Shown here piece by piece: positions 1-64,000 of a stretch of DNA of 64,000 bases; positions within the stretch are counted from its first letter, which is position 1, and each line of letters starts with the position of its first letter. The notes below the pieces were generated by a model. It was not told where the DNA came from. It did no database searches and worked only from the letters and a program-made list of their open reading frames with translations. A program made the position numbers and the translations under genes. This DNA is from a virus: IMG/VR virus record IMGVR_UViG_3300042731_005759, positions 64,001 through 128,000 of that record; one strand, 5' to 3'.

Positions 1-1
1 A

Positions 2-1777
2 GTAAAACCAGTGGACAAAGTACCTGAACCAATCGATCCTGATCAACAACCACCTTTTGTAATCAAAGACGAAGAGGTTACAGTACCAGGTATTCAGAAA
101 CCACCAATCAATGAAATGAAGAAAATAATAATGAAGACTTTGTCTGAGTGTTATTATTTTAAAATGTTAGAGGAAGACTCACCTGTAACATTCAAAAGTT
201 TAAAAGAAAAATTAAAATATTTCCATCCTGCGTTTCATTCAATGACACCTGAAGGTTTAAATGCGAGATTAAACTTTTTACTACAGTGTGTTAGACCAGG
301 GGATACAATACCAATTAAAGGATTACAATCGGAAAATGACCTAAGAGCAAGAAATACAAGTTTTGGTCCACCACCTATTTGTGTGGTAAGGATCGGTGAT
401 TTCTACCATTCAAAAGTTGTTATACGTGATGTCAATATAAATTATGACGAAAGTACATGGGATTTAAACCCTGAAGGTATTGGTGTACAACCTATGTTGG
501 CCAATGTGACACTCCAAGTTAATTTTATTGGGGGTCAAGGTTTATCAAAACCCGTGGAAAGACTACAAAACGCTTTATCATCTAACTTCTTTGCAAATAC
601 AGAGATGTATGACCCACGATCTGTTTCGACATCTAACATTGATGGTAAAACGACTGAAGAGTTTACAAAAGAATTTTTAGAAAGTTTACAAGGTGTAGGA
701 TCGACTACGGGAGATGCTCCATTACCAACAGATATAGAACCTGCGGATAATCAAATCCAAGGTAAGTTTATTGGGGAACAAAGTGATACTGAAATAAGTT
801 ACGGTCAATTAGTTAGTACATTATTCACGGATACGGAAAGTTATTATAATAAGTTCGTACAATCATATGATAATGTCTTAGTTGAATATGGACCACAAGT
901 TCATTCCTTAGTATTTTCACCAAACTATAGAACGGTCAATACCTATACTGTTATGACATCCAATACAGGCACAAGAACAATTAATTTATTTGGGGAGTAC
1001 GATAAAGTAAAAAGTCTTGACAATTATGTGACACAATTAAAAGTTAAGATGGTTTCTGCCATTGAAACTTTAGATGTATCAACAATGTTATCGTTCCACA
1101 AATTTTTATCCCAAGATAAAATTGTAAAGTCTAATGATATCTTGAGACCAAAACTAAGAAAAATGGTTGAAGATAAATTAGATAGTATTTTGAGTAACAA
1201 TTCACTAACTTCTTTATCAGAATCACGAAATAAGGTTATTAAAACTTTAGATAGTCTAAATTACATGACACAATACTATAGTGACGGTAAATTAAATAGT
1301 GGTAACGGTACACAAGCGGACTTATCAGGATTCACATATTCATCATTATACGATGAGTATGATCATTGTATAGACTATTTCGACAAAAATAGTGATAGGT
1401 TTATTTCAAAACTAGATAACACAATAAACTTCAATTCATTGAATGTGGATATCACTGTATTAAGTGAATTATTATCTGTATTATTATATAAAGATGATAA
1501 ATACAAAGAGATAATTGACATCTATAAGGAAGACAGTATATTGTATCCACAGAATATTTTGAATAAGATTGAAAGAAAAGTTGATAGATTCTTTGACAAA
1601 ACCAAAGAAGAAAAAGTTAGAACATCAAGATTTAAAGGAAGAAAGAATGAGGACTCTTTAACCTTTACAATACAGTCTGAACAAGACATAACGAACCCAA
1701 CACAGATGGCGGACTTAGAAAGAGTCCACTCTAAGAAAATTGGTCTCGGATCAACCTTAAATTATTATAGACCGTAA
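2..1777 (+). CDS. Baseplate/tail-tube initiator-like virion protein (5'-truncated by window edge)
   Basis: Frame is open from the window start. PPPICVVRIGDF...VNINYD...WDLNPEGIGVQPMLANVTLQVNFIGG resembles T4 gp48/gp54-type tube-initiator domains; lies directly upstream of LysM and hub genes. Confidence 0.6.
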   Translation, partial: VKPVDKVPEPIDPDQQPPFVIKDEEVTVPGIQKPPINEMKKIIMKTLSECYYFKMLEEDSPVTFKSLKEKLKYFHPAFHSMTPEGLNARLNFLLQCVRPGDTIPIKGLQSENDLRARNTSFGPPPICVVRIGDFYHSKVVIRDVNINYDESTWDLNPEGIGVQPMLANVTLQVNFIGGQGLSKPVERLQNALSSNFFANTEMYDPRSVSTSNIDGKTTEEFTKEFLESLQGVGSTTGDAPLPTDIEPADNQIQGKFIGEQSDTEISYGQLVSTLFTDTESYYNKFVQSYDNVLVEYGPQVHSLVFSPNYRTVNTYTVMTSNTGTRTINLFGEYDKVKSLDNYVTQLKVKMVSAIETLDVSTMLSFHKFLSQDKIVKSNDILRPKLRKMVEDKLDSILSNNSLTSLSESRNKVIKTLDSLNYMTQYYSDGKLNSGNGTQADLSGFTYSSLYDEYDHCIDYFDKNSDRFISKLDNTINFNSLNVDITVLSELLSVLLYKDDKYKEIIDIYKEDSILYPQNILNKIERKVDRFFDKTKEEKVRTSRFKGRKNEDSLTFTIQSEQDITNPTQMADLERVHSKKIGLGSTLNYYRP

Positions 1778-2100
1778 TGAGAGAGTATTTTAACAGATAT
1801 GAGTTCTTTGAAGACAATGGTGAATTTAAGATTGTACCTGGTATCGAGATTCCAATAAGGTCGACCGACAAGTATATACAATACAAAAAGGGTAAAGATA
1901 GGTTGGATAAGTTATCCCAAGAATACTACAACACACCTGTTTTTGGTTGGTTGATTTTACAAGCAAACCCAACCGCGGGTAGTATTGAATTTGAGATTCC
2001 AAACAATTTTACACTTAGAATACCCTTTCCTTTAGTCAATACTCTTCAAGAATATAAAAGGGCGGTAGAATTGTACAACTTGTATTATGGCGAACAATGA
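1777..2100 (+). CDS. LysM-like baseplate wedge protein (T4 gp53 / P2 gpX-like)
   Basis: DRLDKLSQEYYNTPVFGWLILQANP...TLRIP matches the tail-X/gp53 LysM pattern; overlaps neighbours (TAATG coupling). Confidence 0.75.
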   Translation: MREYFNRYEFFEDNGEFKIVPGIEIPIRSTDKYIQYKKGKDRLDKLSQEYYNTPVFGWLILQANPTAGSIEFEIPNNFTLRIPFPLVNTLQEYKRAVELYNLYYGEQ

Positions 2101-5100
2101 TTTATCAAAAAACGAAAACATACTCGTAAAGGTCGATCAGAATAACCTAATCTATATCGATCCAAACAGTATACTTGAAGATGGTGTCGTACAACCAAGA
2201 GCCACTAATGCAGAAAACTTGGTTTCATACGTAAATCTTGAGGCGGATCTAATACCAAGAACTATTTTAAATTCTTCGGGAAACAAAAGTAGTCTAACAA
2301 GTATTGCGAAGGGTACAATAAACTTGTTACAGAATAAAAAGGGAGAATACCTTGATACAGGTTGGACAGAATTGTTTAATCCTTCAAGGATGGACCCAAA
2401 TACTGAAGACATCAATGTAAAAGAACAAGTAACTGATAGTTCAGGACAATCCTTTGGTATGAGTTCGGTATCAATAGAAGTGAAAGGTACCAACTTTATC
2501 CCACGAGTTTCAATAGAATTTATCGACGTGAGGGGTAAAGGGTTATTCGAACACAATAAAAATTCCCCATACCAAGCATTTTTCCATTTACCATGGCCAA
2601 TATTTTATTTAACAGTAAAGGGATACTATGGAAAGGCGATAAGGTACCGATTACACCTTACAGATTTTAATGCAAGATACGATGACCAAAATGGTAACTT
2701 TGTTATCAGTACAACATTCGTCGGTTCAACATACGCATATCTGAATGATATACCTTTAACAGGTATTTTGAACGCACCATACATGTATGGTATAGAAAAG
2801 ACAGAACAAAATGGTTTAAATGAAAAGACAGGGGAGTATCAAATAAAACTCGCTAAAACATCAAAAGGATATCTAACACTTAAATCAATCTACCAAGAAC
2901 TAAGGAGAAAAAACTTAATTGATTTCCCACCTGACGTTAATCCGACTCTACGAGAATTAATTGTTATTGCTAAAAGATTAGATCAACTACTTGAGAATGA
3001 GATTTTCGCTGAGGTTGTAGATATGAGAGTTTTTGCGGCAATTAAAGAATTCGAGGACAATATAAATAACCTTTATAATTCTGTTAAATCGTGGAAAGGA
3101 AGGTACTTAGCGGGGGATTATTTTGAAATTACAGGAAACACTAACAATGTAGAGGAAACAACAAGATATTATTATCTCATAAAAACAGAAGATAACAAGT
3201 TAGAAAACACGAAAGGAACGAAGAGTGGGACCTTAGAACAAATTATTAAGGTTGGTATTGAAAAAATAAATAAGGGACAAAGTTTTACAAGAGAAATGTT
3301 AAGGAAGGACGTAACCTTTAAAAGGAGTACTCTTACAATTAACACAAACAACCCTATACAAGACCTTGATAGTTATATTGATCAATTCGGTGGTAAGTAC
3401 GGTATATCGATTAATAAACTATTGACCGACATACTAAACATTAATAAATCATTCTTAGAAGAAAAGAAAAAGTTTCAAGATAAGGTTGAAGAAGAAATGA
3501 ATAAGATTATTTCTGATCCTTCAAGAGGTATTGGATTTAAACCTACTATACGAAACATTTTTGCGGTAATACTTGCAAATGCGGATGTCTATATTAGGTT
3601 GATGAGAGATGTACACTACCAAGCATACAATCAAAGAGAAGAAAGGAAGAAACGTTTAAGAGGTTTTAATTCAAGTGAAACACCACAAGAGGACGCAATA
3701 TATCCGTGGCCAGAAGTTAAAAAGGAAACCGATGGAAACTCTAAAGTTTTAGCGTACCCTGGTGAAGAAGAACTTATAGGTAAACTTGGAAGTGATGATT
3801 ATTCTTTATGGCCCGAAGTAGGTTTTGTTGAGGAATATATTAGAACCTCCATGAAGATAAATGACACGTTGGCAGAAAAAGAAAAAACCTTTGATAATGT
3901 AACGTTTACCTTCGCAGACACAAATGCGGATGAAAAGATCACAAATAAGATATCGACCGCAGGTACAATATTCAAAACACCTCCGTATATTGATAAGAAC
4001 CTCCCATCAATACTTTATGAAGTTTATGAAAGAAGTCAATTTTTCACATTATATGATACATTTAGTACTGATGTACTGACGGAACTTGCGATACTTGAAT
4101 TCAATAATTTACAGAATTCAATAGAAGAAGATTTCTTTATTGTTGACATACTCAAAGACAGAGTAAATAGTAACTCTAAATTATTAGAGTACTTAGAATC
4201 TTTTTCACCTTTCGAGAGATACCCTTATTACAAAGACAGATTACCTACCACACCATATATTAAAGATATTGATGCGGTACCTTTTAAAATTGAAAGTAAC
4301 GTAGGAGATACAGAAAGAGTACAAACTAGTGGTCTTTATCCAAAATTAGTGGGTGAACTTAAAACATATAGAAGTGAAGATTATAGAACTAAGATATACC
4401 CATTTAATTCAGATACCTACTTAGGATATATAAACAAGACCGAGTTAACCAAAAATGATTTATCGTTAGATGATTATTTAAGTATAGATACGACAAACGG
4501 TTTTATTGTAACACCTATGGATTCTACAAATTGGGTGAACAGTGGATATACGACTAACCTATTTTCAAGGAAATTTGATATAGATGGTACGAATAAAATC
4601 AATATACTAAACACACCTTATTTCCATAAATTATTAAATGAGGAATTTCAAAATGATAGAAGTAAAGGTAAGTACAAAGGGTCGGCATATCTTTTATTAA
4701 ATTCATTACCATTCCATGACTTACACGACACTTTAAATGAAGGTGGTGTTAGAATGTCAAATCTATTTAGAGAAGTTAGTGCGACACATTATGTACCATA
4801 CCATTTAATACTGAAGTGGGGATCCATGTACCATAGGTATAAAACTTTCATTTCAGACGGTACCGATATTATAAATGGAATGGAAACCTCAATAAACGGT
4901 TCGACATATTTTGATAATGGACAAGGACAAACTTTTTCAGGTATAACACATAGTTCACAAACACATGTTGGGGTTCATCCATTATACGAACAATACTTCC
5001 ATCAGATAGTAAATGACTATACCCATTTTGATGGAACACCAACGAGTTATGAATCCGCAATTACAAACTTAGTTTTATATAGGGATGACATAACATCAGG

Positions 5101-7693
5101 TAATGTAAATTACTATACGTCTTTTGTGGATAATAGTAGATTCACTTTCGCGGATAAGAGATTCACTCTCTTACCTTCTCATGGTGGTTCAGATCCAAGA
5201 ACAACGTATTTAACATTTAATGATTCGGAACAATTTAATTTTAGATCCTATTGGGAAAACGATCAAACAGAATTTGTAGTAACAGGTAAAACAAGACCCA
5301 CATACAATCAATACTTCGAAGAGATGGGTTCTAATAATAAAAAAGTAATTGATTTAATTGCAACATTCAATCCACTTATATTAGACGAGTTTGAGGACAT
5401 ATTTTTAAACTTTGCAAGTCAAAGAGTAAGTTCATATGAGAACTATAAACAATACCCAAATTTAGTATATGATAATTTCCAAGATTTACTAAAAGAATTG
5501 GTAAGTGTTGAGAAGAAAGATACTGATGATCTAAGTAGTGATAAGATTAGTTCATTAATAAGTAAACTCAAAACAAGACAAACAGAAAAATTCAAAAGAA
5601 TTACAACTGACATCTTAAACAGTAGAAACTTATTAAAGGTAACAATTTCAAACCCGAGAGAATTAGATCCTAATATAACATTTGGATATGTGGGTGATAC
5701 AGATAGATTTGTATATGGAACATATGATGCATCCCAACTAACAAATAATTCGAAATTTATTGAGTTATATGTGGGTGAAGATATCGATAACTATTATAGT
5801 GAGTTCTTCAGTGTAAGTAATATCGAATTATCAGAATCAAATGTTATACAATTTAGACCACTAATATTAATATATGGTGGTTACAGAAAATCAGGTGGAT
5901 CCGCGAATAGAAACGATTTCGCAACATACGTTGCAACAAATATCAACGGACCAAGTCAAAGTAGACAAGCACACTTCCTAAGAATATTAATAAGAAGATT
6001 CCCCACACTCAAAAGAGTCAAAGACCAAAACAATAATTTAAGAGTTAAGGGTGGTTTCAATGATGACCCACTAAAATTAGAGACATACAATAACCTCAAA
6101 ATGTTTAACGATAGATGGACTTCAGGTAATTCTATTGGACAAAGATTATTATTAGAGGAGTTTTTATTTTTAGATAAGGCGAATAGAGATATTGGAGATG
6201 TATTCTTCATGGATCTGAAAAGACTAATTGGATTAGGAGATTATAAAAATCAATCACTCGAACTATACGGTGTGATATCTCTACTACTTGCAAGGACAAA
6301 CGTCGATTTAAGGGCGTTACCCGCGTATGTGAATTTTTATGGTAATGATTCTACAAGTACTAAAGTAAAACCATCAAACACAATCGCAGATACTCTTTTT
6401 GGTAAGTTCTTGGATGTTGATTTAGAATACTCTACACCAAAAATGTTACTTCAATATATTGGACATACATCCAAACATCTAAACTTAAGTTCGATAGAAA
6501 AAGAATATAAGTACCTAAACGATGGGTTTAATATGGATGATGTGGTATCTAATCCTTTATTAGTTACAAACCCAAGATATTTTGAAACGGAGAACTTATC
6601 TAAGTCTAATAAGGTCGTTGCCTTTGAGGTAAGTTTCGGTGATCAAAACCAAGCAATTTTTAAAGGTATCGGTTTAGATCAAAGTCAATTTAGAAATACA
6701 TTCGAAAGTAACTTAGCGATAGAAAGATTAGCAAGATCAGAAGCGGGTTCAGGAGCATCACAGGTTGATGTTGGGTTATATGACATTTATAGGGCAAGAT
6801 CATATACCTGTGAAGTACAGGCGATGGGTAACGTAATGATCCAACCAACAATGTACTTCCAACTTAAGAATGTACCAATGTTTGAGGGTGCATATTGGAT
6901 TATGGAAGTGAGCCACAATATTCAAAATAATCAAGTAATGACGAGTTTTCGTGGTGTTAGAATACCAAAAGACTCTTTACCTGACCCTAAAGAATCCTTT
7001 ACTGCAACCTATAGAGTGTTGTTTGATAAAATCATGAACGCGGCTACTGCAAGAAACAGTGGTGTGGGTACAACAACAACAGAAGAAATTGTAAGGGGTG
7101 GGTTTATAACCGATAGAGGACCTGAGGAATACAAAATACCTGGTGAAGAATTAATTGATGAGGTGGGTGTTACTGAACAAGGTTTACCATATAATGGACA
7201 CAATGGTGTGATTGGTGTACAAAAAGTGAAATATCAAGGTCAAATATGGTATAGATCAAGAGTCATTAAGATGGGTGGTAACATCGCACCGTTATCTGAC
7301 GACATAGTAATGTCTCTACCAACGAAGTTGAGTGACAGTATAAGTGTTAAACCAAACCAATTAAAATGGGGAGAAATAAAAAATAGTAACAAATATTTCT
7401 ATTCCACACCAATAGACTTTAGTGTGGTAAAAACCACAGACTATTTGATGACAAATTCGAACACACAATTCTTTAATCCATTAAAGAAACTAAATAAGAC
7501 AGTGACGGCGGATTCACAATTAAATAGTGATAATGGAGCAAGATATGTAAACGGTCCTGTAGATTCGGGTGAAAGAGTAATTAAAAGTTCAGAAACAGGT
7601 AATTCAGAATATTTTGGACTTACACTTTCTAAAAACCTCATGAAAGACTTAAAATTAGTCGATGGTGACGTTGTATATTTTAGAATTCAGTAA
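2087..7693 (+). CDS. Large baseplate hub protein (gp27/gpD/VgrG-like)
   Basis: 1868 aa. N-terminal SVSIEVK...RVSIEFIDVRG and C-terminal YTCEVQAMGNVMIQPTMYFQLKNVPMFEGAYWIMEVSHNI match gpD-like hub motifs; synteny after LysM gene. Confidence 0.65.
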   Translation: MANNDLSKNENILVKVDQNNLIYIDPNSILEDGVVQPRATNAENLVSYVNLEADLIPRTILNSSGNKSSLTSIAKGTINLLQNKKGEYLDTGWTELFNPSRMDPNTEDINVKEQVTDSSGQSFGMSSVSIEVKGTNFIPRVSIEFIDVRGKGLFEHNKNSPYQAFFHLPWPIFYLTVKGYYGKAIRYRLHLTDFNARYDDQNGNFVISTTFVGSTYAYLNDIPLTGILNAPYMYGIEKTEQNGLNEKTGEYQIKLAKTSKGYLTLKSIYQELRRKNLIDFPPDVNPTLRELIVIAKRLDQLLENEIFAEVVDMRVFAAIKEFEDNINNLYNSVKSWKGRYLAGDYFEITGNTNNVEETTRYYYLIKTEDNKLENTKGTKSGTLEQIIKVGIEKINKGQSFTREMLRKDVTFKRSTLTINTNNPIQDLDSYIDQFGGKYGISINKLLTDILNINKSFLEEKKKFQDKVEEEMNKIISDPSRGIGFKPTIRNIFAVILANADVYIRLMRDVHYQAYNQREERKKRLRGFNSSETPQEDAIYPWPEVKKETDGNSKVLAYPGEEELIGKLGSDDYSLWPEVGFVEEYIRTSMKINDTLAEKEKTFDNVTFTFADTNADEKITNKISTAGTIFKTPPYIDKNLPSILYEVYERSQFFTLYDTFSTDVLTELAILEFNNLQNSIEEDFFIVDILKDRVNSNSKLLEYLESFSPFERYPYYKDRLPTTPYIKDIDAVPFKIESNVGDTERVQTSGLYPKLVGELKTYRSEDYRTKIYPFNSDTYLGYINKTELTKNDLSLDDYLSIDTTNGFIVTPMDSTNWVNSGYTTNLFSRKFDIDGTNKINILNTPYFHKLLNEEFQNDRSKGKYKGSAYLLLNSLPFHDLHDTLNEGGVRMSNLFREVSATHYVPYHLILKWGSMYHRYKTFISDGTDIINGMETSINGSTYFDNGQGQTFSGITHSSQTHVGVHPLYEQYFHQIVNDYTHFDGTPTSYESAITNLVLYRDDITSGNVNYYTSFVDNSRFTFADKRFTLLPSHGGSDPRTTYLTFNDSEQFNFRSYWENDQTEFVVTGKTRPTYNQYFEEMGSNNKKVIDLIATFNPLILDEFEDIFLNFASQRVSSYENYKQYPNLVYDNFQDLLKELVSVEKKDTDDLSSDKISSLISKLKTRQTEKFKRITTDILNSRNLLKVTISNPRELDPNITFGYVGDTDRFVYGTYDASQLTNNSKFIELYVGEDIDNYYSEFFSVSNIELSESNVIQFRPLILIYGGYRKSGGSANRNDFATYVATNINGPSQSRQAHFLRILIRRFPTLKRVKDQNNNLRVKGGFNDDPLKLETYNNLKMFNDRWTSGNSIGQRLLLEEFLFLDKANRDIGDVFFMDLKRLIGLGDYKNQSLELYGVISLLLARTNVDLRALPAYVNFYGNDSTSTKVKPSNTIADTLFGKFLDVDLEYSTPKMLLQYIGHTSKHLNLSSIEKEYKYLNDGFNMDDVVSNPLLVTNPRYFETENLSKSNKVVAFEVSFGDQNQAIFKGIGLDQSQFRNTFESNLAIERLARSEAGSGASQVDVGLYDIYRARSYTCEVQAMGNVMIQPTMYFQLKNVPMFEGAYWIMEVSHNIQNNQVMTSFRGVRIPKDSLPDPKESFTATYRVLFDKIMNAATARNSGVGTTTTEEIVRGGFITDRGPEEYKIPGEELIDEVGVTEQGLPYNGHNGVIGVQKVKYQGQIWYRSRVIKMGGNIAPLSDDIVMSLPTKLSDSISVKPNQLKWGEIKNSNKYFYSTPIDFSVVKTTDYLMTNSNTQFFNPLKKLNKTVTADSQLNSDNGARYVNGPVDSGERVIKSSETGNSEYFGLTLSKNLMKDLKLVDGDVVYFRIQ

Positions 7694-7720
7694 TTCTATG
7701 GATAATTACCGATTTAGTGA

Positions 7721-7728
7721 TATTTATA
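7721..7728 (+). promoter_or_regulatory. Putative late promoter motif TATTTATA
   Basis: The same motif recurs upstream of 10 structural-type genes in the window. Confidence 0.55.
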
Positions 7729-7743
7729 GTAAAAAGAACAATT

Positions 7744-7947
7744 ATGGATAATTTAAAAATAGGTTCAACACTTGATAATTTCTTAGGAAACAAGTCAGTA
7801 AAAAATTTAAATGAGGACGGTACAGAACAAGAAGTTTGTGACATGAATACTGGTGAATGTTACGTAATTCGTTCAAAAGATGGTATCGTAGAGAGAATTA
7901 ATAAAAGATATATTACCGAAGACGGTAGACAATTATTACAGGATTAA
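7744..7947 (+). CDS. Small hypothetical protein (CxxxxGxC motif)
   Basis: ATG at 7744 after A-rich leader and TATTTATA motif is preferred over the GTG at 7717. Confidence 0.7.
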   Translation: MDNLKIGSTLDNFLGNKSVKNLNEDGTEQEVCDMNTGECYVIRSKDGIVERINKRYITEDGRQLLQD

Positions 7948-7948
7948 G

Positions 7949-8614
7949 ATGAGTTTAGAAAATAAGTTACACGAGGAGTTAGAAAGATATAGAAGTATCA
8001 ATAACTACCAAAAAAGTTTGATCTCTGAACAAGAGGAGGTCTCACCTGAAGATTTACCTACTGGTGACGCACCTGAAGGGGACGCACCCGTTGACGACAT
8101 TCCTGCTGGAGACGCACCTGTTGATGATATTCCTGCGGGAGACGCACCAATTGATGATGCACCTATAGATGACGCACCTGATGCGGATGTTGAGGAAATC
8201 GATATTACTGATTTAGTCAATATGACTCAGAACATCAAAAATGATTTAGATGCTAGTAAATCAAATAATGATGAGGTAATTGGTAAAATGGGTGATTTGT
8301 TTTCAAAATTAGACGACTTAGAAAGTAAACTTTCACAAATGGATAATGTGATCGCAAAGATTGACGGACTCGAGAATAAAGTGGAGACAATGAAAGAACC
8401 AACTCCACAAGAGAGATTAGAGATGAGATCTTTAGATTCATATCCATTTAATCAAAAACCTTCAGAGTTCTTCTCTCAAAAAGAACTTGACATGAAAGCG
8501 AGTGGTAAAAATGAATACGTTATCACAAAACAAGATGTCGAAGATTATAACGACAAAGAGATGAGAGACTCGTTCGTAATGGATAACGACGGAGACAATG
8601 AGGTTGAATGGTAG
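7949..8614 (+). CDS. Acidic coiled-coil hypothetical protein, possibly internal head/scaffold protein
   Basis: 221-aa ORF with acidic DAP repeats followed by a heptad-like segment (LFSKLDDLESKLSQMDNVIAKIDGLENKV). Confidence 0.7.
   Translation: MSLENKLHEELERYRSINNYQKSLISEQEEVSPEDLPTGDAPEGDAPVDDIPAGDAPVDDIPAGDAPIDDAPIDDAPDADVEEIDITDLVNMTQNIKNDLDASKSNNDEVIGKMGDLFSKLDDLESKLSQMDNVIAKIDGLENKVETMKEPTPQERLEMRSLDSYPFNQKPSEFFSQKELDMKASGKNEYVITKQDVEDYNDKEMRDSFVMDNDGDNEVEW
8061..8187 (+). repeat. 15/30-nt period coding tandem repeat (GDAP[VI]DDIPA / DDAP)
   Basis: Repeated gacgcacc(c/t)gttga(c/t)ga(c/t)attcctgc units. Confidence 0.8.
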
Positions 8615-8963
8615 TATTAAGTTCTTTCTTGAACTACAATCACAACTAAAAGTTCTACACTGGCAGACTAAAAGTCATGCAAAACACTTAGCGTTCGGAG
8701 AAACATATGATAAACTCGATGAAATTATCGACTTGTATGTTGAAGTCGCAATCGGAAAATACGGTAGATTCACATTAACAGATGATGACCGAGTTTTAAA
8801 CATTAACAATTTATCTGACATTGATCTAATCTCTATGATTAGTGTTGCGTCTGAGGTTATATCAACTATGGAAATAGACGAAAAAGATACTGACCTTTTA
8901 AACCTCAGAGATGAAATCCTAACTCAAGTCAGTAAACTATCTTACCTACTAACTTTAAGGTAA
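8598..8963 (+). CDS. Ferritin/Dps-like four-helix protein (DUF5856-like)
   Basis: LKVLHWQTKSHAKHLAFGETYDKLDEIIDLYVE...DLLNLRDEIL...YLLTL pattern with HW, H and D/E ligands. Confidence 0.7.
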   Translation: MRLNGSIKFFLELQSQLKVLHWQTKSHAKHLAFGETYDKLDEIIDLYVEVAIGKYGRFTLTDDDRVLNINNLSDIDLISMISVASEVISTMEIDEKDTDLLNLRDEILTQVSKLSYLLTLR

Positions 8964-8991
8964 TTTTTTCCCAAAATATGTAAAATTTGTT

Positions 8992-9022
8992 GTCTGAGGG
9001 GGTTGACTTTCGGACTTTTTTT
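8992..9022 (+). terminator. Intrinsic terminator
   Basis: GTCTGAGGG-GGTTGA-CTTTCGGAC 9-bp stem (3 G-U pairs) followed by T7. Confidence 0.6.
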
Positions 9023-9031
9023 GTGTACCAT
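9003..9031 (+). promoter_or_regulatory. Putative sigma70-like early/middle promoter for SSB-recA block
   Basis: TTGACT-N17-TACCAT ending ~30 nt before the ATG at 9063. Confidence 0.45.
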
Positions 9032-9062
9032 TTTACTACACAATAAAATAAATTTTAAAATT

Positions 9063-9926
9063 ATGACAAATTCAATTGACGCGATTCTTTCTCAGTATGA
9101 GAAAAACACGCAAAGAGCCACAAGTGGCAACCAACTGTCGAATGAAGATCGACTCAAAAAATACTTCACAACTATTTTACCTAAAGGAACTCCGAGTGGA
9201 CAAAAGAGAATTAGAATTCTCCCAACAACAGACGGAACAAGTCCTTTTAAAGAAGTTTCATTCCACGAAATCCAAGTAGATGGTAAATGGATGAAATTAT
9301 ATGACCCTTCACAAGATGGTGACCCTTCACCACTCAATGAAGTACAGAAAGCACTTCTTGCAACAGGTTCTGAAGCAGACAAGGTTAATGCAAGAAACTA
9401 CAGAGCAAGAAAATTCTATATTGTAAAAGTTATCGATAGAGATAACGAACAAGATGGTCCAAAATTTTGGAGATTTAAACACAATTACAAAGGAGAGGGA
9501 CCGCTAGATAAAATTATTCCTATCATTAGAAGTAAAGGTAATATTACAGATGTTACTGAAGGTAGAGATTTAATCCTTTCATTGACACTTACTAAAGCAC
9601 CAAATGGTAGAGAGTATACTACAATCAATTCTATTATTCAAGAAGATAAATCACCTCTTCACAACGATTCAGAAGTTTCAAATGAGTGGACGAATCACGC
9701 AGACACATGGAGAGATGTTTATTCAGTTAAACCTCTTGAATATTTAGAGATGGTAGCGTTGGGTGAAGTTCCAAGATGGGACTCTGAACAAAAGAAATAT
9801 GTTTCACAATCTGAATCTGAAAGTGATTTCGGAGGTGCCAATGTTACCGCACCTGTTGAACAGTCAACAACAACGACTGAAGATCCACAACAGAATCAAG
9901 AAACATCTGACGAACTACCGTTTTAA
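9063..9926 (+). CDS. Single-stranded DNA-binding protein (T4 gp32-like)
   Basis: RIRILP, FYIVKVIDRD, NITDVTEGRDLIL motifs, acidic tail ending DELPF, and position upstream of recA. ATG 9063 preferred over TTG 9003. Confidence 0.85.
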   Translation: MTNSIDAILSQYEKNTQRATSGNQLSNEDRLKKYFTTILPKGTPSGQKRIRILPTTDGTSPFKEVSFHEIQVDGKWMKLYDPSQDGDPSPLNEVQKALLATGSEADKVNARNYRARKFYIVKVIDRDNEQDGPKFWRFKHNYKGEGPLDKIIPIIRSKGNITDVTEGRDLILSLTLTKAPNGREYTTINSIIQEDKSPLHNDSEVSNEWTNHADTWRDVYSVKPLEYLEMVALGEVPRWDSEQKKYVSQSESESDFGGANVTAPVEQSTTTTEDPQQNQETSDELPF

Positions 9927-9936
9927 AGTAGACCTT

Positions 9937-10026
9937 GGGTCCCCCTACCTCGCGGTATTGGTGGAGCTGTAACCGACATACTTTGACCCTATTGTCGGCC
10001 CTATGAGGAACGGGGGACCCTTTTTT
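9937..10026 (+). ncRNA. GC-rich structured intergenic RNA element ending in a U-tract
   Basis: GGGTCCCCC(9937-45)/GGGGGACCC(10012-20) perfect 9-bp stem, inner CCTC/GAGG and CCGACA/TGTCGG helices, T6 after the stem. Confidence 0.55.
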
Positions 10027-10037
10027 AAAAATATAAT

Positions 10038-11033
10038 ATGGCAATAAAGAAAAAAGATTTTAAAAGTATTAAGTCGAAGTTTTCGAAACAGGCAAAGTTT
10101 AAGTCTGATAAGTTCCTCGACTTAGGAGATTCTTTCTTAGACGCTACAGGTCTACCAGGTCCCGCAATGGGACATATCAATATGTTCTTAGGACATTCTG
10201 ATACGGGTAAGACAACTGCACTTGTAAAAACTGCGGTAGATGCACAAAAGAAAGGAATATTACCTGTCTTTATTATCACAGAACAAAAATGGGATTTCCC
10301 TCATGCAAAATTGATGGGGTTAGAAATCGAGGAAGTGGTAGATGAAGAAACAGGTGAGATTGAATACGACGGATTTTTCTTATTCAACAACCAATTTCAA
10401 TATATAGAACAAATTACAGATTATATCAATGAACTATTGGATGCACAACAAAAAGGTGAGATCGAATATGATTTACTTTTCTTGTGGGATTCAGTAGGTT
10501 CAGTACCGTGTAAAATGACCTTCGATGGTAAAGGTGGTAAACAACACAACGCATCTGTATTATCTGATAAGATTGGTATGGGTTTGAATCAGAGAATTTC
10601 AGGTTCAAGAAGAGTAGATTCTACATATACTAACACTTTAGTTATTGTGAATCAACCATGGGTAGAATTACCAGACAATCCATTTAGTCAACCAAAAATT
10701 AAGGCGAAAGGTGGTGAGTCGATATGGTTAAATTCGACCTTGGTATTCAGATTTGGAAATCAGAAAAATGCGGGAACCAATCCTATCTCAGCGGTTAAAG
10801 ACAAGAGAAAGGTGAAGTTCGCGACAAGAACAAAGATTTCTATTATGAAAAACCACGTAAATGGTTTGGGTTATGAAGATGGAAAGATCATCGTAACCGC
10901 ACACGGTTTTTTGAGTGGTAAAGATGCTGTGGAGGAGAAAAAGTCTTTAGAGGCGTACAAATCCGAACACGCAGAGTATTGGAAGAGACAGTTAGGTATA
11001 GACGGAGACTTTGATATCAGAGAGGAAGAGTAA
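10038..11033 (+). CDS. uvsX: RecA/UvsX-like recombinase
   Basis: Walker A GHSDTGKTT, Walker B LFLWDSVGS, VIVNQ, KAKGG and KISIMKNH motifs; follows SSB. Confidence 0.85.
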   Translation: MAIKKKDFKSIKSKFSKQAKFKSDKFLDLGDSFLDATGLPGPAMGHINMFLGHSDTGKTTALVKTAVDAQKKGILPVFIITEQKWDFPHAKLMGLEIEEVVDEETGEIEYDGFFLFNNQFQYIEQITDYINELLDAQQKGEIEYDLLFLWDSVGSVPCKMTFDGKGGKQHNASVLSDKIGMGLNQRISGSRRVDSTYTNTLVIVNQPWVELPDNPFSQPKIKAKGGESIWLNSTLVFRFGNQKNAGTNPISAVKDKRKVKFATRTKISIMKNHVNGLGYEDGKIIVTAHGFLSGKDAVEEKKSLEAYKSEHAEYWKRQLGIDGDFDIREEE

Positions 11034-11068
11034 TACCAACGATTTGTTTAACCTTTAAAAAGGTATAA

Positions 11069-12082
11069 ATGTCAGTTTTATTAGTAGACGGAGATAACTT
11101 ATTAACTATTGGATTTTTTGGAGTAAAAAATTACTTCTACAAAGGAGAACACATAGGAGGTATTTATCATTTTTTAAACACATTAAGAAGGTCTTTTGAA
11201 AATTATCGTTTAGATAAAATTGTTGTTTTTTGGGATGGTGAAAATGGTTCACAAACTCGAAGAAAGATATACCACAAATACAAGGAAAACAGACGAGAAA
11301 GAGTTCGATCTGACAAAGAAAAAGAATCTTATAGTAGACAACGAAGAAGAGTTCAACAATACTTAGAAGAGTTGTACGTTAGACAAGGTGAGTTCGAATT
11401 CTGTGAAACAGATGACTGTATCGCATACTACTCACAAAACACAAATGAAAATTGTATTGTCTATTCCTCTGATGGGGATTTAGCACAATTAGTTTCGGAC
11501 AATGTGAAGGTGTATAACCCCTCTCACAGAAAACTTTACGAACAAAATGATATAATACCTTACGATAAGGAAGATATCCACATACAGAACGTTAAAATCG
11601 TTAAGATGATGTGTGGAGATCGGTCTGATAATATCGCGGGCATTAGAAACATGGGAATCAAAAAGTTTTTGTCCTTGTTTCCTGAAATAAAAGAGAGACC
11701 AATCACAGTACAAGAAGTGGTTGACAAATCAAATTCTCTCTTTGAAGAGGATAAAAATAACACCACATTAAAAAATCTTCTTACGGGTGTCACAAAGTAC
11801 GGAGTTTTTGGAGAAGAGTTCTTCTCTCTAAATGAAAGTATTGTGAGTTTAGATGAACCTTTCCTAACAGACGAGGCAAGGGAAACTATAACAGCACTTA
11901 TAAATGAAGATTTGGATCCCGAGGGAAGATCCTATAAAAACACAATGAAGATGATGATGGAGGATGGAATATTTACGGTTCTCCCTAAATCAGACGATGC
12001 GTGGATAAAATTCCTCAACCCTTTCCTTAGATTAACTCGAAAGGAAAAAAATAAACGTGTTATAAAAATAAAAAAACAATGA
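11069..12082 (+). CDS. 5'-3' exonuclease / flap endonuclease (T4 RNase H, Pol I 5'-exo family)
   Basis: LLVDG, WDG, YKENR, ETDD, SSDGDLAQL and GDRSDNIAGIRNMGIKK (H3TH) motifs. Confidence 0.9.
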   Translation: MSVLLVDGDNLLTIGFFGVKNYFYKGEHIGGIYHFLNTLRRSFENYRLDKIVVFWDGENGSQTRRKIYHKYKENRRERVRSDKEKESYSRQRRRVQQYLEELYVRQGEFEFCETDDCIAYYSQNTNENCIVYSSDGDLAQLVSDNVKVYNPSHRKLYEQNDIIPYDKEDIHIQNVKIVKMMCGDRSDNIAGIRNMGIKKFLSLFPEIKERPITVQEVVDKSNSLFEEDKNNTTLKNLLTGVTKYGVFGEEFFSLNESIVSLDEPFLTDEARETITALINEDLDPEGRSYKNTMKMMMEDGIFTVLPKSDDAWIKFLNPFLRLTRKEKNKRVIKIKKQ

Positions 12083-12531
12083 GTAGTAACGACACAACTA
12101 AATTAGAATTTCTGTTAACCCTGAAGGGTAACATTATTTGTCAAAGATTCTTCAACGTAAGGAATTACAACCCTCAAGTTAGAAGATCATTAAATCTTCA
12201 CTACGCAGTAAAAAATATTTGTGAAGAAATTAGTCAAGATTTGAAAGAAAAAACTTTGGAATATCTACACGAAAATCCAAATTATTTTCCTGTTTCAGGG
12301 GGTAATGAAGAGGACGGACCAGACCTTTCAGAGTACTTCCAACTAGAGATTAAGCAAAATGATGAAGTATTTATTTCAAGGATATTCTCCGCACATATCT
12401 ATCATCCGAAAGTAAGATATTCAGTGGATATTCGTCCCAAACTTAGAAGGTTCTTAGGGGATCTAAGCGAGACCCTTTCTTCAAACAAAATTATAACAAA
12501 ATATATAAATTACGATTTAACTAAAATTTAG
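12079..12531 (+). CDS. Hypothetical protein
   Basis: 150-aa ORF translationally coupled (ATGA-type overlap) within the replication operon. Confidence 0.75.
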   Translation: MSSNDTTKLEFLLTLKGNIICQRFFNVRNYNPQVRRSLNLHYAVKNICEEISQDLKEKTLEYLHENPNYFPVSGGNEEDGPDLSEYFQLEIKQNDEVFISRIFSAHIYHPKVRYSVDIRPKLRRFLGDLSETLSSNKIITKYINYDLTKI

Positions 12532-12538
12532 AAGTATT

Positions 12539-13942
12539 ATGAGTGAGATGACTGAAAAAACATTTGAAAACTTAGGAAATGGATTCCAACAAACATTAAT
12601 AAAATCAATCATAGAGGATCCAAAATATGGTGAACAAATCATAGATGTCTTAGAACCAAAATACTTCGAGAATAATTCATTTAGATATATCGTTCAGAAC
12701 ATAAGAGAGTTGAATGAGGTATATAGAAGAATACCCAATTACTCAACTCTAAAACAAAAAATAATGGAGGATACCGCTACAAATCCTATGAGTGGTAAAA
12801 TCCATACCGATACGTTATTTGGTATTGAAGAGTTAGATGAAAAAACTCATGGACCAACTTACGTAAAAGACACGGCACTTAACTTTTGTAGACAACAAAA
12901 CTTAAAAAAAACTCTTAAAAAAGTTCATGGTATCATGGACGATGGTAATTTCCAAGAGTATGATAAGATCACTGACTTAATCAACGAGGCATTACAAGTC
13001 GGTGTTGGTGATGATGACATCTCTGATATTACAGAAAATGTTCTTGAGTCTTTAGAGAAAGATACAAGAACACCCATAGCTACAGGTATAGGTGGTTTAG
13101 ACGATCTATTAAAAGGTGGTTTAGGTCATGGTGAATTAGGGATGGTTATTGCACCAACAGGTACAGGTAAAACGACTATTCTAACTAAGTTCGCGAATAC
13201 GGCGGTTAATCTTGGGTTCAACGTCGTACACATCTTTTTTGAGGATAGAGAATCTGAAATTAGAAAAAAACACTACACTATTTGGACAGGTAAGGATAGC
13301 GATTGGCAAGTTGAGACTCAAGAAAATAAACTTGAAACTGCGAGAGTAGTCGAGGAAAGACAACAAAGAGATGGGTTCGGAAGACTTAAACTCATTAAGA
13401 TGAATAGTGATACAACTACTGTAGGTGATATCAGAAGAAAATTAAGAAAGTTAGAGAGTACGGATTTTAAGATTGACGTGATAATTATAGATTACATCGA
13501 TTGTGTCGGATCTGATAAAGGAGTCTTCGGTGAAGAATGGAAAGGTGAAGGTTCAGTAATTAGATCAGTCGAATCTATGTGTGCGGAAATGAATGTTGCA
13601 ATATGGACTGCAGCACAAGGAAACCGAGGTTCCATATCCGCTGACATTGTAAATGTAGACGATATGGGTGGCTCGATTAAAAAGGCACAATCGGCGCACG
13701 TTATCATCTCAATTGCAAAAAGTTTAGAACAAAAAGAAGGGAAGACCGCCAATGTTACACTTGTGAAATCAAGAATTGGTAGAGACGGTGTTAACTTCCT
13801 GAACTGTAAGTTCGACAACCAATATTTGGATATTGACGTAACAGAACAAGAAACATTGTTAGGTCACCAAATTAGAAAAGAGAACGATGGACTGCAGAGA
13901 GCACAGGAACTCTACAAGAAATCTAAAGGAATTAATAATTAA
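12539..13942 (+). CDS. dnaB: Replicative DNA helicase (DnaB / T4 gp41 family)
   Basis: [21 protein letters not shown] Walker A, IIIDYID Walker B, WTAAQGNR and KSRIGRDG motifs. Confidence 0.9.
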
Positions 13943-13955
13943 TAAATTTTATACT

Positions 13956-14930
13956 ATGGCAGAAAAAATCTTACAAGAAAACCCAGGACGTTTTGTCCTT
14001 TTTCCAATAGAACATCATGATATTTGGAAATACTATAAACAACAAGAGGCGAGTTTTTGGACCGCAGAGGAGATCGACTTAGCACAGGATGTGAATGATT
14101 GGTCTAACAAACTTAACGACGATGAAAGACACTTCGTAAAACATGTCTTAGCGTTCTTTGCCGCGTCGGATGGGATTGTTAATGAAAACCTTGCGGAAAA
14201 TTTCGTAAATGAAGTTCAATATACAGAAGCGAAGTTCTTTTATGGATTCCAAATTGCAATGGAAAACATTCACTCAGAAACATATTCGTTGTTAATAGAC
14301 ACCTATATCAAAGACACTGATGAACAAAATAAATTATTTAATGCAATTGAAACAATTCCCGCAATCAAAAAGAAGGCGGAATGGGCACTTAAATGGATAG
14401 AGTCAGATTCATTCGCAGAGAGACTTATTGCGTTCGCGGCAGTCGAGGGGATTTTCTTTTCGGGATCATTTTGTTCTATTTTCTGGCTCAAGAAAAGAGG
14501 TTTAATGCCAGGTTTAACTTTTTCTAATGAACTTATATCCAGAGATGAAGGTTTGCACTGTGATTTTGCGTGTCATTTGTACAATGAACACATCTCTAAA
14601 AAACTTACACAAAAGAGAATTAAAGAGATTATTCTTTCCGCTTTAGAGATTGAAAAAGAATTCATTTTAGAGGCACTACCTGTTAGATTGATTGGTATGA
14701 ATTCTGATCTAATGTCTCAGTACCTTGAATTTGTTACTGATAGATTATTAGATTCATTGGGCGTAGCTAAACACTTTAAGTCAGAGAACCCTTTTGATTT
14801 TATGCAGAATATCGCATTACAAGGTAAGACTAACTTCTTTGAGAAGAGAGTTGCCGAGTATCAAAAGGCGGGAGTTAATAACGATACCGAAGAAGATTTA
14901 GATTCTGCGTTCGGTGATATGGATTTTTAA
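13956..14930 (+). CDS. nrdB: Ribonucleotide reductase class Ia beta subunit
   Basis: [48 protein letters not shown] and KTNFFEKRV motifs. ATG 13956 preferred. Confidence 0.97.
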
Positions 14931-14942
14931 ATACGAATACAG

Positions 14943-17393
14943 ATGAAAGTAAAAAAGAGAGACGGTTCTTTAGAAGAAATGAGATATGATAAGATCACAA
15001 GGAGAATATCTGCCTTGTGTTCTGATTTGAATTTAGAGTATGTTGACCCAACATATATTACCTTAAAGGTAACTCAAGGGATATACGATGAGATTAGTAC
15101 AACTGAATTAGATCAGTTGGCTGCAGAAACCGCAGCTTCAATGACAACAACGCATCCTGATTATGCGAAATTAGCGGGAAGAGTTGCGGTTACTAATCTT
15201 CATAAGACAACACCAAAAAAGTTCTCATTGGCAATTAAAGAACTATACTCTTTTGTTGAACCAAGAACAGGTAAAGAATCATCTTTAATCTCTGATGAAC
15301 TTTACAAGTTTGTTATGAAAAATAAGTCTGTTATTGACGGAGCAATAGTACAGGAAAGAGATTTTGATTTTGATTATTTCGGTTTTAAAACTTTAGAAAG
15401 ATCTTATCTATTAAAGATAAGTAACAGAATTGTTGAAAGACCACAATATATGTACATGAGAGTTGCATTAGGTATATGTAATGGTGATATCGAAATGGGT
15501 TTGAGAATCTATGATGATTTATCACAACATTTCTATACTCACGCAACACCAACATTATTTAATGCGGGAACAAGAAGACCACAAATGTCATCTTGTTTCT
15601 TAATAGGAAATAAGGGGGACGACATCAATGGATTATTTGATACAATCAAGGATGTTGCAAACATTTCAAAATGGGCAGGTGGTATTGGATTACACGTACA
15701 CGATGTGAGAGCTAAAGGTTCTTATATCAAAGGTACGGGTGGTGAGTCAGACGGACTATTACCAATGATGAAAACCTACAATGAAGTTGCAAGATGGATC
15801 AATCAAGGTGGTAAAAGAAAAGGTTCATTCGCAATTTATCTTGAACCATGGCACTCAGATATTTTTGAATTTATCGATTTAAGAAAAAATCATGGTAAAG
15901 AAGAAATGAGAGCAAGAGATTTATTCCTTGCAATGTGGACTCCTGATCTCTTTATGAAAAGAGTAGAAGAAGATGGTGAGTGGACTTTATTCTCACCTGA
16001 TGAGGCACCTGGTTTATCAGATGTATACGATTCACCTGAATCAAAAGACTTCACAGAACTTTATACAAAATATGAAGAAGAAGGAAGAGGAAGAAGAGTT
16101 GTGAAGGCGAGAAAATTGATGGACGCAATTCTCACCGCACAGATTGAAACAGGAACACCTTATATGTTATATAAGGATGCTGCGAATAGTAAATCAAACC
16201 AAAAGAATTTAGGTACTATTAAGTCATCAAATTTGTGTACTGAAATTATCGAGTATAGTTCACCAACTGAACAGGCGGTTTGTAATCTCGCATCAATCGC
16301 ATTACCTAAGTACATTGTTGACGGTGAATTTAATCATGATTTATTATATGAATATGTTTACCAAGTTGTAAGAAACTTAAACAACGTTATCGATTTAAAT
16401 TTCTATCCAACAGAAGAAACAAAAAGATCTAATTTTAGACACAGACCTGTTGGTCTTGGAGTACAAGGTTTAGCAGATGTATTTTGTAGTTTAAGAATTC
16501 CTTTTGAGTCTGAAACAGCGGATGATCTACAAACAGATATATTTGAGACAATATATTTTGCGGCCATGACATCTTCAAAAGATATTTCTAAAGAAGTTGG
16601 TCCATACGAGTCTATCTCAGGGTCACCAATAGAGAAGGGAATCTTCCAATATCAGATGTGGGGACTTAAAGACAAAGACTTATCAGGTAGATGGAATTGG
16701 AAAGAACTTAGAAAAGAAGTTGTTAAATATGGTGTAAGAAACTCATTGTTATTTGCACCAATGCCAACGGCATCAACTGCACAGATTCTTGGTAATAATG
16801 AGGCGTTCGAACCATTTACAACAAACTTATATTCAAGAAGAACTTTAGGTGGGGAGTTTATTGTGATTAATAAACACTTAGTGAAAGAACTTATGGAAAA
16901 TGATCTATGGAGTGATGAGATCAAAGACAAGTTAATTATGGAGAACGGTTCTGTTCAAAATATACCTGAAATACCAACAGAAATTAAAGAGATTTATAAA
17001 ACTGTTTGGGAAATGTCACAGAAAACACTTCTGAAGATGGCGGCGAGAAGATCCGTATTTATTGATCAATCACAATCACTAAACCTTTTCATTAGTAACG
17101 CAACTAAAGCGAAGTTATTGGCGGCACACTTATTCGGTTGGAAGTTAGGTTTAAAAACAGGTATGTACTATCTAAGAACTCGTTCAGCGGTAGATCCGTT
17201 AAAAGGGTTAGGTATTAGTACACAAAGAACAAAACCAAATCCCGAAAACACTGAAGAAACTTCAGAAAAAGTAGAAAACCCAACACCAACATCTAATTCT
17301 ATTATAAGTGAAAATAAAGAATTAGTGATGGTAAATTCACAAGTTGAGAGACCAGACGATTCTCCATTTGACTGTGAAGGTTGTGGGTCTTAA
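14943..17393 (+). CDS. nrdA: Ribonucleotide reductase class Ia alpha subunit with ATP-cone
   Basis: N-terminal VKKRDG ATP cone, HATPTLFNAG, SSCF, SSNLCTEI, VCNLAS, APMPTAST, KTGMYYLR and C-terminal CEGCGS. Confidence 0.97.
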   Translation: MKVKKRDGSLEEMRYDKITRRISALCSDLNLEYVDPTYITLKVTQGIYDEISTTELDQLAAETAASMTTTHPDYAKLAGRVAVTNLHKTTPKKFSLAIKELYSFVEPRTGKESSLISDELYKFVMKNKSVIDGAIVQERDFDFDYFGFKTLERSYLLKISNRIVERPQYMYMRVALGICNGDIEMGLRIYDDLSQHFYTHATPTLFNAGTRRPQMSSCFLIGNKGDDINGLFDTIKDVANISKWAGGIGLHVHDVRAKGSYIKGTGGESDGLLPMMKTYNEVARWINQGGKRKGSFAIYLEPWHSDIFEFIDLRKNHGKEEMRARDLFLAMWTPDLFMKRVEEDGEWTLFSPDEAPGLSDVYDSPESKDFTELYTKYEEEGRGRRVVKARKLMDAILTAQIETGTPYMLYKDAANSKSNQKNLGTIKSSNLCTEIIEYSSPTEQAVCNLASIALPKYIVDGEFNHDLLYEYVYQVVRNLNNVIDLNFYPTEETKRSNFRHRPVGLGVQGLADVFCSLRIPFESETADDLQTDIFETIYFAAMTSSKDISKEVGPYESISGSPIEKGIFQYQMWGLKDKDLSGRWNWKELRKEVVKYGVRNSLLFAPMPTASTAQILGNNEAFEPFTTNLYSRRTLGGEFIVINKHLVKELMENDLWSDEIKDKLIMENGSVQNIPEIPTEIKEIYKTVWEMSQKTLLKMAARRSVFIDQSQSLNLFISNATKAKLLAAHLFGWKLGLKTGMYYLRTRSAVDPLKGLGISTQRTKPNPENTEETSEKVENPTPTSNSIISENKELVMVNSQVERPDDSPFDCEGCGS

Positions 17394-18057
17394 AAAAATC
17401 AAGTATATATTTTATTCAGGTGGGTATGATTCAACATCATACCTACTTGAGTGCTTGGTAAAAAACAAACTTATTGTACAACCATTAGTCGTTATAACTT
17501 CATATATCGACGGTACTGAAGATAGGATGAGACCGTCTTTCTTTCATGAAAAAATCTCAAGAGAGAATTTCTATCGTAAATTCAAAAGTACTTACCCAAA
17601 ACTAAAAGACAATTTATTACCTGAGATCACAATAAACGATGTTACTTTAGACGAAGAAACAAAAGAGATAGGTGTAGAAGGATATAATGAAGGTTTATTT
17701 ACAAGAAAAACAAATCAACTACTATATTTTCATCAGGTCTGTAAAAATGAGGGTTATGATAAAGTATCGATAACTTACCAAAAAGATGATCCCTTTAGTG
17801 GTAGAATTAGGAAATACATAAATAAAGATAATCCACCCAAATCAATGGGTTGGGCAAAACATTTAGAGTTTCCTCTTATAGATAAAACTAAAAAAAACAT
17901 TTTAGAAGAATCTATAGAAAATGGGTATGAACAATTCTTATATGAGACATGGAGTTGTTGGTACCCAAATGAAGATAACCAACCCTGTGGAAAATGTGCG
18001 TTGTGTGAAATAACAATAGTAGAAACAACTTTAGAAATTCCTAAAACGATAATTTAG
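17383..18057 (+). CDS. queC: QueC-like PP-loop ATPase (7-cyano-7-deazaguanine synthase family), divergent
   Basis: SGGYDS PP-loop and C-terminal TWSCWYP-x5-PCGKCALC Zn motif. No in-frame ATG before the PP-loop; GTG 17383 overlapping the nrdA end is the likely start (uncertain). Confidence 0.6.
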   Translation: MGLKKIKYIFYSGGYDSTSYLLECLVKNKLIVQPLVVITSYIDGTEDRMRPSFFHEKISRENFYRKFKSTYPKLKDNLLPEITINDVTLDEETKEIGVEGYNEGLFTRKTNQLLYFHQVCKNEGYDKVSITYQKDDPFSGRIRKYINKDNPPKSMGWAKHLEFPLIDKTKKNILEESIENGYEQFLYETWSCWYPNEDNQPCGKCALCEITIVETTLEIPKTII

Positions 18058-18062
18058 AATAT

Positions 18063-18090
18063 AACCCATCAATTTGATGGGTTTTTATTT
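18063..18090 (+). terminator. Intrinsic terminator ending the replication/nucleotide operon
   Basis: AACCCATCA-ATT-TGATGGGTT perfect stem followed by TTTATTT. Confidence 0.8.
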
Positions 18091-18123
18091 ATACTCATTT
18101 TGTTATTGATTATATTTATTAGT

Positions 18124-18576
18124 ATGGCAATAACCTATGGTATAGATTTCCCCTTTAGAGAAAGTATTAAGGGAGATTACTTGAAAATGACAACCACTCC
18201 CGAAAGAGAGGTTAGGGCGAACTTGATTCACCTAATCTTAACTAAAAAGGGTAGTAGGTTTTATTTGCCAGATTTCGGTACAAGAATATATGAATATATA
18301 TTCGATCAGAATGATATGGTAACATTTAATCTGATTGAAGAAGAAATTAGAGAGGGTTGTAAAAAATACTTACCAAATCTCGATATAAACTCAATAAAGG
18401 TTATCTCATCGGAAGACGATGATGATCCTGTAACGACTGTAGATGAAGAAACAGATGATAGAATTTTTAGGTTAGGAGACGAAACCACTAAACCATATAC
18501 CGCAAAAGTTAAAATAGACTATACGGTTAATAACGGAGCGTTTACATCATCAGATTTTGTAATAATTAATATATAA
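18124..18576 (+). CDS. Baseplate wedge subunit, T4 gp25/gpW-like
   Basis: YGIDFPF...NLIHLILTKKGSRFYLPDFGTRIYEYIFD; ATG 18124 follows a TATTTAT motif. Confidence 0.9.
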   Translation: MAITYGIDFPFRESIKGDYLKMTTTPEREVRANLIHLILTKKGSRFYLPDFGTRIYEYIFDQNDMVTFNLIEEEIREGCKKYLPNLDINSIKVISSEDDDDPVTTVDEETDDRIFRLGDETTKPYTAKVKIDYTVNNGAFTSSDFVIINI

Positions 18577-18577
18577 G

Positions 18578-20410
18578 ATGGCAAAGAAAATATCATACGC
18601 TAAAAGAGATTTCGCAGGGTTAAGACAAGATCTTGTCAACCTAACCAATGACTATTATCCTGATTTAATAAAAAACACAAATGACGCATCGATCTATTCA
18701 GTATTATTAGATCTAAACGCTGCCATCGGTGATAACCTACATTATCACATTGATAGAGTGTGGCAAGAAACGATGTTAGACTTCGCACAACAAAGAAGAT
18801 CGTTATTCCACATCGCTAAGACTTATGGTATAAGATTACCAGGTAATAGACCTTCGGTTGCTTTATGTGACTTTTCAATAAACGTTCCTGTAAGAGGTGA
18901 TAAAGAAGATGAAAGATATCTTGGTATACTCAAGGCGGGGGCACAAGTTTCAGGTGGTGGACAAACATTTGAAACAGTAGAAGATACAGATTTTTCAAAT
19001 CCATTCAATAACAAGGGAGAACCAAATAGGTTAAAGATTCCAAACTTCGATTCAAACAATAAGTTAATTTCTTATACCATTACAAAGAGAGAGGCAGTAG
19101 TAAATGGTGTGTCAAGGATTTTTAGAAGGGTAATAACAAAACAAGATCAAAAACCATTTCTTAAATTGTTTTTACCTGAAAAGAATGTTTTAGGGGTAGT
19201 TTCTATAATCCATAAGGAAGGTTCTAACTTGACATCAAATCCAAGTTCATCTGAATTTAGTTCAGAACAGAATAGGTGGTACGAGGTAAAAAGTCTTATG
19301 GAGGACAAAATATTTTTACCAGATAAAACTTCCGCTTCTGACAAGGATAATTTCACCGCGGGTGAATACAAACGAGTAACAAATAAATTTATCACGGAGT
19401 ATACTCCTGAAGGATTTATGTCAGTCACTTTTGGTTCGGGTAGTGTAGATCCTTTAGATAATTTAGATTCGTATAACTCAGGTAACTTGAAAGTTAACTT
19501 AGGTACATACTTAAACAATTTATCTTTAGGGTCAGTACCTAAATCAAACAATACTATTTTCATCAAATATAGAATTGGTGGAGGTAAGGATAGTAATTTA
19601 GGTGTTAATGTTATTACGTCAGTAAATAATGTTGAGTTTAATGTAAATGGACCACTATCAAATGTTAATAATCAAGTGGTACAATCATTAAACGTAACAA
19701 ATGTTACTCCCGCTGTTGGAGGTGCGGATCAACCAACAGTAGAAGAAATAAGAAACTTGGTAGGTTACAACTTTGCAGCACAAAACAGGGCGGTAACCTT
19801 AAATGATTATAAATCTTTGATTGAAACGATGCCATCTACATACGGTGCACCAGCCAAAGTAAATGTGATGGAAGAAGATAACAAGATTAAAATCAAACTT
19901 TTATCATATGATGATTCAGGTAATCTCACAGACACAGTATCTAATACATTAAAGAACAATATATTAAGGTACCTTGCAAACTACAGAATGATTAACGATT
20001 ATTTAGATATCGTTAGTGGTGAGGTTGTGGACCTCGGTCTTGAGATTGATTTAGTTATTGATAAAAATATTACACAATCCGAAGTATTAAAAGAGGTCAT
20101 AACAAGTGCTACTGAGTTTATGAGTATCGAGGGTAGAAAAATGGGTGACCCATTATTCCTCGGAGAACTACAGAAAAATGTTTCTGATATTACAGGAATA
20201 GTAAATGTAGTAAACTTAAAAGTCTATGGTAAAACAGGGGGAGAGTACTCAACTTCAGAAGTATCACAAGACTATGTAGACGATACCACAAAAGAAATAC
20301 AACAATCTGATTCAACGATTTACATGAAAAGTAATCAAATCTTCCAAATCAGATTTCCTAACAAAGACATAAAAGTTAGAGTAAAAACGTTAGGTTCCAC
20401 TACATTTTAA
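18578..20410 (+). CDS. Baseplate wedge subunit, T4 gp6 / baseplate J-like
   Basis: RDFAGLRQDL, YHIDRVWQETMLDFAQQRRSL, YRIGGG, AVGGADQPTVEEIR and AQNRAVTLNDY motifs; follows gp25. Confidence 0.9.
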   Translation: MAKKISYAKRDFAGLRQDLVNLTNDYYPDLIKNTNDASIYSVLLDLNAAIGDNLHYHIDRVWQETMLDFAQQRRSLFHIAKTYGIRLPGNRPSVALCDFSINVPVRGDKEDERYLGILKAGAQVSGGGQTFETVEDTDFSNPFNNKGEPNRLKIPNFDSNNKLISYTITKREAVVNGVSRIFRRVITKQDQKPFLKLFLPEKNVLGVVSIIHKEGSNLTSNPSSSEFSSEQNRWYEVKSLMEDKIFLPDKTSASDKDNFTAGEYKRVTNKFITEYTPEGFMSVTFGSGSVDPLDNLDSYNSGNLKVNLGTYLNNLSLGSVPKSNNTIFIKYRIGGGKDSNLGVNVITSVNNVEFNVNGPLSNVNNQVVQSLNVTNVTPAVGGADQPTVEEIRNLVGYNFAAQNRAVTLNDYKSLIETMPSTYGAPAKVNVMEEDNKIKIKLLSYDDSGNLTDTVSNTLKNNILRYLANYRMINDYLDIVSGEVVDLGLEIDLVIDKNITQSEVLKEVITSATEFMSIEGRKMGDPLFLGELQKNVSDITGIVNVVNLKVYGKTGGEYSTSEVSQDYVDDTTKEIQQSDSTIYMKSNQIFQIRFPNKDIKVRVKTLGSTTF

Positions 20411-20469
20411 TTTTTCTTTTCTGTATTATTAATAATTAGGGAAAATAGGTTCCAATCTATTTATATGAT

Positions 20470-23400
20470 ATGATACAGAAACATCGTATAAGAACAGAAA
20501 TTGGTAAGGATCAAAAGGTAACTGTCGAGTTAAAACAAGACTATGATCTTTTAGAAATTCTTTCACTTAAGTTCACACAAAAAGACATTTACACATCTAT
20601 TTGTGCGGACTATGGTGTTGTTTGTGGTAGAATTACCGCGAATCAAGGATACGGTGTTGCAAACGCCAGAGTATCGATATTCATTCCGTTAGATGATATA
20701 GATGAGGAAGACCCTGTTGTCTCCGCATTATACCCCTACAGATCAACACAAGACACCGATACAGATGGGTACAAGTATAATCTGTTCCCTAAGAGAAAAC
20801 AACATACAGGACATACACCAACAGGAACGTTTCCTGATCAAGAAGATATCTTGACAAGAGAAGAGGTCTTATACGTTTATGAAAAATATTATAAGTACAC
20901 AGTTAAGACTAATGATGCGGGTGATTTTATGATATGGGGAGTACCCACGGGATCACAAACAATTCATGTAGATGTTGATTTGTCGGATATGGGTTGTCAA
21001 TCACTTGTTCCTTATGATTTTATATATGAAGGTGTTTCTGAAGAAAAATTTGAAAACAACTACACTTTTAAAGGTGATCCTGATATAGCAGGACTACCAC
21101 AAACATTGACATTTGAAGAAACAGTTGAAGTTTATCCGTTTTGGGGTAATGAGGATCTATGTGAAATTGGTATTACAAGAACTGATTATGATCTAAGTGA
21201 CCAAGGTATTAGAATAGAACCTTATTCTATTATGATGGGAGGTAGTTTCACTGACTCAGGTAAAGATTCGGTAAGAGTTAGATGTAATGTCGACAATCAA
21301 ATGGGAGAAAAATGTAGTTTAACTTCAGGTGAGGGAGATATTGAGGCGATTAGATTTACAGGTACCTATGAAGAAAATACGGACGGTACACCAAACTATG
21401 AAAGACCAATACTTGAAGCAATACAATTAGACTCACAAATAAATGAAAATGGTAATTTCTTTTTCAGAGTACCCATGAATATGGGGTATTTCATTACGAA
21501 TGAATTTGGAGAGTTAGTAGAAACTAAAAATACTCAAAGAGGTATCCCAACAAGAGGAACGTATAGGTTCAGACTTTCATATCAAAATGACAATGCCGCG
21601 AGAAAACAATATAGGGGTAAGTACCTTGTACCACAAATCAAAGAACATAATTTAGGTAGTGGAACACCTTATATTGACCCTAAAGCGTATGCGTTTTCAA
21701 CCAACTTAGACGATTATCCCGCAAATGCAATGGATGATATTACGGGTATCAATAATAATGGGTTCTCTAATGACATGTTCTACTCTTTTAGATATAATAG
21801 AGTTTACACCGTATCATCGTTTATAAACCAATATTATAACAAATCGTGGGCGGAGAAAGCATTTAGTTTCCTTGTCAGAGACAGGAATGAATCCTTTATT
21901 GGTATTAAAGAAATACAACCATCACAAGAGGAGGATTGTTCAAATAATAATGAGTATTTCCCAATCAATGACGCAGTAAGAAATCATAAATTCAAATTTT
22001 TAATAACAATTATATTAAACTTCCTCGAGAAAATATATTTAAAAATCACACAGGCAGTCTTAGATGTTATTGTAGAATTCCTTTTTGATGCGAGTGACGC
22101 ATTAAACTTCAAGATCTTAGGTTCAAGACCATTAGGCGGCTTAGCGGATAGGATTGCTGGATATGCGAGAGATATACAAAAAGGGACTTCAAGAAAATTA
22201 GGTTTAGTTAATTATCCCGATTGTTATGAATGTAATGTAGATCCCGAATCGGGAGAACAAACTGGTGGTGGGGGATCATATTCGTATGATTTTATTAGTA
22301 TACCCTCAGGTGGTGAGGAAGACGTTATTACAAATAATAACTTAACAGTTACCGCAACTAACGTAGTTGCAACCACAACGTATGATCCTAATGACACTTC
22401 ATCTAATGACGACGGTCAGATGACAATTGCGGGTATTACAGATGAAAGAAATTATATTTTAAAATACATAAAAGTTGCAGAGGTTTTAGATGCAAGTGGA
22501 AATACGATAACACCACCACAATATGGATATGTCGGTGTTGGTTACAGTACACAACATGAAGGAACCAATATAAGTGGAAGTAACGTCACATTTAATTTCC
22601 TTGCATCCACAGTCTATCAAGATATATTAATTGAAAATGGTTATGGTGCAACACCACAACCAGATGTGTTGGCGGGTACGGCTATTGCAAACGCGAATCA
22701 AATGGAGTTTGTTGAATTATATTTTGTTAGTGAAGTGACGACAACCGTCATAACAGGTACGACAGTAGAAAGTGGTTGTGAAAAATACGATACAATATAT
22801 GACCCTGATTATTGGGGAGGTAACGGTGATACCATGAGATTAAGGGCATACACAGGTTCCACTTATCAAGACTTAATAGATAATCCTGATCATTTAAGTT
22901 GGCAAAATAATGCCTATCCCGATATATTTTTGGATGGTACTGAGGATCCGTGTGCTGATACTCTACCCGTGGCAGATATCACAGTAACAATAAGTGCATA
23001 TACTGACGAAACAAGTGGGTGGGATGGTAAAAGAGATAGAAGATGTGTACAAAGGAAATGGGGTACAGATTGTACTGCATCAGGTTATTCGGAGTTTGTT
23101 GATGGTCAATATCATTTAATACCTGCCGCAGGAAAAAACCAACAACTTATAAACGATTACAGTAGAAGAAAATTAGTCGGCAAACTAATGTGTGGTGGAG
23201 TTACCTCATACACTTTCTCAAATAGTTGGTTAAACGGTGCGTTATACTTTTTCCAATTCAGAAGAAGAAGAGGCGGAACTAACGCCAAATACTGCGAAGA
23301 CGTTATTAGAAGAGTTGAGGACGATAATGGAGTACACTATTATTATAGGTCAACACCTTACCATAATGGTAATTTTATTGGTCAGGTGGGTGAAAGATCA

Positions 23401-24237
23401 TACGGTGAAATACTTTTTCCAACAACTATCATGGATTTAGGACCAAGAAATATGTTTATAAAAGAGATATGTGTCGACCCTGAATTGGATGTAAACTGTT
23501 CTGTTTCAAAAAGTATTGGTAGTACATCATATCAAGATATAAATGATTTAATGGAATATATTATTTCATCCAAAGAAGTTAAAGAACAGGGTAGATTACA
23601 AGTAAAAGACCTTTTCGATAGAAGAGGTGGTGGCGCAATTGATGGTGATATTGCACAACTATTAAATATGAACTCACAAATGGGATATTATGGGTATGAT
23701 GATGAAGATCCTGATAGTCCATATGCAACAACGGGACAAACTGTATATGACGGAATAGGACCTGTTGGTATAGATTTCACATTCTCAGAGGACGACGAGG
23801 ATACTGAGATTGTCGAAAAAGATGGTACTCTATTGAGACTTTGTATTAATGCGGCAGGTAATTTAACTGAAACGGCACAGGAAGTTCCTTATTATAGGTG
23901 GGACAGAAAGTCAACATCAGGTTTTGGTCCCGATAGTGGAACATCAGAAACACAAAATTGGGATAGAACCACAATACACACTACTAAGTATCAAGGAGGT
24001 TGGGACTTCAATGGATTGATGGTGGCTGACCCATACAACGGTGCGGGTGGAAACCCTACCGATAACATCAATAGTCATTATTATGATGGTAGTATCTTAC
24101 CACCAATAAGAGATTGTGCGGATAATAATTATGCGTCACAAGAAATACCACTCGGCGGACCTTTCTTCTTCTACTTTGGATTGAGAACAGGAAAATCTTC
24201 GTGGAATAAATTCGTTAAAAACTTTGGTCCGTTATGA
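20470..24237 (+). CDS. Large virion structural protein with N-terminal carboxypeptidase-regulatory/prealbumin-like domain
   Basis: YGVVCGRITANQGYGVANARVSIF...TNDAGDFMIWGVPTGSQTIHVD; baseplate-cluster context; late motif upstream. Confidence 0.6.
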   Translation: MIQKHRIRTEIGKDQKVTVELKQDYDLLEILSLKFTQKDIYTSICADYGVVCGRITANQGYGVANARVSIFIPLDDIDEEDPVVSALYPYRSTQDTDTDGYKYNLFPKRKQHTGHTPTGTFPDQEDILTREEVLYVYEKYYKYTVKTNDAGDFMIWGVPTGSQTIHVDVDLSDMGCQSLVPYDFIYEGVSEEKFENNYTFKGDPDIAGLPQTLTFEETVEVYPFWGNEDLCEIGITRTDYDLSDQGIRIEPYSIMMGGSFTDSGKDSVRVRCNVDNQMGEKCSLTSGEGDIEAIRFTGTYEENTDGTPNYERPILEAIQLDSQINENGNFFFRVPMNMGYFITNEFGELVETKNTQRGIPTRGTYRFRLSYQNDNAARKQYRGKYLVPQIKEHNLGSGTPYIDPKAYAFSTNLDDYPANAMDDITGINNNGFSNDMFYSFRYNRVYTVSSFINQYYNKSWAEKAFSFLVRDRNESFIGIKEIQPSQEEDCSNNNEYFPINDAVRNHKFKFLITIILNFLEKIYLKITQAVLDVIVEFLFDASDALNFKILGSRPLGGLADRIAGYARDIQKGTSRKLGLVNYPDCYECNVDPESGEQTGGGGSYSYDFISIPSGGEEDVITNNNLTVTATNVVATTTYDPNDTSSNDDGQMTIAGITDERNYILKYIKVAEVLDASGNTITPPQYGYVGVGYSTQHEGTNISGSNVTFNFLASTVYQDILIENGYGATPQPDVLAGTAIANANQMEFVELYFVSEVTTTVITGTTVESGCEKYDTIYDPDYWGGNGDTMRLRAYTGSTYQDLIDNPDHLSWQNNAYPDIFLDGTEDPCADTLPVADITVTISAYTDETSGWDGKRDRRCVQRKWGTDCTASGYSEFVDGQYHLIPAAGKNQQLINDYSRRKLVGKLMCGGVTSYTFSNSWLNGALYFFQFRRRRGGTNAKYCEDVIRRVEDDNGVHYYYRSTPYHNGNFIGQVGERSYGEILFPTTIMDLGPRNMFIKEICVDPELDVNCSVSKSIGSTSYQDINDLMEYIISSKEVKEQGRLQVKDLFDRRGGGAIDGDIAQLLNMNSQMGYYGYDDEDPDSPYATTGQTVYDGIGPVGIDFTFSEDDEDTEIVEKDGTLLRLCINAAGNLTETAQEVPYYRWDRKSTSGFGPDSGTSETQNWDRTTIHTTKYQGGWDFNGLMVADPYNGAGGNPTDNINSHYYDGSILPPIRDCADNNYASQEIPLGGPFFFYFGLRTGKSSWNKFVKNFGPL

Positions 24238-25979
24238 TAAAAAAGAAAATATTATCACCGAGTAAAAGATTTAAAAATGCGGAGTCTGAAGACTTAACGT
24301 TACGAATAAATCTTGAAGAGGAAAAGAATTTACTAAGAGAGGGTGATAAGACCATCATCTTAGACATTGCGGAACAATTCAAAAAAGAACGTAATGAGAG
24401 TACCAAATATAGAATTTATGGTAAAATGAATATGGTTTTCAGAAACACGTATAGTGGTACTACAACATATGAACCACTACTAAATAACTTATATGTTATT
24501 GGTGATGGGATTGACGGTGATTTCACAGGATATGTACCATACAACGAATTTGCGTTTATTAGAAACGATTATATTAGACAAGTGTCTTCTCCATCGGGAA
24601 CAACAATGGGTGATTTCTCACCTAATCTGGTTATTACGGGGGACACATCACACAGGACAATAAATGAGATGGATGTTGCGTCAACAAATTGGAACGTATT
24701 TCTTTCCTATGTTCATGATAAGGATAGTACTCACCAAATGAGATATACATTATCAGGTAACACACAATATTCTTTTACTGCGTCTAATGGGATACCTTTT
24801 AGAGTTGAAGAGTTTACAACACATTATGAATTAACGAGTCCTATACCACATAATATGAGTGAAGGGGAATTTGTGATTCTATCAGGTACTTCGATAAGTA
24901 GTGGATCAGAGTCGGACAGAGTTTTTCCAATTGCGTCAACAGGTAATGAAGTATTCAATTCTGAAAAATATGTTATTAATGTTCAGAAATCAACCTTTAC
25001 ATCATCACAAACTTTAAGTGGGGTTGTATTTGGTAAAAGGTGTTTAGATAAAACTAAAATGTCTGAAACTACTTCAGAGTATTATGTGCACAAACATAAG
25101 ATATTAACTAATTCGGACGGTTGTATTGTAGACAGAACAGGGTTTGAAACTCCTGTGTTTGAGATAGAAAGAAAATTACAATATGAGACTGCTGATGCTA
25201 GAAATAACATATACTCTGTTCAAAATAGACCTGAAACCATATTATATCACTTTAAAGATGAAGTAGATATACAAGGTTTAACAAACAATTTAGGATATAC
25301 AGTGACTGATTTGTACGTCACAACATTATTTAAAAATGGGAATGGATATTTTAACTATCCACCGAGATTAGGTTGGAGATTTAATTTCCATAACTCTTGG
25401 GTTGATAACCAATTTGATACGGGGTTTGGTGGATCAGACAGTGGGTTACCATCAACAACTTTCCAAAACAGTGGAGTGACATTTACTCAAGGAACAGAGT
25501 TGACTGTAGGAGACGAATTAGTCGGTGCTTTTGTTGAATATAACAAAGAAGATTTCAAAGAAACAATTCTATCTGAAGCACTACATAAATTCACAATGGA
25601 CTATAACATATTTAATCACTCACAAGTTTCAAATAATGATGGTTCAAGTACAACTAACCCAAAAGGTCTATTTTACCAACCTCACTATAGGGTTAAGTTA
25701 AGACAACTTTCACCTTATATAGAAACGGCAAATACTAATAAAATAGATGGACTCCCTGAAAACTCATTATACGATACCTACAACAAACAATGGAAGTGGA
25801 GAGACCTATATGATCATGGGTATACAGACCCCGATGGTTTTGGTGTGAACCATCCATTTACAAACGGACAACACTACGTCAAATCTGACATAAACTTTTA
25901 TCTGAGAAATGAGGAGACCTTCTTAAATAAAACGGACGGTATATCAAACTTCACAGTAGACAATGATTCTTTATGTTAA
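24234..25979 (+). CDS. Putative virion structural protein
   Basis: 581-aa beta-rich ORF coupled to neighbours in the baseplate cluster. Confidence 0.6.
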   Translation: MIKKKILSPSKRFKNAESEDLTLRINLEEEKNLLREGDKTIILDIAEQFKKERNESTKYRIYGKMNMVFRNTYSGTTTYEPLLNNLYVIGDGIDGDFTGYVPYNEFAFIRNDYIRQVSSPSGTTMGDFSPNLVITGDTSHRTINEMDVASTNWNVFLSYVHDKDSTHQMRYTLSGNTQYSFTASNGIPFRVEEFTTHYELTSPIPHNMSEGEFVILSGTSISSGSESDRVFPIASTGNEVFNSEKYVINVQKSTFTSSQTLSGVVFGKRCLDKTKMSETTSEYYVHKHKILTNSDGCIVDRTGFETPVFEIERKLQYETADARNNIYSVQNRPETILYHFKDEVDIQGLTNNLGYTVTDLYVTTLFKNGNGYFNYPPRLGWRFNFHNSWVDNQFDTGFGGSDSGLPSTTFQNSGVTFTQGTELTVGDELVGAFVEYNKEDFKETILSEALHKFTMDYNIFNHSQVSNNDGSSTTNPKGLFYQPHYRVKLRQLSPYIETANTNKIDGLPENSLYDTYNKQWKWRDLYDHGYTDPDGFGVNHPFTNGQHYVKSDINFYLRNEETFLNKTDGISNFTVDNDSLC

Positions 25980-27314
25980 ATGAAACTAAGATTTGATTCA
26001 CAAGACAAAAAATTAATTTTAAATCAACAAGAGTCTTTTAGAACGGACTCGGGTTGGGATGAGAGTATACAATCGTATGAGGATGAATTATTAAGAAGTA
26101 TTATTAATCCTATTGAGAATTATGAAACTAATAGGTATATACACAAACCATATACTTCAAGTGCCGCTTCGACTCCATCCGAATCCGCTGCGGAAGAAGA
26201 AGGTACTGTTACTACCAATACACAGATTAATACCATCGAACAAACAGATATATGGTTCTATTTTTATTTTGTTAAAAATGGGTCATATACGAATGGTTTA
26301 GATTATAAATCCGTTGGAATTTCTCAAACAGATAAACTATTATCAGATCTTAGAAATAGTTTTTTCAGACTTGAATTTTATAAAACTCCCGACGGTGAAC
26401 AACCAAATAGAACAAACAGAAGATTAGTATTCGCGAAGAACTTGTCCCCCGCTGTGGGTGAAAGGGTTAGTGTTACGGGAAAAACAGAGAAATTTTATGT
26501 GCCCGTTTTTATGGGGTCAAGTATGAGAAACAAAGAGAATATGTATCTCTTTTGGTTTCACGATGATACGGTATTAGAAGAAACTACACTAACAGGAGGA
26601 ACATTCTTTATGTCCGCAAAATTTTATAATGCGGTGGATGGATCTAAAATACTTTTTGGTAATAAACCAATTGCAGATTCAAGTACAGTAACACAAGAGA
26701 ATGATTTATACTATAGAGTTGAAATGTCTCGTAATGATGCGGGTGAACCAACATATCATTATGTGGTCACAGAGGAGAATGGAACGTACCCATATTTAGG
26801 GACACGTAAAGGGACGGCGGATAACCCTATTTTATTTTATCAGATGGAAGGAACTCAGGCACCACCTCCAACTGCAAATCCAACACCTGTACCAACAGGT
26901 GGAACACCACAACCAACTCCTGCACCGACACCAGTACCAACACCAGGCCCAACATCAAATAGTCCAACAATAACGTGGTCGGCGGGGACAAATGTAACTG
27001 TAAGTGCAAATGCACCACAGACAATGAATTATGATGATATAAGTGGTACAGTAACAGTAACAAATGGTAGTGTAAATGTTTACCTCCGAAGTTCAAAGGC
27101 GTTCAACTATGATAACGTGTCAAACGCCTCTTTAAGTGTCACAAGTGTTGGTTCATTAAATGTTACTGCGGCATCAGGAGACATGAATAATGATAGTTTA
27201 CCATCTGTGTTAACAATACCACCTGGTACATATAACTACACTTTAGGTGCGGAAATAAGTTTAGATGGTGGACTAACATCAGGTATGGCACAATCAGATA
27301 TATATACACAATAA
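25980..27314 (+). CDS. Putative structural protein with Pro/Thr linker and C-terminal beta-sandwich-like domain
   Basis: 444 aa; PPPTANPTPVPT...PTPGPT linker near 26860-26960. Confidence 0.6.
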   Translation: MKLRFDSQDKKLILNQQESFRTDSGWDESIQSYEDELLRSIINPIENYETNRYIHKPYTSSAASTPSESAAEEEGTVTTNTQINTIEQTDIWFYFYFVKNGSYTNGLDYKSVGISQTDKLLSDLRNSFFRLEFYKTPDGEQPNRTNRRLVFAKNLSPAVGERVSVTGKTEKFYVPVFMGSSMRNKENMYLFWFHDDTVLEETTLTGGTFFMSAKFYNAVDGSKILFGNKPIADSSTVTQENDLYYRVEMSRNDAGEPTYHYVVTEENGTYPYLGTRKGTADNPILFYQMEGTQAPPPTANPTPVPTGGTPQPTPAPTPVPTPGPTSNSPTITWSAGTNVTVSANAPQTMNYDDISGTVTVTNGSVNVYLRSSKAFNYDNVSNASLSVTSVGSLNVTAASGDMNNDSLPSVLTIPPGTYNYTLGAEISLDGGLTSGMAQSDIYTQ

Positions 27315-27315
27315 G

Positions 27316-28230
27316 ATGGAGAAGAACTTTTATAAAATATACAAACCAACAACAGGACTAACTCACAACGTACCTGTATACTTAGTCTCTGAAGCGGATG
27401 AGATGGGTGGTATGGTTGGTTTTGACGGTGATATAGAACAAGTTGAACAGATCTGTAATTTCAATTATCAAATAACTGGTGGAAATACAATAAGAGTTTA
27501 TAATACTGTCAACAGAGATTTATTAAAGGTTATAAGAAGTGAAACATATACTATTGATTGGGGTGATGGAGGGAATGAAGTTATAACAGTTAGTACAGGA
27601 ACTAATCTTTCGTTTAAACAACATACATATTCCTCATCAGGAACATATTTGGTCACTATAACACTACAAACAAATTATATAGCAAAAAGAATACAAAAAA
27701 AGATTACTGTACCCCAAAACACAACAGTCACTAATCCATTCGGTAGTTTCTCAACTACAATGGTATATGAAGGGCAAACAACTGTTACACAAAATTACAT
27801 TAATGATTATGATAATAGTAATGTAACGGGTACAACACAGATCTATTTTGCCGCGATGGGCAGAAGTAGAGTGAGTGAATTAAAAAAATACGGTGAAACA
27901 AACTATCAAAATATTACAACAGGAAGTGATACTGTTGGTAGTTACACTGGATACACTATTGATAATTTGTCCTATAGAGATTATGAGGATGGGACCACAA
28001 CAATTACAGGTTCAACAACAAATTTTGAGATAGAAGACGAGTTCGATAAGATGTTAACAAGGAACGAACATTTCATCGGATTTATAGATGAACCGACCAT
28101 TTATTCTGACGTTTTTGTCGAAAGAGGGAAGCAGGGAGTTTTAGAAATGAATTTAAGGTTAGGTGAAATTGATAATATTGGAGAACTGTCTGTTTATGGA
28201 AACGGATTTTTCCAAGTTAAAAAACAATAA
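27316..28230 (+). CDS. Structural protein with PKD (Ig-like) domain
   Basis: YTIDWGDG...HTYSSSGTYLVTIT is the PKD signature. Confidence 0.7.
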   Translation: MEKNFYKIYKPTTGLTHNVPVYLVSEADEMGGMVGFDGDIEQVEQICNFNYQITGGNTIRVYNTVNRDLLKVIRSETYTIDWGDGGNEVITVSTGTNLSFKQHTYSSSGTYLVTITLQTNYIAKRIQKKITVPQNTTVTNPFGSFSTTMVYEGQTTVTQNYINDYDNSNVTGTTQIYFAAMGRSRVSELKKYGETNYQNITTGSDTVGSYTGYTIDNLSYRDYEDGTTTITGSTTNFEIEDEFDKMLTRNEHFIGFIDEPTIYSDVFVERGKQGVLEMNLRLGEIDNIGELSVYGNGFFQVKKQ

Positions 28231-28256
28231 AAATAATATTTATTAATTAAAAGATT

Positions 28257-29174
28257 ATGGCAGTAGGTAGTTATGGAACGGTAAGACCCGCAGATGTGTC
28301 TCCGTCAGACATAGAAATTTTTTATCACTATGTTTCTGGTAGGACATCAACGGCACCCGTTCAGTTTAAAAAATTAGATTCAGAGGACGTTTTAACTCCT
28401 ATCTACCATGGTGATAGAAATGATACTCTTGAGACTGGTGTTTCTACAACAGAATTAATCGGTGGACTTTACAATTTAAAATTAGATTCTGCGGATTTTG
28501 ACGATTTAGGTGTGTATACATTACATATTAGACCTAAACAAATTAGAACATCAATAACCGATTGTGGTATTCTAGCTTCATTACCATCGGTAAGAGGAAT
28601 AATAATCGATTTGAGTAACGTACCATCTGATGATAGAAATAAATTTACCCCACAAGGATTAGTGGGATATAGAATTGAGTATATCAACAACGACGGTACT
28701 AAACTTCCTAATTTCTATAGGGTAGTTACCTCATCTTTTTACTGTACACCAATTACATCAAACTTGACTAATTCAAGTCAGAAGGCAATCAGATATCAAT
28801 ATACTGATCAGTCTACTAATTTGTTGTTTTTGACAGTAACACCATCGTCAGCACCATCAAACAGACCGAATACGGTACCGTTTATTGGTGAACCATCACA
28901 GAACATAGTTCTATCAAATACATTTTTCAATCCTACAACTTTAGAAGTTGAAATGGTTGAACATGATGATACTACATTGGCTTACGCATTGTATGGTAAC
29001 CAATCTAAATCAGTATCTGATGGTATTTACACAGTTTACGACGGTGCAAACAATATCTACAAACAATTTAACTTGTTTGAGATCAAAGATGAGTTCAACG
29101 AAACACTATTTGAGGTTAGAGAGGAAAGGGACGAAATCGATACAACTAAAGATTTTGATGATATCACTCAATAA
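28257..29174 (+). CDS. Putative baseplate/structural protein
   Basis: 305-aa ORF with TATTTATT late motif upstream, coupled to the wedge gene. Confidence 0.6.
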
Positions 29175-32100
29175 TGGCAAAAAGAAAAGTTCCAAGTCAG
29201 GCGGCAAGTGGAAGGGAGACCTTTAACGACAACTTGATCGGTAATCAGATTACTGATGGATCAAGCCAATTGACTGCGACGAACTTTTCGGTTGAAAAGA
29301 CATTACCACAGAGAGATTCCAAAAAATTTAAGACAACACCATTTTCAGAATATCTAACTTTAGATGATCTAAATGAAGAAAATGATGCACCAACTACCAC
29401 ATCATCAACAAGTGATGATGATAAAACGGTAAAATTCAATGCATCTAAAGAAAATGGTAGTAAATCACTTTATGGTTCTTTAAGAGAGAGAATTTCCATC
29501 TCAGTAAAAAGAATTATAAATAAATTTCCCGCGGGTTTTTACGTAGACAAGGACACTCCAATCTCTTCAACAGAGTACACGGCAGAAAACATTGTATACA
29601 ATTCCAAAACCTATGAAACAACATTAAAACTTGAAAATTCTAAGATTTTTAACCCACATGATGTTGTTTTAGTAAAACCCAAAAGTAATACTCAACCCGA
29701 GGTTGAGAATACATTTAAAAACTTCTATGATCACTATAAAAAATATACATTAGTTATTGGTGAACAGACCTATAACATTGTAAGTTTCACAGAAGTAGAC
29801 AGTACTGGTTTCATTACATTAAAAGTTAAAGGAAATCCTTTTAATGGAAATAGTACTTACACTGAAAGTTTTTTAATAAGACCTGTAGATTCTGTCGTCG
29901 AAGAATTTTTCAAAAATTTAGATGATTTAGAATCCATTTTATTAAACCGAGAGTCGACACCTAAGTACACGTCGAAATTTGTCGTTCCACAAGATTCTTT
30001 AGATGGTTCAAAAACTGAAAACAAAACGTTAAGGTTTACTTGGCCATTATTTAAGGATGGGTGGAACATAAAAATCACTGGTAACTCTTATGTTGAATAC
30101 CTAAGAAGACTCAGTGATGTTGGTCAAGAAATAGACAACTACAAATCAAATTTAATTGTTAGATTTTTAACTACTGCCTCTCTCAATGAATTTGATACTC
30201 CAGATCAAAGAATCGCGTCTATTTTCAAACTATACGGACAAAGCTTCGACTCTATCAAAAAGTTTATTGATAATGTTTCTTACATGAGAAATGTAAGTTA
30301 CGATGGTATCAATAACGTTCCTGATGTTCTCCTTAAAAACTTATCAAACACATTAGGTTTAACCGATGTTAAACTTTTTGATGATAAGTCTTTGGAGGAT
30401 ATTCTCTATTCGAGAATTGATAGTCAGTACGAAGGTGTTGATCTTGGTAAAAATGTGATTGAGGCGGAAACAGAGTTCTATAGACGAGTCTTAGTAAACT
30501 TAGCACACATATATAAATCGAAAGGTACAAGAAACGCAATTGAGTTTTTCCTTAGATTTTTAGGTGCACCTGAACCTTTAATTAAAATTGAGGAATATAC
30601 CTACAAATATGATGAGGTTAGAAAGAACGTAAGTGATATCGATAGTGATATTTACGATCTTATTCAGGACGAAAAGACGTTTACTATTGCAGAATTACAA
30701 ACCACGGGATTTACTTACTTAAATACTGTTACAACAGGACTTACGTCATATAAAGAGACTGAGTTCCCAATTAATGTTGAAAGTAGTGGTAGTACTAAGT
30801 ACGGTGATGTACAACAAATTGTAAGTGAGACTAATGATACCTTTTTTGAAAAAGGTGCGGGTTGGTATGATATAACTTTACAACACAGATCATCATTAGA
30901 GTTAGATACTGAAAATTCAGATTTACTATCCACACCAAAAGTTATAAAAACAAAAAATAAAGACTATACCTACGGGGAGGATTACTTTGACTTATTTAGA
31001 CAGTTTGATGGTTTAGATTATGGTTATGAATTACATAATACTGTCGATAACAATAAAACAGAATTATTAGGTGATTTAGATTCAAAAACACTAAATAGAA
31101 AAAATATACAAGTTTATATTTCTTCTGCACAAGCATTAGATCATGATGTTTATAGAAAATCAAGAGAATTAGGTGTAAGTTTTGGGACAAATACTTTAGA
31201 ACCACAAACAGGTTTTACGTTCGCGGAATATATAGATCAAGTTTTAAACGAACAAATTAGAAATTCACATGTAGTAAAACATCAAAAAAGTTATATACAA
31301 CTTGAAGACATTTATCTAAGTTATTTAGATAAAGTATCGGACCCATATAGTAATCCAACAGTAAGTGAGTTCATTAATAAGATCAGTCCATATTGGGTAC
31401 AACTTATTGAACAATTTATTCCTGCGACAACATTATGGACGGGTGGTAATATTATTGAGAATCATAATTTAGGTAGGTCTAAATACGAATATAAAAAACC
31501 ATGTAGGATAACAGAATTTACTGAAAATCTATTCCCTGATTTCGAATTGGCAATTGAAGAGGATTTAGAAACAGTCTTAGGTGACCCCGATATTTTTAGG
31601 GGACTAACTGTTGTGAGCGGTGTAACATATAATTTACATATAGATTTTAATGGGACAACATATACTTCAAACAGTCTGTTAACACTAAGTGGTGAAACAC
31701 AGAGTATAAATCAAGTAAATGTTTGTAGTAATAATTTTACACATGCGGGATTATTCGAACCATATCCTGTAAATTCAGAGTGTTCAACTCTACTTAGTTC
31801 AGACTTTAATGGGGTTCCTTTTGATAAAACAATACACTTACCCCTTACTTGTGATTTTAAGTGTTATTTAAAACCACAAAGAGAAATATTAGAGTGTCTT
31901 TGGGTTGATAAAGTACAGGATATTATAGACAACCAAATCAATAGTCAATACTATAGAAAAACTTATTACTCAAATGGTCAAACTAATATATCTAATCACG
32001 CGGGGTGGGTCGATTATGAACTAACAGGAAATACACAGACCGAAACAAACTACCAAAATGAACTCACAAGTAATGGTGAGTCGTATAGTTGTGAGGTCGC

Positions 32101-35100
32101 ACCTATTCTTTCATATAAAATATTCACAGATACTGATGGTATAAAGAAAATAAGTGTCACACCTATTAAATACGACGTACCATTATATACTGACAATACT
32201 TGTAGAACTGAGGCGGATATTGATTGTTTAGATGGAGATACTTTTGATTTCTATTTTGATACATTTTACTTAACAGGAACAACCTGTTGTAATCCACAGG
32301 TAGATGTGTATGGACCGAATAAATTTTATACCCTACCTGAGGATGAAGATGAATGTATCCTCATGGAGGATGTATACTTCAAGGTTTCAGGAATTACTTT
32401 CGGAAACGAAGATATTGTTGATGATGGAGATCCATGTACAACTTGTCCACCATATAATACAACATGGCCAACAAACATTTTTATCAATTGTGTTGGTGGA
32501 TATAACGAATCAATTTCAGGTAATACAACATTACAAGAAGACCAAACAGTTGAATGGGTATCGGGTTGTACTTTCGTTATAAGAAATGTAAGAGAAAATG
32601 ACGTAATAGACATAACTATCACTGACGCGGCTAACTGCGATCAAAAAGTTAGAATTGATGGATTACAACAAAAATTTGAGTGGGATCCTATTGATGGTGA
32701 CGATGTTACCGAATCACGTAGTCATTTTTTCCAATACACAATCGATTCTTATTTAGAAGGTGAGGATTACCCAACTCACGATCCATCAGTAAGTCAAAGT
32801 GGTATAACATTCTGTGATAATTTTTCAGGATATACCCTACACCCAACGGTACAATATAGACCTACTTTTGATTATGGTCTAAAACAAAATACTAAGGTCA
32901 TTAAAATTAACAATGGTGTTATTATAGATGACGAAAATACTTGGGTAGATGTACAGAATTATTTCCAAGATAATACATTAGAGTTAATCGATGTTGAAGA
33001 TGTTCAAATAGGTGATAGATTACTTTCAGGACAATATCTTAACTGTCCTTTCAGTTCAAGTGATTATACAAACGCAGTACTGAGTGGTTATTCATTTAGT
33101 TACAATTACTTAACCGTTGAAGTGGACAATAAAGATTGTTTAGGATCAACAAAAGTAAATGTGATTAATGAAAGATTTAGAGTTTTACCAAATTCTAAAT
33201 TAAGGGTAATGACACAGGTGGGAGATCATTGGGAGTTTACAGAAAAATATCCTGAAGAATTAATAGTGAGACCACCTGAACCAACAGAACCTTGTTGTAA
33301 TTACGGTGTAGACTATTATAAAAAAGGTGATTTACTAATAAACGAATTAGGTTTTCCAATCGAGGTAACCTCATTAGATTTAGATTATTGTCAAAGAGAT
33401 TTATTTTATCATCTGAATGTTAGTGCTGTTTACAGACAACCATCAAATACATTAAGTATTGTTCCTGATAATCCTTTTGGTGTTTCCACAGAATGTTGTA
33501 CGGAAGTTATATTATTTAATGGTGATGTTGACGATCAAATATTGGTAGAATATGATGAACAAATATTTGAAAATTTAGATCTCAGTTCACAACAATATTA
33601 TCAAGACCAATTAGATTGTGTTGATGAGCCAACAATCGAAGATTTAGAAAGACCCGAATATACGGAAAACTGTAATGATCTAAATGCGTTTATTGGTATA
33701 CATTATACTGATGGTAACCAAATATTAATTGAGTATGATGAATCGTACAATATTGGTAATATAGTTCAAGTATCAGAGATTAACTCACAACTAACAGAAT
33801 ACCTCTCACCAGGTATGGATTGTTATGAACTAACAGGAATAGCATACTCTGAAAATATTACACATCAAATACTTTCTATATGTACTGATTTGATAACACC
33901 AACAGCGTCTCCCGCACCAACAGGAACACCAACTCCAACACCAACAATTACTGCTAGCCCAACACCTTCACCATCACCTTCAGAAACACCTGAACCTACC
34001 CCTTCACCAAGTCCTAGTGAGACTCCATCACCAACATCAACGCAAACTCCTACACCATCACCTTCACCAAGTGAGACCCCTGAACCTACTCCTTCACCAA
34101 GTCCAAGTGAAACTGCAGAACCTACACCAACACCTTCAGAAACACCTGAACCGACTGCAAGTGAGACGCCACAACCAACAAGTAGTAGTACGCCAGAACC
34201 AACACCAAGTACTACACCTGATCCAACACCATCACCTTCACCTAGTCCATCACCATCACCGAGTCCTTCTCCAAGCCCAAGTCCATCACCAAGTGCAACG
34301 GCAAACTGTGACTTCGATGTTGATATAGACATTGCGACTCCAACCCCCACAAATAGTAGTACACCAGAACCAACACCTAGTCCATCCCCTTCACCTAGCC
34401 CATCTCCATCACCAAGTCCTACAGTTACTGCAAACTGTGACTTTGACGTTGATGTAGATATTGCTACTCCTACACCAACACCATCTCCATCACCTAGTCC
34501 TTCTCCGTCGCCAAGTCCTTCTCCGAGTCCAAGTGCAACGGCAAACTGTGATTTTGACATTGATATAGATATTGCAACACCAACACCTACACCAACAAAT
34601 AGTAGTACACCTGAACCTACCCCTAATCCTACATCAAGTCCTACACCATCACCTAGCCCTTCACCTTCACCATCACCAACACCTAACTGTGATTTCGATG
34701 TTGATATAGACATTGCAACTCCGACTCCGACTCCTTCACCATCACCGAGTCCTTCTCCGAGTCCGAGTCCAAGTGCAACTGAAAACCCAACACAAACACC
34801 AACACCATCCCCAAGTCCTACGCCAAACTGTGACTTTGACGTTGATGTAGATATTGCAACTCCTACGCCAACACCTAGCCCTTCCCCTTCACCTAGTCCA
34901 TCACCATCACCATCACCAAGTACTACACCTGAATCAACACCAACGCCTTCACCTAGCCCATCCCCTTCACCAAGTCCAAGTCCAAGTGCAACGGCAAACT
35001 GTGACTTTGATATTGATATAGACATTGCAACTCCGACCCCAACACCTACAAATAGTAGTACACCTGAACCTACTCCTAATCCTACACCATCACCAACTGT

Positions 35101-36631
35101 AAGTGTAACTCCTGACGCAACACCTAATCCAACGTCTACACCACCTGCAACGGAAAATCCAACACCTACTCCTAGTAGTACTGCAATTCCGACTCCAACA
35201 CCATCACCTAGTCCGTCACCGTCACCATCTCCGAGTCCTACACCAAACTGTGATTTTGATATTGATATAGATATTGCAACACCTACACCGACACCAAGCC
35301 CATCACCTTCACCTAGTCCATCACCATCCCCTTCACCTAGCCCAAGTGTAACACCTGATCCTACATCAAGTCCAACACCATCACCTAGTCCATCACCATC
35401 ACCAAGTCCTACACCTAATTGCGACTTTGATGTTGATGTAGATATTGCGACTCCTACGCCAACACCAACAAATAGTAGTACACCTGAACCTACCCCTTCA
35501 CCAACACCAAGCAGTACTCCAAACCCTACAGCGAGTCCTACTCCAAGTAGTACTCCTAACCCTACGGCAAGTCCTACCCCAAGTCCTACCCCTAATCCTA
35601 CAGCGAGTCCTACACCATCACCAAGTGTAACTCCTGATCCAACTCCTACGCCTTCACCTAGTCCATCACCAAGTCCTTCACCAAGTCCAACACCTAATTG
35701 TGACTTTGACGTTGATGTAGATATTGCTACCCCTACACCAACACCATCTCCATCACCTAGTCCATCACCATCACCGAGTCCTACCCCAAGTAGTACTCCA
35801 AACCCTACAGCGAGTCCTACTCCAAGTAGTACTCCTAACCCTACTGCAAGTCCAACACCTTCACCTAGCCCATCACCAAGTCCAAGTGCAACACCAAACC
35901 CTACACCATCACCTAGCCCATCTCCATCGCCAAGTCCAACACCAAACTGTGATTTCGATGTTGATATAGATATTGCAACTCCTACTCCTACACCATCACC
36001 ATCTCCGTCGCCTTCACCTAGCCCATCGCCAAGTCCTAGTCCATCACCATCGCCAAGTAGTACACCAAATCCAACTCCTACACCAACACCATCTCCATCG
36101 CCATCACCGTCTCCGTCACCATCACCTAGTCCAAGTCCGACTCCAAGTCCGACCCCTAGTCCTACTGCAGTAGATTGTCCACCTAGTTGTGGTACACAGA
36201 TCTATAAAAACTCATATGTACCAACAGGTAGTACTTCATCTGTTAGTACAATTAAGGATCTCGGTGGATACTGTACTGAAAATAGAGTGGATGGTGATAT
36301 AGTATCTACAAGTGGTGCAGAATGGGTATATAATACAAATAATTGTGTTGTATATGTTAGATCTTATAGTGGAGGATCAAGTAGTACGTGTGTTGGTGAG
36401 TATGTAACACCTACAGGAACTGAGGTTAGTTCATTTGTACACACTGAAGGTACGTTAACACCAACAGGAAGTAATAAATTATACGATACAGGAATCAGAT
36501 ATATTGACTCTAATAATAACGCAATTGTGATTGTGACTGAATGGAATTCATCACTAATGGATTTAGTTAGAGTTTGGGTATTATGTGATTGTAGTTTTGA
36601 AGGTGAAGTAATAGAAAATTTTGAAGGATGA
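29174..36631 (+). CDS. Giant baseplate wedge protein (gp7/P2 gpI-like domain) with degenerate HINT domain and ~750-aa Pro/Ser/Thr stalk
   Basis: [14 protein letters not shown] and [29 protein letters not shown] (gpI/gp7 motif); HINT-like segment at 32876-33553; PS/PT repeats at 33896-36166. Confidence 0.75.
33896..36166 (+). repeat. Pro-Ser/Pro-Thr low-complexity coding repeat with 10 NCDFD[VI]D[VI]DIATP modules
   Basis: Read directly from DNA and translation. Confidence 0.95.
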
Positions 36632-36671
36632 TAGACTATAAAATTGAAAAATTAAACTATATATTTTAATA

Positions 36672-39600
36672 ATGAGTCAGGTAAGATATTTTGATGTAAC
36701 AATTAGTTCGGGAACCTCACATAGTACATATATTATATACTATGATCAGGTTAACGCGTCTAATATTGCCACAAGAGTATCAACTAATTTACCTGCAACA
36801 GGAGTTACATATTCAGATTTAACTTCACTTAATGGTGTTAGAGTTCAAGTACCTTACACTGCAACAACAATATTATTGTATAATAACTCATGTGTTGTTG
36901 ATGACGAAATTATCTTACCAACACCAATTCCCACATCTACACCTACACCCACTCCTTCCCCAAGCCCATCACCTAGTCCATCACCTTCACCTAGTCCATC
37001 ACCAAGCCCTACACCATCCCCAAGCCCAAGCCCATCCCCAAGTCCAACACCTAATTGTGACTTTGATGTAGACATAGATATTGCAACTCCCACACCAACC
37101 CCATCACCTTCACCTAGCCCATCACCTAGTCCGTCCCCATCACCAACACCAAACCCTACACCAAATCCAACACCATCCCCAAGCCCAAGCCCATCACCTT
37201 CACCTAGTCCATCACCAAGTCCTACACCGACATTTAGTCCAACTCCAAGTGCAACACCAAACCCTACTGCGAGTCCAACACCATCTCCTAGCCCGAGTCC
37301 ATCACCAAGTCCAACACCGTCACCAACACCTAATTGTGACTTCGATGTGGACGTAGAAATGAATTTAGCACCTACAGGGTTTACACCATTTGCTTTTCAA
37401 CAGTTTGAAAATACGGCAACAGGTACAACGATAGCGACACTTTCAGCAAGTGATCCTGATTCGGGTGATACACATACATTTAGTTTAGTGTCAGGTTCAG
37501 GTAGTACAGATAACGCATCATTTACTTTATCAAGTGCAGGTGTTCTTAAAAATGCAGTAGTATTCAACTATGAAACAAAATCAAGTTATTCGATAAGAGT
37601 AAGAGTTACAGATCAAGGTGGACTAAGTTTTGAAGGTACAAGAACAGTATCAGTTCGTAACGTAAATGAAACTCCGTATGGATTGACATTAAGCAATAAT
37701 ACACAGAATGAGAATACCGCAACAGGTACAACCATCGGAACGTTCTCAGGTTTAGATGTTGATAGTGGTGAAACATTTACATATACACTTTCGGGAAGTG
37801 GTAATGATAACGCATCATTTACTTTATCAAGTGCGGGAGTTCTTAAAAACGCGATAGTATTCAATTACGAAGTTAAAAATTCATATAGTATCGAAGTAAC
37901 GGTTACTGATAGTGGTAATAACACCTATACTGATACATTTACAATTTCAGTCCTTGATGTTAACGAAACACCTACTAATATTACTTTATCAAGTTCATCT
38001 ATAGATGAGAATGTACCAACAGGGACTACAATTGGAACATTTAGCTCATCAGACCCTGATAGTGGAAATACCTTTACATATAGTTTAGTAAGTGGAACAG
38101 GATCATCAGGAAATGGTAGTTTTTATATCGATGGTACAAGTCTGAAGAGTAATGTTGTATTTGACTATGAAACACAATCATCTTACTCTATAAGGGTTAG
38201 ATCGACAGATCAAGGAGGTCTTTACGTAGAAAAAATATTAACAATATCGATTACAGACATATCAGTATCAGGTACTGCAACAGTCACAAACTTAAATTGT
38301 TATAATGATTCCTCAGGAACAATTGAAGTCACTTCTCAGTCAGGGGGTGACTCACCATACACATATTCAATTAATGGTATATCGTATCAATCATCAACGT
38401 CATTTACAGGTTTGGGGGCAGGAACTTATACAGTATATATTAAAGATGATAATGGTGAAATAGGTACGTTATCAAAAACAATAACACAACCACCCGTACT
38501 TTCAGTGACTGATTCACACACAGATCCAACATGTTATGGAGGAAGTGATGGTGAAATTGTCTTTAGTGTTGCTGGTGGTACAGGTGAAAAAACATATACA
38601 ATAAATGGGGATGTAACAACAGATACAACTCATACAGGTTTGACTGCGGGTACATATACTTTCATTGCGACAGACGAAAATGGATGTACTGATAGTAGAT
38701 CGGTTACTTTGAGTGTAACGCAAGTGTCAGTTAATTTTGACGGAAGTGATGTTAGTTGTAATGGTGATTCAGATGGTAGTATTAGGGTTTTCTGTCCAAC
38801 AGGTGGTAGTGGATCGGGATACGAAGTCAAAATAGGGTCCAATGCATATCAAAACTTACCAACTGGTTGTGGTTTTGGTGATGGAGTAAATTACACGGCA
38901 TTAACTGCAGGTACATACACTATCACAGTAAAAGATGGGGATGGTTGTGAAAGACAATATACAAGAGTAATAACAGAACCTACTACTTTATCAGCATCTG
39001 CAAGTGGTACTCTACCAACCTGTAGTAATAGTTCAGATGGTACAATAACAGTAACCGCCAGTGGTGGTACATCACCATATGAGTATGATTTAGCGAATAC
39101 AGGTTACCAAACCTCAAACGTATTCAGTAACCTAAGTTCAGGTTCATATACAGGTAGGGTAAGAGATAATAATGGGTGTATTGGGGCGTTTAGTGTTGAT
39201 ATCACAAGAACTCAAGTGTCTGCAACAGTAACACAAACAAATGTTACTTGTAATGGTGATGATGACGGAACAATAACTGTTACAAGTCCATCAGGTGGTA
39301 CAGGTACAGGATACGAAGTAAAATTAAATAGTAATGGTACTTATGTAAATCTTGAGACAGAAACATATAGTAATTTGGCACCAGGAACATACACAGTTTA
39401 TGTTAAGGATAGTAATGATTGTGAAAGAACATATAGTATAACAATAACTGAAAATGCGGTGGTGACCGCAAGTGTTACATCAACAGACCCAACATGTTTC
39501 GGTAATACTGATGGTAGTATAACAGTAACGGGATCAGGTGGAACAGGATCATATACTTACAGTATTGGAAGTGGTTACCAAGCATCAAATACTTTTACCA

Positions 39601-41903
39601 ATTTAGGAAATGGTGCATATAATATATCAGTTCAAGATAGTAATGGTTGTATAGGTACAACCACAAGAATCCTATTGAAACAAGAAGTTTCCGCAACAGT
39701 AACACAATCTAATGTTACTTGTAATGGAGGATCAAATGGATCCATTACGGTATCCTCACCTACAGGTGGAAATGGTGTCCCATATAGTGTAAAATTAAAT
39801 AGTGGTTCTTATACAACAACATTCCCTAAAACTTACTCGAGTTTAAGTGCGGGGACGAACACTATAACCGTTAGAGATACTGACGGATGTACAAAAGAAT
39901 ATAGTATTACTATTACAGAACCAACTGCGGTTAATGTTACATCAAGTTCTGTGACACATCCAACATGTAATTACAGTAGTGATGGTGAAATAACAGTAAG
40001 TGCTACGGGTGGAACAGGCACTAAACAATATTCTATTAACGGTCTTTTATATCAGTCTTCAGGGACATTTACAGGATTAAGTGTTGGATCTCATACATTA
40101 TTTGCAAGAGACGAAAACAATTGTGTTGATACGGTATCGGTGACACTAAGTAAATCTCAGGTTACGGCAACCGTAACTCACACAAATGCAAGTTGTAATC
40201 TTGCAGATGGTGGTGGTTCGGGTACAATCACAGTATCCTCACCTACAGGTGGAAATGGAGGCACATACCAATCTAAATTGAATAGTGGGTCTTATACAAA
40301 TATAGGTACGTCAAAAACATATAGTAATGTGTCCGCAGGGACACACACAATTACCGTAAAAGATGGTAGTGGGTGTACAACATCATATTCTGTGACGATA
40401 ACACAACCAAACGCACTTACAATAGGGAGAACCATGGTAAACCCAACCTGTAGTAATAGTTCAGATGGATCAATAACATGGACAGTTGGGGGAGGAACGT
40501 CACCGTACTCATATACATTAAATGGTGATGTAACTGAAACCCTATCACATACAGGATTAACAACAGGTAGTTACACTTTGGAAGTAACAGATGATAACGG
40601 TTGTACAAAATCACGATTAGTTACGTTGAGTAAATCAGCGGTAACCGCATCATATAGTGTCAATAACCCTCTTTGTAATGGTGAATCAAATGGATCTGTA
40701 GAAATCACATCAATTACAGGAGGTAATGGTGGAACCTACCAATATCAATGGGATGGTGGAACATGGACAAACTTCTCAGGTTCCGCAATAATAGGTTTTC
40801 AATCTGCGGGAACATATACATTAAAAGTGAGAGACAGTCAACAATGTACAACAACATATTCTGTGAACTTAGGTCAACCATCAGCCCTTAATTTAAGTCT
40901 ATCACCAACAGGTCCAACGTGTTGGGATGGTAGTGACGGAGAAATTACTGTTACTGGTACAGGTGGAACTTCACCATACACTTATAAAATCGGTTCAGGT
41001 AATTACCAAATCTCAAATACATTTACTGGTTTAACTGACGGATCATACATAGTTACAATAAGAGATGCGAATAGTTGTACTAATTCGGCAAGTACTACGG
41101 TATCTACATCAGCACCATCGGCAACATTTACAACAACGGATGTTTCTTGTAATGGTGGTTCTAATGGTTTAATAAATGTTGCAAATCCAACAGGTGGTAG
41201 TGGATCGGGATATTACCATAGACTTAATAATGGATTATGGGTATTAACTTTCCCTTACAATTATGGTGCTTTATCCGCGGGAACATACACAATCGATATA
41301 AAGGATGGTGATTCATGTGAAAAGTCTTACAGTGTCACCGTGTCTCAACCTACAGCGGGTACCGCATCTATTTTAAGTTACGTATCTGGTAGTAATGGTT
41401 CTATAACTGTTACATCCTCAGGAGGTACATGGAATAAAACTTATAGATTATATGAAGATACTGCGTCACCTTATACAAATAGTGGGGGTGTACTAACAGC
41501 CACAATCACAGGTGTTACCTCATCAAATCCATCACAAACATTCTCCAACCTCTCCGAAGGTTACTATTACGTTGTTATAACTGACGCTAATGGTTGTACC
41601 GCAACATCGGCAGTACAAAGTACTTTCGCAGGTTCAGTAGGAGATCTTAAAATTAGTAGGTGTGGTGATAGTGTAATATACTATGCAAATAGTCAATTTG
41701 GTTGTAGTGAAGGGAACGATCTATTGATGCCATTTGGATTTAATATTGGAGATATAGTTCAATTTGCGGTAGGGACGGATTGCCCACACGGTACTACTTA
41801 TTGTGGTGAAATAACAGCAACTGATCAAAGTAATGAATCAACAGCAATATTAACAAGTGAATTTACACAGGATGATTGTAACTCACCTGACTGTAATGAA
41901 TAA
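36672..41903 (+). CDS. Adhesin-like fibre protein: shared N-domain, PS/PT linker with 2 NCDFD motifs, 3 cadherin repeats, ~14 SprB repeats, Cys-rich C-domain
   Basis: Cadherin: [21 protein letters not shown]...[20 protein letters not shown]...VNETP. SprB: TCxGxxDGxITVxxxGGTxPYxY...GLxAGTYTxxVxDxNGC. Confidence 0.85.
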
Positions 41904-41966
41904 ACAAATAAAAACTTTTTTGAAAAGTATGATATTTATTAATAAAGATTTTAAAACTAAAAAATT

Positions 41967-42509
41967 ATGGCTTATCAAGTAACATTTACATTAAATGCGT
42001 TGTACACAGGTACAACGGAAGCGGACAACTTTACAATAGTTGGGAAACATTCAAACGGTTCCCCCGCAGATACAACAATAGCAACAGGGGTCGCTAAGGC
42101 GGATTTAATCGCGGGAGTAACCTACCAAGTTGCAGATACAATAACAGGAGGTACAGTAACCTCAACAGGGACATGTACTAATTCTGTGAATTGGGTTGGA
42201 CAAGGAGGTGCGGCACCAACGGCAACACCACAAGCAACACTAGGACCAACGGCAACACCATCGGAAATTTCATATTACCAATTTAGTTACTGTGATACTG
42301 GTGATCAACCACAAGGAGTTACAACTGTTGACGTATCATCAGATGAGTTAACGGCAGCAGGATTTAATGCATTACCATCACCAGGTAACCCAACTCTTGA
42401 ATTCCAAGGGTTAGGTGGTTGTTATGAATACAGACAGGTAGAAGCAAGTAGTAGTGATGGTCGTCTCATTTTGACCGTGAACGAATGTACTTGTGATGAG
42501 TCGGCATAA
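41967..42509 (+). CDS. Small modular appendage protein (shared N-domain, PT linker, Cys-rich domain)
   Basis: ATGVAKADLIAGV N-domain motif; [16 protein letters not shown] linker; YYQFSYC...CYEY...CTC. Confidence 0.75.
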   Translation: MAYQVTFTLNALYTGTTEADNFTIVGKHSNGSPADTTIATGVAKADLIAGVTYQVADTITGGTVTSTGTCTNSVNWVGQGGAAPTATPQATLGPTATPSEISYYQFSYCDTGDQPQGVTTVDVSSDELTAAGFNALPSPGNPTLEFQGLGGCYEYRQVEASSSDGRLILTVNECTCDESA

Positions 42510-42540
42510 TTCAAAAACTAAGTCATAAAGTTTATATTAA

Positions 42541-42565
42541 AAAACCCTCACTCGAGGGTTTTTTT
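42541..42565 (+). terminator. Intrinsic terminator (possibly bidirectional)
   Basis: AAAACCCTC-ACTC-GAGGGTTTT followed by further Ts, with an A-run upstream. Confidence 0.8.
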
Positions 42566-42593
42566 ATTTCTATTATAAAAGTATTTATAACAT

Positions 42594-43889
42594 ATGGGAT
42601 TAGTAGTTAGGTTATATGACATAGTTTCACCCAATAAATTCAAGTTGAGTATTGGGTTATCACCGTATGGTAATTTTGATCAAATAGTGGGATCAGAAGC
42701 CAATGGATATTTTCTACCGTCAACTACGGGAACTACAGACACCACCCATAGAAATTATAGGACAGATCCTATATGTATAACAGATAATAACCCCGAGATT
42801 ACGGGTTCAACATGTTCTGTATATGAATCTTTGACATTTGATACGAGATATTTTCTGAAATTAGAGGATACATCAAATCTTGTAAATCAATGTGATACTA
42901 ATCCATGTATTGATAATACGGAAAAGAGACATATAATTGAAAGTATATATATCAGTGATAGTAAGACGTTTGATTGTTATGACAAGATTAAATTTGATGT
43001 GGATTATGTATGTTTAACTCCCACACCTACTCCAAGTGCAACACCTAATCCAACCCCTAATCCTACTACATTACCGAATCCAACCCCCAACCCAACACCT
43101 GAACCTACCGCAAATCCAACACCTAATCCTACCGCAGATCCAACACCACAACCAACACCTCAGTGTTTACGTTACATAATAACAGTCACTGACCAAAAGG
43201 TTGCATTAGTAGTAACGTATACGGATTGTGCGACTGGTTTAACAGATACGGAAACTATAAATCCATCAACATCTGAAACCCTTTGTTCACTAACTCAACC
43301 AGTGAGATCATCAGGTACCCTACAATACTACATTGGTGAGGGTACAGATAACTGTGCAAATGCACCTACTCCGAATCCAACACCTAATCCTACCGCTAAC
43401 CCAACACCTAATCCAACTGCGGAACCTACACCTGAACCAACACCTGAACCTACAGGTTTATGTATAGAAGTTTCAGATTTTGTGGCGAGAACTGACTTAT
43501 CAACAACTTTTACTTGGGAAGACTGTGATGGGAATAGTTATAGTATGAATATACCTGCAGGAGACGCGGCACCACCTTCATCGGGGCCATGTGTTAGACA
43601 AGGTACTGTATCATGGGTACCATCAGGCGGAAATGCGAGGGTAGACTTAGCGATAAGTCCTTCAGGACTTTGTGATGGTGGTGAACCAGTTACAACACAG
43701 TGTTATAATTACACATTATCAGTACCTAGTATGGGTGAAACTACGAGTACTTTCTCATATACCGCATGTAATGGAGACGAGAGGACATGGACAGGATTGT
43801 CTGGTGATAATACATCAGTATGTGCACAAGATGGTACGGTAAGTGTAACATCGGGACCTGGAACATACTATAAAGGAAGTGCATGTTAA
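42594..43889 (+). CDS. Modular appendage protein with PTPN linkers and three Cys-rich domains
   Basis: Translation; TATTTATA motif 4 nt before the ATG. Confidence 0.75.
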   Translation: MGLVVRLYDIVSPNKFKLSIGLSPYGNFDQIVGSEANGYFLPSTTGTTDTTHRNYRTDPICITDNNPEITGSTCSVYESLTFDTRYFLKLEDTSNLVNQCDTNPCIDNTEKRHIIESIYISDSKTFDCYDKIKFDVDYVCLTPTPTPSATPNPTPNPTTLPNPTPNPTPEPTANPTPNPTADPTPQPTPQCLRYIITVTDQKVALVVTYTDCATGLTDTETINPSTSETLCSLTQPVRSSGTLQYYIGEGTDNCANAPTPNPTPNPTANPTPNPTAEPTPEPTPEPTGLCIEVSDFVARTDLSTTFTWEDCDGNSYSMNIPAGDAAPPSSGPCVRQGTVSWVPSGGNARVDLAISPSGLCDGGEPVTTQCYNYTLSVPSMGETTSTFSYTACNGDERTWTGLSGDNTSVCAQDGTVSVTSGPGTYYKGSAC

Positions 43890-43900
43890 TACAATAAAAA

Positions 43901-45181
43901 ATGGCAAGAAAGGTTAGGATAGATTTAAGTTTAGACAACACTCACAGTTTGAGTGATTTTCCTGTTGACTTATATAGTGGAACAACTAGTGGGACTACAA
44001 CTGAGTTAGTTTTTGCGAATATTACAGAGGGACCTGTAGTATTAGAAGTGGAAGACAGTGTTTTAAATATTGTCAATGGAGAGCACCCATTTTTCTATGT
44101 TAGGTTTTCTTCTGAAGGATGTCATGATGAAATTGTTAAAGTTCAAGTACCGAGAGTAGATTGTACTTTATGTGTTTCATTTATACCATATGGGTTTACA
44201 CCAACACCAAATCCAACGGAGACCCCATTACCTACTCCTGAACCTACTCCTAATCCTACTAATGAACCAACACCTAATCCTACTAATGAACCTACACCTA
44301 ATCCCACTCCTAATCCTACTAATGAACCAACACCTAATCCTACCGCAGATCCAACACCTGAACCTACACCTAATCCTACCGCAGACCCAACTCCTAATCC
44401 AACTGCAGAACCAACACCTAATCCTACACCGAATCCAACTGCGGAACCTACACCTGAACCAACAGAAAATATTATAGTTGCGGGTGTAAGATTGACTATT
44501 CCTTATACAAATTCGGAAGACGCATGTGCTGGTAGTAATAAAAACCAAAGTAATCACGCATATATCCTTGAAGGATCAAGTATATTCACATTAGTCAACG
44601 GGTATTTACTAATCGACGGAAGTCAACTTACGATGGTAGGATCGGTGGATTATGATTTATATTATGGTGATGAAACAATTTCAACAAACTCATTAGAACA
44701 GAGTATAGGTACAGTAAATGGTGCGTCACCATCGGGATGGTATTTAGTTGATTCGACTTCAACTACAAATATACCTTTAAGTTCGAAAGTATTAGCAACA
44801 GTAAATGACACGTATAATCCAACAACAATAAGTTTTAGTCTTTGTGTAACCCCTGAACCAACACCCGAAGAAACACCAGCTGAAGAAAGTGGTTTAGTTA
44901 AAATTATAGATTGTGATCTGTTGGATGAAAATGGTCAAGCACCACCAGGGGCGAGTTACTATTTGATAGACCCAACTGAAACTTGTATATCAGGGCAATT
45001 ATCACTGACATCAACCTTATTATCTGCAGGGGATATTATATATTATCGTGTAGGTGATCAAACTTGTTCGGGATCCATTATGTGTGCTCAAGTACAGAAT
45101 GGAACCTTTACAGGTACACCAGATGCAACAAGGAGTGGTGAAAACATATTCCCATCTTGTAGTGAATGTTACATACCATAA
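43901..45181 (+). CDS. Modular appendage protein with PTPN/PTNE linker and Cys-rich C-domain
   Basis: Translation; C-domain ends CSEC. Confidence 0.75.
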   Translation: MARKVRIDLSLDNTHSLSDFPVDLYSGTTSGTTTELVFANITEGPVVLEVEDSVLNIVNGEHPFFYVRFSSEGCHDEIVKVQVPRVDCTLCVSFIPYGFTPTPNPTETPLPTPEPTPNPTNEPTPNPTNEPTPNPTPNPTNEPTPNPTADPTPEPTPNPTADPTPNPTAEPTPNPTPNPTAEPTPEPTENIIVAGVRLTIPYTNSEDACAGSNKNQSNHAYILEGSSIFTLVNGYLLIDGSQLTMVGSVDYDLYYGDETISTNSLEQSIGTVNGASPSGWYLVDSTSTTNIPLSSKVLATVNDTYNPTTISFSLCVTPEPTPEETPAEESGLVKIIDCDLLDENGQAPPGASYYLIDPTETCISGQLSLTSTLLSAGDIIYYRVGDQTCSGSIMCAQVQNGTFTGTPDATRSGENIFPSCSECYIP

Positions 45182-45230
45182 AAAATAAAAGTAATTGGAT
45201 ATAAAGAGTATTTATAATATAAAAGATTAA

Positions 45231-55729: not shown

Positions 55730-57136
55730 ATGGCACTTAGAAACGTAACATTAACAGGAACTACAATCGGGAGCGGAATCTCGAACGTAAGTATTTACCA
55801 CAGTTTTGTGGATCCGAGCAATTTAATACAGGCGGGAGTAACCAGTACACAATTGGCTAATGGTTACACCTTCCAAGATCAAGATTATAGATACACATAT
55901 TATGTTGTATCAGATTCTGCGTGTGGAACAAACACGAGAGTTGTTCTACCAAACGCACCAATAAGTACATTTACTGAAGGTCAAATCGTGGATATCAGTG
56001 ACAATGTTATAACACACGACATCACGGCAATAGGTAATACGATAACAGGTACTCAAAACGATTGGATGATTTTTACAGAATTTGGATCAACAAGCAACGG
56101 ACATATAGTTAGATCAGATGATAATGGACAGACTTGGATTAAAGAATCAAGTTCTTCTGCACCTGATAGAGCGATGGCATTTGTTAACAACAGTACCAAA
56201 TCAATCCAAGGTGGTGTATCTTATCCTGTATCCGTTGGTAGTTGGGCTTATAATGCTTATGGGTATTTTACATCAAATGGTGGTTCTAATTGGTCCCAAC
56301 AAAATTTAATGACTCGAGGTACTGTTAATAGTAGTGCATACAACTCAGGTTATGTTGGGTATTCTTTTCAAGATGTTCAGACAAGAACCACTGCTGAAGG
56401 GACTCAAAGAGATGGTCACAACAAATTTGTTTCCTATTTAGGGGCACAGTGGATGTCCACGACGGGACAGTATTTTTCAACAGACTATTCATACAGTCAG
56501 AAAAGTCATATTGATGAGTGGTTAAATAGTTCTAGCCCTGTAGCTACTTGGCAGAATCGTGATTCCAATGTTAGTGCATCAGGAGTTAGTCAATCTTTGA
56601 GAGGGTATGGGTGTAGACTAACTGATGAAACTGGTCTAGTGAAGATATTTGCAGGTGCATCAAGTGGTTATATGTTAAAAATAACGGTGGTTAATACCTT
56701 CACTGCGGTATCATCTGGTGAGTCAGGTACAAACCAATTAATAACTGCGGTTGGTCATAATCAAGAGGAACTCAACGAACATGGTCAGGATGGTTCTGAA
56801 ACTACATGGTTGGCAGCAATAGAAGACCCAAATCAAGCAGCTAACACACAGGAGTTTATTATGAGTACTGATGATGGTGATAATTGGGTTTCTTATACAG
56901 GAACTAATATGGACACGGATTATATATACGATATCAAATACATAAAAGGTAGATGGTATGCCGTTGGTAAGAAAGGAACCGAAGGTAGGATTTGTTCCAC
57001 TGCGGACTTAAACGATCCTTGGGAACAAATGGGTACAACAAAACCTTGTAAAACAATAGGTGTTGGTAGAGATATTGAAAACACAAAAATAATAATTGGT
57101 TGTGAAGAAGGATATATAGTACAGAATCAAGTTTAA
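55730..57136 (+). CDS. Shared N-domain plus BNR/Asp-box beta-propeller protein
   Basis: Asp-boxes RSDDNGQTW, TSNGGSNW and STDDGDNW; N-terminal IYHSFVDPSNLI...AGVTSTQL...CGTN. Confidence 0.7.
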   Translation: MALRNVTLTGTTIGSGISNVSIYHSFVDPSNLIQAGVTSTQLANGYTFQDQDYRYTYYVVSDSACGTNTRVVLPNAPISTFTEGQIVDISDNVITHDITAIGNTITGTQNDWMIFTEFGSTSNGHIVRSDDNGQTWIKESSSSAPDRAMAFVNNSTKSIQGGVSYPVSVGSWAYNAYGYFTSNGGSNWSQQNLMTRGTVNSSAYNSGYVGYSFQDVQTRTTAEGTQRDGHNKFVSYLGAQWMSTTGQYFSTDYSYSQKSHIDEWLNSSSPVATWQNRDSNVSASGVSQSLRGYGCRLTDETGLVKIFAGASSGYMLKITVVNTFTAVSSGESGTNQLITAVGHNQEELNEHGQDGSETTWLAAIEDPNQAANTQEFIMSTDDGDNWVSYTGTNMDTDYIYDIKYIKGRWYAVGKKGTEGRICSTADLNDPWEQMGTTKPCKTIGVGRDIENTKIIIGCEEGYIVQNQV

Positions 57137-57154
57137 ATTGTCTATAATTAAGAT

Positions 57155-59434
57155 ATGAGTTTTTTAAGTCAAAATAATGCAGAGTTTCTCTCAGCGAGGA
57201 TAACCCAAAAAGGAAGGAAATCTATTGCGGAAGGTAATTTCCAAATAAAGTTCTTTCAGATTGGTGATTCTGAATTTGACTACACAGCACCCTTTAATCG
57301 TTTAGATGGTATTCAAAATAATCCACAACAGAGTGTATTATCACCATTTGATAAAGACAGCCAAGTTAAATACCCGTATTTAATTGATACTGAGGGTACA
57401 ACAACATATGGTGTACCTATAATGGATTCAATCACTTCTACTATAAGAAATGGTATGGGTCCTGCGGGATTTATAACCGAATATAAACCATATGATGAAA
57501 CAGAATGTACAGGTACTACTGTGGAGTGTGCATCTATGAGATTACCATTAAATGGTTTTACAGGTACAAATGTTATCAGTTTCACAGAAACACAAGCTTA
57601 TTTGGATTGTAATAGTGGTTCACAAACTTCGATAGATACTAATAATTTATCTAGGTTTAATGGATGTGAATTCATTACAATTGTTTTTAATAATGAGTTT
57701 GTTAGTGAAGAACAAGTGGTCACAGGAAACTCCACAAGTAAGATATATAAAATAGTATCAATCAATACTGTAACAGGTACAACAACCACACCTCAATGTG
57801 ATAACGTAGTTACTGGTCAAACTACAATAACAATCGATAGACCAACACCTGATTTTTCAAATCACACAGGTTATGCAGAAGTTATCTGTAATAAATGTAA
57901 AATTGAACACCCATTAGAACCACAAACATCAACTGAATGTGTTTCGAGTCAAGTAGATCCGAGTGAACAACATGACCCATGGAAATTAAACGTTGTATGG
58001 AAAGAAAAACCAATCGGTGCTGATACTAATGGTATTGATGAAAGTTTAAGTGGATTCACAAGTAGTAAACATATATCCACAACAGAGTACTTAGGATATG
58101 GCTTATCTAATGGTCAGGTAACTAATACAGGTACTACATATTTTAATTCATATAGTGAAGAAATAACAGTAAAACCTGAAGAACAAAAATGTGTGGCAAT
58201 AGTACATTATAGTGAGTTAGGTCATATCTATGACGATCCCGATAGATTCTTTAAGTATGATGATTATATTGGTAGTTCAAATACTGAGGGTGTCTTAGTT
58301 GACGATGAAATTGTTACAGATGTTGAATTTTTTAATGTATATATTCCATTCATTTACTATGAAAATAGTACAGGAACAACAGTAGGTTCTGAATTTAAGA
58401 TGGACACTACTGATTATTATTTAGATTCAACTGTTGCGGGTACACCTGGTGATATTAGAACACAATATATAAAGTATAGGTATCTATTAGATGAGATAGG
58501 TAAAAAGGTAGGTAAAGTCTTCGTTGATAAAAAGATAATCGTATTCGATGACCAAGAATTGGTTTCATTATTAGAGTATCGTTCTAATAGGAGACACACC
58601 TTACCATCACCAAAAGTATATTCAATACCAAGTGAAAATTCTGCAGAAAACGCTTGTTTTGCGGGAACTACAGGACAAACGTATTGGGTAACTTACATGT
58701 TAACATATTCAGGTGACAAACAATTGAATGGTTTACCGTGTAATTACTTTACAAAAGTTGAGATAAATACAGAGGTTGATGGATGTGATATAACATATCC
58801 TTCTGATATTGCTTTCAAATTCGGAGGATCTTCAGACCATCCTAATGGGATAGGTTCTTTCCAACATCTAAAAACTGATTTATTAGATTCTACCGACGGA
58901 TATATTGCAGATACCTTTAAAGTTTTAATTCAAGAGACTACAAGTAATTCAGATTTACTACCAGATCCTAATCAATGGATTGAAATGGATTTTACATCTA
59001 AGATACCTAACCATACTGTTGGTAATTTAATTGATCCAACAAACTTAAGAGACCATAGTTTTACTATTTTACTTAGTGATATAGATGCGGGTTCTTTATT
59101 TGACCTTGAAGACTATTTGATTACAGGTACTAATAGTACAAATTATATTCCTGATGAACCATCAACAGATCCACAGTTTGGTGATGAACAACCATTCCCT
59201 GGTAGTGTAAAACTAGTAAGATCTTCAGACATAGAGGAATTAAGGTTCTTAGTCAATTTACCAAATACTCAATTTACAAATACACAGAATCCAACACACC
59301 ACAACGCGGCGACAAAAGTGGTTACTGAAGTGGCATTATTAGATCAAAATAAAAATGTTTTGATTAATGCTAAGACTTCCTCTCCGATTAAAAGAGTCGG
59401 TACCCAAGTATTTTCTGTAAAATTAGATTTTTAA
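57155..59434 (+). CDS. Tail fibre-attachment / collar-like structural protein
   Basis: N-terminal ARITQKGRKSIAEG.FQIKFFQIGD and C-terminal VTEVALLDQNKNVLINAK resemble the two halves of tail-collar fibre domains. Confidence 0.55.
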   Translation: MSFLSQNNAEFLSARITQKGRKSIAEGNFQIKFFQIGDSEFDYTAPFNRLDGIQNNPQQSVLSPFDKDSQVKYPYLIDTEGTTTYGVPIMDSITSTIRNGMGPAGFITEYKPYDETECTGTTVECASMRLPLNGFTGTNVISFTETQAYLDCNSGSQTSIDTNNLSRFNGCEFITIVFNNEFVSEEQVVTGNSTSKIYKIVSINTVTGTTTTPQCDNVVTGQTTITIDRPTPDFSNHTGYAEVICNKCKIEHPLEPQTSTECVSSQVDPSEQHDPWKLNVVWKEKPIGADTNGIDESLSGFTSSKHISTTEYLGYGLSNGQVTNTGTTYFNSYSEEITVKPEEQKCVAIVHYSELGHIYDDPDRFFKYDDYIGSSNTEGVLVDDEIVTDVEFFNVYIPFIYYENSTGTTVGSEFKMDTTDYYLDSTVAGTPGDIRTQYIKYRYLLDEIGKKVGKVFVDKKIIVFDDQELVSLLEYRSNRRHTLPSPKVYSIPSENSAENACFAGTTGQTYWVTYMLTYSGDKQLNGLPCNYFTKVEINTEVDGCDITYPSDIAFKFGGSSDHPNGIGSFQHLKTDLLDSTDGYIADTFKVLIQETTSNSDLLPDPNQWIEMDFTSKIPNHTVGNLIDPTNLRDHSFTILLSDIDAGSLFDLEDYLITGTNSTNYIPDEPSTDPQFGDEQPFPGSVKLVRSSDIEELRFLVNLPNTQFTNTQNPTHHNAATKVVTEVALLDQNKNVLINAKTSSPIKRVGTQVFSVKLDF

Positions 59435-59484
59435 GATTTACAATTAACTTTTTTTTGTCTATATATTAATTCATAAGTCATATT

Positions 59485-60090
59485 ATGGACAAAAAATTTA
59501 AAAACAAACCAAAAATTTTAGGTTTAGATATTTCAACCAAAACAATTGGGTGGGCTTTATTTGATATAACCGCATCACATCTTTTGGAACTGACACATTT
59601 CTCACCTAAAATTAAACCAAAACCTGAAGATAAGATTGAGGAATTACTTAAAAAGTCTGAGGCGTTTAGAAAACATTTAGAGAACTATAAAAATATCGGT
59701 ATAACAAAAATCATAATTGAGGAACCACTTCTAAATTCTAATAATGTCTACACAGTAGGAACATTACTTAGGTATAATAGTATGGTTTTAAAATCATGTT
59801 ATGATGTATTAGGGTTAGTACCAACATTTATATCCACATATAATGCAAGAAAGTTTGCGTTTCCTGACCTAGTCGGTGAAAATGCAAAGGGAAGAAATGT
59901 GTTATTTGGGGGTTATCCTAAAACAATCGATAAAAAACACGTTGTTTGGGAACACGTTAATGATCTCTTTCCTGAAGTTACATGGTTATACGCAAGAACA
60001 GGTAACCTTAAAAAAGAAAATTATGATATGAGTGATGCGGCAACTGCGGTTATTGGTTACGTAAATAAAATTAAAAGTGAAGATAACTAA
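59485..60090 (+). CDS. ruvC: RuvC-like Holliday junction resolvase
   Basis: ILGLDISTKTIGWA, IIIEEP and DMSDA acidic catalytic motifs. Confidence 0.8.
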   Translation: MDKKFKNKPKILGLDISTKTIGWALFDITASHLLELTHFSPKIKPKPEDKIEELLKKSEAFRKHLENYKNIGITKIIIEEPLLNSNNVYTVGTLLRYNSMVLKSCYDVLGLVPTFISTYNARKFAFPDLVGENAKGRNVLFGGYPKTIDKKHVVWEHVNDLFPEVTWLYARTGNLKKENYDMSDAATAVIGYVNKIKSEDN

Positions 60091-60099
60091 ACAAGGGAC

Positions 60100-60128
60100 T
60101 TTACTTTTTTAATTTAAATTCATATATT
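60100..60128 (+). promoter_or_regulatory. Putative promoter driving the structured RNA / primase leader
   Basis: TTTACT-N17-TATATT; the -10 region TATATTTA also resembles the Bacteroidota TAnnTTTG element. Confidence 0.4.
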
Positions 60129-60135
60129 TAATAAT

Positions 60136-60207
60136 AGGACGGGACGTGTAGAAATACACGTAAGGTTGGTAGTCCCTGGGATGTGGTGTTCTCAGGGACT
60201 TTTTTTT
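60136..60207 (+). ncRNA. ~70-nt structured RNA / attenuator: GAAA-tetraloop hairpin plus terminator hairpin
   Basis: ACGTGTA-GAAA-TACACGT (60144-60161), then AGTCCCTGGGA/TCTCAGGGACT stem (60171-60200) followed by T7. Confidence 0.55.
60171..60207 (+). terminator. Intrinsic terminator upstream of primase
   Basis: 11-bp stem (1 G-U pair), 8-nt loop, T-run. Confidence 0.75.
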
Positions 60208-60234
60208 GTCAAAAATTTTTCGTATACTTTTACT

Positions 60235-61173
60235 ATGACCACCAATGAAACAGACTTTTCTCCAATTATAGACGTTTTAGAAGACGTTTTTGGTGATTAT
60301 AAAAATCACAATGACTATAGAGGTCAAATATCTTTTGACTGCCCTGTATGTTCCTATGAAATAAAGGGGTTAGATGCGGGTGATGGAAAGGGAAATCTCG
60401 AAATAAACTATAAAATGTTTGTTTATAAGTGTTGGTCGTGTGCGGAAACTCACGACACACATGGACACTTATCTAAGTTGGTTAGAAAATATGGATCACC
60501 ACGACAGATTAAACAATTTTTCTTGTTTCTACCTGATGAATTCATACAGGAGAAACAACAATATAAAAAAGTAAAGTTACCTTACAGTTTTACTCCATTT
60601 TCAGAAGTAACTGAAGGACAAAAACTTACACATTATTATAAACAAGCGATTAGATACATAAACTCAAGGAATATAACACCTGAAATGTTAGAAAAATATA
60701 AAATTGGGTACTGTACCGAGGGTTTGTACGAGAATCGAATTGTCGTACCATCTTATGATGGAAACGACAATCTAAATTATTTTGTTGCGAGATCATATTT
60801 GAGTTATTCTAAATTAAAATATAGAAATCCACAAGCGGATAAAGAGAAATTGATTTGGAATGAACATTTAATAGATTGGGAAAAACCAATTTATTTAGTA
60901 GAGGGGGTATTTGATAGTCTATTTGTTGAAAATTCAATACCTCTATTGGGTAAATTCCTAAATAATAACTTGTTTGAAAAGTTATATGATAATGCGAAGA
61001 AAATCATCATCGTGTTAGATGGTGATGCGTGGGATGATGCCGAAAGATTATACCATAGAATAAACGGAGGTAAGTTAATGGGTAAAATATGGATCATTAA
61101 ACTACCAATCGATAATGATATTGCGGATTTGAGAGGAGATCTCTCCAAATATCAAGAAATACAATTAGATTAA
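60235..61173 (+). CDS. dnaG: DNA primase (Zn-finger plus TOPRIM; DnaG/T4 gp61-like)
   Basis: CPVC...CWSC zinc-binding domain, RIVVP, LVEGVFD and LDGDA TOPRIM motifs. ATG 60235 preferred. Confidence 0.85.
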   Translation: MTTNETDFSPIIDVLEDVFGDYKNHNDYRGQISFDCPVCSYEIKGLDAGDGKGNLEINYKMFVYKCWSCAETHDTHGHLSKLVRKYGSPRQIKQFFLFLPDEFIQEKQQYKKVKLPYSFTPFSEVTEGQKLTHYYKQAIRYINSRNITPEMLEKYKIGYCTEGLYENRIVVPSYDGNDNLNYFVARSYLSYSKLKYRNPQADKEKLIWNEHLIDWEKPIYLVEGVFDSLFVENSIPLLGKFLNNNLFEKLYDNAKKIIIVLDGDAWDDAERLYHRINGGKLMGKIWIIKLPIDNDIADLRGDLSKYQEIQLD

Positions 61174-62027
61174 TGAATTTAAAGGAAGAATCAGAGAAAA
61201 TTAGAAAGGTTTTAGATAGGAGACGAAAAGAACTCGACCTATCATTTATAGAGGAAGATCATTTATACTATATGAGAGGTAAAGAAGGTATAATTAGGTC
61301 TAATTACCCATCTGTTTCTAAAATTATCAAGAAATTTTACGAAGAGTTTGACGCTGAAGGTATCTCCTTAAGAATGGCGAAAGGTAACATACAAAGACAA
61401 AAGGAATTATTACAAGAATGGAAAGATAAAGGTACTTATGCGACTAATCAGGGTAGTAGAGTACACTATATACTTGAAAAGGTACTCATTGAACAGTATG
61501 GTGACTATAAAAACGTTAGGGAACCGATTTATCAATGTGATGATGAACAAATACAAAGAAGTGACAACATGATAAATGCGGGTAAAGACTTCTTGAAACT
61601 GATGCACGAAAGAAATGCAGTATTATTAGACACCGAGATCGTATTAGGTGATCCCGAGTTAGGTTATGTGGGTCAACCCGATAAAGTATGGTTAGTAGAA
61701 AATAAACAAGGTACTGATTACGGTATTTTGATAACAGATTGGAAAACAAATAAACCCGAAAACTTCAAAAAACAGAGATACACTAAAAAGATGTATTCTC
61801 CATTTGATAATATAGATAGTACTGCACTTGGACACTACTATTTACAACTACCATTTTATGGTAAACTACTTCTAAAAATGTTAGAAGGTACTGAATATGG
61901 TGATAAAAAATTATTAGGGAACATTGTAGTTCTTGTAAAAGAAGATGGTTCCTTTGAAGAGTATAAAGTCCCTGTTGAGGTAACTCAAAAGATACTTCTC
62001 ATGGACATGGATAAAATTTTAAAATAA
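61173..62027 (+). CDS. PD-(D/E)XK exonuclease (RecB/Cas4-like)
   Basis: PSVS, GSRVH, E...GQPD...ITDWKT and QL..Y motifs. Confidence 0.8.
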   Translation: MNLKEESEKIRKVLDRRRKELDLSFIEEDHLYYMRGKEGIIRSNYPSVSKIIKKFYEEFDAEGISLRMAKGNIQRQKELLQEWKDKGTYATNQGSRVHYILEKVLIEQYGDYKNVREPIYQCDDEQIQRSDNMINAGKDFLKLMHERNAVLLDTEIVLGDPELGYVGQPDKVWLVENKQGTDYGILITDWKTNKPENFKKQRYTKKMYSPFDNIDSTALGHYYLQLPFYGKLLLKMLEGTEYGDKKLLGNIVVLVKEDGSFEEYKVPVEVTQKILLMDMDKILK

Positions 62028-62470
62028 TGATTAGATACGAAGGTAAAAAAATAGGTTTCACGGCAGGAAATTTTGATCTGTTGCATCCTGGTTATATATA
62101 CACCTTTGAAACTGCGAAAGAACACTGTGATTGGTTTATTGTTTTTTTACAGAGAGACCCATCACTACATAGAAAAAGTAAATATAAACCAGTGATACCA
62201 GTCTATGAAAGATATAAAACTTTAATGTCGATAAAATATATTGATGAGGTTTTCATGTATCAAACTGAAGAAGAATTATTAGATCTAATTAAATTCTTTA
62301 AACCAGATGTTAGAATTTTAGGTGAAGACTACATAGGTAAAGATTTCACAGGTAAAGACTTACCGATTGAAGTGATTTATACAACTAGATCACACGATTG
62401 GTCAACAACGAAAATAAAAGATTTAATCACAAGACAAACGATTGAACAAAACCCAAATATTTTAAAATGA
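62027..62470 (+). CDS. Cytidylyltransferase-like protein (TagD/RfaE family), copy 1
   Basis: GFTAGNFDLLHPGY, ER...SIKYIDEV, LGEDY and SHDWSTTKIK motifs. Confidence 0.85.
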   Translation: MIRYEGKKIGFTAGNFDLLHPGYIYTFETAKEHCDWFIVFLQRDPSLHRKSKYKPVIPVYERYKTLMSIKYIDEVFMYQTEEELLDLIKFFKPDVRILGEDYIGKDFTGKDLPIEVIYTTRSHDWSTTKIKDLITRQTIEQNPNILK

Positions 62471-62895
62471 GTAAACCAAAAATAGGTGTTGTTGCGGGTA
62501 ATTTTGACATAATTCATCCAGGTTATATTGAGATGTTTAGGGAGTGTAGTCAACAATGCGAGGAATTTCATGTCTTATTACACACAGATCCTTCTATTGA
62601 AAGACCACATAAATTAAAACCAATATTGAGTGTTGAGGAAAGATTTAAAGTACTAATGTCTATTAGATACATAACTAATATACATATATATACATTTGAA
62701 AAGGAATTAGTAAAATTATTAGAGACAGTCAAACCTGATGTTAGATTTTTAGGTGATGATTATAGGGAGAAGAAGTTTACTGGTGATCATCTCGATATAC
62801 CTATCTATTATTTGAATAGAGATCATGGATGGAGTACAACTAAATTTAAAAAACTTATACACGATGAGTATAGAAGACAAGTGGAATCTGATTGA
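62467..62895 (+). CDS. Cytidylyltransferase-like protein (TagD/RfaE family), copy 2
   Basis: VAGNFDIIHPGY, ER...SIRYI, LGDDY and DHGWSTTKFK motifs. Confidence 0.85.
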   Translation: MSKPKIGVVAGNFDIIHPGYIEMFRECSQQCEEFHVLLHTDPSIERPHKLKPILSVEERFKVLMSIRYITNIHIYTFEKELVKLLETVKPDVRFLGDDYREKKFTGDHLDIPIYYLNRDHGWSTTKFKKLIHDEYRRQVESD

Positions 62896-63022
62896 CGAAA
62901 AACTTGGTGTTGTTTATAGTAATTTAGGTATTTGTTGTCAAGATTATTGTGATGCGGCAAGTGCAATACATAACTTAGAAGAAGTTATGGATTTATTAGT
63001 TGATATAAGAAAAGAAAAATGA
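62864..63022 (+). CDS. Small hypothetical protein
   Basis: ATG 62864 overlaps the upstream gene and the stop overlaps the next start (ATGA). Confidence 0.5.
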   Translation: MSIEDKWNLIDEKLGVVYSNLGICCQDYCDAASAIHNLEEVMDLLVDIRKEK

Positions 63023-63822
63023 TAAAGAAGATTATACATACGGCAGATATACACATTCGTAGGAATCAACACCACGAAAATTATCAAAAACAATTTGAGA
63101 AGTTTATCGAAGACGCGAAAGAAAAATTAAAAGATTATGATTACGATGAGGTTAGAGTCGTTATTGCGGGAGACCTTGTTCATGAGAAAATCAACATCTC
63201 AAATGAACAGTTAGTCGTTACCTCAAAATTCTTAAACGACATAACTAACGAGTTAGGTAAGGTCGTTATTATACCTGGTAATCATGATTTCTTGGAAAAC
63301 AATCATGAAAGAGTTGATAGTATCACACCTGTTGTAGATATGTTACAAAATGATAATATTATCTATTACAAAGATAGTGGTGTATATGAAGACGAAAACA
63401 TAAACTGGGTTGTATACTCATTATACCAACACAACCAAAGACCTAAGTTTGAGAAGGACGGTAAATTCTATGTTGGTTTATTTCATAGTCCAATTCAAGG
63501 GTTGGCGACAGACACTGGTTATGAGTTCGATGATGCATACTCACCTCTTAATTTTAGAGGATTAGACATACTTTTATGTGGTGATATACATAAAAGACAA
63601 GTATTTGAATTACCTGATGGTGGACAAGCTATTATGGTGGGATCGATGATACAACAAAATTTCGGTGAAACAGTAAATTATCATGGGTATGGTATTTATG
63701 ATGTAGAGACTAATGATTATGAGTTCGTTGATTTAGATAACGAACAACCATTTTTACATTTCTCCATAAACGACATCAAAGATATCGAAAATGAAACCGA
63801 AACACTCCTTAACCTTAAGTAA
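63019..63822 (+). CDS. SbcD/Mre11-like metallophosphoesterase nuclease (T4 gp47-like)
   Basis: HTADIH, AGDL, PGNHD, FH and GDIHKRQ phosphoesterase motifs. Confidence 0.85.
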   Translation: MIKKIIHTADIHIRRNQHHENYQKQFEKFIEDAKEKLKDYDYDEVRVVIAGDLVHEKINISNEQLVVTSKFLNDITNELGKVVIIPGNHDFLENNHERVDSITPVVDMLQNDNIIYYKDSGVYEDENINWVVYSLYQHNQRPKFEKDGKFYVGLFHSPIQGLATDTGYEFDDAYSPLNFRGLDILLCGDIHKRQVFELPDGGQAIMVGSMIQQNFGETVNYHGYGIYDVETNDYEFVDLDNEQPFLHFSINDIKDIENETETLLNLK

Positions 63823-64000
63823 GGAATTCTTAGATTTTTGTGAAATTAACGAGATCGATAAGATCGACGAGTTAGCACGAGACACCTTTGAAAGGGGATT
63901 CACTATTATAAAATTTGGTGAGACACCGTCTATAGTAAAAGGTAAAGAGACAATCAAAGAAATAGAAAAGGAAGTAGTAAAAGAGGTAGAAATAATAAAA
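63791..64000 (+). CDS. Hypothetical protein with KEV/KEI repeats (3'-truncated)
   Basis: ATG 63791, open to the window end: MKPKHSLTLSKEFLDFCEINEI...KEIEKEVVKEVEIIK. Confidence 0.6.
   Translation, partial: MKPKHSLTLSKEFLDFCEINEIDKIDELARDTFERGFTIIKFGETPSIVKGKETIKEIEKEVVKEVEIIK

Follow-up and report, generated by a model that had tools for sequence, protein, structure and literature searches.

The array and its genes

The window analysed here (64,000 nucleotides, positions 64,001 to 128,000 of the IMG/VR record IMGVR_UViG_3300042731_005759) is part of the 176-kb genome of a marine T4-like phage whose other genes include those for ribonucleotide reductase, a primase and a DnaB-like helicase. 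About ten genes on the + strand form an array downstream of a gp6-like baseplate wedge gene (18578-20410; PHROG 219/6) and of the other baseplate-block genes (20470-29174), and six array genes have a TATTTAT late-type motif at most 70 nt upstream. The proteins share a plan in which an N-terminal domain is followed by a Cys-led strand, a Pro/Thr linker and a variable payload. The nine N-terminal domains (types A to I) are the following:

36672..36917, + strand: type A N-domain (aa 1-82) of a 1743-aa cadherin/SprB protein; secure family member (family HMM E 9e-29)
41967..42200, + strand: type D N-domain (aa 1-78) of a 180-aa protein; probable remote member (hhalign 75%, E 2.5e-5, Cys aligned)
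42594..43013, + strand: type I N-domain (about 140 aa) of a 431-aa protein; outside the family
43901..44191, + strand: type F N-domain (about 97 aa) of a 426-aa protein; outside the family, with a Cys-led strand at its end, before a Pro/Thr linker
45231..45494, + strand: type B N-domain (aa 1-88) of a 433-aa protein; secure family member (family HMM E 3.3e-28)
46604..46897, + strand: type G N-domain (about 98 aa) of a 652-aa protein; outside the family
48572..48847, + strand: type H N-domain of a 991-aa protein; canonical fibronectin type III (fn3) domain (PF00041, E 1.1e-8, 35.6 bits against a cut-off of 25), by sequence outside the family
51561..51806, + strand: type E N-domain (aa 1-82) of a 1373-aa beta-helix protein; possible, weakly supported member
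55730..55954, + strand: type C N-domain (aa 1-75) of a 468-aa protein; probable remote member (hhalign 64.5% against type B, z 6.8 over shuffles)

Gene order and content of the array differ among the relatives compared, and the N-domain genes are always placed between the baseplate genes and a conserved gene for a 759-aa protein. In tblastn searches of 50,697 phage records, neither the type A N-domain nor the 759-aa flanking protein had a match. Only distant phages in these records matched the wedge protein, namely Flavobacterium phage immuto, a Microcystis phage and an uncultured phage of 484 kb, with identities of 25-28%. The host is probably a member of the Bacteroidota, given that the payloads in this group of phages point there. 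Our literature search found no description of this array or of this domain.

Homology among the N-terminal domains

An initial annotation of the window had described a domain shared across the array as a candidate universal attachment module, and the peptides it quoted are all present at the starts it gave. The close alignment that it saw between the 36672 and 45231 proteins reflects real homology (BLASTP 42% identity over 67 aa, E 5e-14; hhalign 98.9%, E 1e-17), and judged from their sequences types A and B clearly represent one family. Its further suggestion that the 55730, 41967 and 51561 proteins fit the same pattern probably holds for the first two, as candidate remote members of the A/B family, and less so for the third. 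Type C aligns with type B over nearly its full length (BLASTP E 5e-4; hhalign E 6e-5) and reaches 28% by hhalign against the family profile. Against a 140-sequence family profile, type D rose by hhalign from 47% to its final value after more diverse orthologues were added, and the match covers 61 columns with the terminal Cys in register. Type E is linked by hhalign only to type C (33.5%, compared with 1.3% against the family profile). In a language-model look-up its neighbours, at scores below 0.9, seem to be the two viral clusters that also lie next to type B, going by equal cluster size and length.

Profile comparison sets these five N-termini apart, with the best six of 45 hhalign pairs all falling among them and any pair that involves another array N-terminus reaching 2.6% at most. 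Column-shuffled controls always scored below the observed values (z 5.1-7.4, 60 shuffles each); types C, D and E all stand above the shuffles and all remain below 95% by hhalign. HMMs built from types A and B, with C and then D added, were searched against the 469 ORFs of the genome and found no further members. Since types C and D had E values of 0.079 and 0.37 in these searches, plain HMMER could not settle the membership of types C, D and E. For types C and E, searches meant to bring in greater diversity yielded only close relatives (74-100% identity), and their profiles therefore stayed shallow.

The domain thus extends over part of the array, with at most five of the nine N-termini belonging, two of them securely, and the 42594, 43901, 46604 and 48572 proteins starting with other domains. 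Given also that paralogous N-domains are at most 42% identical and orthologous ones 63-96%, a single universal module does not describe it.

The family in viral sequences

A search of 1.84 billion representatives with the family profile matched at least 309 protein clusters (50% identity) at E <=1e-3, 179 of them at <=1e-10, in proteins of 54-1718 aa. Among the best 150 of the 309 matches, the domain begins at residue 1 in about 142 and is internal in eight, and at least one internal case resembles a fusion of two neighbouring array genes. Since the domain is internal in some proteins, a free N-terminus is not required.

An alignment of 67 sequences shows no variation at five residues, M1, Y21, G51, P57 and C76. 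The claim that the domains all end in a Cys is borne out well beyond the array, C76 being kept in 128 of 129 family members, and types A to D each carry one conserved, apparently unpaired Cys at the domain end. In type A, this single Cys is followed by a short strand and then by a Pro/Ser/Thr linker.

The nearest Atlas clusters are listed as viral wherever a taxon is recorded for a member. A pattern scan of 185,579 prokaryote genomes found no relatives; the larger family alignment offers no stretch conserved enough for such scanning. Searches of the domain against PHROG, Pfam and PDB gave no match, and a profile search of PDB sequences returned nothing below E 0.08.

Predicted fold

Type B served as the reference for modelling and for the profile search. 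The AlphaFold2 (AF2) model of its residues 1-80 (pLDDT 82.8) ends before the final strand of the domain and shows a small, compact beta-sandwich with strands at residues 2-7, 18-22, 52-57 and 63-67 and one 6-residue helix. The corresponding model of type E (pLDDT 48.4) is unusable for fold comparison. Foldseek found no match to the type B model in PDB below E 0.8, and VIA against 48,161 chains gave a best Z of 3.8 (YomS and fn3 domains), which is below a meaningful level; neither search connects the N-domain with a known anchor domain. The nearest folds are fn3, CBM6, DUF4352 and carboxypeptidase-regulatory-like sandwiches (TM about 0.5, Z at most 3.8). The fn3/Ig rows in VIA are generic, and the Z of 3.4-3.8 for fn3 is too low to assign a fold. 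The best BFVD matches come from Virus NIOZ-UU157 and are uncharacterised proteins (TM about 0.6, E 0.05), and the top rows in the Atlas are viral hypothetical proteins of 288 aa (TM 0.65-0.67) that are probably members of the family.

Dockerin is a Ca-binding, helical, duplicated F-hand with about 22 aa per helix motif. The initial annotation had called the domain dockerin-like, a description at odds with the all-beta model, and the Pfam matches listed (E up to 10, with the list incomplete above about 0.1) include no dockerin, cohesin or pilin family. Two other assignments find no support in the same listed matches, which contain neither PF00041 for types A to E nor a BACON family; one BFVD row named BACON stands at rank 40 (E 2.0, TM 0.33).

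Conservation of the N-domain and exchange of payloads

In most ortholog comparisons, the N-domain is far more conserved than the remainder of the protein. Among orthologues of the 41967 protein it is 63-90% identical, compared with about 20-27% for the rest in eight of nine (75% in the ninth, L003), and among those of the 45231 protein it is 39-88% identical, compared with 20-51%. All relatives examined have type D, even the most distant, and its tail is replaced in most of them; type C was found in close relatives only. The type E domain heads proteins of 174, 192, 196, 727, 1373 and 1470-1610 aa in related phages, where payloads are swapped, truncated or reshuffled. Type I, outside the family, follows the same pattern of a conserved N-terminus and a variable remainder.

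The payloads had been described as unrelated, and the analysis agrees; those that the domain carries are of adhesin type, with SprB, cadherin, VWA, lectin-like and beta-helix kinds represented. The 36672 protein carries three cadherin and twelve SprB repeats, and the payload of a 51561 orthologue is a Pel9A-like beta-helix. SprB repeats occur in 23 of 93 family members, and cadherin, VWA, Laminin_G_3, fn3 and a beta-propeller are found as well.

Discussion

Given that the N-domains are conserved and the payloads exchanged, the domain is most likely a virion-anchor module on modular receptor-binding proteins. Multi-RBP phages as a rule combine a conserved N-terminal anchor with a C-terminal binding part that is swapped, as in the tailspike complex of Ackermannviridae (PMC11414711), the O-antigen tailspikes of E. 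coli phages (PMC10408124) and phiKp24 with its hyperbranched fibres (PMC9700779). The array domain shows the features of that class, being N-terminal, conserved next to a variable C-terminal part and encoded in the tail module. The attachment role proposed in the initial annotation is supported indirectly by the residue-1 position, the conservation of the domain, the exchangeable adhesin payloads and the constant genomic block. We put at roughly 60% the probability that the N-domain serves modular tail-appendage proteins, whether receptor-binding proteins or adhesins, as their conserved anchor on the virion side.

In this scenario, the anchor domain would fix each protein to a set site on the baseplate or fibre apparatus, and its lone Cys could make the attachment covalent. 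Recombination within or just past the linker would then exchange payloads and leave assembly undisturbed. Types A/B, D, C and perhaps E are likely old paralogues of one family, and because orthologues are far more alike than paralogues, each type is probably specialised to its own docking site.

Ig-like domains occur in Hoc and in many phage structural proteins, and the N-domain could likewise be a generic Ig-like spacer or a weak glycan-binding decoration domain with no part in attachment to the particle. The nearest folds are compatible with this, as is the true fn3 domain that takes the same position in the 48572 protein. However, a domain with either function should follow host differences in the way that the payloads follow them; the N-domain is instead conserved above the binding payloads, its position at residue 1 is almost invariant and its Cys is invariant, and we consider such a role unlikely. 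A self-association or cross-linking module, which would dimerise or bundle copies of the same fibre via the lone Cys rather than dock to the baseplate, appears about as unlikely. An invariant single Cys is typical of intermolecular disulfides, and phage fibres are mostly oligomers, but the payloads here (SprB, cadherin, Pro/Thr linkers) are typical of monomeric bead-on-string adhesins, and self-association leaves unexplained why each paralogue stays constant across phages while its payload changes.

A more specific proposal of the initial annotation was that the N-domain is possibly an incomplete Ig sandwich, completed by the NCDFD strand and locked by a disulfide. Docking would then occur by strand addition onto the repeated NCDFD strands of the 2485-aa, 1743-aa and 652-aa stalk proteins, which would give a bottle-brush resembling a cellulosome. 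The strands are located as follows:

34304..35974, + strand: ten NCDFD[VI]D[VI]D strands in the Pro/Ser/Thr stalk of the 2485-aa protein, the docking partners proposed in the initial annotation
37053..37361, + strand: two NCDFD strands in the linker of the type A protein
47066..47839, + strand: ten NCDFD-type strands in the linker of the 652-aa protein (0 to 10 copies among relatives)

The numbers of cysteines would suit such an arrangement, with one per domain in types A to D and one in each of the 22 NCDFD units of the window. The Cys-led strand is moreover kept in all distant relatives that carry the family, in lineage-specific forms (CLFDVD, CVFDV, CEFDVD; 4-15 copies per locus), but the co-occurrence is confined to one phage lineage and so counts as a single observation. 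Against docking, the copy number in 46604 orthologues varies from 0 to 10 with no matching change in the set of N-domain genes, and the model of residues 1-80 folds confidently alone. The terminal strands of the N-domains are not among the top matches of a PSSM made from the 22 strands, so that the likeness between the two is only loose (a Cys, alternating hydrophobics and a linker). When the type B N-domain, represented by a 67-row alignment, was predicted in complex with a 41-aa fragment of the 46604 protein that contains two NCDFD strands, the score was 0.30, where the mark is 0.32, which counts neither for nor against docking. We regard completion of the sandwich by these strands as marginally the least probable of the alternatives, and it is just as doubtful that the lone Cys forms disulfides with the Cys of the repeated C-x-F-D-V-D strands of the giant stalks. 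We know of no phage for which a covalently pinned adhesin bottle-brush has been described as an assembly principle.

We return to the anchor and to the systems that it most resembles. Like the anchors of the Ackermannviridae tailspike complex and of Klebsiella and E. coli tailspike phages (PMC11414711, PMC10408124), the array domain is N-terminal and more conserved than the receptor-binding C-terminus, carries exchangeable payloads, occurs as several paralogues per genome and is encoded in a tail/baseplate gene block. It differs in being much smaller (~80 aa), in its single invariant Cys and in having no sequence or fold match in PHROG, Pfam or PDB, and its proteins have long Pro/Thr linkers and monomer-type adhesin repeats, whereas tailspikes are trimeric beta-helix spikes. 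The Klebsiella jumbo phage phiKp24 (PMC9700779) is also a large myovirus with many different fibre genes in one block, and its fibres are presumably mounted on each other and on the baseplate. The phiKp24 fibres are depolymerase-type trimers, whereas the array proteins have abundant linker sequence and payloads that are small and Cys-rich or of adhesin type.

Phage fn3 and Ig-like domains are small beta-sandwiches of similar size, fn3 leads the weak VIA matches and a genuine fn3 domain heads the neighbouring 48572 protein, but the model of the N-domain contains a short helix and fewer long strands. Where small Ig-like domains are exposed on phages, they may also act as weak glycan binders or spacers. 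The likeness to cohesin-dockerin and chaperone-usher systems is one of analogy only, and lies in the varied payloads joined to one small module, the Pro/Thr linkers, and the large scaffold proteins on which candidate docking elements recur.

The N-domain represents a new, uncharacterised, virus-only family that most likely does a familiar job. If the disulfide docking were true, it would be a new principle of virion assembly; without it, the array is another case of the known rule of conserved anchors and swapped tips. The family marks appendage genes in a widespread group of marine T4-like phages, and it may be used to find receptor-binding genes in metagenomic phage contigs and to set the cassette boundaries of exchangeable parts. 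Its invariant Cys is a testable candidate for the means by which many different flexible adhesins could be mounted on one particle.

Organization of the array

The window spans bases 64001-128000 of a single contig of 176,087 bp, with a G+C content of ~34%. PHROG matches to a gp6-type baseplate wedge subunit, ribonucleotide reductase, DnaB-like helicase, primase, UvsX-like recombinase and SbcD-like nuclease indicate a T4-like myovirus-type phage. Downstream of the wedge gene are large unannotated genes, followed by a run of plus-strand genes, which are named here by their start positions; letters denote their N-terminal domain types.

Baseplate wedge gene and genes of the plus-strand run
18578-20410, gp6-type baseplate wedge subunit (PHROG match)
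29174, +, 2485 aa
36672, +, 1743 aa (type A)
41967, +, 180 aa (type D)
42594, +, 431 aa (type I)
43901, +, 426 aa (type F)
45231, +, 433 aa (type B)
46604, +, 652 aa (type G)
48572, +, 991 aa (type H)
51561, +, 1373 aa (type E)
55730, +, 468 aa (type C)
57155, +, 759 aa (type J)

The genes from 36672 to 55730 share a common plan, in which a compact N-terminal domain is followed by a Cys and a short strand, a Pro/Thr/Ser-rich linker and dissimilar C-terminal parts. The payload of 36672 includes three cadherin and twelve SprB repeats, a close orthologue of 51561 has a Pel9A-like beta-helix, and the C-terminal end of 48572 holds a domain in common with PHROG 677/9158. The known distribution of the SprB repeat points to a probable host within the Bacteroidota.

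The motif TATTTAT occurs at most 70 nt upstream of six array genes. Across the 18 genes checked, it lies within this distance of the start codon in eight (20470, 28257, 41967, 42594, 45231, 46604, 51561 and 55730), frequently only a few bases from the ATG, a placement consistent with a T4-late-like promoter of structural genes. Between 41967 and 42594 (42510-42593), a G+C-rich hairpin, CCCTCACTCGAGGG, and a subsequent T run (TTTTTTT) look like an intrinsic terminator within the array; a TATTTAT motif separates them from 42594. A 386-aa minus-strand ORF (33865-35025) overlaps the Pro/Ser/Thr-coding stalk of 29174, over which G+C rises sharply to 0.48 with a GC skew of -0.51 (profile of 34001-36000), and is almost certainly a by-product of low-complexity coding sequence. 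At 62027-62895 are two neighbouring paralogous cytidylyltransferase-like genes matching PHROG 7878 (annotated as heptose phosphate adenylyltransferase type); in the related phage locus L005 this pair adjoins a cupin/mannose-6-phosphate isomerase-like gene.

Homology among the N-terminal domains

The first 75-150 residues of each array gene (types A-J) were compared. Homology between types A and B is clear (42% identity, E 5e-14 by BLASTP), as the initial annotation had proposed. B matched C across 27 residues (E 5e-4), and the remaining single-sequence pairs gave no significant match. HMMs searched within the genome ranked C or D right below the training sequences (E 0.08-0.4). Syntenic arrays of related metagenomic phages (L001, L003/4, L005, L008/9, then L010-L018 and L022-L029) were added, one alignment was made per orthologue group, and the groups were compared all-against-all by profile-profile alignment. 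The six best of the 45 pairs all fall within A-E and are colinear across most of the domain: A-B (98.9%), B-C (64.5%), C-E (33.5%), C-D (32.7%), A-C (14%) and B-D (11%). Pairs involving any of F-J reached at most 2.6%. Column-shuffled target alignments, 60 for each, all scored lower than the real ones (z 5.1-7.4), and genuine but unrelated array N-domains scored at the shuffle level.

Once the divergent D orthologues of L017 and L027-L029 were added, D scored 75% instead of 47% against the family (E 2.5e-5, 61 columns), with the terminal Cys and a central 'A-T-G-x-T ... L ... G-V-x-V' block in register. Such a rise with profile depth is how true homology would be expected to behave. L017 also encodes a divergent protein of 339 aa that can be aligned from end to end with the family (41%), with D (23-38%) and with C, and behaves as an intermediate among them. 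Of the five-gene family first proposed, A and B are secure, and E is the weak point: its profile link is to C only, its orthologues are too alike to deepen the profile, and the AF2 model of its N-domain, at a pLDDT of 48, is too poor to use. In a language-model look-up, E and B apparently had the same two viral clusters as top matches (72 aa with 64 members; 74 aa with 89 members), at scores (0.86-0.89) that the tool treats as no more than a lead. The domain is not common to the whole array, since the N-domains of F, G and I are different ones and that of H is a genuine fibronectin type III domain. The latter (48572-48847; PF00041, E 1.1e-8, over the gathering score) holds the position taken by the family domain in neighbouring genes.

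Predicted fold, size and spread of the family

AF2 modelled residues 1-80 of B (ten sequences) with a pLDDT of 82.8, placing strands at 2-7, 18-22, 52-57 and 63-67, short bridges at ~30-42 and a short helix at 45-50; the dockerin-like fold suggested earlier is at odds with this model. The input ended at residue 80 and left out the post-Cys strand, so the disordered tail (72-80) is an artefact. Fold searches returned only generic small beta-sandwiches (fn3, CBM6, DUF4352, carboxypeptidase-regulatory-like; Z ≤3.8 or TM ~0.5), and the best viral matches were uncharacterised proteins, several from Virus NIOZ-UU157. The predicted fold may thus be classed at best as an Ig/fn3-like sandwich, without a specific relative.

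Ten A/B N-domains were combined into a profile, which matched 309 clusters at E ≤1e-3 and 179 at E ≤1e-10 in a search of 1.84 billion representative proteins. Among the 150 best matches (proteins of 54-1718 aa) the domain begins at residue 1 in ~142 and is internal in eight. One 725-aa ORF with an internal domain (L018:10001-12178, residues 279-355) looks like a gene fusion, given that its counterpart in L006 (1946-3920) is a gene for an SprB-like domain and linker with a family-domain gene directly after. M1, Y21, G51, P57 and C76 are invariant in a 67-sequence alignment. A Cys is found at residues 63-92 in 128 of 129 members, and a stretch of at least 50% Pro/Thr/Ser comes next in 57. Payloads of the 93 full-length members include SprB (23), cadherin (4) and VWA (2) domains, with Laminin_G_3, fn3 and beta-propeller in single members each; most lack a Pfam domain. 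The family domain had no match in Pfam, PHROGs or, by sequence, the PDB, and none of 185,579 prokaryote genomes yielded a relative in a pattern scan. Among Atlas clusters, the nearest are listed as viral for all members with a recorded taxon.

Conserved N-termini and a probable anchor

Comparison between phages provides the strongest evidence on function. Measured against the window's copy, the D N-domains are 63-90% identical, versus ~20-27% for the rest of the protein in eight of nine orthologues (75% in L003). For B the values are 39-88% and 20-51%; F, G and I mostly follow the same pattern, to which L003 is an exception for A, F and H. Proteins ranging in length from 174 to 1610 aa begin with the E N-domain. 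Gene order and content differ between relatives: each of L010, L015 and L011 has an order of its own, and C, E and H occur only in the window's clade among the relatives compared. In the most distant relatives the array comprises only the giant protein, one gene each of the A and D types, and a single further gene. In every case the block lies between genes on the baseplate side and the 759-aa gene, which is conserved. Small mid-array genes without the linker architecture occur at L010:8097-8543 (148 aa) and L017:15062-15385 (107 aa). In the 192-aa protein P0168 of a relative, the first ~65 residues resemble the cupredoxin-like C-terminus of a 48572-type protein, in frame with a type E N-domain, representing either a true fusion or the result of reading through a short intergenic gap.

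Within tail modules, N-termini that stay conserved while the C-termini are swapped are an established mark of receptor-binding proteins attached to the particle by their N-terminus (PMC11414711, PMC10408124, PMC9700779). Given this signature and the comparative pattern, we read the family domain as a probable anchor (probability roughly 0.6), and it is by inference that we move from a conserved N-terminal module to one that binds the virion. The domain was initially put forward as a candidate universal module. Universality, taken to mean a single shared socket, is not supported: paralogues are at most 42% identical and each type is 63-96% identical among orthologues, which fits distinct partners or sites.

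The N-domains could alternatively dock onto the Cys-led NCDFD strands in the stalks and linkers of 29174, 36672 and 46604, forming a disulfide-pinned bottle-brush.

Locations of Cys-led amphipathic strands
34304-35974
37053-37361
47066-47839

Types A-D each have a lone conserved Cys, as does each of the 22 NCDFD units in the window, and every distant relative examined retains the Cys-led strand in homogenised, lineage-specific variants (NCDFDVD in the window, CLFDVD in L027/L029, CVFDV in L028, CEFDVD in L017). Within any one genome the copies hardly differ, which suggests concerted evolution under functional constraint. Their number varies widely. However, NCDFD copy number ranges from 0 to 10 in 46604 orthologues without a parallel change in the set of N-domain genes, the N-domain is predicted to fold confidently alone, and a PSSM of the strands fails to recognise the N-domains' own terminal strands. 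We consider strand docking improbable and favour the anchor.

The principle of a conserved anchor with an exchangeable tip is already well known. What is new is a sizeable, unannotated domain family that is restricted to viruses, has an invariant lone Cys and occurs in each genome as several old paralogues. The proteins headed by this putative anchor domain are of a linker-rich adhesin type and not trimeric spikes.
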